A DNA stretch of 64,000 nucleotides from Planctomycetota bacterium (GTDB lineage: Bacteria; Planctomycetota; GCA-002687715; CAIWVZ01), in NCBI GenBank assembly GCA_017853435.1, contig JAFMJN010000001.1, positions 2,603 to 66,602 of the forward strand. Direction: 5' to 3'. Position 1 is the first letter of the stretch. Every line of letters starts with the position of its first letter. Of the stretch, positions 1 through 64,000 are shown in pieces. Below the pieces are notes generated by a model that worked only from the letters and a program-made list of their open reading frames with translations, searched no databases and was not told the DNA's origin. The position numbers were made by a program, and so were the translations under genes.

Positions 1-322
1 TCCGCACATCCCCGCATCGCGGCCCGCGGCCGCGGCGTTGTCGACTCCCGTCGACGCGCTCCTCGCCCGCGTTCCCCCGGACGGCGTCGTCCGCATCGCG
101 CCCATGTCGACGAAAGGCGAAGCCCGCGAAATGGCGGCGCGCGCCGCGCGGCTTCTGCGCCCGAGGCGCGTCGTATGGATCGACCCCGACGGTCCCATCG
201 ACGTGCTCGCGACGCCCGGCTGGACGCTGGCCTTCGGTCCGACGCCGGATCCGATGCCCGCGGGAACCGTACTCCTCGCCTCGGCGCCGGGCGTCTTCGC
301 CGTGGAGGTCCTTCCGCGATGA
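1..322 (+). CDS. 3' part of a hypothetical protein CDS. The frame is open from the window edge and the gene starts upstream of the window.
   Basis: The frame at positions 2,5,8... has no stop back to position 1. The stop TGA at 320-322 overlaps the ATG at 319-321 of the next gene (ATGA coupling). No recognisable domain. Confidence 0.35.
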   Translation, partial: PHIPASRPAAAALSTPVDALLARVPPDGVVRIAPMSTKGEAREMAARAARLLRPRRVVWIDPDGPIDVLATPGWTLAFGPTPDPMPAGTVLLASAPGVFAVEVLPR

Positions 323-1653
323 GCGCCGTCGTCGCGGTCCTCCTGCTCGCCGTGTCCGCATGGCCTCTCGGTCGACGCCTCGCCGCGGCACTCCCGCCGG
401 CCGCATCGCCCGCATGCCGCATCGCCACGGAAATCCTCGCGGGCTTGATCGTCCATGCGGGACTCGTCCACGTGCTCGTTTGCATCGGCGTCCCGCTGAA
501 GGGCGCGTTCGGCTTCGTCGGCGCCGTCGGCGTCGGCGCCGCGGTGATCGGTCCGACTCCCGCGGCTCGTGGGTCGTCGCCCCTTCCACGCATGTTCGGC
601 CCGCTCGTCGCTCTCGTGATCGTCGTGACGGCGTCGGCGCCGCTCGTCGAAGGTTTGAATCGCGCCCCCCGGCGCAACGACGCCGAATTCATCTGGCTGC
701 CGAAAGCCGAGCGTCTTTTCGACGAAATCCCGCCGATTCCTTGGTCGGCGCCGGAACACGCGCACGCCGAATACCCACGGGGGTGGCCCGCGCTCGTCGC
801 GGCGGCGGGTGCTTTCGATCAACCCGTGCCCGACGAAGCGCCGAACGTCGTCGGCGTCCTGTTCATGGTGCTCGTGCTTCTTTCGATCGTCGATGCGGCG
901 GCCTCGCGCGGACGACCGTGGGCCGGACTCGCGGCGGCGGCGGTCCTCGGACTGAATCCCGAATGGTCGGCGCTCGCGTGCTCGGGACTCGCCGATCTTC
1001 CGCTCTCGGCGGCGTTGCTTTTGGTCGTCATGGCGACTCCGCGTGAAGACGACGGCGCCCCGCTCCTCGCCGTCGCGGCCGCCTTCGGAGCCGCCTGCCT
1101 GAAGGACGAAGGATGGGTGCTGCTCGTCGCCGTCGGCGTCGCCGATTCCCTTCGCGCCGTCCGAACGCGATCGACGCGTCCGTTGGTCGCGTCCGCGATC
1201 GCGTGGGCGCTGCTCGTTCCGTGGCTCGTCCTTCGCGCACCGGTCGGCTCGCGCACGACGCTGCTCGTTCCGTGGCTTCCCGAAAACGCCGGATGGTTTT
1301 TCCGTCGTATCGCGGAAACGGCGAAGGAACTTCTGCAGATGGGATTCGGCGACGGGACGACCTATCCCGAGTTCCCGGGCGTCGCCGCGGGATCCATCGT
1401 CGTATTCACCGCCGTCGTCGTGGCCTCGGGTGCGGCGCTCGTGTGCGGCGGTCCCTTCAAACTTCGTACGCCCGCGATCCTCGGCCTCGCCGCGTTCGCC
1501 GTGTGGTGCGTCACGCCCGATCCGCTGCGGTGGCACGTCTGGACGTCGGCGGATCGCATCGCGTGCCAACTCGCGCCCGCGGTGCTGCTCGCGGGCTTCA
1601 CCGCCCTGTGGCCGCCCCGTCAGGGTGCGGTCGGCGGTAATCCGGCCAACTGA
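319..1653 (+). CDS. Polytopic integral membrane protein, about 12 hydrophobic segments. Possibly a membrane glycosyltransferase-like protein, but the family is unassigned.
   Basis: ATG at 319 is translationally coupled to the upstream ORF. The 444-aa product is dominated by Leu/Ala/Val-rich predicted TM helices (MSAVVAVLLLAVSAW..., VLFMVLVLLSIV..., WALLVPWLVL...). Confidence 0.5.
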   Translation: MSAVVAVLLLAVSAWPLGRRLAAALPPAASPACRIATEILAGLIVHAGLVHVLVCIGVPLKGAFGFVGAVGVGAAVIGPTPAARGSSPLPRMFGPLVALVIVVTASAPLVEGLNRAPRRNDAEFIWLPKAERLFDEIPPIPWSAPEHAHAEYPRGWPALVAAAGAFDQPVPDEAPNVVGVLFMVLVLLSIVDAAASRGRPWAGLAAAAVLGLNPEWSALACSGLADLPLSAALLLVVMATPREDDGAPLLAVAAAFGAACLKDEGWVLLVAVGVADSLRAVRTRSTRPLVASAIAWALLVPWLVLRAPVGSRTTLLVPWLPENAGWFFRRIAETAKELLQMGFGDGTTYPEFPGVAAGSIVVFTAVVVASGAALVCGGPFKLRTPAILGLAAFAVWCVTPDPLRWHVWTSADRIACQLAPAVLLAGFTALWPPRQGAVGGNPAN

Positions 1654-2879
1654 CGACGCAGAAGGTCGACGGCGCGCCCGGCGGCCAATCCGCGAATCTG
1701 CTCGCGACCGCCGCCGAAGCGGAACGTCACGGCGACCGTCGCGGAGGCGTCGGCCACCGCGATCCACACCGTTCCTTCCGGCACACCGCGATCGGCCCCG
1801 GGGCCCGCGACGCCGGTCGTCGCCAATCCGTGCGTCGTACCGAATCGACGACGGACGCCTTCGGCCATCGCCCGCACCACGGCTTCGCTGACCGCCCCGT
1901 GCGCCGCGAGCACCGACGCCGGAACGTCGAGCTCGCGCTCCTTGACCGCGTCCGCGTACGCGACGACGCCACCTCGGAAGTACGCCGAGGCTCCCGGCAC
2001 GTCGACGAGAAGCGACGCGACGAGCCCCGCGGTCAACGACTCGGCGACCGCGATCGTCGCACCGGCCGCCACGGCCGCCGCGGCGACGGCTTCGGCGGGC
2101 AACGCCCGACCGGGGGCGAGCGAGGACGCGGAGAATCGCCGACGAATCTCGGCGACGTCTCCCTCGACGCGTCGCCGGGCCTCGTCGTCCTCGGACGCCG
2201 TCGACGTCACGACGAGCGTGACGTTTCCGAGCCTCGGATACGAACCGATCGACGGATCGCGGTCCCGCACCATCAGGTCGGCCAACGCCTCGCCGATTTC
2301 GGCCTCCGGAATGCCGCACAACGTCACCGAATCCGTTCGGGGCGCGCGCGCACGCCCGGGCCACGCGTCGATCCGCGGAAGCAGATGACGTTCGATCAGC
2401 GTTCGGAACTCGATCGGCACTCCCGCGACGGCCAGCACCAAAGTTCCGTCGTGTTCGCGCAGGATCGCGGGGGCGGTGCCGACCGGGTTCTCGAGCGCCA
2501 CGCATCCCTCGGGAAGATCGGCCTGACGCAACGTGGATTCGGTCACCGGCCGTCCGCGGGCCCGCGTTCGTGCGGCCAATGCGTCCGCGAGAACCGCGTC
2601 GCGGCGGATCGACACACCGAACGCGTCCGCCAATCCGTCGCGGGTGAGATCGTCGAGCGTCGGCCCCAAGCCTCCTCCGACGACGACGATCGGGGCGCGA
2701 CGCAAGGCGTCGCGAACGGCTTCGGCGATCGCTCCCCGTTCGTCGGGGACGGTGACGCGTCGAACCAGCGGCACGCCGCGCGCACGCAGGACGGACGCGA
2801 TCCAATGGGCGTTGGTGTCGAGAACGCGGCCCGCGAGGAGTTCGTCGCCGACGGAAACGACGACCGCGGCCGGGGTCAC
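1620..2879 (-). CDS. cinA: CinA family competence/damage-inducible protein. N-terminal MoCF-binding domain plus C-terminal PncC-type NMN amidohydrolase domain.
   Basis: VVVSVGDELLAGRVLDTNAHWIA...VVGGGLGPTLDDLTRD matches the MoCF-binding fold. The C-terminal half (IAVAESLTAGLVASLL...GGVVAYADAVKERELDV...) matches the CinA C-terminal domain. GTG start at 2879 overlaps the tatC stop (GTGA). Confidence 0.8.
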   Translation of the reverse strand: MTPAAVVVSVGDELLAGRVLDTNAHWIASVLRARGVPLVRRVTVPDERGAIAEAVRDALRRAPIVVVGGGLGPTLDDLTRDGLADAFGVSIRRDAVLADALAARTRARGRPVTESTLRQADLPEGCVALENPVGTAPAILREHDGTLVLAVAGVPIEFRTLIERHLLPRIDAWPGRARAPRTDSVTLCGIPEAEIGEALADLMVRDRDPSIGSYPRLGNVTLVVTSTASEDDEARRRVEGDVAEIRRRFSASSLAPGRALPAEAVAAAAVAAGATIAVAESLTAGLVASLLVDVPGASAYFRGGVVAYADAVKERELDVPASVLAAHGAVSEAVVRAMAEGVRRRFGTTHGLATTGVAGPGADRGVPEGTVWIAVADASATVAVTFRFGGGREQIRGLAAGRAVDLLRRQLAGLPPTAP

Positions 2880-4261
2880 CGGAGCCGATTCCCCGCGACC
2901 TCGGAGCCGCGCGACGCGAGAATGCCGTCGAGTCTCGCGACCGCGGCCGCGCGCATCGCGTCGGTGAGTTCCGCGTCGGCCGCGGCGGGAACCGACGCCC
3001 CCGACGGATCGACGGCATCGAGCACCGCGACCGCGGTGTCGAAGGACTCGCGTGCGCCGACCTCGAGCGCGTTGCGGAGTTTCGGAAGGACGTCGGACAA
3101 CGTGAGGTCGGCAACCACTTCGGCCCGCCACACCACGGCTCCCGCCTGCACGCGAACGGCACGCCACGTGGTTCCGTCGGCGCGACGATTCACTACGACG
3201 GGCGAATCTTCGGTCAGTTTGAACCGAACGACCGCGAGGCGTCCGCCCCCGACGACGACGAAGTCTCGTCCCGCCGTCCCCTCGCTCAAGCGGAACGCGT
3301 GGGTCGGCACGACTCCGAGAACATCTCCCCCGACCTCGGGCCAAGGGACCACCGCCTTCGCGACGGTTTCCACCTTGCCGTCGGCGTCCACTTTGCGCCA
3401 CGATTTCATGAGCGGCTCGCGCATGACCCAAAGCAGCAACGCGATGGCCACCGGAATCCTGAGATTGCGCGCGACGTCGGCGGGCTTGAAACTCGGAAGT
3501 CCTTTCCCCGTCGCGATGGCGGAGAGGATGATCCCCACTTCGTAAAGGAAGCAGAGCGGAATCGCGACGAGCGACTGGGTGATCGGATCGGGAGGGGTGA
3601 GGATGCCCGCGACGATGAAAATGACGAGGATGGTCACGCGCCTGTAGGAGCGGTACCCGTCCGGGTCCACGAACCCGACTTTGGCGATGCCGATCATCAA
3701 CAACGGCAAGAGGAACGTGACGCCGAGCAACAACGTCAGCGTCGCGAAGAGGCTGAGATACTCGTCGAGACTGACCCAACTTTGCGCGATGTCGGCCGGG
3801 GCGAACCCGACCATGTAGCGGAGCGCGATGGGCAGGAGCAGCTTGTAGCCGAAGACCACTCCGGAGACGAAAAGCGCGACCGAGAACGGGACGATCTTCC
3901 GCACCCACCCCTTTTCACGGTCGTACAAACCCGCGGAGATGAATCCCCAGATCTGCGCGACCCAATAAGGCGCGGCGAAGATCAAACTCACGAAAAGGCT
4001 GACCTTGAACCACGTCACGAACGGCTGCGTGGGCGACGCGTACTTCAACGTCGGATCCAAACCGAGGTCGCGCATGGCGTCCTGGTAGGGGGCGACGACG
4101 ATCCGCATGCAATCGTCGGCGTACGTGGTCGCCAACGCGAACATGACCCCCGTGACGATGGCCGACCGCCACACGCGGCGACGGAGTTCTTCGAGATGAT
4201 CGAAGAAACTCATCCGCGTGGTCTCGACGGGATCTTGGACGGGTTCGGTCATGGGGATCAA
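2876..4261 (-). CDS. tatC: Twin-arginine translocase subunit TatC with an unusual C-terminal soluble extension of about 200 aa.
   Basis: N-terminal SFFDHLEELRRRVWRS followed by six hydrophobic helices typical of TatC (about 250 aa). About 200 further residues follow the last TM segment (EPLMKSWRKVDADGKVETVAK...), beta/Gly/Val-rich, with no recognisable domain. Confidence 0.75.
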   Translation of the reverse strand: MIPMTEPVQDPVETTRMSFFDHLEELRRRVWRSAIVTGVMFALATTYADDCMRIVVAPYQDAMRDLGLDPTLKYASPTQPFVTWFKVSLFVSLIFAAPYWVAQIWGFISAGLYDREKGWVRKIVPFSVALFVSGVVFGYKLLLPIALRYMVGFAPADIAQSWVSLDEYLSLFATLTLLLGVTFLLPLLMIGIAKVGFVDPDGYRSYRRVTILVIFIVAGILTPPDPITQSLVAIPLCFLYEVGIILSAIATGKGLPSFKPADVARNLRIPVAIALLLWVMREPLMKSWRKVDADGKVETVAKAVVPWPEVGGDVLGVVPTHAFRLSEGTAGRDFVVVGGGRLAVVRFKLTEDSPVVVNRRADGTTWRAVRVQAGAVVWRAEVVADLTLSDVLPKLRNALEVGARESFDTAVAVLDAVDPSGASVPAAADAELTDAMRAAAVARLDGILASRGSEVAGNRLR

Positions 4262-4347
4262 CGGGGGTTTTAGCAGGACGCTCCCCGTGAAAACAACGCA
4301 GGCCCCCGCACCCTTCGGGAGCGGAGGCCTGCGTCGAGAAGCCTATC

Positions 4348-5613
4348 TCAGAACTGGAGGAAAGGCTCGAGGTCGCGCGCGCGGAGGACCGGGATGGACC
4401 AGCCTTGCGCCTTCTTGTAATCCTCGGACTCGGTCGGATCGGCCTCTTCGCCGTCCTTGATGCCGACGATCACAAAGTCGGTTTCCACCGTGACCTTGGA
4501 TTCGACCTTCACGCCGTGGGATTCCAAAATCTTGGTCGCCATTTCGCGGTTGTAGCGGCCCGGGAGTTCACCGAGCACGACGAACCGGAGGGTCTTCGAC
4601 TTGTCGAAGATCGGCGAAAGGATCATGTCGCCCTCGCCCACCATCTCGCCCGAAGCCTCGGACTCGATGACGCATTCGGCGCGCTCGGCACCGACGGAGA
4701 CGACCACCACGCGGCCCGTGAAGACCTTCGTGTTGCCGCGGCGGATCTGGTAGGTGCGGAAGGCCGCACCGCGCCACACCTTGTCCTTCGAACCGATGTC
4801 GATGAAGCAGGTCTTCATCGCGCGGTTGACCGCGAGAACCTTGCCGTCCGGCGTCTCGGATTCCTTCGAGACCTGGACCTGGTTCTTGATCGCGGCGACC
4901 TGCGCATCCATGGTCTTCATGGCGCTGCGGGCGGCGACGACTTCCTTGTTGGATTCGTCCTTCGTCTTGGCGGCCTCGTCCGTCAACTTGCGGTTTTGGG
5001 ACTGGGCGTCGTCGCGCTCCTGCGTGAGCTGCGCGATTTGGCCCTGAAGGCGCGCCTGCGCGTTGTCCGATTCCTGCTTGAGTTGGTCGAGGTCGGTGGC
5101 ACGGCGCTTGTCGGCTTCCGTGAGCGCATCCGACTTGCCCTTCACTTCCGCTTCGAGCGTCTTGACCTGCGTCTGCAGGGCGGCGACTTCGCCGGACGCC
5201 GTCTTGTAGCGGTTGACGAGGACTTGGAGACCTTCGACGAGAGTCATGGTGCTCGCCGACTCGTCGCCGACCGCCTTGTAGGCGTCCTTCAGCGCGTTCT
5301 TCGCGAGCGTCGTGTACTTGCCGATGTACTTGTCTTCACCGGCGTCCGGGAGCGGATCGGCGACGGTTTCGAGAGCGGGCGGGCTGACCGGCACGCCTCC
5401 GCCGACGACCTTCGAGATGCGGTCGAAGCAGGCGGCGTTCCATTCGCCTTCGAGACGCGACTTCTTCAACTCGCTCGAGGCCTTCTTGGCGTCGGCGAGA
5501 GCCTTGTCGCGCTGAGCGGTGGCGTTCCAAGCGAAGGCCGTCACACCCAATGCGACCAAAAGGACGGCGATGAGCCATGCGATGTGCACGGCGCCGCGTT
5601 CCGAATGAGACAT
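4348..5613 (-). CDS. Membrane-anchored coiled-coil protein with a C-terminal BRCT domain.
   Basis: ATG at 5613 (MSHSERGAVHIAWLIAVLLVALGVTAFAW is a single TM). A long Ala/Lys/Glu/Gln-rich coiled-coil region follows. The C-terminus (KTLRFVVLGELPGRYNREMATKILESHGVKVESKVTVETDFVIVG...KKAQGWSIPVLRARDLEPFL) aligns closely with the LigA-type BRCT domain. Confidence 0.6.
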   Translation of the reverse strand: MSHSERGAVHIAWLIAVLLVALGVTAFAWNATAQRDKALADAKKASSELKKSRLEGEWNAACFDRISKVVGGGVPVSPPALETVADPLPDAGEDKYIGKYTTLAKNALKDAYKAVGDESASTMTLVEGLQVLVNRYKTASGEVAALQTQVKTLEAEVKGKSDALTEADKRRATDLDQLKQESDNAQARLQGQIAQLTQERDDAQSQNRKLTDEAAKTKDESNKEVVAARSAMKTMDAQVAAIKNQVQVSKESETPDGKVLAVNRAMKTCFIDIGSKDKVWRGAAFRTYQIRRGNTKVFTGRVVVVSVGAERAECVIESEASGEMVGEGDMILSPIFDKSKTLRFVVLGELPGRYNREMATKILESHGVKVESKVTVETDFVIVGIKDGEEADPTESEDYKKAQGWSIPVLRARDLEPFLQF

Positions 5614-5803
5614 CCGATTCCTCCGCCCCGAAGGGCGTGTTCCTGACACTGACCGGCCAAGGTTGTCGCTCGCAACTTGGCGGCCGGATTCAACGATGCG
5701 ATCCGAGCGAAGCGGGGCGGATTCTACGGACACGTTCGAAGTCCCGTCAAGCCAAGGGGCAGGGTTCGTGGATTCCGGGGGCCTCGGGGGGTACCCTCTC
5801 GGC

Positions 5804-6418
5804 ATGTCAGCCCCTCCCGTGATCGGCCTCTGCGGGGGCATCGGAGCCGGAAAATCGACGGTTGCTCGGGGTTTTGAGGCCCTCGGCGCCCGGGTGCTCG
5901 ATGCCGACCGGATCGCCCACGAGGTCCTCGACCTCCCCGAGGCCCGGGAGACCCTGTCCCGGAAATTCGGGACGGAAATTCTGACCGCGGACGGCAAAGT
6001 CGACCGGGCGGTCCTCAAGACCCGGGTTTTCGGGGACGCTCCGGACCGGGTGGCCGACCGCCGTTTCCTCGAGTCGGTGGTGCACCCGCAGGTGCGCGAT
6101 CGGATCGTCGCCGCGGTCGCCGACGCGCTGGCGGCTGCGGTCCCGCCTCCGGCGATCGTCCTCGACGTCCCGCTGTTGCTCGAAGGTCCGCTCGATGCGC
6201 TCTGCACACGGCGCGTGTTCATCGACGTCCCCGACCCGCAGCGGTTCCGTCGCACCGCGCGGACGCGCGGTTGGACCGAAGCCGAACACCGTGCGCGTGA
6301 AGCCGCCCAGATGCCGCTCGACGCGAAGCGCGCCCGCTGCGACGCCGTGATCACGAACGTCGAAGATCCGACCGCGCTCGCTGCACGCTGCCGCGAGCTC
6401 CTCGCCGACTTTTCCTAA
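5804..6418 (+). CDS. coaE: Dephospho-CoA kinase.
   Basis: GLCGGIGAGKSTV P-loop, DADRIAHEVL and VVHPQVRD motifs. ATG at 5804. The ORF-track start at 5663 is probably an upstream in-frame extension. Confidence 0.85.
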   Translation: MSAPPVIGLCGGIGAGKSTVARGFEALGARVLDADRIAHEVLDLPEARETLSRKFGTEILTADGKVDRAVLKTRVFGDAPDRVADRRFLESVVHPQVRDRIVAAVADALAAAVPPPAIVLDVPLLLEGPLDALCTRRVFIDVPDPQRFRRTARTRGWTEAEHRAREAAQMPLDAKRARCDAVITNVEDPTALAARCRELLADFS

Positions 6419-9400
6419 CGCGACTCGGGAGCCTTCGGCTCGTCCTGCAGGTTGTCGCTCGGCACGACGACGCCGACGCCCAAAAGGTCCGCACGACCGT
6501 TCGCCCAGCGTTCGAACGCATCGCGGTGCGCGGCGACGTCTTCGGCCGACGGTTCGGGAGCGAACGCGTCGAGCGGGAGCCCGGTGATCCGCCGCAGAAG
6601 AACGTCGGCACCGTCGCGCAGCCCGGGATTCGGCGCGCCGATCGCACGGATGAGCGTCGCCACTCCCTTGCGGTCGATGCGCCCCGTCGCGAGGAACGTC
6701 TCGCACGACGCGGTATCGAGTTGCGCGGCGCGCAGCGCGATCCGCAACCACTCGGCGCGGTCGCGGTCGCCGTGATCCGCCACCCAACGCTCATATTCGG
6801 CGAATCGCGAAGCCGGAGCCTTGGCGACCGACCCGAAGTAGGTGAGTCGACGGAATGCGGTTTCCGCCGCGGGGTCTCCGGCGGGGTTGCGGAGGAACTC
6901 GAGAAGCGGCGCGAGCGCTTCTTTCGCGCCCGCACGTCCGAGGGTCAACGCCACGGCACGCGCGAGTTCCTTGTCGTCTCCCGAAAGGGCCGGAACGAGC
7001 GCCCCGGCCGCGGCGGGTCCGAGAAGGTCGCCGAGCACGACCGCCGCCTGCAACTTGACGCTCTTGTCCTTCGACTTCGCGAACAGAGTCGCCGTCTCGT
7101 CGGCGGACGCACGCGTCCGCATACGCCCGAGCGTCGCGACGGCTTCCGCCGCCAAAGCGGCATCGGTCGATTCGCGTGCGAGAGTTCCCAACGCGATCGC
7201 CGCGCGCCGACCGCGCGCGGCCTGCAGCCCTCTCAGCACGGCGAAGCGATCGGGCACCGATCCCTCGCGGTAGATCTCGACGAGTTTCGGAACGGACGCG
7301 TCGCCGCCGGTGCCCCCGAGGGCTTCGATCGCACGCGCACGGAGGCCGCGGTCGCCGGAGGCGAGCACGGTTTCGAGGAGCGCCGGCGTACGAGGATCGT
7401 TCAGCTGCGCCAACGCGCGGATGCAGGTTTCGCGCACACGAGGTTCGTAGTCGCGCAATCCGTCGATCAACGCGTCGGCGGCCGCCGGATCTCCGCGGCG
7501 GCGCCCGAGTTCTTCCGCGGCGACGGATCGCAATCCCGCCGAACCGCTCCGCAACGCGGCGACGGCGGCGGTCGTCGGTGCCGGTGCGAGGTAGCGCTTC
7601 AACGCCTCCTCCGCGCGGAACCCGGGATATTTCGTCAGCGTGTCGAAGACCGCATCCCGAACCTTCACGTCGTTCGAGACGGCGAGCGCTTCGACCAAAA
7701 GTCGGGCTTCTTCCGTCATCCCCGCTTCCGCACGGAGGAACGCCGCGAGTCGCGAGGCCTGCGCCAATCGCCACTCGGTGGGCGCCGACGCCATCACCTC
7801 CGCCGCGGCGGTACGCGCTTCCTTGGCGAATCCGGCGAAACCGCCGACGGCGCTGTCGAGCAGTCGGGCTTCGCGGGCTGCGGGGTCGAGCCCCGCACGA
7901 ACCTTCATTTCGGCGTCGAGCCACGCGCGACGCGCCGTCGGATCCGTCGGCGCGAAACGCTGCCACGAGAGATCGCGCTGAAGCCGCAGCACGCGTTCGA
8001 CGAGATCCTTCACGCGTCCCTGCGGCGGTCCGACGCCGCGACGCAGAGCGGTGTCCCCGCCGCGACGGATCAGCACTTCCCAACCCTCACCGGGCGGCGC
8101 GTCTCCCCGCGCGGGCGGCGCGTCGAGCAATCCCGACGCCGCGATTTCGGCCGCGAGATCGGTGCAGGCTTCCATGCCGATCCAAAGCGGCGCACCCGGG
8201 CGCGGACGTTCCGCTTCCGCGAGGTCTCCGGTCAGGAACGCGGCGCGCGTGCGACCGAGATCGTCGCTCAGTCGCACCATCAGCGAACTCGTCGCCAACT
8301 CTTCGGCGGACAATCCGACGATGCGGCGTCGCGCTTTGAACGTATCGCGCACACGCGGCCACCACGCCTTCCACTTCGGAGCGTTCGGACCGAACGCTTC
8401 GCCCGTGAGAAGTTCGAGGCGCCGGAAGACCGGCCCTTCGACCGCGACGTAGTCGTTGAAGAAGACACCGCCCGCCACGGCGTCGAGCAGAATCGGCACG
8501 AGGTAGCGGTCGGCGATGTCACGCAACGCGGCGTCGCGCGCGCGGTAGGCGACCGTCGCGAGAAGCACCGCGGCGGATGCGCGATGGAACGGGTCGTCGC
8601 CTTGAAGGAACTTCATCGCGCGTCCCCGCAGAGCGGCGTCGTCCTCGGGGATCTTCCATCCGCGACCGGACTCTTCGATGCCCGCGAGCGTCAACATCGC
8701 GTACGCCGCGGAACGCATCACGCCTTCGCGGGCGGAGCCGAGCAGGCGTTCGGTGCCCTTCGGAGACGCGTGGAGAGCGAGATGCCGCGACGCGGCGTCC
8801 GCAACGCCGACTTCCGGGTCGAGGAACGCTTCGAACCACGCGTCGAGATCTTCGACGCCGGGAATGCGCCCGAGCAACGTGAAACCCGTCACGCGAATCG
8901 GTGCCTTCACGGACGCGCACATCGCCAGGACTTCCGCCGTGTAGCGGGCGTCGAGGGTTTCGGGCATCGCCTTCATCGCCGCTTCGCGCACGCCGCCCGC
9001 GGACGACGTCACGAAGGGCAAGACCTCGGCGGGTCCCATGAGAGGGTCGATCCGAACGAGCGCTTCCATGAGCCACGGAAGCCCGGCACGGTTCGTGGGT
9101 TCGCGGACGGCGCGCACGAGGGCCGGCGCGGCCTTCGCCCACTTCATTTCCGCGAGAGCGTGGGCCGCCCCCGCCTGCACGCGCCAGTCGTTCGATCCGA
9201 GGGCTTCGACGAGACGATCGGCGACCTTGTCGCCGAGCCCCGACAACGCGTCCGCCGCGTCGCGACCCGTCTTCTGCGGAAAGCGATCGAGCCGGGCGAA
9301 AAGTGCGTCGACGGGGTCGATCGGATCCTGCGGCGTCGTGGCGTCGGCGGGGGCCGGGGCCGACTCCGGGCCCCGTTTCGGAGCCGGGGCCACCGCCGGG

Positions 9401-9537
9401 GGCGGAGTTTCCTCCGGGGGTGAAAACACCGGACGCGGCCTCGGCTTCGGGTTGCGCGGCGGCGTTTCCTGAGCGACGAGGCCCGCCGCGACGAGGAGGA
9501 CGACGGCGAAGAACGGAACGACGTGGCGGTGGGTCAT
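6415..9537 (-). CDS. Secreted HEAT/PBS-lyase-like repeat protein (1040 aa) with an N-terminal signal peptide and a Pro-rich linker.
   Basis: The start at 9537 gives the signal peptide MTHRHVVPFFAVVLLVAAGLVAQE. Then come a Pro-rich segment and many repeated 'A..ALG..G...A...L..LL.D.D..VR..A..AL' HEAT-like units. The stop overlaps the coaE stop (convergent). Confidence 0.6.
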   Translation of the reverse strand: MTHRHVVPFFAVVLLVAAGLVAQETPPRNPKPRPRPVFSPPEETPPPAVAPAPKRGPESAPAPADATTPQDPIDPVDALFARLDRFPQKTGRDAADALSGLGDKVADRLVEALGSNDWRVQAGAAHALAEMKWAKAAPALVRAVREPTNRAGLPWLMEALVRIDPLMGPAEVLPFVTSSAGGVREAAMKAMPETLDARYTAEVLAMCASVKAPIRVTGFTLLGRIPGVEDLDAWFEAFLDPEVGVADAASRHLALHASPKGTERLLGSAREGVMRSAAYAMLTLAGIEESGRGWKIPEDDAALRGRAMKFLQGDDPFHRASAAVLLATVAYRARDAALRDIADRYLVPILLDAVAGGVFFNDYVAVEGPVFRRLELLTGEAFGPNAPKWKAWWPRVRDTFKARRRIVGLSAEELATSSLMVRLSDDLGRTRAAFLTGDLAEAERPRPGAPLWIGMEACTDLAAEIAASGLLDAPPARGDAPPGEGWEVLIRRGGDTALRRGVGPPQGRVKDLVERVLRLQRDLSWQRFAPTDPTARRAWLDAEMKVRAGLDPAAREARLLDSAVGGFAGFAKEARTAAAEVMASAPTEWRLAQASRLAAFLRAEAGMTEEARLLVEALAVSNDVKVRDAVFDTLTKYPGFRAEEALKRYLAPAPTTAAVAALRSGSAGLRSVAAEELGRRRGDPAAADALIDGLRDYEPRVRETCIRALAQLNDPRTPALLETVLASGDRGLRARAIEALGGTGGDASVPKLVEIYREGSVPDRFAVLRGLQAARGRRAAIALGTLARESTDAALAAEAVATLGRMRTRASADETATLFAKSKDKSVKLQAAVVLGDLLGPAAAGALVPALSGDDKELARAVALTLGRAGAKEALAPLLEFLRNPAGDPAAETAFRRLTYFGSVAKAPASRFAEYERWVADHGDRDRAEWLRIALRAAQLDTASCETFLATGRIDRKGVATLIRAIGAPNPGLRDGADVLLRRITGLPLDAFAPEPSAEDVAAHRDAFERWANGRADLLGVGVVVPSDNLQDEPKAPESR

Positions 9538-9922
9538 GGAAGTCCGAAACCGAAGGGTCCCCCATCGTGTCAGGACGGTCCCTCCGCCGCAACGCCTCCC
9601 CGACCCGCCCGAACCATTCGTTTTCGCGCCGAGTCCCCGAAAAAAGACGTCGGGCCACCGGCGAACCGATGGCCCGACACGGACCTCCACCATTGTGCCG
9701 TCTGGCGGAGGGCGCTCAGGCCCTCGTAAGGAAGTGGGGACGCCCGCACGGCTCCGTCTCGTGCAACCCGAGGGATGCGGTGACGTCGTCGAACGGGTCC
9801 GCCCCCCGCACAACGTTCATTGGGGCGAGCGCAGCTGACCAAAGGCGGGCACGGGAGAAGTCCGAGTCACGTTGCCACGCCGGGGGGCCTGCGGCAAGGC
9901 GACGCCGCGCGAACACGATGCT

Positions 9923-11929
9923 TCAGCGCAGACGGCCGCCGTGCGCCGCGGCCACGGCGTCGACGACGGCGCGACAACGCGCGTCGACGTCCTCGCCCGA
10001 CAGCGTGCCCGACGCCGATCGGAAAACGACCGAAACCGCCAAACTCTTCTTGCCGTCGCCGACCTGCCGTCCGCGGAATTCGTCGAAGAACCGTACGTCT
10101 TCCAAGTCGGGTCCGGCGGCGGCGCGCAGGGTCGCGACGAGAGCCGCGTAGGAAACACCCTCGTCGAGCACGAATGCGAGATCGCGAACGGTCGCCGGGA
10201 ACTTGGGCAAGCCGACGAACGTCTTGACCGGTCGCCACGCCGTCACGAACGGTCGCAGATCGAGTTCGAAGAAGTGCGGCGTCGGATCGAGATGGCGTTC
10301 GTCGGCCAAATCCTTCGCCACGCGACCGATCACGCCGACGACGCGTCCGTCGAGCGACACCGACTGGCGCACGAGCGGATCGAGCCCGTCGTGACCGGAC
10401 GGGCCGAACGTGATCGCGGTACCGAGTCCCGCGACGAGCGCTTCGAGAACGCCCTTCGTTTCGCGGAATCCGGTTTCGAGGAGCGCCGCGACCGCGGGAA
10501 CGCGATCGGGCACGGCGTCGCCGCCGTCGAACGCGAGGTTGCCGCACTCGAACAGGCGCAATCCGGTGTTGCCTTGATCACGATTCAGTCCGCAGACGGC
10601 GAGCAGCGACGGAAGAAGGCTTCGACGCACGGCGCCTTCTCCCGCACGCACGGGATTGCGAACGACGAGGCCCGCTCCGGTGCCGAGGAAGGCGAGCGAC
10701 GCGTCGCGGCCTTCACGGACGAACGTCGGGGTGACGCATTCGTCGAGCCCGATCAACGCGAGGCGCGACTTCACGGCGTCGATCAACGTCCGTTCGGGAT
10801 GGAGACGAACCGGTATGACGCGCAAACCGCCGCCTTCCGGAATCTTGTCGAGGCCGACCACGCGGATGATCTCTTCGACGAGGTCGATCCCGCGTACGAG
10901 ATCCGCACGCCACGACGGAGGCGTCACGTCGAACGCATCGTCGTCGACGCGCGCCACCGTGCAACCGAGATCCGTGAGAAGGCGTTCGATGCGGGAGGCC
11001 GGGATGGAGGCGCCGGTCACCGACTTCACCACGCGGCGCGACAGACGGATGGCGGGCGTCGGGACGGGTGCGGTCCGAACGTCGATCGGAGCGGTGCGCA
11101 CGGTGCCGCCCGCGAGTTCGACGATGAGGCGCGCGGCGCGCAATGCGCCGTCGAGGGCTCCTTCACGATCGACGCCGCGCTCGAATCGGTGCGAAGAATC
11201 CGACTTGAGCGCCAAGGCGCGCGACGTGCGCCGCACGGAGGGTGGGTCGAAACAGGCGCTTTCGAGGAGGATGCGCGTCGTCGACGCATCGACGGCCGTG
11301 CGCTCGCCTCCCATCACACCCGCGATCGCGACGGGCCCGGCGGCGTCGGCAATGACGCCCATCGCCGCGGTGAGCGCGTAGTCGCGTCCGTCGAGCGCGG
11401 CCATTTTTTCTCCGTCCTTCGCGCGCCGGACGACGACGCCGCCGCCCACGAGTTTGTCGAGGTCGAAGGCGTGCAACGGCTGCGACCGCTCGAAGAGAAC
11501 GAGATTCGTGGCGTCGACGACGTTGTTCACCGAACGCGCGCCCATCGACTCGAGGCGACGTCGGACGTGGTCGGGAGACGGGCCCACGCGAATGCCTTCA
11601 ACGACGACGCCGACGTAACGCGGGCAGAAAGCCGCGTCGTCGACGCGCACCGAGGCGCGCTCGGCGGTCGCGGGTGCGACCATGGCGACGTCGCAGGAGG
11701 GCGGAACGAGCGACTTGCGCGTGACCGCCGCGAGGTCGCGTGCGAGCCCCATGACGCCGAGGCAATCGGGGCGATTCGACGTGACGGCGCACACGAGCAC
11801 CGGCCCCGCTTCCGACTTCTCGATGGCCTCGACTTCCGTGCCGGAGAACGTCAGCAGGTCGGAAAGCGTCTTCGGCGACGACTTCACGTCGGGAAGCAAC
11901 TCACGAAGCCAATCGACGGGCGCCTTCAT
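9923..11929 (-). CDS. pheT: Phenylalanine--tRNA ligase beta subunit, short form lacking the N-terminal tRNA-binding domain.
   Basis: B3/B4, B5 and class II-like core motifs (VGVMGGERTAVD, SLRFERGVD, FFELDL...FPATVRDLAF, FRSASGTLSGEDVD). Sits 4 nt downstream of pheS. Confidence 0.85.
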   Translation of the reverse strand: MKAPVDWLRELLPDVKSSPKTLSDLLTFSGTEVEAIEKSEAGPVLVCAVTSNRPDCLGVMGLARDLAAVTRKSLVPPSCDVAMVAPATAERASVRVDDAAFCPRYVGVVVEGIRVGPSPDHVRRRLESMGARSVNNVVDATNLVLFERSQPLHAFDLDKLVGGGVVVRRAKDGEKMAALDGRDYALTAAMGVIADAAGPVAIAGVMGGERTAVDASTTRILLESACFDPPSVRRTSRALALKSDSSHRFERGVDREGALDGALRAARLIVELAGGTVRTAPIDVRTAPVPTPAIRLSRRVVKSVTGASIPASRIERLLTDLGCTVARVDDDAFDVTPPSWRADLVRGIDLVEEIIRVVGLDKIPEGGGLRVIPVRLHPERTLIDAVKSRLALIGLDECVTPTFVREGRDASLAFLGTGAGLVVRNPVRAGEGAVRRSLLPSLLAVCGLNRDQGNTGLRLFECGNLAFDGGDAVPDRVPAVAALLETGFRETKGVLEALVAGLGTAITFGPSGHDGLDPLVRQSVSLDGRVVGVIGRVAKDLADERHLDPTPHFFELDLRPFVTAWRPVKTFVGLPKFPATVRDLAFVLDEGVSYAALVATLRAAAGPDLEDVRFFDEFRGRQVGDGKKSLAVSVVFRSASGTLSGEDVDARCRAVVDAVAAAHGGRLR

Positions 11930-11932
11930 GAA

Positions 11933-12928
11933 TCAGTGCACCTGCCTCAGGAATCGGACGTCGTTCTCCGTCAGACGACGGATGTCCGGGACGGCGAAAC
12001 GACGCATCGCGAGGCGTTCGATGCCGAGTCCGAACGCGAATCCGCTCCAGCGCGCCGCGTCGACGCCGCAGGCTTCGAGAACGGCGGGGTCGACCATGCC
12101 GCACCCGCCGATTTCGACGTAACCGCGCCCGGGGAATTCGACGTCGATTTCCGCCGAAGGTTCCGTGAACGGAAAGAACGACGGGCGCAACCGCACGTTG
12201 ACGTCTTCGCCGTAGAGCGTGCGGACGAACGCGAGGAGCGTCGTTTTCAGGTCGGCCATCGAAAGACCTTCGTCGATCGCGAGACCTTCGATCTGATGGA
12301 ACATGTAGTGGTGCGTGGCGTCGACCGTGTCCGGTCGATACACGCGTCCCGCGGCGACGATGCGCAGCGGCGGACGACGCGTCTCCATCGTGCGCACCTG
12401 GATGGTCGACGTCTGGCTTCGCAGAAGGAGGCGACGGTTCGACACGTAGAAGTTGTCGGCCTCGTCACGGGCGGGATGGTGCTCGGGGATGTTGAGAGCG
12501 ACGAAGTTGTGGAACTCGTCCTCGATCTCCGGGCCGTCCGTCTCCTCGAAGCCGAGGGTGCCGAACACGCGCACCACTTCCCGGATGGTCCGGGTGATCG
12601 GGTGCAACGATCCCGTCGCGGGTGCGATGCCCGGCAACGTGAGATCTTCTCGCGGACCTCCGGTCGCCGCGCGACCGAGGACCGCTTCGCGCTCGAGGAC
12701 GGCGTCCTCGATGCGCTTCTTCGCGACGTTCACCTCCGCACCGAAGCGAGGTTTCTCCTCTTTCGGAAGCGCGCGGAGGTGCTCCATCAAGGCGGGGATA
12801 CGGCCGGACTTGCCGAGCAGCGCGGACTTCACGGCGGCGAGCGCCGCGGCATCCGCGGCGCTTGCGACGGCGCGCTCGCCCTCTTCGAGGACGAGGCGCA
12901 CCTGCTCGAACGCGTCGTGTCCCGTCAT
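11933..12928 (-). CDS. pheS: Phenylalanine--tRNA ligase alpha subunit.
   Basis: HPITRTIREV, LRSQTSTIQVR, FRPSFFPFTEPSAEIDV and GCGMVDPAVLEACG class II motifs. Confidence 0.9.
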   Translation of the reverse strand: MTGHDAFEQVRLVLEEGERAVASAADAAALAAVKSALLGKSGRIPALMEHLRALPKEEKPRFGAEVNVAKKRIEDAVLEREAVLGRAATGGPREDLTLPGIAPATGSLHPITRTIREVVRVFGTLGFEETDGPEIEDEFHNFVALNIPEHHPARDEADNFYVSNRRLLLRSQTSTIQVRTMETRRPPLRIVAAGRVYRPDTVDATHHYMFHQIEGLAIDEGLSMADLKTTLLAFVRTLYGEDVNVRLRPSFFPFTEPSAEIDVEFPGRGYVEIGGCGMVDPAVLEACGVDAARWSGFAFGLGIERLAMRRFAVPDIRRLTENDVRFLRQVH

Positions 12929-12944
12929 CCCCCGCCCCGGTGCC

Positions 12945-13304
12945 TCAGGCGACCGCGACCTTGGCCTTCGCCATCTCGACGAGGCGCGCGAACGCCGCCG
13001 GGTCGTGGATCGCGAGTTCCGAGAGTTGCTTGCGGTCGAGGGTCACTTCGGCCTTCTTCAGACCGTTGATGAACCGCGAGTACGCGATGCCCGCGGCGCG
13101 GCACGCCGCGTTGAGGCGGATGATCCAGAGCGAACGGTATTCGCGCTTCTTGGCGCGGCGATCGCGGAAGGCGTACTTGCCGGCACGGCGGACGGCTTCC
13201 TTGGCGGTACGGTACAGGCGTCCGCGGCCCCCGCGGTAGCCCTTGGCGGCCTTGAAGACCTTGTTGTGGCGCTTCTTCCGCGCCGGCGAATTGGTCGCAC
13301 GCAT
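12945..13304 (-). CDS. rplT: 50S ribosomal protein L20.
   Basis: [27 protein letters not shown]...[19 protein letters not shown]. Confidence 0.9.
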
Positions 13305-13357
13305 GGTGATCTCTCCACGCCGCGCGTCGGGCGCGCGGCATCAGTTCGGGTTGTTTC

Positions 13358-13579
13358 TCAGAGGCTCGGACGCAAAAGCTTCATCGCGGCCTTCACGTTG
13401 GACTTGTGCATCACGGCGCGGCCGCGGAGCTTCCGGACGACGCCTCCGGCGGTACCCACCATGAGGTGGGACTTGCCGGCGATCGTGCGGAGGATCTTGC
13501 CGTTCTTCGTGACCTTGAAGCGCTTCTTGGCCGACTTCGAGGTCTTGAGTTTGAAATGAGCTCGCTTCTTGCGGGGCAT
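13358..13579 (-). CDS. rpmI: 50S ribosomal protein L35.
   Basis: MPRKKRAHFKLKTSKSAKKRFKVTKNGKILR... Confidence 0.85.
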   Translation of the reverse strand: MPRKKRAHFKLKTSKSAKKRFKVTKNGKILRTIAGKSHLMVGTAGGVVRKLRGRAVMHKSNVKAAMKLLRPSL

Positions 13580-13602
13580 GGCTGTCTCCGTTGGGGTGAT
13601 CC

Positions 13603-14142
13603 CTACTTCTTCGTGGGCATGATCACCATGGTCATGCGCTTGCCGTCCAATTTCGGCATGCGCTCGATTTTTCCGACATCCTGAAGCTCGACGGCGAACT
13701 CCTTCAGGAGTTGATCGCCGAGTTCCGGGTGAACGACTTCGCGGCCGCGGAAGATGACGGTGACGGCGACCTTGTCGCCTTCCGTCAGGAACTCGCGGGC
13801 CTTCTTCATCTTGACTTCGCGGTCGTGGACGTCCGTGCGGGGACGCAGGCGGAGTTCCTTGACCGTGATGACGTGTTGCTTCTTGCGCGATTCGCCTTCG
13901 CGCTTCTTCTGCTCGTATTTGAACTTCCCGAAGTCCATGATGCGGCAGACGGGCGGGACCGCCGTGGGAGAAATCTCCACGAGGTCCAAACCCTTCTCGC
14001 GCGCCAAGGCGCGCGCCGCATCGGAAGTCATGACGCCCAACTGCTCGCTCTCGGGGCCGAGGACGCGAACCTCGGGAACCCGGATCTGCAGGTTGACGCG
14101 GTGACGGGGAGGCGCGGCGGGGCCGCGGTCAAAAGGCCTCAC
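13603..14142 (-). CDS. infC: Translation initiation factor IF-3. The start codon is non-ATG (GTG at 14142, as is typical for infC).
   Basis: VNLQIRVPEVRVLGPESEQLGVM...GLDLVEISPTAVPPVCRIMDFGKFKYEQ...VIFRGRE. The first codon on the minus strand at 14140-14142 is GTG. Confidence 0.8.
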   Translation of the reverse strand: MRPFDRGPAAPPRHRVNLQIRVPEVRVLGPESEQLGVMTSDAARALAREKGLDLVEISPTAVPPVCRIMDFGKFKYEQKKREGESRKKQHVITVKELRLRPRTDVHDREVKMKKAREFLTEGDKVAVTVIFRGREVVHPELGDQLLKEFAVELQDVGKIERMPKLDGKRMTMVIMPTKK

Positions 14143-14170
14143 GGGGCGGAGCCCCCGACGAGCAGGTTCA

Positions 14171-16117
14171 TCATCGTTTCTTCGTCCTCTCGAGATCCGC
14201 GAACAGGGCGAGCACGCCGTCCCGGGTCATCGGACCCAGGTCCTTGTCGGGGCGCTCGCGCACGGCGACCGTTCCTTCGGCGACCTCACGGTCGCCGACG
14301 ACGAGCACGTAGGGAATGCGCATGAGGCGGGCGTCGCGGATTTTCGCGCCCACCTTCTGATTCGACACGTCGAGTCCGACGCGGTGTCCCGCGGCTTCGA
14401 GCGCGGCGACGAATTCCTTCGCGTAGGCCATGTGGCCCTCCGCGATCGGAAGAACGCGAGCCTGTTCCGGCGCGAGCCAGAACGGGAAGTTGCCCGACGT
14501 CTGTTCGATCAACACGCCGACGAAACGCTCGAGCGATCCGAGAATCGCGCGGTGGATCATCACCGGACGCTCTTCGCCGCCGTCGCGCGTCGTGTACTTG
14601 AGATCGAAGCGTTCGGGCAGGTTGAAGTCGAGCTGAATCGTCGACAACTGCCATTCACGGCCGATCGCGTCTTCGGTGATGAAGTCGATCTTCGGCCCGT
14701 AGAACGCGCCGTCTCCCGGATTGACCGTGTAGGCCACGCCGTTTTCGGTGAGCGCCGCGGCGAGCGCCGATTCGGCCTTGTTCCAAATCTCGTCCGTGCC
14801 GAGCGAACCGGCGGGACGGGTCGACAGGAACACCTTCGGGCGGGTGAATCCGAAGAGGTCGTAGACGCCCATGATCATCTTGAGGAGCGAGGCGATCTCG
14901 TCCTTGATCTGATCGGGGGCGACGAACAGGTGCGCGTCGTCCTGGCAGAACGTACGCACGCGCGTGAGTCCGCCCGTCACGCCGGAGCGCTCGTAGCGGT
15001 GGAGACGACCGAAGTCCGCGATGCGCAGGGGCAGTTCGCGGTACGAACGCTTCTCGTTCGCGAAGATGTAGGTGTGCGACGGGCAGTTCATGGGCTTCAC
15101 CCCGAACTGACGCTCGTCCTTCTCCGTCACGTACATGTTTTCGAGGTAGTGCGCCCAGTGACCCGAGGTCTTGAACATCTCGGTGTCGAAGATCTGCGGC
15201 GTGATGACTTCCTTGTAGTCGTACGTGCGATAGAGCTCGCGCATGTGCTGCACGAGGCGGTTGTAGATGATGGTTCCGCGCGGCAGGAAGAACGGGCTCG
15301 CCGGGGCGATCGGGTGCATCATGAACAACCCGAGTTCCTTGCCGATCTTGCGATGATCGCGGGCCTTCGCCTCTTCCTGGCGAGTGACCCACGCGTCGAG
15401 TTCCTTCTTCGACGTGAACGCGGTGCCGTAGATGCGTTGGAGCATCTTGTTCTTCTCGTCGCCGCGCCAGTAGGCACCCGCGACGGTCAGAAGTTTGAAC
15501 GCCTTCACGTAGCCGGTCGACGGAACGTGAGGCCCGCGGCAAAGGTCTTCGAAGGCCCCCGAACCGTGACGGTAGGTCGTGATCGATTCCGCGGCGGAGA
15601 TTCCTTCGATGATCTCGACTTTGTAGATCTCTCCTTCGGAGCGATAGCGCGCGAGTGCGGCGTCGCGTCCCGTCTCGCACCGCTCGAACGCGGTGTCCGC
15701 TTCGACGATCTTCGACATTTCCTTTTCGATGCGTTCGAGGTCTTCGGGCAGGACCTTCGCGTCGAGATCGATGTCGTAGTAGAAGCCGTCGTCGGTTGAA
15801 GGACCGATCGAGAGTTTGGCTTGCGGCCAAAGGCGGCAGATCGCGTCCGCCATGATGTGCGAGGCCGAGTGGCGGACGACTTCGAGTCCGTCCTTCGAAT
15901 CCGCCGTCACGATGGACAGCGAGCAGTCGCGGACGAGGGCGTAGCGGAGATCGAGGATTTCGGCGCCGCCGTCGATCTTGCCGCCGACGCAGGCCTTGCC
16001 GAGGCCGCTGCCGATACGGAACGCCACATCGCGGATGGAGCAGCCTTTCGGCATCTCCAACACGCGGCCATCCGGAAGGGTCACCTTGACCGGGTCGTTC
16101 GACGCGGTTTCCGACAT
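14171..16117 (-). CDS. thrS: Threonine--tRNA ligase (TGS domain, editing domain, class II core and anticodon-binding domain).
   Basis: VKVTLPDGRVLEMPKGCSIRDVAF (TGS), HSASHIMADA, FGRLHRYERSG, QLSTIQLDFNLPERF and VAPEQARVLPI motifs. ATG at 16117. Confidence 0.9.
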   Translation of the reverse strand: MSETASNDPVKVTLPDGRVLEMPKGCSIRDVAFRIGSGLGKACVGGKIDGGAEILDLRYALVRDCSLSIVTADSKDGLEVVRHSASHIMADAICRLWPQAKLSIGPSTDDGFYYDIDLDAKVLPEDLERIEKEMSKIVEADTAFERCETGRDAALARYRSEGEIYKVEIIEGISAAESITTYRHGSGAFEDLCRGPHVPSTGYVKAFKLLTVAGAYWRGDEKNKMLQRIYGTAFTSKKELDAWVTRQEEAKARDHRKIGKELGLFMMHPIAPASPFFLPRGTIIYNRLVQHMRELYRTYDYKEVITPQIFDTEMFKTSGHWAHYLENMYVTEKDERQFGVKPMNCPSHTYIFANEKRSYRELPLRIADFGRLHRYERSGVTGGLTRVRTFCQDDAHLFVAPDQIKDEIASLLKMIMGVYDLFGFTRPKVFLSTRPAGSLGTDEIWNKAESALAAALTENGVAYTVNPGDGAFYGPKIDFITEDAIGREWQLSTIQLDFNLPERFDLKYTTRDGGEERPVMIHRAILGSLERFVGVLIEQTSGNFPFWLAPEQARVLPIAEGHMAYAKEFVAALEAAGHRVGLDVSNQKVGAKIRDARLMRIPYVLVVGDREVAEGTVAVRERPDKDLGPMTRDGVLALFADLERTKKR

Positions 16118-16310
16118 CGCTCTTGTTCCTCGCTGAGGGGCCGAAGCCCCGATGGGTCATCCCCCGAGGGGGACGAAAAGGAAGCCGTGACGGCGACCTG
16201 CGGCGGCGCAGGGGCAGAGCGCACCCCGGAACCAACCGTTGGGAAGGGAGAGATACGCGATTCCCCCTCCCCTTTCAACCGCCCCGGCCCCGATCGGGGC
16301 CTTACCCCCG

Positions 16311-18071
16311 TCAGGGAGCGGGCTTGGGGCGAAGCTGGAGGCCGAGATCCGCCCATTGGCGGTCGTCGGCGGGCGACGGGCTCGTGGTGAGCAAACACGT
16401 CCCCGAGGCCGTTTTCGGGAAGGCGATGACGTCCCGAAGCGACTCCGCCCCGCGCATGAGCATCACCAGGCGGTCGAGACCGAGGGCGATCCCACCGTGC
16501 GGCGGCGCTCCGTAGTCGAGCGCCCGGAGGAACCACCCGAACTTGGTCTCGGCCTCGGCCCGCGAAAAGCCGACGAGGTCGAAGACCTTCTGCTGGTCTT
16601 CCGGTCGGTGGATGCGGATCGAACCGGAGGCGATCTCGTTGCCGTTCAGCACGAGGTCGTAGAGATTCGCCTTCACGTCGGAGAGGTCGTCGCCGAGGTT
16701 CGGCATCGCCCCCTTCGTGGACGTGAACATGTGGTGCTTCGCTTCCCAACGCTTGTCGTCTTCGTTCCAACCGAACATCGGGAAGTCGACGACCCACAGG
16801 AACGCGTTGCGCGACGTGTCGATCAGTTTGCGCGTCCGACCGAAGTGGAGGCGCACCTGAGCCAACGCGGCGCACGTCGTTTCGAACGGAGCCGCGACGA
16901 AGACGAGGAGGTCGCCGGTCTTCGCGCCCGCGCGTTCCGCGATGCGCGCGACGTCGTTCGGCGAAAGGAACTTCGCGACGGGCCCCTGAGGACCGTCGGG
17001 CGTGAGCTTGATCCACGCGAGTCCCTTGGCGCCGTGCGTCTTCGCGACGGCTTCCGTCTCGTCGATTTCCTTGCGGGACAGCGCGGCGCCGTCCGGAAGG
17101 CAAATGCCTTTGACCGATCCACCCTTCGACGCGGCGACGTCGGAGAACACCTTGAAGCCGCATCCCGCCGCGATGTCGCCGATATCAAACAGTTCGAGGC
17201 CGAACCGCACGTCCGGCTTGTCGTTGCCGAAGCGGCGCATGCATTCGTCGTAGGAAAGTCGCGGGAACGGCGCGGAGAGGGCCGCGCCGGTCAGGTCTTT
17301 CCAAAGCGTCTTCAGCATGTCTTCGACCACGAAGAACACGTCTTCCTGATCGACGAACGACATCTCGAGATCGATCTGCGTGAACTCCGGCTGCCGATCG
17401 GCGCGGAGATCCTCGTCGCGGAGACACTTGCAGATTTGGAAGTAGCGGTCCATACCGCTCACCATCAGCACCTGTTTGAAGAGCTGCGGCGACTGCGGAA
17501 GGGCGTAGACCTCGCCGGGATGCAGGCGCGACGGAACGATGAAGTCGCGGGCGCCTTCGGGCGTCGTCTTGATCAGAAGCGGCGTTTCGATCTCGAGGAA
17601 ACCGTGCCCCGAAAGGGAGTTTCTGATCGAGTGGCACATGCGGTGCCGGAATTCGATGTTGTCGGAAAGCGCTTTCCGACGGAGATCGAGGTAGCGGTAC
17701 TCGAGTCGAAGATCTTCGCGCACCGTCGTCTTGTCGGTGATCTCGAAGGGCGGCGTCTTCGAACGATTGAGCACGGTCACGCCGCGCGCGACGACTTCGA
17801 CGTCGCCGGTCGGGCGATTCGGGTTGCGGGATTCGGCGGGGCGCAGACGCACCTCACCTTCGACGCACACGACGTCTTCCGACCGCAGACCGACGGCCCC
17901 CGGAACGGCCGCGGAATCCACGACCACCTGCGTGATGCCGTGGCGGTCGCGAAGATCGATGAACGAAACGCCGCCGTGGTCGCGCGTGGACGCGACCCAA
18001 CCGTTGAGGACGACCACCGAACCGGCGTCTCCCCCACGGAGCCCGCCGCACGTATGGGTCCGCTTCTTCAT
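16311..18071 (-). CDS. aspS: Aspartate--tRNA ligase.
   Basis: THTCGGLRGGDAGSVVVLNGWV (OB fold), FLEIETPLLIKTTPEGARDF, FRDEDLRADRQPEFTQIDLE and GGIALGLDRLVMLM motifs. Confidence 0.9.
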   Translation of the reverse strand: MKKRTHTCGGLRGGDAGSVVVLNGWVASTRDHGGVSFIDLRDRHGITQVVVDSAAVPGAVGLRSEDVVCVEGEVRLRPAESRNPNRPTGDVEVVARGVTVLNRSKTPPFEITDKTTVREDLRLEYRYLDLRRKALSDNIEFRHRMCHSIRNSLSGHGFLEIETPLLIKTTPEGARDFIVPSRLHPGEVYALPQSPQLFKQVLMVSGMDRYFQICKCLRDEDLRADRQPEFTQIDLEMSFVDQEDVFFVVEDMLKTLWKDLTGAALSAPFPRLSYDECMRRFGNDKPDVRFGLELFDIGDIAAGCGFKVFSDVAASKGGSVKGICLPDGAALSRKEIDETEAVAKTHGAKGLAWIKLTPDGPQGPVAKFLSPNDVARIAERAGAKTGDLLVFVAAPFETTCAALAQVRLHFGRTRKLIDTSRNAFLWVVDFPMFGWNEDDKRWEAKHHMFTSTKGAMPNLGDDLSDVKANLYDLVLNGNEIASGSIRIHRPEDQQKVFDLVGFSRAEAETKFGWFLRALDYGAPPHGGIALGLDRLVMLMRGAESLRDVIAFPKTASGTCLLTTSPSPADDRQWADLGLQLRPKPAP

Positions 18072-18079
18072 GGTGATGT

Positions 18080-18508
18080 TCAGGAGCGCGTTGAGCGCAT
18101 CTTGTAGCGACCTGCGATCCGCAGTCGGGCCGCGGCGCGGGCCAACGCGGCCTCGGCGCGGGCGAGATCCACCTGCGCGTCGCGACGCATCGAATACAAA
18201 CGTTCGCGGGCGCGCTTCTCGGATTCACGCGCGCGCTTCTCGTCGATCGCGTCCGCGGCTTCACCCGTATCGGCGAGCACGGTGACCACGTCACCCGCGA
18301 CTTCGAGGAAGCCGCCGCTCACCATGAAGGCGACGTCCGCGCCGTCGACGAGCTTCGCCGACAGTTCGCCGGTATCGAGCGTCGTGACGAGCGGCGCGTG
18401 GCCGACCAGGATCCCCATGAGCCCCTTCGTGGCGGGCGCCACGACGGTGGACACCGACGCCTCGAAGAGGGTCTTTTCCGGGGTGAGGACCTTGAGGGTG
18501 AGCGGCAT
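18080..18508 (-). CDS. atpC: F1 ATP synthase epsilon subunit.
   Basis: LKVLTPEKTLFEASVSTVVAPATKGLMGILVGHAPLVTTL. Position directly after atpD. Confidence 0.8.
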   Translation of the reverse strand: MPLTLKVLTPEKTLFEASVSTVVAPATKGLMGILVGHAPLVTTLDTGELSAKLVDGADVAFMVSGGFLEVAGDVVTVLADTGEAADAIDEKRARESEKRARERLYSMRRDAQVDLARAEAALARAAARLRIAGRYKMRSTRS

Positions 18509-18515
18509 GGCGACC

Positions 18516-20805
<2,290 letters not shown>

Positions 20806-20817
20806 GTCGGCCTCCGA

Positions 20818-22374
20818 TCAGCCTTTGGCGCCGGCCGCCGCGTTGAACGTCTTGTTGAACGACGCGATCGCGTCCTTCAACTTCGCTTCGCAGTCGGCTT
20901 CGAGCTTGCCGGTCTTCCGGATCTCGTCGCCCACTTCCGGACGCGCGTCGCGCATGTAGGAGAGGAACTGCTCCTGCCACACGGAGACCTTGTCCTTGGC
21001 GATTTCGTCGAGGAACCGGTTGGTTCCCGCGTAGATCACCATGACCTGTTCCTCGAAGCCCATCGGCTTGTACTGCGGCTGCTTGAGGAGTTCGACGAGA
21101 CGTTCGCCGCGACGGAGCGTCGCGAGGGTCGCCTTGTCGAGGTCCGAGCCGAACTGGGCGAAGGCCGCGAGTTCGCGGAACTGCGCCATTTCGAGGCGGA
21201 GCTTGCCGGCGACCTTCTTCATGGCCTTCGTCTGCGCCGCGCCACCGACGCGGGACACCGAGAGACCGACGTTCACGGCCGGGCGGATGCCCGAGTTGAA
21301 CAAGTCGGTTTCGAGGTAGATCTGGCCGTCGGTGATCGAGATGACGTTCGTCGGGATGTACGCCGTCACGTCGCCCTGCTGAATTTCGACGACGGGCAAC
21401 GACGTGAGCGACCCCGAGCCCGCCTTGTATTCGGCGGGGTTGATCGTGTGGGCGTCGTCGGCCAACTTCGCCGAGCGCTCGAGGAGACGGCTGTGGAGAT
21501 TGAAGACGTCGCCCGGGAACGCTTCACGACCCGGCGGACGGCGCAGGAGCAACGACACCTGACGCCACGCGGTCGCGTGCTTGTACAAGTCGTCGTAGAT
21601 CACGAGGCAGTGCTCGCCGCGGTCGCGGAAGTACTCGCCCATGGTCGTTCCGGAGAACGGCGCCATGTACTGCATCGAAGCCTGATCCGACGCGGAGGCG
21701 TTCACGATGATCGTGTACTCCATCGCCCCGGCGCGTTCGAGCACGGCCTGCACGCCCTTGATGGTCGACATCTTCTGTCCGACCGCGACGTACACGCACT
21801 TCACGCCCTTGCCCTTTTGATTGATGATCGTGTCGACGCAGACGGCGGTCTTGCCGGTCTGACGGTCGCCGATGATCAATTCGCGCTGACCGCGACCGAC
21901 CGGGATCATGCCGTCGATGGCCTTGATGCCCGTCTGGAGCGGCTCGTGCACGCCCTTGCGTTCGACGACCGACGGCGCGTTGCGCTCGATCGGCATCTTG
22001 AGTTCCGACTTGATCACGCCCTTGCCGTCGATCGGTTCGCCGAGCGCGTTCACGACGCGACCGAGGAGGCCGGGGCCGACGGGCACCGAGATGATCTCGC
22101 CCGTGCCGGTCACGCGATCGCCTTCCTTCACCTTCGTGTCGTCGCCGAGAAGAATGACGCCGACGTCCTCTTCTTCGAGGTTGAGCGCGATCCCCTTGAC
22201 GCCGTTCGGGAACTCGAGGAGTTCCGAAACCTTGCAGTCCTTCAGTCCATGGACGCGAGCGACGCCGTCACCGACCGAGAGGACGGTGCCGAAGTTGCTG
22301 ACGGCCACGCTTCCATCGAAGGCCTTGATCTGCTGCTTGAGGATGGAGGTGATTTCCGAAGGGGTCATACCCAT
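20818..22374 (-). CDS. atpA: F1 ATP synthase alpha subunit.
   Basis: [19 protein letters not shown]-loop, [11 protein letters not shown]-terminus, [18 protein letters not shown]. Confidence 0.9.
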
Positions 22375-22404
22375 GGTGGAGATCTTTCGTAACGGCCGCG
22401 CGCG

Positions 22405-22947
22405 TCAGGAACGCGCGAGGATGGAGGACTTGAGACGCTCGAGGCGGGAAGCCGTGCTTCCGTCCACGAACGTCGAACCGAACTTGAGACGGAGCCCGCC
22501 GAGGATCGCCGGATTGACCGACGTCTCGAGCACGACTTCGCCTCCGAGCGACGCTTTGAGTCCGTCGCGGAGGGCGGCGAGTTCCGCGGGCGGCAATTCC
22601 GCTGCGGATTCGACGCCGATACGCACGATGCCGTAGTGGCGATCGAGCGCTTCGGCGAACGCCGTGAAGAGGTCCGCATACGCGCCGCAGCGGCCGCGCA
22701 TCGCCATGAGGCGAAGCGTGTTGACCACCGGGGACGCCGCGGGGAACTTCTTCCCGAGTTCCGCCACCTTCGACGCCGGACGCGTCCGGACGTCCGACAG
22801 AAGGGTGCAGAGCGCCGTATCCGCGGCGAGCGCTTCCTTCACGGAAGCCAACTCCGCCGCGACGGCGTCGACCCTTCCTTCCTCGCGAGCGAGGGTGAAG
22901 AGGGCTTCCGCGTAGCGGCGCGCAACCGGCATCCAGTCTTTCGCCAT
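22405..22947 (-). CDS. atpH: F1 ATP synthase delta (OSCP) subunit.
   Basis: VARRYAEALFTLAREEG N-terminus. Position between atpF and atpA. Confidence 0.75.
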   Translation of the reverse strand: MAKDWMPVARRYAEALFTLAREEGRVDAVAAELASVKEALAADTALCTLLSDVRTRPASKVAELGKKFPAASPVVNTLRLMAMRGRCGAYADLFTAFAEALDRHYGIVRIGVESAAELPPAELAALRDGLKASLGGEVVLETSVNPAILGGLRLKFGSTFVDGSTASRLERLKSSILARS

Positions 22948-22958
22948 TGCGCGCCCCT

Positions 22959-23564
22959 TCAGGCAGCACCCTTCTTGGTTTTCGCAGTCATCGCTTTGAC
23001 GACCTCTTCGGCCGCCTTGCGGTGATCGTCGTCGGACGCCGACTTCTTCACGACTTCGCGGGTGATCGCGATCGCGAGATCGACGGCGACTTCCTTGATG
23101 TCCGCCAACGCCTTCTCGCGGGCCGCTTCGATGTCGGCTTCCGCGCGAGCGCGTGCGGCTTCGGCATCGGCCTTCGCACGTGCGGCGATTTCCGCCGCGA
23201 CGCGTTCGGCCGAAGCTCGGGCCTGTTCGACCGTCTCACGTGCCTTGAGGGCGGCGGCGTCCAACTCCGCGGCGAGTTTCCTCGCGGCGGCTTCGGCATC
23301 GGCGCGGGCCTTCTCGGCACTCGCAAGATCACCTTCGAGCTTGTGTTCGCGCGCCTCGACGGCGGCGACGATCGGCTTCCAGGCGAACTTCGTGAGGAGG
23401 AAGAGCAGGATCAGGAACGTCACGCCGCTCCAAACGGCGAGTCCGGGGCTGACTTCGAGCGGATTGAAGCCCTGACCGCCTTCCGGGCCGCCGACGGCCG
23501 AAGCCGCGGAACCCGCATCGATCAAGGCGCCCGCGAAGGAAGCGCCGAGCATGGTGAACGTCAT
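22959..23564 (-). CDS. atpF: Fo ATP synthase b subunit.
   Basis: N-terminal TM helix (VWSGVTFLILLFLLTKFAW) followed by a long Ala/Glu/Arg-rich helix. Operon position. Confidence 0.75.
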   Translation of the reverse strand: MTFTMLGASFAGALIDAGSAASAVGGPEGGQGFNPLEVSPGLAVWSGVTFLILLFLLTKFAWKPIVAAVEAREHKLEGDLASAEKARADAEAAARKLAAELDAAALKARETVEQARASAERVAAEIAARAKADAEAARARAEADIEAAREKALADIKEVAVDLAIAITREVVKKSASDDDHRKAAEEVVKAMTAKTKKGAA

Positions 23565-23581
23565 GTGCCCGTCTCCGTTGC

Positions 23582-23603
23582 GGCGTCTCCGTCGGGAGAC
23601 GCC
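23582..23603 (-). promoter_or_regulatory. Stable hairpin in the atpE-atpF intergenic region (possible attenuator or mRNA-stability element).
   Basis: ggcgtctcc-gtcg-ggagacgcc is a perfect 9-bp stem with a 4-nt loop, located between the atpE stop (23611) and the atpF start (23564). Confidence 0.35.
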
Positions 23604-23610
23604 GGTAGGG

Positions 23611-23829
23611 TCAGTTCTTGGCCGCGCCCTGGCAGACGACGAGCGCGAAGAAGGTGAAACCTTCGATGAGCGCCGCCGCGATGATCATCGTCGTGCGGAT
23701 GTCGCCGGCCTTCTCGGGCTGACGCGCGATGGATTCGACCGACGCCTGCGCGAGACGGCCGATGGCGAACGCCGCACCGAGAGTCACGAGGCCGGCACCG
23801 AGGGCTGCGAGAGGGATAAGAGTCATCAT
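23611..23829 (-). CDS. atpE: Fo ATP synthase c subunit (proteolipid).
   Basis: 72-aa two-helix hairpin with GAAFAIGRLAQASVESIARQPE...IEGFTFFALVV. Confidence 0.8.
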   Translation of the reverse strand: MMTLIPLAALGAGLVTLGAAFAIGRLAQASVESIARQPEKAGDIRTTMIIAAALIEGFTFFALVVCQGAAKN

Positions 23830-23863
23830 GGTAGCTCCAAAGGAGGGGAAAAACCCCGGGTTA

Positions 23864-24676
23864 TCAGTGTTCCGGATGAACCGTGCCGCTCACGAAGAGC
23901 GACGCGAGTAGGGTGAAGACGTAGGCCTGCAGGAAGCAGACCAGAAGTTCGAGGACGTTGACGAAGAGGGCGAGCAGCACCGACGGCGCCGCGACCCAGT
24001 AGGCCTTCGCCACGAAGATGAGACCGAGGAATGCGCCCACGACGAGGTGGCCCGCGATCATGTTGGCGAACAAACGGATGGCCAACACGCCGTGCTTGAT
24101 GAAGAACCCGACCACTTCGAGGACGAAGAGGAGCGGGACGAGCCAACCCGGGAGCCCCGGCGGGATGAAGGCGTGGATGAAGCCTCCGATCCCGTTTTCC
24201 CGAATGCCGCCGAAGATCGACACGAGGAGCACCGACACCGCGAGCATCCCGGTCATGCCGAGATTGGACGTGGCGGTCCCGCCGATCATCGGAATCGGAA
24301 CCATCCCGAGAAGGTTGGTGACGAAGATGAAGGAGAACAGCGTGCAGAAGAACGGGAGGTACTTGTCGCCGTGGTGGCCCATGCCCGGGCGCACGAATTC
24401 GTCGCGGATGAAGACGACGAGCGATTCACCGGCGTTTTGCAGGACGCCGCGCGGGATCATCGACCCGGCGGGACGACGCCCGGCCACGTAGGCGAGGGCG
24501 AAAACGACCAGCCCCGACAAGACCGCCATGATGGAGAAGTTCGTGACCGGGATCGCCCAAGAGAGCCCCGGGATCGTGATCTTCGCCCACGGAGTGTGGA
24601 TGTTGTCGAGGCAGTGGTGGCGAATCCACTCCAAGGGATCGGAGATGTCGCCGGAGAGCAGGAACGGTTGGACCAT
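23864..24676 (-). CDS. atpB: Fo ATP synthase a subunit.
   Basis: RLFANMIAGHLV and LQAYVFTLLASLF signatures. The ATG at 24676 is preferred over the ORF-track start at 24733. Confidence 0.85.
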   Translation of the reverse strand: MVQPFLLSGDISDPLEWIRHHCLDNIHTPWAKITIPGLSWAIPVTNFSIMAVLSGLVVFALAYVAGRRPAGSMIPRGVLQNAGESLVVFIRDEFVRPGMGHHGDKYLPFFCTLFSFIFVTNLLGMVPIPMIGGTATSNLGMTGMLAVSVLLVSIFGGIRENGIGGFIHAFIPPGLPGWLVPLLFVLEVVGFFIKHGVLAIRLFANMIAGHLVVGAFLGLIFVAKAYWVAAPSVLLALFVNVLELLVCFLQAYVFTLLASLFVSGTVHPEH

Positions 24677-24695
24677 CGCTGAGACTGTCTCTCGC

Positions 24696-25109
24696 TCAAC
24701 CACCACCCGCCTTCGGGCCCGCGTCACCGGCACGCGCCGGGACCGCCAGAAGGCATGCCACGCACAAGTGCGCCTGTCCCACCACGCCGAGCGCCAAGGC
24801 CCAGACGAACGGTTCCGACGGCACCACCCGGGTCACGGCGACCGCCCCCCACGCCGTGAGGAGGATCATCGATTTCACCGCGATCGAGACTCCCCACACA
24901 CGGAGGAAATTCTCGGGATCGCGCGAAAGCCCTCCGAAGAGGACCGCGTGGGAAGCGGCACCCGCAACCCCCGCGACGACCGAACCCGCAAGCAAGGCCA
25001 CCCCGCCGCCGACGACGTCGGCACCCGGCACCCAAAGCACCGCCACTCCGTAGGCTACGAGAGTCGCGGCGACCCAGGCGACGGCATAGACGACACGGGA
25101 GGAGGTCAC
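24696..25109 (-). CDS. atpI: ATP synthase protein I (AtpI-like small hydrophobic protein).
   Basis: About 137 aa with four hydrophobic segments directly upstream of atpB. GTG at 25109 overlaps the stop of the upstream small ORF (GTGA). The ORF-track start at 25217 would overlap the upstream gene. Confidence 0.45.
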   Translation of the reverse strand: MTSSRVVYAVAWVAATLVAYGVAVLWVPGADVVGGGVALLAGSVVAGVAGAASHAVLFGGLSRDPENFLRVWGVSIAVKSMILLTAWGAVAVTRVVPSEPFVWALALGVVGQAHLCVACLLAVPARAGDAGPKAGGG

Positions 25110-25390
25110 CGCGGTTCTCCGTCCGACCGCTCGATGGCGGCCGACGTCCGGAGCAGATCCCACGTCCCGATCGCTATTCCGAGAAGAGACCCCACGAGCT
25201 TCCCCCACGGCTCCCATCCGCGACGCGCGTCGAGGAGGTCACCGAGCCACCACCCCGCGGCGACCAAGACCGCGAAGGTCAAGCCGCATCCGAGGTAGCG
25301 CAGCCCCTTGAAGGAGCCCGAGGAGCGCGATCCGTCTCCCATACCTGCTTGCCCGGAGGAATCCGTCGAAAAATGCCCTTGACAAGACAT
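25106..25390 (-). CDS. AtpZ/ATPase_gene1-like small membrane protein at the head of the atp operon. The start is ambiguous (ATG at 25390 or 25342).
   Basis: GLRYLGCGLTFAVLVAAGWWLGDLLD...WGKLVGSLLGIAIGTWDLL is a two-TM motif resembling ATP-synthase gene-1 proteins. First gene of the atp cluster. Confidence 0.45.
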   Translation of the reverse strand: MSCQGHFSTDSSGQAGMGDGSRSSGSFKGLRYLGCGLTFAVLVAAGWWLGDLLDARRGWEPWGKLVGSLLGIAIGTWDLLRTSAAIERSDGEPR

Positions 25391-25621
25391 TCCCCGAGCA
25401 TTCCACCCGAAAGGCTCGGCACGTTATCCACGCTCACGGCGGCGTACAACCCTCCGCCGAAGAAATCGGAGCACTCCGCGAAACCCCGGAAAAACCGTCG
25501 CCCTCGCGCCCGATTCGCGGGTTGCCTCCGCACCCGCCCCGCGCTAGATGGAGACGCGCCGGAATCGCGGCCGTCCCGCGCAACGCAAACGCAGGCCGCC
25601 CCGGAAACGGGTTCGAGAACC

Positions 25622-26089
25622 ATGGAAACCACTCTCATCATCGTCAAGCCCGACGGCGTGCAACGCGGGCTCATCGGTCGCATCGTCTCCCGCTTCGAGG
25701 ACAAGGGCCTTCAGATCACGGGCATGAAGCTCACGAAGATCCCGATGTCCCTCGCGGAAACCCACTACGAGGCCCACAAGGCCAAGAAGTTCTACCCCGG
25801 CCTCGTGCGCTTCATGACGTCGTCGCCCGTCGTCGTGTTGGCGGTGCGCGGCATCAACGCGATCGCCATCTGCCGCAAGATGATGGGCGCCACGTTCGGC
25901 TCGAACGCCGAACCGGGCACGATCCGCGGCGATTTCGGCGTGTCGAACTCGTTCAACCTGATCCACGGCTCGGATTCCCCCGAGGCCGCGAAGCGCGAAC
26001 TCGAACTGTTCTTCGCGCCGGGCGAAGTCCTCGCGTGGGACTGGTGCTCGATCGGCTGGACGTACGACGCCGCCGAAGAGAAGTTCTGA
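25622..26089 (+). CDS. ndk: Nucleoside diphosphate kinase.
   Basis: METTLIIVKPDGVQRGLIGRIVSRFE...NLIHGSDSPEAAKRE. ATG at 25622. The ORF-track start at 25349 is an upstream in-frame extension. Confidence 0.9.
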   Translation: METTLIIVKPDGVQRGLIGRIVSRFEDKGLQITGMKLTKIPMSLAETHYEAHKAKKFYPGLVRFMTSSPVVVLAVRGINAIAICRKMMGATFGSNAEPGTIRGDFGVSNSFNLIHGSDSPEAAKRELELFFAPGEVLAWDWCSIGWTYDAAEEKF

Positions 26090-26105
26090 CCGACGCCCCG
26101 CGCCC

Positions 26106-27605
26106 GTGCTGACTCCATCCGAACTCTGCCTCGTCGCCGCGGAGTTGAACGGAACGTGCGCGGGCGCGAAGGTGCGCAAGGTCGGGCAACCGACCGACAC
26201 CGCGATCGTCCTCCGCCTTTCGAGGGAGGGAGACGATCGCGGTCTTCTTTTGTCCGCATCGAGAAGGTTCCCGCGCGCCCATCTCGTCGCGACTCCCCCG
26301 CCGAATCCCCGGACGCCGCCGCCCTTCTGCGTCGAACTCCGCGCGCGCCTCGAAGGTTCGCGACTGGTTTCGGTGGAAACGCTCCCGAGGGACCGCGTCC
26401 TCGTCGCGACGTTCGACGCGCGCGACGACTCCGGCGCCCCGCGCCGCCTCCACCTCCGCGGGCACTTCTTCGGATCGAAGCCGGATCTCCTCCTCGTCGA
26501 CGCCGACCACACCGTGATCGCGTCGATTCTCGGAGCGGAGAGCCGCTTCTCCCGCGGAACGAAAGTCCCGTCCGGGCCGCCGCCCGCGCGCGACCCCGGA
26601 TCGGACGTGCCGTTTTCGGGTTTCGGCGAAGATTTTTCGCCGCGTTCGTTCGAAAACGGCGATCTTTCCGCCGCGCTCGAAGCGTGGTTCGCTCCGCGCG
26701 AATCGGACGCCGAATCCGCCGAACTCCGCTCCGAATGCGCCAAGGACCTGCGGGAGTCCCGCAAGAAGCAGGAGAAGATCCTCGAAGGGCTCGCGAAGGA
26801 TCTCGCGGCCCTCGACGCGATCCCGACGCTGCGCCGCGAAGGCGAACTGCTCAAGTCGGTGGTTCACTCGATCAAACGTGGACAAAAGTCCATCAAGGTG
26901 ACGGACTGGGAAACCGGCGCGCCGGTGGAGATCGCCCTCGACCCCTCCAAGACCCCGCGTGAAGAGGTGTCGGCCCGATTCGACGAGATGCACCGACTCG
27001 AAAGAAGCGGCGAGGCGGTGGCCGCACGACGCGGAATCGTCGAAGAGCGGATCGCGGCGATCGACGCGGCGGCCCGGACTTTGGAGGCGGCCGTCGACGC
27101 CGACGCGATCGCCGAATGGCGACGCGTCGCCGAAGAACGCGGCATTCTGCGGAAGAAGCCCGCGCCGCCTCCGCCCGAATCGTCGAAACGCAAGGAAACG
27201 CCCGAACCGAGAAAGCCGCACCACGTGTTCCTATCGAAGGACGGGCTGGAAATCCTCGTCGGGCGGACGGCCTCCGACAACGACGTCCTCACGTTCAAGG
27301 TCGCCGCGGGCAACGATTGGTGGCTCCACGTGCGCGACTACCCGGGGTCGCACGTGGTGATCCGCGACACCGGGGCCGATATCCCCGAACAAACCCTGCT
27401 CGACGCCGCCGCCCTCGCGGTCCACTTCTCGAAGGCCGACGCCGCATCGAAGCACGACGTGTCGTGGACCCGGCGCAAATTCGTGTCGAAGTCGAAGGGC
27501 GCACCCGCCGGGCAGGTGCTCCTCTCCACCCACAAGACGCTGCGACTGCGCCCCGAACCGGAACGCCTCGCCCGACTCCTCAACCACGACATCCCGAAGC
27601 GGTAA
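26106..27605 (+). CDS. NFACT-family protein (RqcH / fibronectin-binding protein A-like), short 499-aa form.
   Basis: HVFLSKDGLEILVGRTASDNDVLTFKVAAGNDWWLHVRDYPGSHVVIR matches the NFACT-R/DUF814 RNA-binding domain. NFACT-N-like N-terminus. GTG start. Confidence 0.6.
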   Translation: MLTPSELCLVAAELNGTCAGAKVRKVGQPTDTAIVLRLSREGDDRGLLLSASRRFPRAHLVATPPPNPRTPPPFCVELRARLEGSRLVSVETLPRDRVLVATFDARDDSGAPRRLHLRGHFFGSKPDLLLVDADHTVIASILGAESRFSRGTKVPSGPPPARDPGSDVPFSGFGEDFSPRSFENGDLSAALEAWFAPRESDAESAELRSECAKDLRESRKKQEKILEGLAKDLAALDAIPTLRREGELLKSVVHSIKRGQKSIKVTDWETGAPVEIALDPSKTPREEVSARFDEMHRLERSGEAVAARRGIVEERIAAIDAAARTLEAAVDADAIAEWRRVAEERGILRKKPAPPPPESSKRKETPEPRKPHHVFLSKDGLEILVGRTASDNDVLTFKVAAGNDWWLHVRDYPGSHVVIRDTGADIPEQTLLDAAALAVHFSKADAASKHDVSWTRRKFVSKSKGAPAGQVLLSTHKTLRLRPEPERLARLLNHDIPKR

Positions 27606-27648
27606 GATCGCGCGGCGCCGGGCCCCTCCTCCGGCGACGGATCCCCCC

Positions 27649-28767
27649 ATGAACGCCCGCAACGCCCTCTCGGCCCTCGGCCTCCTGCTCACGATCGGCT
27701 GCGCCCTTCTTCCGGAAGACGACCCGCGCGCCGACAAGGACACCCGCATGTTCGATGCGGCGTACTACAAGCAGAACGCCGCCGAGTACTTCCAAGGCCG
27801 CCAGTACCCGCGTGCCCGCGAACAATTCGTGAAGTACCTCGAACTCGAACCCGATTCGTGGACGGGACGCCTCGGCCTCGCCTTCACGGACTACTACATC
27901 GCGCGCGACTTCGTCGTCAGCCGAGGCGATCTCGCCGCGGCGCGCGAGCGCACCGAACTCGCCGAAAAATCGTTCCGCGAACTTTGGGACGGCACGATCG
28001 AAGGCTCGACGGAAACGGCCGACCCGCGGCGCCCCCAGTGGAAGGCGGCCCTCGGCGTCGCGATGTCGGTCCGACAACTCGGCGTGCTCGATGGGCTCGA
28101 AGCGGATCGATGGGAAGCCGAAGCCCGGAAGGGCGGCAAGAGCGCCGAAGAAGCCTTGAAGCGCGGCGTCGACGCCGAAGCCCGCCGCGACAAGCGCTAC
28201 CGCGAAGCGGTGGCCATCTACGAAAAACTCGTCGCGCAGGAAGCCGCATCGGCTCAGTCCATTTCGGATCTCGCCGAACTCCACGTCGTGCTCAAGCAGG
28301 ATGCGAAAGCGGAGGCGCTCTACCTCCGCTGGCTCGACGCGGCGAAGCGCACGCGCGAAGGGCTGACGAGCCGCAAGACCGAAGCCGCGTCGATTTCCGA
28401 TCGCGAAGCGAAGACGCTTTCGATGAAGTTCCTCGACGAAAAACTCGAAAGCAACGCCGAAAAGCAAGCCGACGTTCTCTCCGACCTCGCGGGTCTCGCG
28501 TGGGCGCGCGGCGAATGGCAACGCGGCCGGGCATGGATCGAACAAGCCGTCGAGACGGCCCCGCGTCGCACCGAGTTCCTGCTCAAACTGGCGCAGTTCG
28601 AAGACAAGTTGATGATGTACGAAACCGGGATCACGCACATCGACGCGTATCTGAAGGACCGTACCGCGCGCAATCTCGAATTCGACGACGCGGCCGCCGA
28701 AGCGCTTCGACTCCGCAAGCGGATGCAGGCGGAGATCGATCGCCGTCCGAAGCCGCGCGGCGGCTGA
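27649..28767 (+). CDS. Lipoprotein with TPR-like helical repeats.
   Basis: Signal peptide with lipobox (LGLLLTIGC). Remainder Ala/Glu/Arg-rich helical repeats. Confidence 0.5.
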   Translation: MNARNALSALGLLLTIGCALLPEDDPRADKDTRMFDAAYYKQNAAEYFQGRQYPRAREQFVKYLELEPDSWTGRLGLAFTDYYIARDFVVSRGDLAAARERTELAEKSFRELWDGTIEGSTETADPRRPQWKAALGVAMSVRQLGVLDGLEADRWEAEARKGGKSAEEALKRGVDAEARRDKRYREAVAIYEKLVAQEAASAQSISDLAELHVVLKQDAKAEALYLRWLDAAKRTREGLTSRKTEAASISDREAKTLSMKFLDEKLESNAEKQADVLSDLAGLAWARGEWQRGRAWIEQAVETAPRRTEFLLKLAQFEDKLMMYETGITHIDAYLKDRTARNLEFDDAAAEALRLRKRMQAEIDRRPKPRGG

Positions 28768-28846
28768 ACGCGCTCGAGCGACGGGTCGTGAAAAAGGGCG
28801 TGTCTCCCGGCGGGAAACACGCCCTTTCTTCTCGGCGGTCCGACGA

Positions 28847-30331
28847 TCAGGTGTCGATCTGCGCGCGCTGCAGACGTCCGGAGTGGTCGACGTACACCGA
28901 CTTCCACTCGGAATAGAACTCGTACACCTGAAGCCCCGCCTCGCGGTGACCGTTTCCGGTGCCCTTCACGCCGCCGAAAGGAAGTTGCACTTCGGCGCCG
29001 ATCGTGGGGCCGTTCACGTAGGTGATGCCCGCTTCGAGATCGCGGATCGCCGTGAACGCGCGATTGACGTCGCGCGTGTAGATGGACGAAGAAAGACCGT
29101 AGTCGACTTCGTTGTGGATCGACACCGCCTCTTCGAACGAGTCGACGACGAGGATCGCGACCACGGGTCCGAAGACTTCTTCGCGGGCGATGCGCATGCC
29201 GCGCGTCACACCGCCGAAGACCGTCGGTTCGAACCACCACCCGTCCGCACATGCGGGATCCGTCGGCACACCGCCGCCGCAGAGGAGTTTCGCACCCTCT
29301 TCCTTGGCGATGCGGACGTAATCGGCGACCCGATCACGCTGCTCGCTCGACACGAGCGGCGCGACGTTGACGCCGTCGTGGAGGCCGTTGCCGATCTTGA
29401 GCGTCCGGACGCGCGCGAGGAACTTCGCGGTGAACGCCTCGGCGATGGATCGATGAAGGATGAGACGCGAGGTGGCCGTGCAACGCTGACCCGTGGTGCC
29501 GAAAGCGCCCCAAAGGGCACCGTCCACGGCGAGGTCGAGATCGCCGTCCTCCATCACGATTTGGGCGTTCTTCCCGCCCATTTCGAGCGAAACCTTGCGG
29601 TTCAAACGGCCGCACGTCTCGCCGATGAGCGATCCGGTCTGCGTGGATCCGGTGAAGGAAACCGCGCGGATTCCGGGGTGCGCTACGAGCGCCGCCCCCG
29701 CTTCTTCGCCGGAACCGCACACCATGTTCACGACGCCCGCGGGCACGCCCGCGTCCATGAGCGCCTTCACGAATTCCGCGGCGCACGCCGGAGTGAGTTC
29801 CGACGGCTTGAGCACCACGGTGTTGCCGCACACGAGCGCGGGGAAGATCTTCCACGACGGGATCGCGACCGGGAAGTTCCACGGCGTCACCATCGCGCAC
29901 GGTCCGACCGGCTGACGGATCGACATGCCGAACTTGTTCGGCAGTTCGCACGGAACGGTTTCGCCGGCGAGGAAGCGGCCCTGAGCCGCGACCAGAAGCG
30001 CCGTGTCGATGGCCTCCTGAACGTCGCCGCGCGTTTCCGTGATGGGCTTGCCCATCTCGCGCGTCATCAGCGTCGCCAACGCTTCCTTGCGTTCCGCGAG
30101 GATGCGCCCCGCCTCGGCGATCATGAGACCGCGCTTCGGAGCGGGGACCAACTTCCACGACGGATACGCGGCGACCGCGGCCTTCACCGCGGCGTCGACG
30201 TCCGCGGCGTCGGAGAGCGGCGCGGAGGACACGGTCTCCCGGGCGGCGGCGGGGTTTTCGCGGGCGAGGGTTCGACCGGTGCGGCTCGCGCACCAAGTCC
30301 CGTTGATGAGATTTTGAACGTGAACGGTCAT
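28847..30331 (-). CDS. NAD(P)+-dependent aldehyde dehydrogenase.
   Basis: VTPWNFPVAIPSWKIFPALVCGNTVVLKPSE, SLEMGGKNAQIV (catalytic Glu) and GQRCTATSRLILH (catalytic Cys). ATG at 30331. Confidence 0.85.
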   Translation of the reverse strand: MTVHVQNLINGTWCASRTGRTLARENPAAARETVSSAPLSDAADVDAAVKAAVAAYPSWKLVPAPKRGLMIAEAGRILAERKEALATLMTREMGKPITETRGDVQEAIDTALLVAAQGRFLAGETVPCELPNKFGMSIRQPVGPCAMVTPWNFPVAIPSWKIFPALVCGNTVVLKPSELTPACAAEFVKALMDAGVPAGVVNMVCGSGEEAGAALVAHPGIRAVSFTGSTQTGSLIGETCGRLNRKVSLEMGGKNAQIVMEDGDLDLAVDGALWGAFGTTGQRCTATSRLILHRSIAEAFTAKFLARVRTLKIGNGLHDGVNVAPLVSSEQRDRVADYVRIAKEEGAKLLCGGGVPTDPACADGWWFEPTVFGGVTRGMRIAREEVFGPVVAILVVDSFEEAVSIHNEVDYGLSSSIYTRDVNRAFTAIRDLEAGITYVNGPTIGAEVQLPFGGVKGTGNGHREAGLQVYEFYSEWKSVYVDHSGRLQRAQIDT

Positions 30332-30382
30332 GGCGGGAGACGTTAGCAAAGCGGTCGCGTTTTCTGATAACGTCGCCCCGAG

Positions 30383-30748
30383 ATGGAAGCCCCCCGTCGC
30401 CTCCGATTCCCGAAAGCGGCCCGACTGCGTACCCCCGAGGAATTTCGGGCGGTTCGCGCGGCGCGGAGGGGCGTTCGCGACCACGTGCTCGACATCGCGT
30501 TCCGCCGCAACGGACTTCCGCTGACGCGTCTCGGGCTCGCGATCACGATCCGGGGCATCGGTGCCGTCCACAGAAACCGGGTGAAGCGCGTGCTCCGAGA
30601 GATCTTCCGGCTGCGTCGGCCCGACCTTCCGATGGGGCTCGATCTCGTCGTCGTCGCCCGCGATCCGGCGGCGGCCGGTGATTTCGCGGTCGCCGCGAAG
30701 TCCTTCGACGCCCTCGTCCGACGCATCGCGGAGGTGGCGGCGCGATGA
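30383..30748 (+). CDS. rnpA: Ribonuclease P protein component.
   Basis: FPKAARLRTPEEFRAVR...RNRVKRVLREIFR. Immediately followed by, and overlapping, yidD. Confidence 0.75.
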   Translation: MEAPRRLRFPKAARLRTPEEFRAVRAARRGVRDHVLDIAFRRNGLPLTRLGLAITIRGIGAVHRNRVKRVLREIFRLRRPDLPMGLDLVVVARDPAAAGDFAVAAKSFDALVRRIAEVAAR

Positions 30749-30981
30749 TCGGGAAGATCCTGATCGGGTGCGTGCGTCTCTATCAATGGACGCTCTCCCC
30801 TCTCCTTCCCGCGTGGTGCCGCTTCCACCCGTCCTGCTCGGCCTACATGGTGGAGGCGATCCGCACCCACGGCCCCGTCGCGGGCACTTGGCTCGGCCTA
30901 AAAAGAATCGGCCGCTGTCGCCCGGGGGGCGGCAGCGGCTTCGATCTCGTTCCGCCGAAGGATCCGGCGGAACCGCGTTAG
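30745..30981 (+). CDS. yidD: Membrane protein insertion efficiency factor YidD.
   Basis: LIGCVRLYQWTLSPLLPAWCRFHPSCSAYMVEAIRTHG. Confidence 0.8.
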   Translation: MIGKILIGCVRLYQWTLSPLLPAWCRFHPSCSAYMVEAIRTHGPVAGTWLGLKRIGRCRPGGGSGFDLVPPKDPAEPR

Positions 30982-30982
30982 A

Positions 30983-33130
30983 TCACCAACCCTCGCCGGG
31001 GCCGACGGGGCGATCGTTCATGGCGTCGCGGACGAGCTTCGTGGCGCGCGCTTCGTCCGCGGCCTTCTGCTTCTTCTCGCGATCCGCCTTGCGTTCGGCT
31101 TCCTTGCGGGCGGTTTCCTTGCGCGCCTCGATGTCCTTGTCGGAGTCGGGAGCGTTGAGATCCACCCACGCCTTGTTCTTGAGGTTTTCCCACGTGAACA
31201 CGGCGGAGCCGGGCGTCGTCGGAGCGACGCGCTGTTTGATCTGATCGATGTTGGTCTTCGACGCGGCCCACATCTCGTCGACCGTCGCGGCGCGGCGCGC
31301 CTCGAGCAGCGGGACCGCCGAAGCGCCCCACGCCGTTTCGAGTTGCAGCATGCCGATGCGGCCTTCCTTGAGTTCGGCCAACGCGTTCAGACGCGACGTC
31401 TTGCGCCAGAAGCGGGCGGCGCGCTCGTCGCCGTCGAGTTTGTCGTCGGCGGTGAAGCGGGCGTCGCGGCCGCCGTTCGAGCGGCGGAGCCAACCCGTAT
31501 CGCGGACGTCGACGTTCTGTTCCTTCGCGACCGAAGCGAAAGCTTCGGCCTCGACGGACGCCTTCGCGGCTTCCGACGCTTCTTCCTGCTTCTTCTTCTC
31601 TTCGTTTTCGATTTCGAGAATGGCGACGCCGTCCGACGCCTTGTCGCGGGACAGGTTCTTTTCCTTGATGCGGTTCTCGATCGCGGCGACGCGGCCCTTC
31701 TCGAGATCCTCGAGCTTCGACTTCAGCTTTTCGGCGACGCGATCGTCGACGGCCTTACGGAAGGCTTCGGCCTTGGTCTGCGCCATTTCGCCGGCCTTCT
31801 TGGCCTTCCAGGCGTCAACGACCTTCGTCAGAACACCTTCGTCGTCGAGGGTCGGCTCGCGTTCGGCGTTGAAGGCCGTGACCTTCCACACCGCGACGTT
31901 CGAACCCGGCTCTTCGACCGCGCCCTTGCAGGCGTAGGCGTCCGAGAAGACGGCGTCGAGAACGGCGGGCGGGGTCAACTTGCCTTCACGGATCTGCTGG
32001 AACACCTGCAGTGCCGCGTTGGACGAGGGGAAGTCCGGGTGCTGTTGAATCTTGATCGAGTCGAGATTCTTGACGTCGGCGAGGCGGAAGCCGTACTTGT
32101 CGGCGATCGCCTTGCCGTCGCCGCCGCCCTTCCACTCCGCGAACGCCTTTTCGGCGAGCTTCGCGAGGAGGTATTCCTTCTTCACGCGTTCCTTGACGAG
32201 GTCGAATTCCGTCGGGTTGTCCGCGGGCTTCGAATCCGTCGTGGTCTGACGCGCCTTGGCGGCCGCTTCGGCGAACTTCGCGTAGGACTCGGGGAACGCG
32301 TTGTAGCGGATCTTCGCCTGCTCGTCGGTGACCGAGAGACCGGCCGCCGCGACCATCGCCGCCCACGTGTCCTTCCACGCCTTCTCGAGCGCGGCGTCGT
32401 CCATATCCGCGGTGCGGACGTACATCACCTGACCGTCGATTCGATCCGGAACGCGATTCGCGGCTTTCAGCGTCGCGTCGTCGGCGAGGTACTTCGCGAG
32501 CGTCGCTCGATCTTCCGCGTTCGCCGGATCGACCTTGACGTCGTCCTTCGAAATGCTGAACCACGCGAACTTCGCGCGCAGGCTTTCGTAGTCCTGCTTG
32601 AAGCGTTCGAACACCTGCTCGTAGGTGGCCGAGGGACGCGCGCGATCGGAGAGCGTACGGAACGTGCGGATCGCGGTGAGGTCGCGGTAGAGCTCGCGGA
32701 CCGTCTCGGGGCTGCGCTTATAGAGATTGACGTCGACCTGATCGGCACCCGGTTGCGCGGCGCGCGCTTCGTTGATCGAAGCCACGATCGCGCCGTCGGT
32801 CGCGATCACGCCCGCTTCCTTCGCGAGCGCCTTGAGGACGAGGTACGACCAGACGACCTGCGGGTCGTCTTCGTACTGCACCTGAATCTGGTTCGCGACC
32901 TGCTGCTTCGAGCGGAGGTTGCGGTCGAGTTCCTGCGCCGTCATGTAGTAGTTCTCGACCGACACCGTGACCGGTTCGCCGTTCGGGAGCTTGAACGTGC
33001 CCATGTCGCCGGTCGGTCCGCTTGAACCGCGCATGCTGTCGCTCAGCGTGGCCCATGCACCGAGGCCACCCAAGGAAATGACGCAGAACCAGAGAATCGG
33101 CGCCTGGTAGCGCTTCATGAAGTCGAACAT
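30983..33130 (-). CDS. Membrane-anchored periplasmic chaperone-like protein (PpiD/SurA-N-like) with a long acidic, Lys-rich C-terminal region.
   Basis: ATG at 33130 preceded by GGAGA. N-terminal anchor (MFDFMKRYQAPILWFCVISLGGLGAWA). A SurA-N-like helical region follows. No clear parvulin signature. The C-terminus has a KEKNLSRDK...EEKKKQEEASEAAKA low-complexity region. Confidence 0.45.
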   Translation of the reverse strand: MFDFMKRYQAPILWFCVISLGGLGAWATLSDSMRGSSGPTGDMGTFKLPNGEPVTVSVENYYMTAQELDRNLRSKQQVANQIQVQYEDDPQVVWSYLVLKALAKEAGVIATDGAIVASINEARAAQPGADQVDVNLYKRSPETVRELYRDLTAIRTFRTLSDRARPSATYEQVFERFKQDYESLRAKFAWFSISKDDVKVDPANAEDRATLAKYLADDATLKAANRVPDRIDGQVMYVRTADMDDAALEKAWKDTWAAMVAAAGLSVTDEQAKIRYNAFPESYAKFAEAAAKARQTTTDSKPADNPTEFDLVKERVKKEYLLAKLAEKAFAEWKGGGDGKAIADKYGFRLADVKNLDSIKIQQHPDFPSSNAALQVFQQIREGKLTPPAVLDAVFSDAYACKGAVEEPGSNVAVWKVTAFNAEREPTLDDEGVLTKVVDAWKAKKAGEMAQTKAEAFRKAVDDRVAEKLKSKLEDLEKGRVAAIENRIKEKNLSRDKASDGVAILEIENEEKKKQEEASEAAKASVEAEAFASVAKEQNVDVRDTGWLRRSNGGRDARFTADDKLDGDERAARFWRKTSRLNALAELKEGRIGMLQLETAWGASAVPLLEARRAATVDEMWAASKTNIDQIKQRVAPTTPGSAVFTWENLKNKAWVDLNAPDSDKDIEARKETARKEAERKADREKKQKAADEARATKLVRDAMNDRPVGPGEGW

Positions 33131-33251
33131 CAAAATGTCTCCGCGGTGCGGAAGCAAACCCCTGTCGCGCAGGAAGATGGCACACCATCCTCGGTCCACG
33201 CGGGGAGGGGAATGTTAGGAGATGGGACGTCGGGGTTCAAACCGCCGCACG

Positions 33252-33833
33252 TTACGACGGTTCACCTCTTGCGAGGCGCTTGAGATCCTCGACTCCCGGT
33301 AGATCTTCGACAGATTTCAGGCCGAACTGACGCAAAAACTGGCGGGTGGTTCCGTATTGGAACGGGGCGCCGGGGATATCGGCCCTCCCGACGGTCCGGA
33401 CGAGGCCTCGATCCATGAGGGTGCGGACGTGTTGCCCGGACTGGGCGCCGCGCAAAGCATCGAGTTCCGCGCGGGTAATCGGCTGCTTGTAGGCCACGAC
33501 GGCGAGGGTTTCGATGGCCGCGGGAGTCAAACGTTCCTCGATCCGCACCTTTGCGACGCGCGACACCCACGGGAAAAGGTTCTCCCGCGTGAGGAATTGC
33601 CACCCGCCCGCCACCTGAGCGAGCACCACCCCGCGGGGCGCGCCGTTCGTGGCTTCCGCAAGCCTATTCAGCGCGTCGAGGAGGTCGGTCACGCTCGTAT
33701 CTTCACCGAGGATGCGGTGCAACTGGGCGAGACTGACCGGTTCCGGCGACGCGAAGAGGATGCCCTCCACGATCGGGACGAGGTCGTTCGCATCGGAGCC
33801 CATAGGGCCCGCGGGGCTGTTGGTGTCGGTCAT
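33252..33833 (-). CDS. scpB: Segregation and condensation protein B.
   Basis: LVPIVEGILFASPEPVSLAQL...ETLAVVAYKQPITRAELDALRG winged-helix repeats. ATG at 33833. Confidence 0.8.
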   Translation of the reverse strand: MTDTNSPAGPMGSDANDLVPIVEGILFASPEPVSLAQLHRILGEDTSVTDLLDALNRLAEATNGAPRGVVLAQVAGGWQFLTRENLFPWVSRVAKVRIEERLTPAAIETLAVVAYKQPITRAELDALRGAQSGQHVRTLMDRGLVRTVGRADIPGAPFQYGTTRQFLRQFGLKSVEDLPGVEDLKRLARGEPS

Positions 33834-33856
33834 GGAAATCGTCTGCCGGAAACGCC

Positions 33857-34852
33857 TCAGAGCGTACCGTCGATCCAAAGGTTGTAAAGGCGTTCGATCC
33901 GGAGGTTCCACGCGAGGAATTCGAGCGTGCCGACCGGTTCCGTGACGAGGCCGGCTTCGATTTCCCCCGAAACCTCGACCCAAGAGGCCGTTCGGGGCGG
34001 AATCCGGCGCAAAAGACGCACGATCTCGAATCGACGACGCCCGGAGCCGTCGTCGACCGAGAGGATTCCCGTGCGCTCGCCGGGAGCGAGGGCGAACGCC
34101 CGATCGGCGACCGCCGGTGCCAGGCTTTCACGGGCGACCGGGGGCATCCGCCCCCCCGCCCGAGCGGTTTCGTGGGTCGAATACTTCATCGCCAACGCGG
34201 CCATGTCGGCGCCCGCGTCAAGTTTCGCGGCGACTTCCTTCGCCGTCGCTTCGTCGTCGACGAGGATGATCTGCAATTCGACGCGATCCGCGCGCAACCC
34301 GTCATAGCGGACGACGCGGGAGAGTTTCCATCGCTCCACGAGATCGTCGCGGCGCGCGGCCTTCCAGTCGTCGAGCGACTGCCGATATTCGAGGCGCACG
34401 AAGGATTCCGGCGTCGCCCCTTTTCCGTAGGCCTTGAGGGCCCGCAGCGCGAGATCCTCGACCGCCTTCGCGAGTTGCGCGTCGACCACGTCTTCGGGGA
34501 CCTTCAAGCCGTGCTTGCGGACTTCCTGCTCCACCACTTCCCGAACGACGAGTTGATTCAGCGCGGCGAACGCTTGTTGGCGAAGCGTCGCGCCCGGGGC
34601 CCCGGCGGACTGGGTTCTGAAGAGATGTCGGACGACGTCGTCGCCGGTGAAGACCCGATCTCCCACGCGCGCCACGGGTCGACCGCCGGCCGTCGCGACC
34701 GGAGTCGCCGACGCGGGTGCCGGAGGCGCCGGGAGAACTTCGACGGACGAAGCCCCCGCGACGACGGGCGTCGGCGGCGGCAACGGGCGCTGCGGCGTGC
34801 ATGCCGCAAGCATGCACGCGAGTAGAAGCCCCGAGGGGCGGAATCCCCTCAC
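33857..34852 (-). CDS. Lipoprotein with a parvulin/SurA-like PPIase-type domain (possibly degenerate). Last gene of the pseudopilin operon.
   Basis: GTG at 34852 overlaps the upstream stop (GTGA). Lipobox LLLACMLAAC. RVELQIILVDDEATAKEVAAKLDAGADMAALAMKYS resembles a PpiC-type PPIase domain. Confidence 0.45.
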   Translation of the reverse strand: MRGFRPSGLLLACMLAACTPQRPLPPPTPVVAGASSVEVLPAPPAPASATPVATAGGRPVARVGDRVFTGDDVVRHLFRTQSAGAPGATLRQQAFAALNQLVVREVVEQEVRKHGLKVPEDVVDAQLAKAVEDLALRALKAYGKGATPESFVRLEYRQSLDDWKAARRDDLVERWKLSRVVRYDGLRADRVELQIILVDDEATAKEVAAKLDAGADMAALAMKYSTHETARAGGRMPPVARESLAPAVADRAFALAPGERTGILSVDDGSGRRRFEIVRLLRRIPPRTASWVEVSGEIEAGLVTEPVGTLEFLAWNLRIERLYNLWIDGTL

Positions 34853-36294
34853 TTGTACGAGACGCCGCGATCGCGCATGTGACCTTGGCAACGCGGGCAC
34901 ACCGCGCGAAGGACGTCGCCCTGCGAGCCGGAGAACTGGATGTAGCCCTTCGCGCCGCAGCGTTCGCAGTCTTCCCACTTCTCGCCCGTGACTTCGACCT
35001 TCTTCGCGTTTTCCGCCCAGAACGCCATCATCCACTGCTCGCGCTCGGACGACTGGGAACGGGTCCACCATTCCTCCTTGGTCGGAGGCTTCGGCAGACG
35101 ATCCTGAGGCGGGGCGGCTTGCTGGCCGTTGCGACCCTGCTGACGCGCTTGTTGCGCGTAGGCCTGCGCCATCGCGCGCTGCATCTCCGCTTGGAGTTGC
35201 TGCGCCTGCTTCGCGACGCCGAGGATGACGAACGACCCGGATCCGTACATCGCGAATCGGGTGGCATGCCACCGGCGATCCTCCCACATCTTCTCGACCT
35301 CGTTCTTCGGGTCGAGTTTGTGGCGCGCGGCGAGGTCGGCCACGACTTCCTTGTGGATTTCGGAGCGGAGCTTCCGGCGTGCTTCGTCGAGCGTCAGTTT
35401 CTCGTCGCGGGAGAGCGCGCGGATCTTGTTCTTCAGGACGAGGTCGTATTCGTTCGCGACGATGCGACGGAAGTACTCGTAGCGCTTCTTGGCGAAGGAC
35501 TCTCGATAGGTCGTGATCTCGGCGCGAATACCGGCGGGAACGTCGGGCAGCTTTTCGATCTCGTCGAGGGCGGCGACCGCCTTGTCGAATTGATTCAACA
35601 TCGCCTGTTGGCGGGCGCGGTCGAGTTCGTCGCGGAGCACCTTGTTCTTCGCCAACGCCTCGAGCCGTTCGAGCGTGTTGGCGATCCAATCCTTTTGAAA
35701 CTCGGCGTCGGCGGCCCGAACCTTGAGCAGATGACCGACCGCCTGCTCGTAAAGCCCCAGGGCGTCGGCGAGGCGGGCGAGATCCATGTGGGCGGCGACG
35801 TCGTCGTCGGTCGCTGCGGCTTCGGCTTCGCGCTTCGCGAAGTAGTCGGCCGACTTCCAAATCGCCGTCACGGGCACCTGCGTCTGTTCGATCCCGTCCT
35901 TCACGATGTTGGCTCGCGGGATCACCTGCTTCGTGCCCGCGACCATGACCGACAATTCCTTGTCGTTCTGCGCGTCGATGCGACCGACGACCTCGTCGCC
36001 GGTCTTGAGCGTGATCCGAACGCCCGGCTCGGAGGGAATCCGACTCGATTCATCCTCCTTCAATCCGCGCGCGATCATGATCCGGTTGCGATCCGCCTCC
36101 CGAATCAACGACCACGGAACGAACACCGTGCCGCCGCCGTCGAGGAGCTTGACGCGAAGGCCGCGATCGTTCGCCTCGAGAATGCTGACGTGCAGGTAGC
36201 GTCCGTCGACGAGCACGAGATCCTCGGCGTGGAGCCACGCCGGGCAGAGGACGAGGACGAGAAGGGCGAGTAGACGGCGCATGGCTGTCTCCAT
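34849..36294 (-). CDS. Secreted protein with helical repeats and a C-terminal CxxC...CxxC zinc-ribbon-like motif.
   Basis: Signal peptide MRRLLALLVLVLCPAWLHAED. C-terminus CERCGAKGYIQFSGSQGDVLRAVCPRCQGHM. The ATG overlaps the pseudopilin stop by 1 nt (TAATG). Confidence 0.45.
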   Translation of the reverse strand: METAMRRLLALLVLVLCPAWLHAEDLVLVDGRYLHVSILEANDRGLRVKLLDGGGTVFVPWSLIREADRNRIMIARGLKEDESSRIPSEPGVRITLKTGDEVVGRIDAQNDKELSVMVAGTKQVIPRANIVKDGIEQTQVPVTAIWKSADYFAKREAEAAATDDDVAAHMDLARLADALGLYEQAVGHLLKVRAADAEFQKDWIANTLERLEALAKNKVLRDELDRARQQAMLNQFDKAVAALDEIEKLPDVPAGIRAEITTYRESFAKKRYEYFRRIVANEYDLVLKNKIRALSRDEKLTLDEARRKLRSEIHKEVVADLAARHKLDPKNEVEKMWEDRRWHATRFAMYGSGSFVILGVAKQAQQLQAEMQRAMAQAYAQQARQQGRNGQQAAPPQDRLPKPPTKEEWWTRSQSSEREQWMMAFWAENAKKVEVTGEKWEDCERCGAKGYIQFSGSQGDVLRAVCPRCQGHMRDRGVSYK

Positions 36295-36746
36295 TATTGC
36301 GGCCTTCCGGTGCGACCCCGGAGGATGGCCTGATTATCCGACGGCAGCGCGATCGGAAGGTAACCGAATTCGTAGGTGCGTTCGCCGCCCGGAGCGGGAA
36401 CGACGAGGGTGACGCGGGCCAACACTTCCCGACCGGCATCGTCGCCGGGAACCGACTCGAAGAGGTAACGGCACTTCCAGCGGTTCGACCCGCCGAGACC
36501 GAACTCCCCGTCCCCCCGGCTCTTGCCGCCCTTCGAGCCGCTCGCGACCCGCGCGGCGGCCTCGTTCGAAATACGCTCCACGGCCTCGGGCAAGAGCAAC
36601 GCGGCATCCATGCGTTCCGCCGCCTCCGCTTCGAGATCGAGGGCTCCGGAAAACAGGGCGATGACTCCCGACATCCCGATGACCAAAAGTCCCATGGCCA
36701 CGAGGATTTCGACGAGCGTGAATCCTTTTTCGCCGCGACGGGTCAT
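36294..36746 (-). CDS. Prepilin-type N-terminal cleavage/methylation-domain protein (minor pseudopilin).
   Basis: KGFTLVEILVAMGLLVIGMSGV class III signal motif at the N-terminus. ATG at 36746. 4-nt overlap with the upstream gene. Confidence 0.7.
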   Translation of the reverse strand: MTRRGEKGFTLVEILVAMGLLVIGMSGVIALFSGALDLEAEAAERMDAALLLPEAVERISNEAAARVASGSKGGKSRGDGEFGLGGSNRWKCRYLFESVPGDDAGREVLARVTLVVPAPGGERTYEFGYLPIALPSDNQAILRGRTGRPQ

Positions 36747-37912
36747 CGGGTGGTCTCCGTGTAGTCGGCGCGTCCGGTCGGCGGGCGCACGGTCAGACGG
36801 TAGGTCTTTCCGACATTGACGGCCGTGCCGGGCGCGTGCTCCCCGACCTCCGAACGCCGGCGACCGCGGGCGACGCGCGCACCGCCCGCCACCACGTCGT
36901 CGACCTCGCACCATTCTCCGCCGACGGACACCAAGCGATCGCGGTCGCCGAGACGCGGGAGACGTCCCGGTTCATCGACGACGAGTTCACGTTCGCCGGG
37001 GCGCAACGGACGCACGAGGCGGGCCTCGGGGCGTCCCGGGGTCCCGATGGTCAACGTGATGCCGAGACGTCGAGGGAAGACGTCGTCCCGCTCGTCCGCG
37101 AGCGACGCGGGCCCGCGCGCGAGCGCGAACTGCTCGGGCGGCAAGAGGGCGCGCGTGGAATCCCACGTCTCGCGACCCGAGGCGTTCGGCGGAGCGTCGA
37201 GCAAGGCGGCTTCGTCTTCGATCGACGGAACCGAGTCGCCCGCATAGACCCGGAGGAGCAGCACGCCGGTGACGACGGGCGAGAGATTGCGGCGGACCCA
37301 AGCGGCGTCGGCGCCCGCCGGGGCGTCGTCTCCGAAGAAACCGCCCTGCGCGAGCGCGGGCGTCCGCACGCCGCGCCACAAGGTCAACACGCCCGGAGGA
37401 TCGACGTCCTCCTGCGTCAACGCCCAGCAGACTTCCATGAGGCCCGCCGGGGGCGCGAGTTGCTCGCGCGCGCCGGTCCCCGGATCTCCGCCGGTCCACG
37501 CCGCCTCGGGTTTTCCGATTTCAGGAAGCCCTCGGGCGGAACCGTCGGTCGGCTGGGACTCCGGAGTCGGGACGGGTGCCGGGCGCGCGCCGGCCGAGCG
37601 CAGCACGGGATGCTCCGACTCGCCCTGCGGAAGAGCCCGCACCAAGCGGATCATCGATTGCGGTCCGCCGCCGACGCGCGTCGCCGAGACGACGAAACGC
37701 CCGCCGGCCCCCGTGTGGATATTCGCGAGATCGTCTTCGAGAAGACCGAGCACGGTCGATGCGGACGCGAGATGCTGCCCGCTGCGTTCACCCGCGTGAT
37801 AGAGGTCGAACGAGTTCCTCATCAACTGGACGAGGAGCGTCCCGAGCGTCCCGAGCAGCGCCATCGCGGCCAGCAATTCGACGAGAGAAAGCCCCGAGGT
37901 GCGGCGACTCAT
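36743..37912 (-). CDS. Prepilin-type N-terminal domain protein (large minor pseudopilin, 389 aa).
   Basis: GLSLVELLAAMALLGTLGTLLVQL at the N-terminus. ATG at 37912 overlaps the upstream gene by 4 nt. Confidence 0.6.
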   Translation of the reverse strand: MSRRTSGLSLVELLAAMALLGTLGTLLVQLMRNSFDLYHAGERSGQHLASASTVLGLLEDDLANIHTGAGGRFVVSATRVGGGPQSMIRLVRALPQGESEHPVLRSAGARPAPVPTPESQPTDGSARGLPEIGKPEAAWTGGDPGTGAREQLAPPAGLMEVCWALTQEDVDPPGVLTLWRGVRTPALAQGGFFGDDAPAGADAAWVRRNLSPVVTGVLLLRVYAGDSVPSIEDEAALLDAPPNASGRETWDSTRALLPPEQFALARGPASLADERDDVFPRRLGITLTIGTPGRPEARLVRPLRPGERELVVDEPGRLPRLGDRDRLVSVGGEWCEVDDVVAGGARVARGRRRSEVGEHAPGTAVNVGKTYRLTVRPPTGRADYTETTR

Positions 37913-40900
37913 CGACGTTCCTCCCGGGTCAACGTGCGCGTTTCGTCCATCCAGAGGACTTCGACTTTTTCCAGGATCGGCGACATCTTCCATTCGTGAC
38001 GCGCCAGATTGACCGGATCGAAACACCCGGATTCGAACGAGACTCCGAAGCGCACGTCGAAACCGTCGCCGTGGGCTCGGATGGCGTGCGGCTGTTTCCC
38101 GTCGGCCGCGGGATCGTCGAACCGCATCACGTACGGAGCGACCGCTCCCGGACCCGCCCACGGCGCATCACGGCGGAGACGCACCGTCGCCGTGAGACGC
38201 ACGCTGCGCGAGGGGCTTTGTTCCTCCCAGCGGAATCCGTCGAACCATGCGCCGTCGAGCGGCAACGAGAATCCGTACCACGCGAGTTCCGGACTATCGT
38301 TGTCCCGCGAACCGCGATCCCAATGGCGGAACGGCATTTCGAGGACGATGGCTTCCGCGTCGTGGGCACGGGTGACGGTGCCGAATCGACCGCGGAAGAG
38401 TCCGCCCGCACGCTCGCCCTTTTCGTCGAGGCGCGGCGGCATCGTCAGCGTGTTTTGGTTGCGAGCGGCCGAATAGTGGATGAGTTCTTCGTCCACGAGA
38501 ACGAGCCCGCCGTTCGCGACGAAATCGCCGGTGGAGGCGAGATTCAGGTCCGTGGCGTCCGCCGCGAGCGGCCCCTGAAGCATCGAGACGGGGACGAAGT
38601 CGAGGAAGACCGCGGAGGTTCCCCAACCGTGCTTCTGCGGAGTCGTATTCATGAAGCCGCGGATGCAGCGCAGGAGCGCCGGTCCGCCGCCCTTCCCCGT
38701 CCCGATCTGGCGATACGCGATGATCTCGTCGCCGACCTGGACGAGACCCGCGTCGTTTTCGGGGAGAACCGACTGCAGGGGTTCGTCGGCGAGAACCTTG
38801 GTGCCGTCCGGGAGCGTCGCATAAAGTGGCGGCTGTTGCGCGAAGCCTTCGCGCAGGACCCACACCGTGCGACACAAGGGAATCTCGTCGGTCGACTCGT
38901 CGATTCCCTGAACTTGCGTGACGGACGCGCCTCCCGACGTGTTGCTCGTCGACGACGCGTTGAGTCCCATCGTCGCGTGATCCCAAACGATGAAACGCTC
39001 GTCGGTGGTCGGAGCGATACGGACTTCGTCGAGGCGCCCCGACAGCGGCGACAACGCCCCCGACGTGCCCTGTCCCCCCGCCGCCGCCAACGCACCGTTT
39101 CCGCGGATACGCGGAAGTTCGCCGGAGGGGAACTTGAGGAGACGCGTGTAGGTCTCGCGCGACGGGTCCTCGACGGGAACTTGTCGCACGGTGAATTCCT
39201 GACCGCCGGTCGCGAAAGCCGCGAGCCCGATCGAGGGATTACCGTTGACCGCTTCGGGGATATTCGCCGACCACGCGACGTCGAAACGACGACGAATGCC
39301 GCCCCCCGATGATTCGACGGTGACGGAGTCCCCCCAACCGGGTCCGGGCATCGACGGCACCGGAACCGAAGTCGGCTGCCCCGGCTGCGGATTCGTGACG
39401 GGAATCGTCCCGATACCGGGGAACATCGGGACGCGGAACACCGGGGCGACTTCCTCGTTGGATCCGTGGATCGCGGCACCTGCCGCAAGCAGGTTGTCGT
39501 AGCCGAAGATCGTGGTTCCACCCTGCGAGCGGGACCGCAACGCTTGATTCACGAGCAACGGGGCCGCGGGCGTCGGATTCGTGATCGACTCGAGAAGCCG
39601 CTGCACGGCGTTGTCGAGGCGCGGGCCGTCGGCGTTCACGAGAAGGTTGCGCCCCGTGTCGCGGTAGGTGTACCGGATCCACTCGACCTTGTGCTGCTGA
39701 ATGTCGGAGAAGTTCGGGACCCCGACGGAAACGAACTCGGGGTTGATCCCGTTTTGTCCTTGGCGCGGCTCGAAGTAGCTCGAGACGTTCGTGACTCCGA
39801 TCGAAAGCGGAATGACCCGGCACAGGGTCGGAACGTTCGCCGCCGAGCCTTGACCGGCACGCTTCACCCAGTGCTTTTGACGCGTTTGGGAAATGACCAA
39901 GTTGCCGCCGACCTGCCCCGTGATGGGGTTGTCGGTCGGCGAGGAAAGTCCGAGAAGGGTCGTCCCCGCACGCGACTGGTAGGTCGCGAGTTCGATGACG
40001 GTCGGGGCAAGGCCGCCGAGATTCACGCCGCCGGGCAGCGTCTGACCGGTGATGCTCGAGACGATGAGGACGTAGCCGCCGGTCGGCTGGAAACACGAGA
40101 AATCCGGTACGGATCCCGTCGCGAGCACGAGATCCAGCCGATCGCCGTTCGGCTTCGCGGGGTCGAGGATCTCCATCGTGATCGGAGGAGGTCCGCCCGC
40201 CGGAGCCCCGGGGCCGCCGCCGACGGTCAACGTTTCGACCGCGTTCGACGCGAACGACGCGAGATTGAAGGGGCCCAAATCGGAAGCGAGTTTCCCGCCG
40301 CCCTTCGCGATCGCGACGCCGCCGCGATCCTGCTGCGGGAGGAGCGGCAGCGAATAACCGAACAGTTCGACGCGCTCACCCGCGGCGTGGTCGATCGGGC
40401 TCGTCCCGCGACGCCCGCGGCCGTTGCCGCCTCCGTTCGGGTAGGTGATCACCGAGAACGACGTTCCCGTGCGCTCGAATTCGACGATCTCGCGACCGAC
40501 CCAAGCGGCACCGCGATCAGGCCATCCATCGGCGTCCTCCGTCGTGAACGTCGTATCCGCGCGCGCCATCGAACCGGCGAGACGCGTCGAGTACTTCGCC
40601 TTCCCGCGCTTCATGCCGTCCCACCAAATCGCCACATCGGAGGGTTTCGAGCCCTTGTAGGAAAGGCCCGCGTGGTACCACGTGTCCGACTTCCACACGC
40701 CACCTTCGGGGGTCCATGTGGTTTCGGCGACCTCTTCGATCGTCGCAGCGGGATTCGGCAGCGTGCGATCCGCCACGCGCGCCTTCACGCGACCGTCCGC
40801 GTCGCGCGACAAGGTGATGAACTGATTCGGATCGTCCGACGCCTGCAGGTGGAAGAACGTCGCCTGCGACGGCGCGCCGTCGAAGCGGAACCACCCGTCG

Positions 40901-42963
40901 AGTTTGACGGGATTCGGACCGGTGCGGTCGAGCAAGGTGCCGACCTGCGGACGGCGATTGCCACCGCCGTTGGCGGTGACACCGCCGACCGTGCCCGGGA
41001 GTCGGGTCGCTCCGGCCGCCGCGCCCCCACGCCCGCCGCCGCCGCGCGCACCGGGATTCGATTTCGGAAGTTGATAGGCGCCCTTTTCGAGCATCCACCC
41101 GTCGGGATCGATCTTCTCGACATCGATGTTGTCGGGAACTTGGAACGCCTGGCCGTCGAAATGTTCGATGAATCCGCCGAGGGGTTCGAGCCGCGCGGGC
41201 GAAAGCCGGACGTCGCCCTGTTCCCGATCAGGGAAAACGCTGCGCTTCTCCGCGTTGCCCGAATAGAGCAGCAAACGCGGCACGCGACTCGGAGGAATCT
41301 GGTTTTGAGATTCGAACCTCTCGAGCGGCTTCGGCCACGTCGAGAACCAACGAGCCGTACGGGCCGCGAGGATCGGTTCTTCGAAATCCCACTGCGTATC
41401 GAAGAAGGTGCTGCGACGTCCGGGCGACGCGACGCGCACCTGCTCGGTGACGACGCGACGCGCACGCTCGCGGCCGGAGCGGTCGTTCGCCACCGCACTC
41501 GCCGTGATCGTGTAATGGTCGTAGGACCGGAACGCGAACGGCACCGTGTTCATGAATCCGAACAACTTGTCGCCCGGATCGATCGCGTTGCGGAACACCG
41601 CGAGCATCTGCAATTGATCGTAGATGAGGGGCGCGTTCGTCAGCAGGTTCTGCAGCGTATCGCGCAGTTGTTCGAGATTGCGAACCGGACGCGCCGCGAG
41701 CAACGCGTCCACCACCGCTTCCGCGCCGAGGCGCGTCACGCGACCGGTGGTTCCGTTCGCGCTGCGGCGTCCCCGCGTGAACTGCAAGCCCTCCACGACA
41801 CGAAGAAGGGTATCCTTCGTGGCGGTGTTCACATTCACGGGATGGCGAAGCAACGGCGCCACGAACGTCTGTTCGGAGGCGTAGGCGTTCGCGAGCGGAT
41901 CGCAGAGCGCGAGCACGGAAACGGCACCGCGCGGCTGCGAGTCGAACACCATGTTGTATTCGGTCGTCGCTCCGTTGGTGATTCGTATCACCGTGCCGGG
42001 CGAGATGCCGTCGTTCCCGCGGACCACGATCTTGTAACCGTCGGTCACGTCGGCGTTGGTCGGGTCGGTGTCCTGCGCGAGCGTCGTCGGCGCTCCGAAT
42101 CCGTCCGACGTGGGACGGCCCCCGACGAGCGAAAAGTCGCGTGCGAGTCGATCGACCTCGTTCGCGGTCAATCGGACGTCGGAGTAGAGAGCGACTTCCT
42201 TCATAGAACCCGGCCACGACGATTCGCGGCGCGTCGCGCCGGATTTGCGGGGCGATTTCCAAGGGAGCATCGCGAGTTCCCGCGCGCGGTCGTCGATCAC
42301 GAAGGCGTCGGTCTGATGTTTCCGAGCCTTGCCGCCGCCTGGCAACCCGCGCTGGCATCCGAGGAACTGGTTGCCGGTGGCCTTCGCGTACGCAATGCGC
42401 TCGCCTTCGAGGAAGAGGTATCCGTTCGTCGAAGGGAATCCGGTCGTTTCCTCGACGGTGATGACGCCGTCCGTGTCGGTGATCTCCGTCGTGAGGACGG
42501 TCCTGCCGAGCGACGCCGCGATGAGGAAGGGCGGAGACGTCCATAGATTCGGGGTCGCCTGGGAATCGCGGACCGAGACGTCCCACACGTCGCCGCGCGG
42601 ATCGTTGCGATAGAGGAGCGGAACTCCGTCCGCATCGACCAACGGCTTGCCCTTCGAATCGACGAGGTCGAACGGAATCTTGAACTCTTCCTCCGTGTCC
42701 CAAAGCGGGGTCGACATCGGATCGGTGTCGGGATTGCCGCCGCGCTCGAACTCGCGCTCGGAGGTCGTCCGTTCGAGCGACACCTTCGCATGGTCGAGCA
42801 CGGCGCGCGCCCCGACCTTGACCCGTGCCTCGGAAACGAGGTTCTCGCTCGCGCCGTTGTCGTTCAGGGCGATCGCGAGGAATGGTGCCGCAAGCACCAT
42901 CAGCCCGAGAAGGCACGAGAGGACGAGGACCAAGGCGACGCCGCGTTGCGGTCGACCGTTCAT
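37909..42963 (-). CDS. Giant GspK-like pseudopilin-family protein (1684 aa).
   Basis: ATG at 42963. N-terminus QRGVALVLVLSCLLGLMVLAAPFLAIAL matches the GspK-type (non-methylated) prepilin-like leader. The remaining ~1650 aa is Gly/Thr/Asn/Asp-rich beta-type sequence with polyglycine patches (GARGGGGRGGAAAG) and no recognisable domain. Confidence 0.55.
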   Translation of the reverse strand: MNGRPQRGVALVLVLSCLLGLMVLAAPFLAIALNDNGASENLVSEARVKVGARAVLDHAKVSLERTTSEREFERGGNPDTDPMSTPLWDTEEEFKIPFDLVDSKGKPLVDADGVPLLYRNDPRGDVWDVSVRDSQATPNLWTSPPFLIAASLGRTVLTTEITDTDGVITVEETTGFPSTNGYLFLEGERIAYAKATGNQFLGCQRGLPGGGKARKHQTDAFVIDDRARELAMLPWKSPRKSGATRRESSWPGSMKEVALYSDVRLTANEVDRLARDFSLVGGRPTSDGFGAPTTLAQDTDPTNADVTDGYKIVVRGNDGISPGTVIRITNGATTEYNMVFDSQPRGAVSVLALCDPLANAYASEQTFVAPLLRHPVNVNTATKDTLLRVVEGLQFTRGRRSANGTTGRVTRLGAEAVVDALLAARPVRNLEQLRDTLQNLLTNAPLIYDQLQMLAVFRNAIDPGDKLFGFMNTVPFAFRSYDHYTITASAVANDRSGRERARRVVTEQVRVASPGRRSTFFDTQWDFEEPILAARTARWFSTWPKPLERFESQNQIPPSRVPRLLLYSGNAEKRSVFPDREQGDVRLSPARLEPLGGFIEHFDGQAFQVPDNIDVEKIDPDGWMLEKGAYQLPKSNPGARGGGGRGGAAAGATRLPGTVGGVTANGGGNRRPQVGTLLDRTGPNPVKLDGWFRFDGAPSQATFFHLQASDDPNQFITLSRDADGRVKARVADRTLPNPAATIEEVAETTWTPEGGVWKSDTWYHAGLSYKGSKPSDVAIWWDGMKRGKAKYSTRLAGSMARADTTFTTEDADGWPDRGAAWVGREIVEFERTGTSFSVITYPNGGGNGRGRRGTSPIDHAAGERVELFGYSLPLLPQQDRGGVAIAKGGGKLASDLGPFNLASFASNAVETLTVGGGPGAPAGGPPPITMEILDPAKPNGDRLDLVLATGSVPDFSCFQPTGGYVLIVSSITGQTLPGGVNLGGLAPTVIELATYQSRAGTTLLGLSSPTDNPITGQVGGNLVISQTRQKHWVKRAGQGSAANVPTLCRVIPLSIGVTNVSSYFEPRQGQNGINPEFVSVGVPNFSDIQQHKVEWIRYTYRDTGRNLLVNADGPRLDNAVQRLLESITNPTPAAPLLVNQALRSRSQGGTTIFGYDNLLAAGAAIHGSNEEVAPVFRVPMFPGIGTIPVTNPQPGQPTSVPVPSMPGPGWGDSVTVESSGGGIRRRFDVAWSANIPEAVNGNPSIGLAAFATGGQEFTVRQVPVEDPSRETYTRLLKFPSGELPRIRGNGALAAAGGQGTSGALSPLSGRLDEVRIAPTTDERFIVWDHATMGLNASSTSNTSGGASVTQVQGIDESTDEIPLCRTVWVLREGFAQQPPLYATLPDGTKVLADEPLQSVLPENDAGLVQVGDEIIAYRQIGTGKGGGPALLRCIRGFMNTTPQKHGWGTSAVFLDFVPVSMLQGPLAADATDLNLASTGDFVANGGLVLVDEELIHYSAARNQNTLTMPPRLDEKGERAGGLFRGRFGTVTRAHDAEAIVLEMPFRHWDRGSRDNDSPELAWYGFSLPLDGAWFDGFRWEEQSPSRSVRLTATVRLRRDAPWAGPGAVAPYVMRFDDPAADGKQPHAIRAHGDGFDVRFGVSFESGCFDPVNLARHEWKMSPILEKVEVLWMDETRTLTREERR

Positions 42964-43979
42964 CGGATCACCCCCGCGAGATCGACCGCGACTTCCTCGA
43001 TCCGTTCTTCCTGAACGAGACGCAACCGAACGGGTTCGCCGTGCAGACGACGGTCGAGCCGTCCCTCCTCGTCGAATCGGATCGTCAAGGGGGTTTTGAT
43101 GTCGAAGGCCACGCCGCGCTCGAGGGAGAAGGGTTCGCCGATGCCCACGGTGACGTAACGCACGCCGTCGACGAGTCCCGCGACTCCGCCGCCGATCATG
43201 AACGTGTAGTCGGGAGCCGACGACGCCTCGCCGGCGACGAGCGTTTCCGCTTCCACGACGCCGTGCGCCGTCACGACGAGAGCGACGCCGTCGTAGGCCA
43301 CGCCGACGCGGTTCCACGCGTCGGACTCGACCACTCCCGCCGCGGTTTTCGCGCGACGGACGACGGGTTCGTCGCCGGGGCGATCCGCGAGACGCACCAT
43401 GATCTCGGCCGTCAACGAGAGGTCCTGCTCGAGGAGGAGAGCGAACGCATACGCGTCCGCACCGCTGCCGAGGCGAACGATCTGTCCGGGGCCGGAAGGC
43501 ATGAGATCCGCTTCGAAGATGAATCCCGCCGACGGGTCGAACGTAGGTGCCGACGAAAGCGCGGGACCGAGAATACGCCCGCCTCCGGCCAACTTGGCGG
43601 CCTTGCGGACGGTGCCGCCGTCGACGAGCACCGCGCCCGCGAGCAGCGCCTCGCGAGCATCCCCCATCGGCGTCCGACCGTTGTCCGCCGCGTCGAAGTT
43701 CAAAGTGGCGGCGCGACGCGAGAGCCGCACCTGCAGCGAACCGGGCGCGCCCGTCGCCGGATCACCGGGCATGCAAACGACCGACGAGAGCGCGCGGTCG
43801 GCACGGGCGAGTTGCTTTGCGCGCGTCAAGGCCGCGTGGGTGACGCGGACCGAACCGCCGAGCGCCGCCCCCTGCCCCGCGCGCGAAAGCGCATTCGCGG
43901 AGAAACCCAGAAGCACGGCGAGAATCGTCGTGACGACGAGAACTTCCGCGATGGTGAATCCCGATTGGCGTCGACGCAT
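42960..43979 (-). CDS. Prepilin-type N-terminal domain protein (GspH/I-like minor pseudopilin).
   Basis: SGFTIAEVLVVTTILAVLLG N-terminus. The stop overlaps the start of the giant gene (ATGA). Confidence 0.6.
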   Translation of the reverse strand: MRRRQSGFTIAEVLVVTTILAVLLGFSANALSRAGQGAALGGSVRVTHAALTRAKQLARADRALSSVVCMPGDPATGAPGSLQVRLSRRAATLNFDAADNGRTPMGDAREALLAGAVLVDGGTVRKAAKLAGGGRILGPALSSAPTFDPSAGFIFEADLMPSGPGQIVRLGSGADAYAFALLLEQDLSLTAEIMVRLADRPGDEPVVRRAKTAAGVVESDAWNRVGVAYDGVALVVTAHGVVEAETLVAGEASSAPDYTFMIGGGVAGLVDGVRYVTVGIGEPFSLERGVAFDIKTPLTIRFDEEGRLDRRLHGEPVRLRLVQEERIEEVAVDLAGVIR

Positions 43980-43989
43980 ACGTGCGCTT

Positions 43990-44616
43990 CTAGTTCCTGT
44001 CGAAGTTGGTGACGTCGTCTTCGGTGTTGAAGACGCGATCGGGGCCGGCCGAAACGAGTTGGAAAGAGTCCCGACGGAACGCCGTCTTGGTCTTTTGGCT
44101 CTGCCACGGAACGAACTTCAACGTGCCTTCCACGGCGGACACGTTGCGCACGTCGGGATTCGCGTAGTCCGTCGCGTTCACGTAGGCCAACGTCGTGCCC
44201 CACTTGTCGACGAGCGTATACAACTTGCGATCACCGAACCGCGTCAACTGGACCTGGGTCATCCCGGAACCGTCCTCCGACAACGTGACGATCTTCCCGT
44301 CCTCGAAGTCGAAGGCTCCCGAATACGCTTTGGAGTTGAGGCACATGACCAACGCCGAAACGCCGCAATTCTCGAGGCTGTTGACGGCACCGACGCCGGG
44401 AAAATCGCGCAGCGTCGTGGGCGGATAGGTCCCCTCCGAGGATCGGTACGCCTCGAGCGCCGCCGTGAGGTTCATGAGATACGCCTCGGTCGCCTTCCGA
44501 TCCATGTTCCGGAGGATCGGCGGGATCGAGATCATTCCGATGCCCGCGAGCGACGCGATGATGACCATCACGACGAGAAGTTCGACGAGGGTGAAACCCT
44601 TGTTGCCGGAAGTCAT
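43990..44616 (-). CDS. gspG: GspG-like major pseudopilin (type II secretion / type IV pilin-like).
   Basis: MTSGNKGFTLVELLVVMVIIASLAGI followed by a globular domain (208 aa). Confidence 0.7.
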   Translation of the reverse strand: MTSGNKGFTLVELLVVMVIIASLAGIGMISIPPILRNMDRKATEAYLMNLTAALEAYRSSEGTYPPTTLRDFPGVGAVNSLENCGVSALVMCLNSKAYSGAFDFEDGKIVTLSEDGSGMTQVQLTRFGDRKLYTLVDKWGTTLAYVNATDYANPDVRNVSAVEGTLKFVPWQSQKTKTAFRRDSFQLVSAGPDRVFNTEDDVTNFDRN

Positions 44617-44617
44617 C

Positions 44618-47464
44618 CTACTTCTCCTTCGTGGTCACGACGGTCGCGTTGTCCGCGGACCACGAGACCTTTTGATCGAGCGCGGCCTGCGAAAACACCC
44701 AAAGTTCGAAGGTGCGCTTCCAGTTGCGGATGTCCTGCAACACCGCCGAGGCGACGACCTCCTTGTTCGCGAGGATGTCGACGCGACCTTCGCGCGGATC
44801 GGCCCAACGGATTTCGAGACTGACGACGCCGCCCGCGAAGGTCGACGTGGTCGGTTCCCAATCCGTCATTTTCCCCTTCTCGAGGCGGCGCCAAACGAGC
44901 CGACCTTCCGGCGAGAAAGCGACCTGCACGCCCCCCCAAGGGAGGTAGCCCGCCGGACGATCCTCCGGGAATCCCGGCCACTTCTCTCCGCCCGCACGAC
45001 CTTGATTCATCGCGATGAGCGCGATGCCGGCGTGGACGCCCTGTTGTTTCGCCACGTCGAGATCGACTCCGAAGGAGACGAAGCGGTCGCCTTGGCGTTC
45101 CTGCCAAACGATCGTCGGCTTGTCCGACAACGTGCGCTGTTGCCCTTCGAAGACGAGTTTCTGGTCGACGAGGGCCGGAGCGACGCCCGCACCGATTTCC
45201 TTCTTCCACTCGCGGCCGATCTGCGTCCCCGACCGGGAGAAACCGTCGGACCAAAGGAGCTTCGACCGCTGCGCCGTGATGGCGGCGTTGGCGGACGTCG
45301 CCCATGCGGCGAGCGCTCCGCCCTTCGACGCGGTATCGGCGACGCGCTGCATGATCTGCAGAGCCTCGCCTTCGTTCGACTTCTGGTACTGGTGGAACGC
45401 CGTGGCCGCGAGCCACGCGGGATCCTTCAGATCCGCGGCGGACGCCTTCGCGACCAGCGCGTCGGCGTCGGCCATACGACGTCGGCGCACCGCGGTCAGC
45501 AGACGGCGAGGCCCGACGCCGGGGTACCCCGGTTCGACCACGGCGAGCCGATCGTAAAAGCGCGAGGCACGCGCGAGATCGCCCTCGGCGTACGCGGCAT
45601 CACCGAGAGCCGCGAGAAGATCCGGATCGTCGGGCGATGCATCGAGCGCCCCGAGAAGCACCTCGCGAGCCTTCACGGGGTCGCCGCTCATGAGCAACGC
45701 GCGACCCCAAGCGGGTCGCAGGGCGGGGTCCGACGGTCCCGTCTCCGTCGCGGCGGTCGACGCGACGCCGAGCGCGGCATCGTCCTTGCCCGATTGTTCC
45801 TCGACGGCGGCCGACGCGGCCCCGGCGCGCGCGGCGAGAAGCGGATCGAGTTCCGGCACAAGCGCCAACGCCGCTCGCGCACCGCCGACGTCGCCCGTCA
45901 GCAACTTCGCGGCTCCCGAGAGGTGCATCAACGTGCCGCTCGCCGGGAACAACGCCAACGCGGCGGCCGACGCGGTCTTCGCTTCCTCGATCTTGCCGAC
46001 GGCGATCAACGCCGTCACCGACAGCGCCAACGCCCGTTCGTGCGCGCGCTGTCGATCGGCGTCGCCTCCCGCTCCTGCGGTCGTCGCGCGACGCCAACGA
46101 TCCATCACCACGTCGAGTTGGCCTTCGGCGTTCTTCGGATCGCCGACCGCGAGATACGCTTCGGCGAGCAACATGCGAATGCGTTCGGCCCGATCGCCGT
46201 CGGACGACGCGAGCGCGTCACGAAGCGGAGAGATCGCATCGCGAGCCTTGCCGGTACGCAGGAGAGCCTCTCCGAGCGTCGCGGCGGCGACCGCATCGGC
46301 ACCCTTCGCCATCGCTTCGCGCGCCGTCGCCGCGGCTTCGTCGCGGAGACCGAGACGCATCTCGAGGCGCGCCTTGCGAGCGAGCAGCGACGTCGCGCCG
46401 GGGTGCGCCAGGAGTCCGTCGCGCAGGACGCTCATTTCCGCGTCGTAGTCGAACAGCGCTTCACGGCAATCGGAGAGCATGACGAACACGTCGATCGCGC
46501 GTTCACCTTTCTTGCGGAGTCCTTCGAGGAATTCGACGCACAGGGCGTATTCCTTGGCTTCGAAAATCCCGCGAACCGCATCGAGAGCTCCGACGGCGTC
46601 GTCCGACTTCAACGTGCGGCGACGGGTCTCGAAACGGTTGACGGGGTTCTCCGCGAGGACGATTTCCGCGACGACGTCCGCCGTGTAGACCGTGCGTGCG
46701 AGTAGTCTGCCCTTCTTGTCTTCACGGAAGGCGACTTTCAACGCCTTCATCTTCTCGGTGCGTGCGATCTCGGAAAGATCCGTGTTGCCGCGCAGCGCGT
46801 TGTATTCCGCGAGGAGATCCCAACGGTTCTTGTTCCGATCCGCGGCCATGAATTCACCGAGGGCCGACTGTCCGTTCGTGAACGTGATCCGATCGAGCCG
46901 CTTGCGGCGATCCGCTTCCGATTCTTCGGCCCGGCGTTGTTCCTCTTCGCGACGGATGCGGTCCGCCGCCGACATTCGCAAGCGGTCGGCCAGTCCGAGA
47001 GCACCGTCGACGGAGGTCGGGACGACGCCTTCCGCCGTCGGAACCGGAGGCGCATCGGTGCTCGCCGAAGGCACCACGGTCGCTGCAGGCGCGGCGCCGG
47101 TGGCCGTCGGATTGAATGATCGGCGAAGTGCGCGGCCGAGCGTTCCGCCGAGATCGAACGGAAGCACCGGTGCGGGCACCGGCAGTCGCGGCATCACCGG
47201 GGCGGCGAGTTCGAGAGGCGGCAATTCGCGCGTCTCGACGGGAGCCTCGTAGGGATTCCGCCCTTCGGAGGACCACGTCGAAACGTCGGGCTTGATGAAT
47301 CGCCCCGGAGACGGTTTCGCGGCGACTTCATCGGGCGGGGCGCTTCCGCCACCGCCACGGCGCCCCGTCGAGGGCGCTCCCGACGAACCGCCGAGCGCCA
47401 CCAGTCCCCCAAGAAGCGCCAGCGTCAGCACGAACGTGATCGGTTCCTTCTTCATGGACATCAT
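44618..47464 (-). CDS. Secreted TPR-repeat protein (948 aa) with a C-terminal beta-rich domain.
   Basis: Signal peptide (MKKEPITFVLTLALLGGLVALG). Central TPR-like Ala/Leu/Asp-rich repeats. The last ~200 aa are beta-type (WQERQGDRFVSFGVDLD...VSLEIRWADPREGRVDI). 1-nt gap to gspG. Confidence 0.5.
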   Translation of the reverse strand: MMSMKKEPITFVLTLALLGGLVALGGSSGAPSTGRRGGGGSAPPDEVAAKPSPGRFIKPDVSTWSSEGRNPYEAPVETRELPPLELAAPVMPRLPVPAPVLPFDLGGTLGRALRRSFNPTATGAAPAATVVPSASTDAPPVPTAEGVVPTSVDGALGLADRLRMSAADRIRREEEQRRAEESEADRRKRLDRITFTNGQSALGEFMAADRNKNRWDLLAEYNALRGNTDLSEIARTEKMKALKVAFREDKKGRLLARTVYTADVVAEIVLAENPVNRFETRRRTLKSDDAVGALDAVRGIFEAKEYALCVEFLEGLRKKGERAIDVFVMLSDCREALFDYDAEMSVLRDGLLAHPGATSLLARKARLEMRLGLRDEAAATAREAMAKGADAVAAATLGEALLRTGKARDAISPLRDALASSDGDRAERIRMLLAEAYLAVGDPKNAEGQLDVVMDRWRRATTAGAGGDADRQRAHERALALSVTALIAVGKIEEAKTASAAALALFPASGTLMHLSGAAKLLTGDVGGARAALALVPELDPLLAARAGAASAAVEEQSGKDDAALGVASTAATETGPSDPALRPAWGRALLMSGDPVKAREVLLGALDASPDDPDLLAALGDAAYAEGDLARASRFYDRLAVVEPGYPGVGPRRLLTAVRRRRMADADALVAKASAADLKDPAWLAATAFHQYQKSNEGEALQIMQRVADTASKGGALAAWATSANAAITAQRSKLLWSDGFSRSGTQIGREWKKEIGAGVAPALVDQKLVFEGQQRTLSDKPTIVWQERQGDRFVSFGVDLDVAKQQGVHAGIALIAMNQGRAGGEKWPGFPEDRPAGYLPWGGVQVAFSPEGRLVWRRLEKGKMTDWEPTTSTFAGGVVSLEIRWADPREGRVDILANKEVVASAVLQDIRNWKRTFELWVFSQAALDQKVSWSADNATVVTTKEK

Positions 47465-47470
47465 CGGGGC

Positions 47471-48316
47471 TCAGCGCAGCGCGCCTTCGGGGTTGACGTC
47501 GAGGGCGCGGAGATCGAAGCGGGCTTCCACGCGACGCCGGTCGTTCGGATCGGCACCCTTCCGTTCCTTCACGGATCCGTCGGGCGGGAAATCCAAACTG
47601 GTGACCACGGCTTTTTCGACCGCGAGCCAACGGCCGGCGAGCGCTTCGCTGCCGGTGTTGTCCTGCGCGAGCGCGCGCACCACGATCGACACGGCGCGCG
47701 GGTGGCCGACGACGGACAGCGACACCTTCGTCCCGGCGACGAACGGGGTCTTCGCGCCCGGGCTCTTCTTTTCCGGCTTGTCGATTTCGATGCGTTCGAC
47801 GCGAGCGATCCCGCCCTCCACTTCGCGTTCCGCCGCGAGAGCGATCACGAGGACCTGTTCGACGACGTCGAGTCCGCGCATCCAATGTTCTTGATCGGAT
47901 CGCTGGGACGGGAAGGCGTCGGGCAGGCCGAGTCGTTGGTCGACGTCGATATTGCGGACGGCACAGGCTTCGAGCGTCCCGTTTCGGAAGCGTTCGAGTT
48001 GCGCGTTGTAGTAAAGATCGGAATCGGCGACGTCGGATGCGATGCGCCATTCCTTCGCCGGAACGCGGGCGACGTTCGTACGCAGACCGTCGTAGCCCGC
48101 TTCAAGCGTGCCGCGGTTCTCGACCGCCTTGCGGAGGTCGAATCCGGCGGGCAGCGCCTGCTTCTGGTCCGCCTTCGCACGACCGATCTTCGCGCGCGCG
48201 GCTTGAATACGGCCGTCGAACGCTCCGTCGATCAAGAGGACGCCGACGAGCAACAAGAGCCCCCCCGCGACGACCGACATGATGAACTTGCGGTGTTCCT
48301 GCCAAATGTCGCCCAT
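47471..48316 (-). CDS. Bitopic inner-membrane protein, GspM/PilO-like assembly component (tentative).
   Basis: Single N-terminal TM (IMSVVAGGLLLLVGVLLI) followed by a helical then alpha/beta periplasmic domain. Sits immediately downstream of the GspL-like gene. Confidence 0.4.
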   Translation of the reverse strand: MGDIWQEHRKFIMSVVAGGLLLLVGVLLIDGAFDGRIQAARAKIGRAKADQKQALPAGFDLRKAVENRGTLEAGYDGLRTNVARVPAKEWRIASDVADSDLYYNAQLERFRNGTLEACAVRNIDVDQRLGLPDAFPSQRSDQEHWMRGLDVVEQVLVIALAAEREVEGGIARVERIEIDKPEKKSPGAKTPFVAGTKVSLSVVGHPRAVSIVVRALAQDNTGSEALAGRWLAVEKAVVTSLDFPPDGSVKERKGADPNDRRRVEARFDLRALDVNPEGALR

Positions 48317-48319
48317 GGC

Positions 48320-49990
48320 TCACGTCCCTCCGGTCAAGTCGACGCGCACCGTGTAGGAAAGCACGCCGCCGCCTCGAGCCGCGCCGCCTTTTTGGTCGGC
48401 GATCGACACGTCCGAGCCCGGAAGCGCTTTTTGAAGGCCGAGGACGAAATCCTGCAGAGCCTTCTCGGGCTGCCCCGCCTGCGACGTCGCCTGCCCCGCG
48501 ACGTAGGCGACGGTGCGCAGCACACGCGGCGACTTCGGGTCCTTCGGGTCGGTGGGGCGCGCCTCGCGCTGAACCGTGACCGAGCCGACCCATGCGCCTT
48601 CCGGCAGCGCCTCTTGAACGACCTTTTGAATCCGTGCGAGTCCTTCGCCGGGTTCCGTCCATCCGGCGAGGGCGGCCATCCTTTGGTTGATGTCGCGGAT
48701 ACGTTCCTGTTCGGTATCCCACGTCTTGCGGTCGCGCTTCGCCTTATCGGCCGCGCGGACTTCCGCCGCGGCGTCCTTTTCGAGTCGTCCGGCTTCGGCC
48801 ATGCCGTCCCAAAGGCGGAACCCCAGGAATCCTGCGGCGGCGACGCCCGAGAGGATCATCCACAAAGTTCGTTCACGGAAACTTCGTCGCGTCCGCGTCG
48901 CCGAAGTGACCACGTCGAGTTTGAACGCGGCCGGATCGCCCGACGTGATCATGAGCCCCAAAGCCACCGCGAACGCGCCCGGGTCTTCGAGGAACGTCTT
49001 CGCGTCCTCGGCGGGTAACGCGGAGGTGTCGAGCGCGTTTTCCGGTTGGAACCGAACGACGGGGCAGCGGAACGCGGCGGACAGGTAGTCGGAGAGACCT
49101 CGGAGGCGGGCACCTCCGCCCGAAAGCAGGATGCGCGAGGGTTCGAGGTCGCGAATCTTCGTCTGCGCCCGAATGAACGCGAGACTGGACTGAATCATGG
49201 CGGTTAGTTGGCCGACCGGGCCGACCAACGCGTTCGCCACTTTCTCTTCCTTGCCCGATGCGTACGCCGCGCGGCCCTTCGGGCTGACGTTGCCCGACTG
49301 GTGTTTCAGCGCCTCGGCATCCGCCGTTCCGAGTCCGAACCCGGACGCGACGGCCTCGGTCAATGCACGACCTCCGCCCGCCAAGTTGCGTGCGAACAGC
49401 AACTCGCCGTCCTTCACCAAAGCGATTTCGAGGTTGCGGTCTCCGATATCGACGAGAAGCGCGGCTTCGCCGTCACGCGGGTCACCCGTCGCGAGGAAGG
49501 CGTTCGCCAAGGCGACCGACGACGGAGTCCCGCAAGACGGGTCGCCGACCGTGGCGGCCGCGTCATGGCGGGCCGAGAGGAAGCCCTCCTTGCAGACGGC
49601 CACCATGACGTTTTCTTCTCCCGCCGACGCGTTCGGCAGTTGAAGGAGATTCCAGTCGCTCGCGAGCGCGTCTCCGACGGTCTGCGACATGTCGCGGACC
49701 TCGACGTCCATAAGGAATCGAAGGCGCCACAGCGGAACCTTCGGAACGGTCGTGTAACGGATGATCAGCGAAGGGCCGGAGATGCCGAAACGCACACCGG
49801 GCACGCGTCCCTTCGGGCCGAGCTCCGCCGCGAGTGTTCCGACCGCTGCGAGGGTCGCCGATTCCCCGTCCCCCGACGAATCGACCGAAGCCTGAAGCAC
49901 ACGCTGCAATTTCCAACGCGTCCCCGCACGCTCGGCGACGACCATTCGGACATGGTTGGATCCGAGATCGAGTCCTGCGAAAACCTTCAC
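48320..49990 (-). CDS. GspL-like protein (or PilM-PilN fusion). Cytoplasmic actin-like domain, TM segment and periplasmic domain.
   Basis: MKVFAGLDLGSNHVRMVVAE...LLVDIGDRNLEIALVKDGELLFARNL actin-like ATPase-fold motifs. TM segment TLWMILSGVAAAGFLGFRLW. Coiled-coil periplasmic tail. Confidence 0.6.
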   Translation of the reverse strand: MKVFAGLDLGSNHVRMVVAERAGTRWKLQRVLQASVDSSGDGESATLAAVGTLAAELGPKGRVPGVRFGISGPSLIIRYTTVPKVPLWRLRFLMDVEVRDMSQTVGDALASDWNLLQLPNASAGEENVMVAVCKEGFLSARHDAAATVGDPSCGTPSSVALANAFLATGDPRDGEAALLVDIGDRNLEIALVKDGELLFARNLAGGGRALTEAVASGFGLGTADAEALKHQSGNVSPKGRAAYASGKEEKVANALVGPVGQLTAMIQSSLAFIRAQTKIRDLEPSRILLSGGGARLRGLSDYLSAAFRCPVVRFQPENALDTSALPAEDAKTFLEDPGAFAVALGLMITSGDPAAFKLDVVTSATRTRRSFRERTLWMILSGVAAAGFLGFRLWDGMAEAGRLEKDAAAEVRAADKAKRDRKTWDTEQERIRDINQRMAALAGWTEPGEGLARIQKVVQEALPEGAWVGSVTVQREARPTDPKDPKSPRVLRTVAYVAGQATSQAGQPEKALQDFVLGLQKALPGSDVSIADQKGGAARGGGVLSYTVRVDLTGGT

Positions 49991-52446
49991 TTGTTCCCCT
50001 CCCCGGCGGAGCGCAAACGCGACAGCCGCGCTTCCGCGTCACGGGCGGATTCCGATCCCGGATGACGTCGGATGACCGATTCGAACAGCGCGGCCGCGAC
50101 GTCGCGACGCCCCCTCGGATCACCGGCGTAGTCGATCGCGCGCAGGAGCGAGGCCTGCGCCTCGGCCGTCGCCCGGGCTCCCGACGTGGTCACGCGATCC
50201 TTTTCGAGAGTCTGCGCGAGTTGTTCGAATGCGTCTCCGACGGGAGCGCCCTTCCATTTTCCCGCAGCGTCGCGCACCGACGCGATCAACGCGCCGTCGG
50301 TCACGATCGTACGGAAGAAACGCGCGTCGTCCGCCCTCGCCTCGAAATCGCGCTGAAGATTGCGCGCGACTTCGGCAAGTCGATCGACCGCCGTACGCGC
50401 TTCGGATTCGATGCGATCCTCGAACGGGAAGCGTGCGAGTACCTGTCCGAATGCGGACAGCGCTTCTCCGAAGCGTCCGGCGCGCTCCGCTTCGCGCGCT
50501 TTCGCGAGGAGCACCCCGGCCGCTGAAAGTTCGGCTTCGAACGAGGTATCGATCGCACAGCGGAAACTCGTGGCCGCGCCTCGTTTCATCACGAGGACGG
50601 CGACTCCGCGAGCGTCGATCAGCGAGACGGGGATCGACGCGGCGCTTCCATCCATCGCGACGAAGCGCAACCGGACGCGTGCGCCCGCGTCGCCGACGAT
50701 GACGGCCGACGCCGGCGACGCGGCGAACGGTCCCCGTCGACGGACTCCGGTCTCGCCTTCAACCGTCGTCACGGTGACTTCCGCCGGACTACCGGGGACG
50801 ACCGCGGCGAAGTCCGTCTCGCCGGAGGCGCCCGCGAGTTCCCAGCCGATGGTCGCCGGTTCTCCCGTCAATGTCGCCTTGAGTCCTCCAACTGCCGGCG
50901 TCGGGCCGCCGAATCCGGGCCCCGCCGGAGCTTTCGGATCACGGAACGACCACGCTCCGAAGTCGCGGAACACGACGCGACCGGGGCGTGTCGCACGCAC
51001 GGCCCCCGAAGATCCCATCGCGACGGCGAGATTCCCCGCCTTCGTCGCGGAGTCGGGCGGCGGATCGACCGCCTCCACGGACACATCGTCGAACGCGGCT
51101 TCCCCGCGGCCTGCGAGGATGAGTCCGACGCGCACCTTCGTGTATCCGCCCGGATCGGCGAAAACACCGGAAACCAATTTGAAATCGGTCGACTCTCCCG
51201 CAGGGAGTACGTCGCGGACCGCGACCGATTCGTCGGCGTTGAGCCAGTCGAGGCACAATCCCGCGTCCGCTCCCGAATCGGCGCGGACGCGCGCCGTCAC
51301 GCGAAAAGCGCGACCGGCGGCGACATCGACGGCACCCGACGCCCCTTCGAGCCGTACGATTCCGGGCGTCGGTCCGCGTTCGGCGCGCGCCAACGTCATC
51401 GCCACGCCCGAAGGTCCGTCCACCATGCCGACCGATGTGGGATCCGCCGGATCGAGCGGTTTCCATCCTTCCGCTTCGGCCGATTCGCCCTCATCGGCCA
51501 CGGGTTCGAACGACCACCATTTTTCGGGAACGAGGTTCGACGCGACGTGCCTCGACGCACCCGCGACGGAAACATTTCGCGCCTCGTTGCGCATCCATAG
51601 GTAGCCGACGCCCCCCAGAAGCCCGACGATGACGAGAAGCATCACGATGTTGAAAACGGTGTCGGAGCGCTTCGGCGGAACCTTCACTTCGAAGCTCGCG
51701 CCACCCATGTCGAACGCGGGCGCAATCACGGTTCGCGCCTCCGGTTCGTCGGGCGCCTCTTCAAGCGCTTCCGGAGGCGGAGCGAAGTCAGATGCGGCAC
51801 CGATGCCGAACGTCGCGGTGAATGATCCGAACGTCACGACCGATCCGGAAGCGAGTTCCGCTTCCTCGACCGGTTCTCCATCGACCTTCGTTCCATTGGA
51901 GGAACCGAGGTCCTTGACCATCCAACCCGATCCCTTTTTCCGCAATTCGGCATGATCGCCCGACACGGACGGGTCGGAAAGCACGAGCGCGTTGCGCGGC
52001 TTGCGCCCCACGGTGAACGACTCACCCGAAATCTTGACGACCTCGCCGCGTCGCGAACCCGTCCCGAGAACGAGGACGACGTCTTGTTCGAGCGAGATTT
52101 CGTCCTCGCCCCAACCGTCTTCAACCGCGGGTTCGGAAGCCTCGACGCCGGCGTCGAGAAACCGTATGGAAACGGATCCGACGGAGATCACGTCGCCGTC
52201 TTGAAGTTCGAACTTCGAAACCTTGCGACCATTCACCAAGGTCCCGTTGGAGGAACCGAGATCTTCCACGAACCAAGCGGAACCGTCCTTGAAGAATCGG
52301 CAATGCTGCCGAGACGCTTCGGGGACGTCGAGGACGACGTCGTTGGTCGACGATCGGCCGGCTTTGACCTCGCTTCCGAGGGCCAATTCCCGAAAACCGG
52401 CGGCGTCCGTGATGGCAAGTTTTGGCATGGTGCGGTGCGCGTCCAC
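49987..52446 (-). CDS. Membrane protein with two N-terminal FHA domains, one TM segment and a large periplasmic domain. First gene of the pseudopilin operon.
   Basis: Two FHA cores (GRSSTNDVVLDVPEASRQHCRFF...VEDLGSSNGTLVNGRKV and GRKPRNALVLSDPSVSGDHAELR...VKDLGSSNGTKVDG). TM segment TVFNIVMLLVIVGLLGGVGYLW. An alternative start is the ATG at 52428 (MPKLAIT). 4-nt overlap with the GspL-like gene. Confidence 0.65.
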   Translation of the reverse strand: MDAHRTMPKLAITDAAGFRELALGSEVKAGRSSTNDVVLDVPEASRQHCRFFKDGSAWFVEDLGSSNGTLVNGRKVSKFELQDGDVISVGSVSIRFLDAGVEASEPAVEDGWGEDEISLEQDVVLVLGTGSRRGEVVKISGESFTVGRKPRNALVLSDPSVSGDHAELRKKGSGWMVKDLGSSNGTKVDGEPVEEAELASGSVVTFGSFTATFGIGAASDFAPPPEALEEAPDEPEARTVIAPAFDMGGASFEVKVPPKRSDTVFNIVMLLVIVGLLGGVGYLWMRNEARNVSVAGASRHVASNLVPEKWWSFEPVADEGESAEAEGWKPLDPADPTSVGMVDGPSGVAMTLARAERGPTPGIVRLEGASGAVDVAAGRAFRVTARVRADSGADAGLCLDWLNADESVAVRDVLPAGESTDFKLVSGVFADPGGYTKVRVGLILAGRGEAAFDDVSVEAVDPPPDSATKAGNLAVAMGSSGAVRATRPGRVVFRDFGAWSFRDPKAPAGPGFGGPTPAVGGLKATLTGEPATIGWELAGASGETDFAAVVPGSPAEVTVTTVEGETGVRRRGPFAASPASAVIVGDAGARVRLRFVAMDGSAASIPVSLIDARGVAVLVMKRGAATSFRCAIDTSFEAELSAAGVLLAKAREAERAGRFGEALSAFGQVLARFPFEDRIESEARTAVDRLAEVARNLQRDFEARADDARFFRTIVTDGALIASVRDAAGKWKGAPVGDAFEQLAQTLEKDRVTTSGARATAEAQASLLRAIDYAGDPRGRRDVAAALFESVIRRHPGSESARDAEARLSRLRSAGEGNK

Positions 52447-52673
52447 CCGTCGCCCGAGATTCCCCCAACCACCGACGACGATGGAAGTTGCGAAACGATG
52501 GCGACGGTCTCGAAGAGTTCCCCGATCGAGGGCCCCGGATCCCGAGGCGACTCGACTCTAAACCGACGGACATTTCGAGACCACTTCGAAGGGGGATTCG
52601 TGCGATCCGCCCCAACCCGTGATTCGCGGCTCGATTCGCGCTACGATCTGCTCGCTGCGTCGGAAGACGCACG

Positions 52674-52746
52674 GGTCCCGTAGCTCAGTGGATAGAGCAT
52701 CGGTCTTCGGAACCGCAGGTCGCCCGTTCGAATCGGGCCGGGACCG
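52674..52746 (+). tRNA. tRNA-Arg (anticodon TCG).
   Basis: Cloverleaf by hand folding. Acceptor GGTCCCG/CGGGACC, D-arm GCTC-AGTGGATA-GAGC, anticodon arm TCGGT-CTTCGGA-ACCGC (one T.C mismatch at 27:43), T-arm GCCCG-TTCGAAT-CGGGC, discriminator G. No encoded CCA. Confidence 0.75.
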
Positions 52747-52969
52747 CTGAGATTTCGCGAGGTTTCGCCGTTCCCGCACCTCCCAGTGCCGGAGTGCCGC
52801 CATCGATCTGCGGCCCTACCGGGCCGAGGAACCGATGCCCTAACCCGGTTACCCGGCACCACCGATTGCCGCCACGCCCGTTATCCCAAGCCTTCAACAA
52901 CCGATCGCAGAGTGGATCTGCCGCAAGTAGAACCGACTAGACGCGAGTCCAGCGGTCATGGCTTGGATC

Positions 52970-53497
52970 TCAGGCGATGGTGCGGACGGTGACCCCGAAT
53001 CGCCGTTCGCTGCCCGCACGCGCTCCGTTTAAACCGACCCCGGACACGACGGTCATGGCCTCGAGTGATACGTGTCCATCGGAGTGCGGGCGCGGACACT
53101 CGGCCTGCCCTCCGCTACGGCCCCCTCTACACTCTCTGCAGCCGCACTCCCCCTTCCAGCGAAGGACCCGCACCCTCCACCGATAGAGGATGGCGTCGTG
53201 GCCACCGACACCCCGCACCGACGAGTGAAGGACGGCCACTGGAGCAACGTCCTCAGCAACCAAGATGGCGGGGGCAGGACATCTCGTATCAAAGAGAACT
53301 GCTTGGGTCACGAGACGGCGAGCAGCATGACATGTCGGACGAGTTTCCGCCGTCGACGCGAGCGACTCCATCGTTCGAGTGCCTTCCAAACTGCGATTCC
53401 GATTGCGGATGAGCGGACGCACCACACGGGGGGCAGGACACCTCGTCGCAAAGAGGACCGTTTGGGTCGGGAGAAGGCGAGCGGCGTAGGGTCCCAT
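52970..53497 (-). pseudogene. Two tandem decayed copies of the Rhs N-terminal leader module (orphan Rhs 5' remnants). Probably non-functional.
   Basis: Translation contains ...ETRPTCHAARRLVTQAVLFDTRCPAPAILVAEDVAPVAVL... and ...TQTVLFATRCPAPRVV... These are homologous to the Rhs1 leader SLASTVENRPTCHAARRRVTQTVLFETRCPAPAILVAEDHAPLAVL (58500-58693). At nucleotide level 'ggcgggggcaggacacctcgtctcaaagagaacggtttgggtcac' recurs at about 53260, 53410 and 58540. Confidence 0.5.
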
Positions 53498-53502
53498 GCG
53501 CG

Positions 53503-53973
53503 CTACTGCGGTGGTGGCTGAGATCCCCGAGCCAATGGTCGAAACTGCTCACCGTTCCCAATTTGAAATCGATAGCCGACGCACACACCATCCGAAATGT
53601 GCAGACGAAAATACGAGGGGAGTAGATCGCTAGTAGGTCCTGACTTGGACGGAATGAGAACCCCGCCCATACGGTACTCAAGAATCGTAATCGGTGGTGC
53701 GGCTGACTCCCGATCAGGGGGGCCAAGGTTGTCATTGATCCACGCAGCGGTCCTTTGCAATACCCCTTCTCGTTCAACCAAGTCACCAACCATATAGGGA
53801 CGGCGATTAACGGGGCTCAGCTCATCACTGCCGCGCATCCTCCAAATATCTGGGGCAAATGGAATGAGTCGCGCAAAATCGTAGTGAGCATCATCCGCTA
53901 CCGCGAACGCGCCTAACCCCCAACCTAAGAGACCGGCAAATGCAACGGCAACAGACCATTTGACTTGAATCAT
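53503..53973 (-). CDS. Secreted hypothetical protein in the Rhs island (accessory or immunity candidate).
   Basis: The ATG at 53973 overlaps the stop of the upstream gene (ATGA). Signal peptide MIQVKWSVAVAFAGLLGWGLGAFAVA. AT-rich relative to the flanks. Confidence 0.4.
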   Translation of the reverse strand: MIQVKWSVAVAFAGLLGWGLGAFAVADDAHYDFARLIPFAPDIWRMRGSDELSPVNRRPYMVGDLVEREGVLQRTAAWINDNLGPPDRESAAPPITILEYRMGGVLIPSKSGPTSDLLPSYFRLHISDGVCVGYRFQIGNGEQFRPLARGSQPPPQ

Positions 53974-54614
53974 CGTTGGGCTTCGCTTAGCATTGCACTA
54001 GCGCCCTCGAAGAGTCCTAACTCACTACAAATGCCGTGTGTGAATTTCAGTCGCATGACAATGCGCCTTGGTTCAGGCGATGGCCAGCCACGCCCCGCGG
54101 TCGATCCCATATCGAACTCTGCGGACAGATCGCCGTGTCGACGATCAGGCGCTCCTACCCGCTCAAACACGTCTGTGGTCGACTGACCCAGAATCGATCC
54201 GTCTCGCGCCAATGCACCAACCATCGTTGCGCGAACCTGCCGCGGGTACCCGACGGTGTCGTGAGCGCTTTTCCAGACGGAGGGATCAAACGCGGACGAG
54301 TCCCAGTACTTGACTTGCTTCAAGTGCATCGACTCGGATCGCGATCCAATGAACACCAAGTACCCTAGGAATCCGACGACCCAGAGCAGTCCTCGCCATG
54401 AACGAATGAAATTGCCCGCGCGCCGTGGGTGGTGAATCAAGACCAACAATCCATACACCATAAAACCAAAGCACATGAAGCACACCAGCCCCAGTAATCC
54501 AGTTGGACTGGAATCAAAGCCTATCAGCCCGGACAAAAGCGCAAGCGGGAGCAAGAAAACCTGAACGCCACCTGCCAACAACATTCCAGTGAACCACTCA
54601 AACGAAGTCAACAT
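53970..54614 (-). CDS. Polytopic membrane protein, candidate immunity protein for the Rhs1 C-terminal toxin.
   Basis: ATG at 54614. At least four hydrophobic helices (GMLLAGGVQVFLLPLALLSGLIGF, LLGLVCFMCFGFMVYGLLVLI, LLWVVGFLGYLVFIG). Lies downstream of the Rhs1 stop in a low-GC patch. Confidence 0.4.
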   Translation of the reverse strand: MLTSFEWFTGMLLAGGVQVFLLPLALLSGLIGFDSSPTGLLGLVCFMCFGFMVYGLLVLIHHPRRAGNFIRSWRGLLWVVGFLGYLVFIGSRSESMHLKQVKYWDSSAFDPSVWKSAHDTVGYPRQVRATMVGALARDGSILGQSTTDVFERVGAPDRRHGDLSAEFDMGSTAGRGWPSPEPRRIVMRLKFTHGICSELGLFEGASAMLSEAQR

Positions 54615-54823
54615 GGTATCCCCCCTGATGACTCACCGGGGTGCCCCCGAGAGGCTCGTGCACGATAATAGTCATGACAGTTGAACCCCCGCGCAACACC
54701 CGATCCGCATCACACCGAAGCACCCGACATATCTCGAACAAACCGGCCCGAAATAGTATCTGCTCGATTGTGTCCGTGAATGGCACGAGAACCAATCAGA
54801 ACAATTTACTCGCGAACGGAGGT

Positions 54824-57800
54824 TCACCTCGGCCTCCTCCTAGTCATCTTGCCGAATGCATATCCGTATGCCCACAGGTCCAGATCGGCGCCAACAGGGA
54901 TATCCCCCGTCGGATCGCCATCCAACTCAACACCGCCGTTGAGCGGATTGCAGCCTTTGGGTCCATGCCAAATCACGGGCCCATGCGGCATCGTCTTGCC
55001 TCCCCCAGATGGCGGAGGTGTGGTTCCACGGTGCACGGGAATCCGCCGCAATGGGTACGCGAACCGAAGCATTAGTAGCCCTCGGTCGAGTTTGTCCTTG
55101 CAGCAAGTCCAGCAATCGTCAGGCGTCTTCTTGGGAAATGCACACAGAAATCCAGCCTCGTTATTAAGGACGTCCTTCCTACTCTCACCATTCCATTTCC
55201 CACCTGCCCAGTTTTCCGTGTCAAAGAGCTCATGCGAACCCATTCCAGCTCTGGCGGCCAGCCCGCCATACTGCCTCACTGCCATACACGCTCCCACACA
55301 GTGCACCATTGCGTTGAAGGCCTCATTCGGTGCGTCCGGTGGAAATCCATGCTCCCGGAGCACCCTTGACGCCGCAGCCATCAAGCTTTCAGACTGAGTT
55401 GGAGGCGGCTCAGACAGCCCCATAACGCGCCGAGCGGCTCCGGCTGAGTTCTCTCCCATGCCCTGCTCTCCAAGCGGATCCGTTGTGTCAAGTGGCATGG
55501 AATCCACATACCCATACCCATAGACCCCCGACGCATCGAGGATCGGGTCCCTCTCAAGGAACCCGCCCGTCTCCGGCCGGTACCACCTTGCACGGTAGTA
55601 GTAGAGCCCGATCTCCTGGTTCCACTCTCGTCCCGTGTACGTGAAGTCCTGCTCGCCCTGCGACATGTTCGGGCTGTAGTACGTCCCCGTTCCGTCGCAG
55701 AACTGCACCTGACCGTAGTCGGTGTACCGGTACGTCTCGAGCACACCCCCTTCGATCGTGATTGTGTTTGTCAGATTCGACACGACACACTGCACGGTCC
55801 CCAGGAAGTCGCCCTGGTAGTAGCCCTCGTAGTAGTAACTTGGGCCTGCGTTGAAGATGTCCGCCCGTGCCCAAAGGATCTGGTCCATCAGGTAGGGGCC
55901 GTACACCCTCACGAACTTCACGCGGGACTCGCTCAGGGGGCTCGACCCGGCTTGCACCACGAACTCTTCGATCGGTTGCTCACCGTCGTAGTACGTGTGC
56001 GTCCAGAACGAGCCGTTCGTGTCCTTGCGCTCGATGCGGCGGCCAAATGGGTCGTACCGGTAGCGCCAGACATGACCGCTGCCGTCGGTCGCTTCGTAGA
56101 TCCGGTTCTCCATGTCCACCTTGACCGTCGGGGACGTCTTCTGGTTCCCGTTCGTGTCAAACGTGTTGGTCTCTTGGGAGGTCTGCGTCAGCGTCGAGCC
56201 GTTCCAGTCGTACACCGTGCGGGTGCCCAACTGGTTTTGCGTGTCGAACACGTGGTCTTCTCGGCGGACGCCCGACTGCGACGGGGTGTCGTATTGGAGC
56301 GTCTTCCGGTTACCCACTTCGTCGAGCGTGAACTGACGCCGGTAGGCGAAGTCCGTTGTGGACTCGGTGGCCGACTCCACAGCCGAGTGGCTGGAGGTCG
56401 CGTACCCCACTCCGTAAAGCGTCTTCGTCAGGCGGTTGGCACCGTCGTAGTAGTACCGGTCGCCGTAGTCGAGGACTCCGCCCAGAGTGGCCCCTGTGGA
56501 GGCGTTGATGTAGTCCCGGCGTTCGAAGGTCACTCGGCCGCCCGCGTCGTACCCGCGCTTCAGGTCGACCGTCGTTGTCCGAGTCCCGTCCTTCAGCCTA
56601 TCCCATGTGAGCTGCGTCGCGCGGCCGTACGCGTCATACGCGAGCGTCTCGCGCGAGCGGTCGGATCCAAGCGTCAACTTCGTCATCCGGCGTGGGCCAG
56701 CGAAGTCCCAGTCGGCAGCGACGACGTAGGTCGGGCTTCCGGCCGTGATGTCGTCGGTTCGCTCCAGTTTGCTCACGCGGTTCAAGGAGTCGTACGTCCG
56801 CTTCACTCCGGTCAGGCCGTCGGGATACTTCACGAGGCTAAGGAGCCCGTCTCCCCCGTACGTGTACTCGACCTTCCGGTACGTGGTTCCAGACCCGCTG
56901 TCGTCCGTCGGCGTGATCCACGTCGTTTCGGATTCGAGTTTGCCTAGGGTGTTCCACGTTCGCGTCACGAGGGAATCCCGATTGTAGGCCGAGGTCAGGC
57001 GGCCGACGCCATCATACAGGAACTTCACCAGTGTGGGGCCTACCACATTCGTCGCTAGGGAATACGACTTCGTCAGCAGCAGATTTCGGCTGTCGTACGT
57101 GTACGTCGCCGAGGACCCGTTCCGGTCGGTCCTCGTCGAGACGTTATGGGCTTGGTCGTAGGTTAATGACACGGTGTCCGAGCCCGCCTCGTCGTAACTC
57201 AGGGTCAAGCGGTCAGCCTGGTCATACTCGTAGCGGCAGGACGTGTCGCCAGACCCTCGGACGTTCGTCCGGGTGACCAGGTTGTCGTTCAGGTCGTAGA
57301 CCATCACCGTATCGAGGTAAGTGGGGCTGCCGCCTCCGGTAAGGCGCCGCCTCACCTTCGTCACCCGGCCAAAATCGTCATAGAGGTTGGCAACGACGTT
57401 GCCGTTCGGGTCCGTTGCGGTCCGGACCCGGCCAAACCCGTCCACGTCGTAGGTCGTGGTCAAGGCCGTGGCGGAGCCACCCCCTCGCTCGCTGGTCGAG
57501 GTAAGGTGCCCGTCGGCATCGTAGGCGTGCTCCACGACGTAGGTCTTCGTGGTCCCGCCTTCCACCTCGTCGGCCGTGGTCTTTGTCACCCGTCCGGAAG
57601 GGTCCAACTGGCTCGTGACAGAGTTGCCGAGGGCGTCTGTCACCTTCGAGCGGCGGCCAGCCCCGTCGAAGGTGTAGGTCGTTGTGGAAGCCCCACCCCC
57701 GCACCCGCAGGAGTCGGTCGTCTGGGTCAGGCGGCCGCTCTTGTCGTAGGACATCGTGAAGGTCACGGTCCCGCTCTCGATGTCCGTCGAGAGATCGGCC

Positions 57801-58693
57801 TTCTTGGCCCATTGGGCGGTGGACGTCACGCGGTTGTCCCCGTCGTAGGACGCCCGGGACTCGATCAGTTTCGTGTTGCCGGAGTTGTACCGCTGACGCG
57901 TCACCGCGTTCGAGTTCTTATCGAACGTCGTCGTTGCGTAGTGGGATCCCGGATCCGTCATCTTCGTCGTCCGGTCGAACCCGTCGTACGCGAGCGTCGT
58001 CGCGTTCCCCTTACCGTCTTGCATCTTCGTCAGGCGGTGGTTCTGGTCGTACTCCCGGACCGACGAGGAGGCGTAGGCCGTCCCGCTCGCCACGGTCTTC
58101 GTCACTTCCAAGCCACGCATGTCGAACGTCGTGGTTTTCGAGTTGCCGCGGGGGAGCGTCACGGAGGTCACCCGGTCTTCCCTATCGCGGGCGAAGGCCC
58201 AGATGCGGTTGGACCCGTAACTCGAACCGTACTGCATCGTGATCGCCGACACCTCGTCAAGGAGGGTGTAGGACGTGAGGATGCGTTGCTCTGAGTTCGA
58301 GATGTCGGCGTTGCCGTGGTCGCGACGGGTCTCGGTCACCCGGTCGTTTAAGTCGTAGAAGTAGTCGGTCACCTTACCTGTCGGCGAGGTCACCGAGGTC
58401 GGGTAGCCAAGCGCGTTACGCGAGATCGTGGTGGTACCGCTCGTTGGGTCGGTGATGGAGGTGACGTTGTATGCGCTGCGAACGCGCGCTGACGAGGAGA
58501 GGACTGCCAATGGGGCATGGTCCTCAGCGACCAAGATGGCGGGGGCAGGACACCTCGTCTCAAAGAGAACGGTTTGGGTCACCCGACGACGAGCAGCATG
58601 ACATGTCGGACGATTCTCCACCGTCGATGCGAGCGAATTGAGTGAGCGAATGGCCTTCGAACCAAGATTTCGGGCGCGGACGAGCGATTGCAT
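54824..58693 (-). CDS. Rhs/YD-repeat protein (Rhs1, about 1289 aa) with a short unique N-terminal leader, a full RHS core and a variable C-terminal toxin domain.
   Basis: Many YD repeats (YEYDQADRLT, YTYDSRNLL, YRYDPFGRR). Core end YYYRARWYRPETGGFLERDPI...DPLGEQG (DPxG cleavage-type motif) followed by a 230-aa unique tail. The ATG at 58693 with a GAGG SD is preferred. The ORF-track N-terminus (to 58834) overlaps the upstream membrane-protein gene in another frame. Confidence 0.75.
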   Translation of the reverse strand: MQSLVRARNLGSKAIRSLNSLASTVENRPTCHAARRRVTQTVLFETRCPAPAILVAEDHAPLAVLSSSARVRSAYNVTSITDPTSGTTTISRNALGYPTSVTSPTGKVTDYFYDLNDRVTETRRDHGNADISNSEQRILTSYTLLDEVSAITMQYGSSYGSNRIWAFARDREDRVTSVTLPRGNSKTTTFDMRGLEVTKTVASGTAYASSSVREYDQNHRLTKMQDGKGNATTLAYDGFDRTTKMTDPGSHYATTTFDKNSNAVTRQRYNSGNTKLIESRASYDGDNRVTSTAQWAKKADLSTDIESGTVTFTMSYDKSGRLTQTTDSCGCGGGASTTTYTFDGAGRRSKVTDALGNSVTSQLDPSGRVTKTTADEVEGGTTKTYVVEHAYDADGHLTSTSERGGGSATALTTTYDVDGFGRVRTATDPNGNVVANLYDDFGRVTKVRRRLTGGGSPTYLDTVMVYDLNDNLVTRTNVRGSGDTSCRYEYDQADRLTLSYDEAGSDTVSLTYDQAHNVSTRTDRNGSSATYTYDSRNLLLTKSYSLATNVVGPTLVKFLYDGVGRLTSAYNRDSLVTRTWNTLGKLESETTWITPTDDSGSGTTYRKVEYTYGGDGLLSLVKYPDGLTGVKRTYDSLNRVSKLERTDDITAGSPTYVVAADWDFAGPRRMTKLTLGSDRSRETLAYDAYGRATQLTWDRLKDGTRTTTVDLKRGYDAGGRVTFERRDYINASTGATLGGVLDYGDRYYYDGANRLTKTLYGVGYATSSHSAVESATESTTDFAYRRQFTLDEVGNRKTLQYDTPSQSGVRREDHVFDTQNQLGTRTVYDWNGSTLTQTSQETNTFDTNGNQKTSPTVKVDMENRIYEATDGSGHVWRYRYDPFGRRIERKDTNGSFWTHTYYDGEQPIEEFVVQAGSSPLSESRVKFVRVYGPYLMDQILWARADIFNAGPSYYYEGYYQGDFLGTVQCVVSNLTNTITIEGGVLETYRYTDYGQVQFCDGTGTYYSPNMSQGEQDFTYTGREWNQEIGLYYYRARWYRPETGGFLERDPILDASGVYGYGYVDSMPLDTTDPLGEQGMGENSAGAARRVMGLSEPPPTQSESLMAAASRVLREHGFPPDAPNEAFNAMVHCVGACMAVRQYGGLAARAGMGSHELFDTENWAGGKWNGESRKDVLNNEAGFLCAFPKKTPDDCWTCCKDKLDRGLLMLRFAYPLRRIPVHRGTTPPPSGGGKTMPHGPVIWHGPKGCNPLNGGVELDGDPTGDIPVGADLDLWAYGYAFGKMTRRRPR
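55502..58469. repeat. Copy 1 (Rhs1 core) of a 2,968-bp near-identical direct repeat. Its partner is at 60331-63298, period 4,829 bp.
   Basis: Nucleotide identity starts at 'atccacatacccatac' (55502 / 60331) and ends at 'ggtgacgttg' (58469 / 63298). Only one mismatch was noticed (ttgggtcgg vs ttggatcgg near 58446 / 63275). The ORF track shows identical ORFs offset by 4829. Confidence 0.9.
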
Positions 58694-58706
58694 CGCACGG
58701 GCCTCA

Positions 58707-59477
58707 TCACACGGTATCAACGTCTTTGTAGATAAATAATGGAAGTCGAACAAAACCAATCCAAATAAACTTAAGCACGTCAACTCGAACTGCGGCTTCC
58801 CGGGATGTCGGGTCCCGAAAAAGAACCGCATCAAAAATAATTCCGCGCCCGAAGAACGCTCTTAACGCTGAGCACTGTGGATGATCTGCGCTCCTATGAG
58901 TTTGGCGTTTCCAACTGAGTGCCTCGCGAATTCTTCGGCGGAGTGAATCCGGAGGCATCGACTCTTGTGGCGTGCCTGTGAACGTTTGGCCAACAAGCGT
59001 AGCCACATCATCGAAATTAATGTCAACCAACACGCCGCGTTCCATGGTCCAACACTTCTCACTACCAACCGACGAGCTCGAATGCAACGGCGCGCCCGAC
59101 AACCGTCCAAGGCGAAATGTACTCCAAACAGAATAGCCCCAAGCGACCAGTAGAACCGTAACCAGTTCCAACGACGGATGCGCCCAAGTAAAGTGCCAAC
59201 CCCCGAATTGCAACACGGCCGCTCCAAAATCACGAGTCAAAGCACACGCAAACAGAAGGGACTTCGAATCGAACAAAATAATTCCACGCCGCAGACTAAG
59301 GCTGATCCCGCCGTGAAACAGGACTAAGAACAAAGGGACAGACATTGATCGAGCAGCAACTAAATCCAGTAGCACCGTGCAGCTCATGCACGCAGCAAAC
59401 CAAACCGCCATGAGCAGTATCGCAGATGCGACCCTTGGCGGTGTTGAAGGGTGTTTGTAGACAGAAATTTTACTCAT
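58707..59477 (-). CDS. Polytopic membrane protein with a C-terminal soluble domain, candidate immunity protein for the Rhs2 C-terminal toxin.
   Basis: ATG at 59477, 58 bp downstream of the Rhs2 stop. At least four N-terminal TM helices. AT-rich (about 50% GC) relative to the flanks. The stop lies 13 nt before the Rhs1 ATG. Confidence 0.45.
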   Translation of the reverse strand: MSKISVYKHPSTPPRVASAILLMAVWFAACMSCTVLLDLVAARSMSVPLFLVLFHGGISLSLRRGIILFDSKSLLFACALTRDFGAAVLQFGGWHFTWAHPSLELVTVLLVAWGYSVWSTFRLGRLSGAPLHSSSSVGSEKCWTMERGVLVDINFDDVATLVGQTFTGTPQESMPPDSLRRRIREALSWKRQTHRSADHPQCSALRAFFGRGIIFDAVLFRDPTSREAAVRVDVLKFIWIGFVRLPLFIYKDVDTV

Positions 59478-59535
59478 ACAAAGAGGTGGATCCGTCGGCT
59501 AATGATGTTCTACCCTGTACACAACAATCAGTACT

Positions 59536-62500
59536 TCAATGCCCTAACTTCTTGGGCCTTGAATCTGCCGGGATAACCGGACGACTCCCCGGGGCTGGCT
59601 TTACGTCAACGGGACTGTGTTCGACTTCTGGAATTAGAGGCTTGCGCTTCCTGCAGCACTTTTCGGGGGCGTACCCATCTTTCGCCTTCTTCAGATTTTT
59701 TGCCGCCTCGGATTGTGCGGCTGCATACTTCTCCAGCGTTGCACGGGCATCGGAGCTCGACAGTACTTCGTAGTGGTCGTCGCTGCCCATGAATCTAGTC
59801 CAACCATCCACTACGCCAACCGAGCCACCGGCCACTTCCGCTGCTCCCAGTGCGACTCCACCAACACTGATTTCAACAGCGACTCCAACGCCTATTATCG
59901 TGCCCGCCCCACCCGTCGTGGCAGTACTACCTACTACGACCACAATGCTGACAGCCACAGAGCCCAGTGCTACTCCAGCACCTTTCACAAGGACACCAGC
60001 GCCCGCGGCCATCTCAGCCATCCCTAGAAGAATTTGCCGTTCGGTACCTTTAACAAATCGGCCCTCGTCAAGCAGCCGCTCAAGAGGTCCTGCCTTCTCG
60101 CGCCACTTGTCCCATGCGTCGTCAACGGCGTCAAGGCAACTTCTTTCGAATTCACTGCAGCATTCCGTGTCAAAACTCCCCCCATTCGCCTCACACACCT
60201 TCTTCGCATCGACACACGTTGGTCGACAAGCAAATGCCCTAAGTGAACTTCTCGACTCTTTGTTCTTCTGATAGGGAGTCGGTCTTAGTGCTTGAAATCC
60301 AGCAGGGTCGATCTGGTCTGTCGGCATCCCATCCACATACCCATACCCATAGACCCCCGACGCATCGAGGATCGGGTCCCTCTCAAGGAACCCGCCCGTC
60401 TCCGGCCGGTACCACCTTGCACGGTAGTAGTAGAGCCCGATCTCCTGGTTCCACTCTCGTCCCGTGTACGTGAAGTCCTGCTCGCCCTGCGACATGTTCG
60501 GGCTGTAGTACGTCCCCGTTCCGTCGCAGAACTGCACCTGACCGTAGTCGGTGTACCGGTACGTCTCGAGCACACCCCCTTCGATCGTGATTGTGTTTGT
60601 CAGATTCGACACGACACACTGCACGGTCCCCAGGAAGTCGCCCTGGTAGTAGCCCTCGTAGTAGTAACTTGGGCCTGCGTTGAAGATGTCCGCCCGTGCC
60701 CAAAGGATCTGGTCCATCAGGTAGGGGCCGTACACCCTCACGAACTTCACGCGGGACTCGCTCAGGGGGCTCGACCCGGCTTGCACCACGAACTCTTCGA
60801 TCGGTTGCTCACCGTCGTAGTACGTGTGCGTCCAGAACGAGCCGTTCGTGTCCTTGCGCTCGATGCGGCGGCCAAATGGGTCGTACCGGTAGCGCCAGAC
60901 ATGACCGCTGCCGTCGGTCGCTTCGTAGATCCGGTTCTCCATGTCCACCTTGACCGTCGGGGACGTCTTCTGGTTCCCGTTCGTGTCAAACGTGTTGGTC
61001 TCTTGGGAGGTCTGCGTCAGCGTCGAGCCGTTCCAGTCGTACACCGTGCGGGTGCCCAACTGGTTTTGCGTGTCGAACACGTGGTCTTCTCGGCGGACGC
61101 CCGACTGCGACGGGGTGTCGTATTGGAGCGTCTTCCGGTTACCCACTTCGTCGAGCGTGAACTGACGCCGGTAGGCGAAGTCCGTTGTGGACTCGGTGGC
61201 CGACTCCACAGCCGAGTGGCTGGAGGTCGCGTACCCCACTCCGTAAAGCGTCTTCGTCAGGCGGTTGGCACCGTCGTAGTAGTACCGGTCGCCGTAGTCG
61301 AGGACTCCGCCCAGAGTGGCCCCTGTGGAGGCGTTGATGTAGTCCCGGCGTTCGAAGGTCACTCGGCCGCCCGCGTCGTACCCGCGCTTCAGGTCGACCG
61401 TCGTTGTCCGAGTCCCGTCCTTCAGCCTATCCCATGTGAGCTGCGTCGCGCGGCCGTACGCGTCATACGCGAGCGTCTCGCGCGAGCGGTCGGATCCAAG
61501 CGTCAACTTCGTCATCCGGCGTGGGCCAGCGAAGTCCCAGTCGGCAGCGACGACGTAGGTCGGGCTTCCGGCCGTGATGTCGTCGGTTCGCTCCAGTTTG
61601 CTCACGCGGTTCAAGGAGTCGTACGTCCGCTTCACTCCGGTCAGGCCGTCGGGATACTTCACGAGGCTAAGGAGCCCGTCTCCCCCGTACGTGTACTCGA
61701 CCTTCCGGTACGTGGTTCCAGACCCGCTGTCGTCCGTCGGCGTGATCCACGTCGTTTCGGATTCGAGTTTGCCTAGGGTGTTCCACGTTCGCGTCACGAG
61801 GGAATCCCGATTGTAGGCCGAGGTCAGGCGGCCGACGCCATCATACAGGAACTTCACCAGTGTGGGGCCTACCACATTCGTCGCTAGGGAATACGACTTC
61901 GTCAGCAGCAGATTTCGGCTGTCGTACGTGTACGTCGCCGAGGACCCGTTCCGGTCGGTCCTCGTCGAGACGTTATGGGCTTGGTCGTAGGTTAATGACA
62001 CGGTGTCCGAGCCCGCCTCGTCGTAACTCAGGGTCAAGCGGTCAGCCTGGTCATACTCGTAGCGGCAGGACGTGTCGCCAGACCCTCGGACGTTCGTCCG
62101 GGTGACCAGGTTGTCGTTCAGGTCGTAGACCATCACCGTATCGAGGTAAGTGGGGCTGCCGCCTCCGGTAAGGCGCCGCCTCACCTTCGTCACCCGGCCA
62201 AAATCGTCATAGAGGTTGGCAACGACGTTGCCGTTCGGGTCCGTTGCGGTCCGGACCCGGCCAAACCCGTCCACGTCGTAGGTCGTGGTCAAGGCCGTGG
62301 CGGAGCCACCCCCTCGCTCGCTGGTCGAGGTAAGGTGCCCGTCGGCATCGTAGGCGTGCTCCACGACGTAGGTCTTCGTGGTCCCGCCTTCCACCTCGTC
62401 GGCCGTGGTCTTTGTCACCCGTCCGGAAGGGTCCAACTGGCTCGTGACAGAGTTGCCGAGGGCGTCTGTCACCTTCGAGCGGCGGCCAGCCCCGTCGAAG

Positions 62501-64000
62501 GTGTAGGTCGTTGTGGAAGCCCCACCCCCGCACCCGCAGGAGTCGGTCGTCTGGGTCAGGCGGCCGCTCTTGTCGTAGGACATCGTGAAGGTCACGGTCC
62601 CGCTCTCGATGTCCGTCGAGAGATCGGCCTTCTTGGCCCATTGGGCGGTGGACGTCACGCGGTTGTCCCCGTCGTAGGACGCCCGGGACTCGATCAGTTT
62701 CGTGTTGCCGGAGTTGTACCGCTGACGCGTCACCGCGTTCGAGTTCTTATCGAACGTCGTCGTTGCGTAGTGGGATCCCGGATCCGTCATCTTCGTCGTC
62801 CGGTCGAACCCGTCGTACGCGAGCGTCGTCGCGTTCCCCTTACCGTCTTGCATCTTCGTCAGGCGGTGGTTCTGGTCGTACTCCCGGACCGACGAGGAGG
62901 CGTAGGCCGTCCCGCTCGCCACGGTCTTCGTCACTTCCAAGCCACGCATGTCGAACGTCGTGGTTTTCGAGTTGCCGCGGGGGAGCGTCACGGAGGTCAC
63001 CCGGTCTTCCCTATCGCGGGCGAAGGCCCAGATGCGGTTGGACCCGTAACTCGAACCGTACTGCATCGTGATCGCCGACACCTCGTCAAGGAGGGTGTAG
63101 GACGTGAGGATGCGTTGCTCTGAGTTCGAGATGTCGGCGTTGCCGTGGTCGCGACGGGTCTCGGTCACCCGGTCGTTTAAGTCGTAGAAGTAGTCGGTCA
63201 CCTTACCTGTCGGCGAGGTCACCGAGGTCGGGTAGCCAAGCGCGTTACGCGAGATCGTGGTGGTACCGCTCGTTGGATCGGTGATGGAGGTGACGTTGCC
63301 GTACTGGTCTCTTGCAAACGTCGTCTCGATGGCAAGGCCGGACGGATCCACGGTCACCTTCGAGACCTGGCCGCCGCCAGTGTACGTAAATGCCACCACC
63401 TTCGACTCTGGATCGGTGACGGTGATCGGGCGGCTCAGGGAGTCATACGAGATGCTGTACCCCGACGCGCCAGTTTCTGGAGACTTCTGGCTGGTGACGT
63501 TGCCGTTGCCGTCGCGCGTGATCTCGAAGTCTCGGCCGTTTGGATCGATGACCTTCGTGAGGAGTTTCCAATCAGACGTGGTCTGGTAGACGTACTCCGT
63601 CACAAGATGGTCGCTCCCAGATCGCATCGTCGCGATGCTGGTTGCAGAGAGACCCGATGCTGTGGATTTGATGGATGCCGTGAGTAGCCCACCGGAGTAC
63701 TGGTAGAGCATCCCGTTGCCTTCAGGTGCAACGGATTTCGTGAGAAGTCCCGTCGATGAGTCCCAGTAGCACGTCGTGTCTTCGAAGGATTCGGGGGATC
63801 GCTCCTGCTTGATCTTCGTGATCGCATAGTTCGAGTCAAACTCGAAAATGCGACGCGCACCTTCCCGATCGATCTCCGTCGTCTTGTTCATCGCGTAGGT
63901 CACGACGTATTTCTGCGTCGACGAGTCGCCAAAAATCTGCTTCGTAACGCGCCCCGATCCGTCGTACTCCATCTGCAAGTACGCAGCCCCGCTCGACGCT
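59536..64000 (-). CDS. Rhs/YD-repeat protein (Rhs2), 5'-truncated by the window edge. Its C-terminal toxin domain contains a glycine-zipper hydrophobic segment.
   Basis: The ORF is open to the window edge with YD repeats throughout. The core is identical to Rhs1 over 2,968 nt. C-terminal tail after DPAGFQ: Cys-rich region, then GAGVLVKGAGVALGSVAVSIVVVVGSTATTGGAGTIIGVGVAVEISVGGVALGAAEVAGG. Confidence 0.75.
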   Translation of the reverse strand, partial: ASSGAAYLQMEYDGSGRVTKQIFGDSSTQKYVVTYAMNKTTEIDREGARRIFEFDSNYAITKIKQERSPESFEDTTCYWDSSTGLLTKSVAPEGNGMLYQYSGGLLTASIKSTASGLSATSIATMRSGSDHLVTEYVYQTTSDWKLLTKVIDPNGRDFEITRDGNGNVTSQKSPETGASGYSISYDSLSRPITVTDPESKVVAFTYTGGGQVSKVTVDPSGLAIETTFARDQYGNVTSITDPTSGTTTISRNALGYPTSVTSPTGKVTDYFYDLNDRVTETRRDHGNADISNSEQRILTSYTLLDEVSAITMQYGSSYGSNRIWAFARDREDRVTSVTLPRGNSKTTTFDMRGLEVTKTVASGTAYASSSVREYDQNHRLTKMQDGKGNATTLAYDGFDRTTKMTDPGSHYATTTFDKNSNAVTRQRYNSGNTKLIESRASYDGDNRVTSTAQWAKKADLSTDIESGTVTFTMSYDKSGRLTQTTDSCGCGGGASTTTYTFDGAGRRSKVTDALGNSVTSQLDPSGRVTKTTADEVEGGTTKTYVVEHAYDADGHLTSTSERGGGSATALTTTYDVDGFGRVRTATDPNGNVVANLYDDFGRVTKVRRRLTGGGSPTYLDTVMVYDLNDNLVTRTNVRGSGDTSCRYEYDQADRLTLSYDEAGSDTVSLTYDQAHNVSTRTDRNGSSATYTYDSRNLLLTKSYSLATNVVGPTLVKFLYDGVGRLTSAYNRDSLVTRTWNTLGKLESETTWITPTDDSGSGTTYRKVEYTYGGDGLLSLVKYPDGLTGVKRTYDSLNRVSKLERTDDITAGSPTYVVAADWDFAGPRRMTKLTLGSDRSRETLAYDAYGRATQLTWDRLKDGTRTTTVDLKRGYDAGGRVTFERRDYINASTGATLGGVLDYGDRYYYDGANRLTKTLYGVGYATSSHSAVESATESTTDFAYRRQFTLDEVGNRKTLQYDTPSQSGVRREDHVFDTQNQLGTRTVYDWNGSTLTQTSQETNTFDTNGNQKTSPTVKVDMENRIYEATDGSGHVWRYRYDPFGRRIERKDTNGSFWTHTYYDGEQPIEEFVVQAGSSPLSESRVKFVRVYGPYLMDQILWARADIFNAGPSYYYEGYYQGDFLGTVQCVVSNLTNTITIEGGVLETYRYTDYGQVQFCDGTGTYYSPNMSQGEQDFTYTGREWNQEIGLYYYRARWYRPETGGFLERDPILDASGVYGYGYVDGMPTDQIDPAGFQALRPTPYQKNKESRSSLRAFACRPTCVDAKKVCEANGGSFDTECCSEFERSCLDAVDDAWDKWREKAGPLERLLDEGRFVKGTERQILLGMAEMAAGAGVLVKGAGVALGSVAVSIVVVVGSTATTGGAGTIIGVGVAVEISVGGVALGAAEVAGGSVGVVDGWTRFMGSDDHYEVLSSSDARATLEKYAAAQSEAAKNLKKAKDGYAPEKCCRKRKPLIPEVEHSPVDVKPAPGSRPVIPADSRPKKLGH
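60331..63298. repeat. Copy 2 (Rhs2 core) of the 2,968-bp direct repeat.
   Basis: See copy 1. Confidence 0.9.

Follow-up and report, generated by a model that had tools for sequence, protein, structure and literature searches.

An Rhs toxin tail from a Planctomycetota bacterium with a G/A/V-rich tract, no detectable relatives and no clear glycine zipper

Described membrane-active toxins and the present locus

Among the described systems closest to the locus, Tse5 (RhsP1, PA2684) of the Pseudomonas aeruginosa H1-T6SS carries in its Rhs shell a hydrophobic, non-enzymatic C-terminal fragment, Tse5-CT, which begins at I1169, forms ion-selective pores, and depolarises cells, and its immunity protein Tsi5 resides in the membrane (PMC9637101, PMC10684867). 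An Rhs toxin that acts on membranes and is paired with an immunity protein in the membrane, as the preliminary description of the present DNA proposed, thus has an experimental precedent. Channel-forming effectors have polytopic membrane immunity "in almost all cases" (PMC12744356), and Gly-rich hydrophobic segments are described for the membrane-depolarising glycine-zipper effectors, i.e., Tse4, the T7SS effectors EsxX, TelE, and TspA, and Caulobacter CdzC/CdzD, which are secreted antibacterial toxins whose immunity proteins are usually polytopic in the membrane (PMC12744356, PMC12169545, PMC5380434). The tail of the CDI ionophore toxins (CdiA-CT EC93 family) is strongly polymorphic and two-part, with a variable, helical, and sometimes disulfide-linked N-terminal module followed by a hydrophobic ionophore domain, and membrane immunity proteins accompany it (PMC11630599). 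In mosquito SGS1, an Rhs/YD shell of bacterial ancestry encloses ~230 aa that are predicted to form TM helices (PMC9935623), and the Agrobacterium T6SS DNase Tde1 is a contact-dependent effector with an N-terminal Gly-rich hydrophobic motif that interacts with the target membrane (PMC10240207).

The window, i.e., the whole 64-kb stretch of DNA analysed, comes from a Planctomycetota MAG and holds a typical chromosomal island of the Rhs polymorphic toxin type. Its minus-strand ORF 59536..63978 encodes an Rhs protein and runs past the window end according to the ORF list; the full protein has 1896 aa in the near-identical contig L003, where 5.8 kb of this locus show 7 mismatches. Pfam identified in the full-length L003 protein the RHS/YD-repeat shell of an Rhs polymorphic toxin (RHS_repeat, E=1.6e-55, 10 stretches; DUF6531, E=5e-12) and gave no PAAR match. 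The N-terminus is a hydrophobic stretch, MINLSWKVLAPLSAVAAGALIYV, and may contain a divergent PAAR-like fold. The neighbouring genes encode a TMEM260-like/TPR protein, an FHA protein, a PilM-like protein, and a tRNA synthetase, and no T6SS genes were found among the neighbouring ORFs scanned, so the protein does not show the features of the PAAR/prePAAR T6SS class, which has an N-terminal PAAR or PAAR-like domain and vgrG with T6SS genes nearby. A promoter and terminator scan of the locus gave no signal exceeding shuffles, and genome contigs searched with the exact tail DNA and with Rhs core protein patterns gave no matches. The following features define the shell and the border of the island:

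60310..64000, minus strand: Rhs/YD-repeat shell and Rhs core, the C-terminal 1230 codons of a gene that extends outside the window (from the ORF list)
60295..60378, minus strand: Rhs aspartyl-autoprotease end, RDPIL...MPTDQIDPAGF, read directly from the sequence
52674..52747, plus strand: tRNA-Arg (TCG), which bounds the rhs island

The core ends in YRARWY...RDPIL...PTDQIDPAGF, which contains the PxxxxDPxG motif, the Arg, and both catalytic Asp; these two Asp are 23 apart, equal to the D1141/D1164 spacing of Tse5 (PMC10684867). In HMMER comparisons, the stretch aligned with SGS1, with the Salmonella Rhs core, and with Tse5 stops in each case at the PTDQIDPAGF motif. The string MPTDQIDPAGF starts at 60330 and the D of DPAG lies at 60309, from which the 257-aa tail is counted (60309..59539). 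The cleavage predicted by analogy with Tse5, after the F of DPAGF, would release full-length residues 1645-1896 (tail 6-257) as the free toxin. GC falls from 62% in the Rhs core to 56% in the tail and 51% in the immunity candidate, and GC3 falls exactly at the autoprotease motif, from 0.83 to 0.51 in the tail and 0.50 in the immunity candidate.

Like Tse5, the present protein combines an Rhs shell and the same Asp spacing with a hydrophobic C-terminal fragment, and like Tse5/Tsi5 it is followed directly by a membrane-protein gene. Unlike Tse5, it has no PAAR match, belongs to a Planctomycetota host with no T6SS genes among the scanned neighbours, and has a predicted free tail of 252 aa (vs 149) that includes a region of six Cys and ends in a basic, Pro-rich part; unlike the small two-TM Tsi5, the immunity candidate has 256 aa and a soluble half. 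No homology to Tse5 1169-1317 was found in the PDB (including 8cp6 and 9i9y, for which the CT chain is perhaps not deposited) or among 1.84 billion protein representatives. The CDI ionophore toxins resemble the tail in their two-part build and differ in their delivery by CdiA, which has a VENN motif, and not by an Rhs protein, and in a CdiI of 72-100 aa that forms a two-helix hairpin; their ionophore is a predicted five-helix bundle, a fold on which the unreliable model of the tract gives no guidance; the 1.84 billion-representative search detected no similarity between them and the tail, and the 256-aa ORF does not fit CdiI. Among PDB sequences, SGS1 matches the Rhs core end best (E=9e-9), and it also has a G/A-rich hydrophobic C-terminal moiety with predicted TM helices after aspartyl-protease cleavage (PMC9935623). 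Unlike the present Rhs, this eukaryotic salivary protein carries additional receptor domains, and its HMMER alignment to the hydrophobic tract scored -9 bits, i.e., no homology. The tail differs from Tde1, whose motif serves DNase translocation, by having no recognisable enzymatic domain.

Anatomy of the tail and its G/A/V-rich tract

Downstream of the autoprotease end, both tail strings quoted in the preliminary description are present verbatim where it placed them. The tail is divided as follows:

60067..60261, minus strand: six-Cys region (Cys 28, 32, 39 and 50, 51, 58), tail 17-81, modelled by AlphaFold2 as a helical hairpin
59806..60021, minus strand: G/A/V-rich hydrophobic tract, tail 97-168 (composition and Kyte-Doolittle scan)
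59803..59841, minus strand: sole formal glycine-zipper run, A157-x3-G161-x3-G165-x3-G169 (AEVAGGSVGVVDG; pattern scan)
59536..59805, minus strand: tail 169-257 and the stop codon, with a predicted helix 185-211, two adjacent Cys (218-219), and a terminal part that is basic and rich in Pro

The Cys-rich stretch reported after DPAG is thus borne out, and two further Cys lie at tail 218 and 219. AlphaFold2 models, built from the single sequence without an alignment, reached a pLDDT of 50 over the whole tail; their sole moderately confident part was the pair of helices 17-41 and 48-81 (block pLDDT 60-87), and in the Foldseek comparison of the tail model with the PDB the best hit had a meaningless E=2.7. 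Disulfides probably staple the Cys-rich hairpin, in which case the tail would act in an oxidising compartment. The basic Pro-rich end of tail 169-257 has 17 K+R and 9 P. The flanks of the tract, ~90 aa each, are helix or disorder in the AlphaFold2 models and look too small and too simple for an enzyme.

The tract itself is real, with 72 residues that are 68% G/A/V (18 V, 17 G, 14 A), further 4 I and 4 T, and 5 charged residues. A content of at least 60% G/A/V over 72 stop-free residues occurs in only one other place in the six frames of the window. Two segments of TM length (~113-131 and ~138-156) have Hessa sums of +2.05 and +3.65 kcal/mol, compared with -2.1 for the first TM of the immunity candidate, thus the hydrophobicity of the tract is marginal and, the sums being positive, its Sec-type or spontaneous insertion is not assured. 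Such marginal values would suit a toxin that is soluble in the cocoon and inserts into a membrane later. A signal anchor, which the preliminary description had set against a zipper, was rejected, as the tract is internal, lies behind the autoprotease site, and has marginal, positive Hessa sums unlike those of a classical signal anchor.

The repeated GxxxG/AxxxG spacing claimed for the tract shows no excess over composition-matched shuffles. GxxxG occurs 4 times vs 3.6 expected (P=0.51) and [GAS]xxx[GAS] 14 times vs 16.7 expected. The zipper motif is defined as (G/A/S)xxxGxxxG or GxxxGxxx(G/S/T) and is typically extended (PMC12744356); strict matches number 3 vs 2.8 expected (P=0.49) and all overlap in the run A157-G161-G165-G169, so that the tract, unlike the glycine-zipper effectors with extended periodic GxxxG, holds a single motif run, and its delivery domain is of the Rhs kind. 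No 100-degree helical periodicity of G or of G/A/S was detected (Fourier power z about -0.1 to -0.9 vs shuffles). The specific glycine-zipper reading is therefore not supported, because motif frequency and helical periodicity are those of the G/A/V composition alone, and since such a composition by itself yields GxxxG, glycine-zipper calls need a composition control.

The view that no established toxin family can be assigned was upheld by every search. Pfam and NCBIfam scans returned no family for the tail, nor for a second and a third tail described below or for either immunity candidate; Pfam gave no match, Gly-zipper families included, for the whole tail at E≤1 or for three tail sub-regions at E≤10; and the sole PDB sequence match at E≤10 was a spurious RNA polymerase (E=1.1). 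A word-indexed search of 5.8 billion proteins and an exhaustive phmmer search of 1.84 billion protein representatives found only the protein itself. Nuclease, deaminase, peptidase, and other matches were thus absent from Pfam, NCBIfam, the PDB, and the 1.84 billion representatives, including the enzymatic ones that the preliminary description had named as arguing against a membrane toxin. As the tail has no homologue, it offers no conservation or covariation signal. Of 66 tails surveyed on related Rhs cores, 5 have G/A-rich hydrophobic tracts, the present tail included. The tail P0008 is colinear with it (basic/Pro start, CRP..C..CE..G..C, G/A-rich end), with a Smith-Waterman z=5.8 vs shuffles that is too weak for a homology call, and the ORF downstream of P0008 has a soluble product.

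Exchange of the tail and the immunity candidate

The tail behaves as a variable Rhs C-terminal toxin module that is exchanged as a unit, and part of the evidence lies in an orphan module next to the gene:

58707..59477, minus strand: candidate immunity gene, 256 aa, an ORF 58 nt downstream of the Rhs gene on the same strand
58462..58712, no strand assigned: junction element, ~250 nt long, that links the immunity gene to the orphan rhs fragment
54824..58447, minus strand: orphan rhs module, a core copy fused to a different tail
53970..54614, minus strand: candidate immunity gene belonging to the orphan rhs, which encodes a membrane protein of 214 aa

By offset comparison, 55502-58447 is a perfect copy of 60331-63276 (0 mismatches in 2,946 bases), and the two copies of the core lead into tails that differ, each with its own ORF behind it. 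The orphan tail (54827-55480) has 218 aa and is Cys-rich and non-hydrophobic, without a TM segment, and the sister strain L002 carries a third tail on the same Rhs core; the orphan and L002 tails have only a short CC-containing stretch in common (E=0.008). Homology between the two immunity candidates was rejected (E=0.78). The junction element recurs at 53191-53441, after the second immunity gene. The low GC3 is common to all the variable modules, as expected of exchanged cassettes.

The downstream ORF is a candidate immunity gene by its position, strand, and constant co-occurrence with the tail; at all 10 places listed from the 23 contigs examined, it has the Rhs gene on one side and the orphan Rhs on the other, and across the copies compared it and the tail each vary by one amino acid only. 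It was first described as a 4-TM protein, of which two Kyte-Doolittle-strong segments (residues 15-62) stand, while the other two (~65-90 and 103-121) are weaker and are followed by a soluble half of ~135 aa. Its DNA is AT-rich only relative to the Rhs core, and GC3 gives the clearer signal. The protein belongs to no Pfam or NCBIfam family and has only near-identical copies as homologues, a word-indexed search of 5.8 billion proteins returned only itself, and its AlphaFold2 model (pLDDT 36) is unusable. A membrane-protein ORF is indeed present downstream, consistent with membrane immunity to a membrane toxin, but this counts for little here: the adjacent orphan tail, which is not hydrophobic, is likewise paired with a membrane protein, and the feature does not discriminate at this locus. 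Of three further Rhs tails examined that have G/A-rich hydrophobic tracts, two precede an ORF with a soluble product.

Proposed function and its alternatives

The greasy G/A/V stretch together with the membrane-protein gene downstream probably denotes a membrane-damaging toxin and its antidote. We estimate a chance of roughly one in two that the tail inserts into membranes and depolarises cells, with a membrane protein as its immunity partner, functionally like Tse5-CT/Tsi5. Under this model, the Rhs shell would enclose the tail, and its aspartyl autoprotease would cleave behind DPAGF to release a cargo of 252 aa. Once this cargo reaches a competitor's envelope, the 72-residue tract would enter the cytoplasmic membrane, in the simplest form as a hairpin of two membrane-spanning segments, and its oligomers could open a lesion through which ions pass, so that the membrane potential collapses. 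The Cys-rich hairpin may be a stabilising or targeting module, the basic Pro-rich end could bind anionic lipid head groups, and the product of the ORF 58 nt downstream, a membrane protein, would shield the producer in the membrane itself, where it would bind or exclude the tract. We tentatively suggest, at odds below even, a new sequence-orphan family of permeabilising toxins, in which a non-periodic Val/Gly/Ala tract, possibly a beta-hairpin, follows a disulfide-stapled hairpin, with a PAAR-less Rhs, a route other than T6SS, and an immunity protein of a membrane plus soluble type.

It is unlikely that the tract is instead a translocation device that carries a small cytoplasm-acting module, i.e., the Cys-rich hairpin or the basic end, across the target inner membrane in the manner of the Tde1 glycine-zipper region or the CDI entry domains. 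The Tde1 glycine zipper is needed for translocation and not for DNase activity (PMC10240207), and CDI tails consist of entry and toxin domains, some of the entry domains having a disulfide between two helices (PMC11630599). The present tail is clearly multi-part, yet neither of its flanks matches a toxin family even at E≤10, and both consist of ~90 aa of helix or disorder. Immunity proteins of cytoplasm-acting toxins are usually soluble, whereas the candidate here is membrane-embedded. A beta conformation of the tract, in which it would either build a beta-barrel pore from beta-hairpins or act as an aggregating, amyloid-like surface toxin, also has a low probability in our judgement. It would have a parallel in CdzC/CdzD, glycine-zipper proteins that aggregate on the cell surface (PMC5380434). 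In the tract, the strongest bulky/small residue periodicities lie at 140-170 and not at 100 degrees, but these peaks are not significant (P=0.19-0.75 allowing for the many angles tested), and the AlphaFold2 strands 121-133 and 136-148 have a pLDDT of ~30, within the range of 26-36 that makes the model of the tract uninformative. The 18 V, 4 I, and 4 T of the tract, all beta-branched, fit strands, although such residues together with Gly are typical of helical TM packing too.

The absence of homologues, the low AlphaFold2 confidence, and a GC3 of 0.51 that is atypical for the genome would agree with two further readings, i.e., an enzyme or binding toxin of an unknown kind with the tract as anchor or linker, or a decaying, non-functional cassette. 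Orphan Rhs cassettes are often relics; however, the present tail sits on an intact full-length gene and not on the orphan copy, its 257-codon frame is open, the order of Rhs, immunity, and orphan genes is kept at all the places listed, the single-residue variation holds for the tail and the downstream ORF alike, and low GC3 is a property of all variable modules. We therefore consider these readings improbable and retain the membrane-inserting toxin as our preferred one.

The locus appears to hold a known kind of weapon, with a tail sequence that has no detectable relatives and is not a clear glycine zipper. Unclassified Rhs tails are common, and at present the tail is one more of them. To our knowledge, the interbacterial weaponry of Planctomycetota and the route by which they deliver Rhs proteins are essentially unstudied. 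If confirmed, the tail would represent a second Rhs cocoon with a membrane-inserting cargo, unrelated to Tse5, and a new sequence family would join the small set of pore-forming antibacterial effectors.

The Rhs locus and its exchangeable C-terminal ends

The locus encodes an Rhs protein whose membership of the polymorphic-toxin kind was established by our tests. The features of the rhs island in the window are:

59536..63978, minus strand: Rhs gene, 3' part, an ORF leaving the window at the right end
58707-59477, minus strand: immunity candidate (256 aa), beginning 58 nt past the stop of the Rhs gene, which has the same orientation
55502-58447, minus strand: 5'-truncated orphan rhs fragment, the downstream repeat copy, joined to a different tail
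54827-55480, minus strand: second tail, 218 aa, Cys-rich, on the orphan rhs fragment
53970-54614, minus strand: second immunity candidate, a membrane protein whose C-terminal part is soluble
52674-52747, plus strand: tRNA-Arg (TCG), at the island edge, separating the island from an FHA/PilM-like gene cluster

When metagenome contigs were scanned for exact matches, the locus turned up again on contig L003 (7 mismatches over 5.8 kb), from which the whole Rhs protein could be read as 1896 aa. It has DUF6531 and RHS repeats as well as an N-terminal hydrophobic stretch, MINLSWKVLAPLSAVAAGALIYV, and lacks a PAAR domain. No T6SS genes were found among the scanned ORFs neighbouring the locus, and a scan of the locus for promoters and terminators gave no signal above shuffles. 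The locus is chromosomal, since the housekeeping genes for ThrS, AspS and PheT lie within the window and their products are identical to Planctomycetota MAG proteins. A tRNA gene at an island edge is a typical insertion point. An 1802-aa ORF (37909-43317, minus strand) that matched nothing in Pfam at E<=1e-5 sits inside a cluster encoding TPR, PilM-like and FHA/YscD-like proteins (44618-52446).

The C-terminal end of the Rhs core reads YRARWYRPETGGFLERDPILDASGVYGYGYVDGMPTDQIDPAGF, and HMMER alignments to the shells of SGS1 (E=9e-9), Salmonella Rhs, Tse5 and TccC3 all end at the DPAG motif. The Asp of RDPIL precedes that of DPAG by 23 residues. In Tse5 precisely the same distance separates the catalytic residues D1141 and D1164, and the toxin fragment begins four residues past the second of them (PMC10684867, PMC9637101). 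By this analogy cleavage is predicted after DPAGF, and 252 residues of the 257-aa tail (60309..59539, minus strand, numbered from the D of DPAG) would be released. The closest solved relative of the core end (60298-60600 region) is the mosquito salivary protein SGS1 (PDB 8fjp), which ranks above bacterial T6SS Rhs structures as a PDB match; a bacterial ancestry, as proposed for SGS proteins, agrees with this.

The boundary behaves as a textbook polymorphic toxin cassette, with tail exchange on one core and a drop in GC3: the core stands at 0.83, the tail at 0.51 and the next ORF at 0.50. A perfect direct repeat of 2.95 kb (55502-58447 = 60331-63276) stops about ten codons upstream of DPAG, at a shared YGYGYVD. 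In a sister strain (L002, contig Ga0256350_1000164, 3582-6842) the same core, split by a frameshift, bears a third, unrelated tail (DPLGLQMVTEP..., 259 aa, Cys-rich), which had no Pfam match and resembles the second tail of the window solely over a short stretch that includes CC (E=0.008). Identical repeats of such length favour recombination, by which one expressed toxin would be exchanged for another, and are also a possible assembly hazard. Directly 3' of each candidate immunity gene lies an element of ~250 nt (58462-58712 and 53191-53441, 75-82% identical, with mismatches of 9/10/17 by codon position), and at the first copy gene callers let the orphan rhs ORF begin within it. Its core 57-mer occurs in three copies (53270, 53429, 58541) with zero expected by chance, and the element possibly marks a module boundary or serves in recombination.

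Composition and relatives of the tail

Residues 17-81 of the tail carry six Cys (28, 32, 39 and 50, 51, 58) and are the sole part modelled with moderate confidence, as two long antiparallel helices (pLDDT 60-87, AlphaFold2 without alignment). The Cys-rich character is common to all three alternative tails of the species, which suggests that they act in an oxidising compartment. Residues 97-168 form a 72-residue tract that includes 18 V, 17 G, 14 A and five charges; it contains two TM-length segments on the Kyte-Doolittle scale, whose hydrophobicity by the Hessa measure is only marginal (+2.05 and +3.65 kcal/mol, where the downstream protein's first TM scores -2.1). A helix is predicted in residues 169-257, which also hold a CC pair and end in a basic stretch rich in Pro.

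The G/A/V composition of the tract is real and unusual, with at least 60% over 72 residues being reached at only one other place in six frames of the whole window. The preliminary description had read its repeated GxxxG/AxxxG spacing as a glycine zipper, defined as (G/A/S)xxxGxxxG or GxxxGxxx(G/S/T) (quoted in PMC12744356). This spacing proved to be a by-product of composition: the tract holds a single zipper run (A157-G161-G165-G169), whose three overlapping matches compare with 2.8 in shuffles (P=0.49), the 4 occurrences of GxxxG are close to the expected 3.6 and the 14 of [GAS]xxx[GAS] fall below the expected 16.7, and Fourier analysis detected no 100-degree periodicity of Gly or small residues (z -0.1 to -0.9). 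Both the sequence and the periodicity tests for membership of a glycine-zipper toxin family failed.

That no established toxin family can be assigned holds after searches of Pfam, NCBIfam and PDB sequences, which returned no relative of the tail beyond the protein itself. Only the self-match was obtained when 5.8 billion proteins were searched by word index and when 1.84 billion cluster representatives were searched exhaustively with phmmer. The cluster to which the tail belongs has three members, all near-identical. Foldseek of the low-confidence tail model against PDB gave a best E=2.7, and genome-contig scans with the exact tail DNA and with Rhs core protein patterns gave no match in either. 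The downstream ORF is equally without relatives in Pfam, NCBIfam and the word-indexed search. Its exact sequence was present on 23 contigs read (39 blocks of the collection in the index), flanked by the Rhs gene and the orphan rhs fragment in 10 of the 10 places listed, and one amino-acid variant only was seen in the tail and one only in the ORF. Near-identical copies in a constant arrangement indicate that the pair is fixed in one widely sampled population. There is neither a conservation nor a covariation signal to read.

A tail on an unrelated Rhs fragment (P0008; L004 740-1771, Logan SRR28521187) is weakly colinear with the window's tail (Smith-Waterman z=5.8 against shuffles), with a basic/Pro start, CRP..C..CE..G..C and a G/A-rich hydrophobic end in the same order, and is followed by a soluble ORF and a Y1 transposase gene. 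The similarity is too weak for homology to be accepted; the two tails could be related very distantly, or the resemblance could have arisen by convergence.

The immunity candidates

The downstream protein had been described as a 4-TM membrane protein consistent with immunity to a membrane-targeting toxin. It has two strongly hydrophobic segments in residues 15-62, two weaker ones (~65-90 and 103-121) and a soluble C-terminal half of ~135 aa; four TM segments are plausible but not secure, and the AlphaFold2 model was uninformative (pLDDT 36). The second immunity candidate has the same architecture of a membrane part and a soluble C-terminal part, and the two were rejected as homologues for want of sequence similarity (E=0.78).

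A membrane-protein neighbour is indeed present, but the argument drawn from it is not discriminating, because the second tail has no hydrophobic segment and yet is followed by a membrane-protein ORF, and because soluble ORFs follow similar tails elsewhere. G/A-rich hydrophobic tracts occur in 5 of 66 tails on related Rhs cores, the window's included, and in the three with readable neighbours the next ORF is soluble in two and 3-TM in one. These soluble ORFs do not contradict a membrane target, since ExiAB provides soluble immunity to the glycine-zipper toxin EsxX (PMC12744356).

A membrane-active reading and its alternatives

The best-supported reading, to which we give about an even chance, is that the tail is functionally analogous to Tse5, a membrane-inserting, depolarising cargo. 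In Tse5 the Rhs cocoon holds a hydrophobic, non-enzymatic fragment that after autoproteolysis and delivery inserts in the cytoplasmic membrane, whose potential is lost, while the producer is protected by a membrane protein (PMC9637101, PMC10684867); SGS1 demonstrates that Rhs shells are able to hold ~230 residues of latent TM segments (PMC9935623). Here, the cocoon would likewise chaperone the tail, which after autoproteolysis and delivery would insert in the cytoplasmic membrane and dissipate its potential, and the downstream membrane protein would shield the producer. The size and hydrophobicity of the tract, its small and simple flanks, the lack of an enzymatic signature in the tail and the membrane-protein neighbour all argue for this.

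The tract could instead serve to translocate a small toxin that acts in the cytoplasm, for which Tde1 (PMC10240207) and the CDI entry domain (PMC11630599) are precedents; with flanks so small and simple, we consider this unlikely. A beta-structured pore or aggregate is similarly improbable; the biggest Fourier peaks of the tract lay at 140-170 degrees and were not significant given the number of angles. It is also doubtful that the tail is an unknown enzyme with an anchor, no enzymatic signature having been found in it, or a decaying cassette.

Sequence tests for membership of the Tse5-CT and CDI ionophore families failed, and despite this a tail that works like Tse5-CT is still the best hypothesis. 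The protein is an Rhs toxin with an unclassified, probably membrane-active tail. Rhs tails of the orphan sort are frequent, and an activity like the proposed one already has an experimental precedent; this one has some value as a test case, which combines a total lack of relatives with a PAAR-less Rhs protein and a Planctomycetota host.
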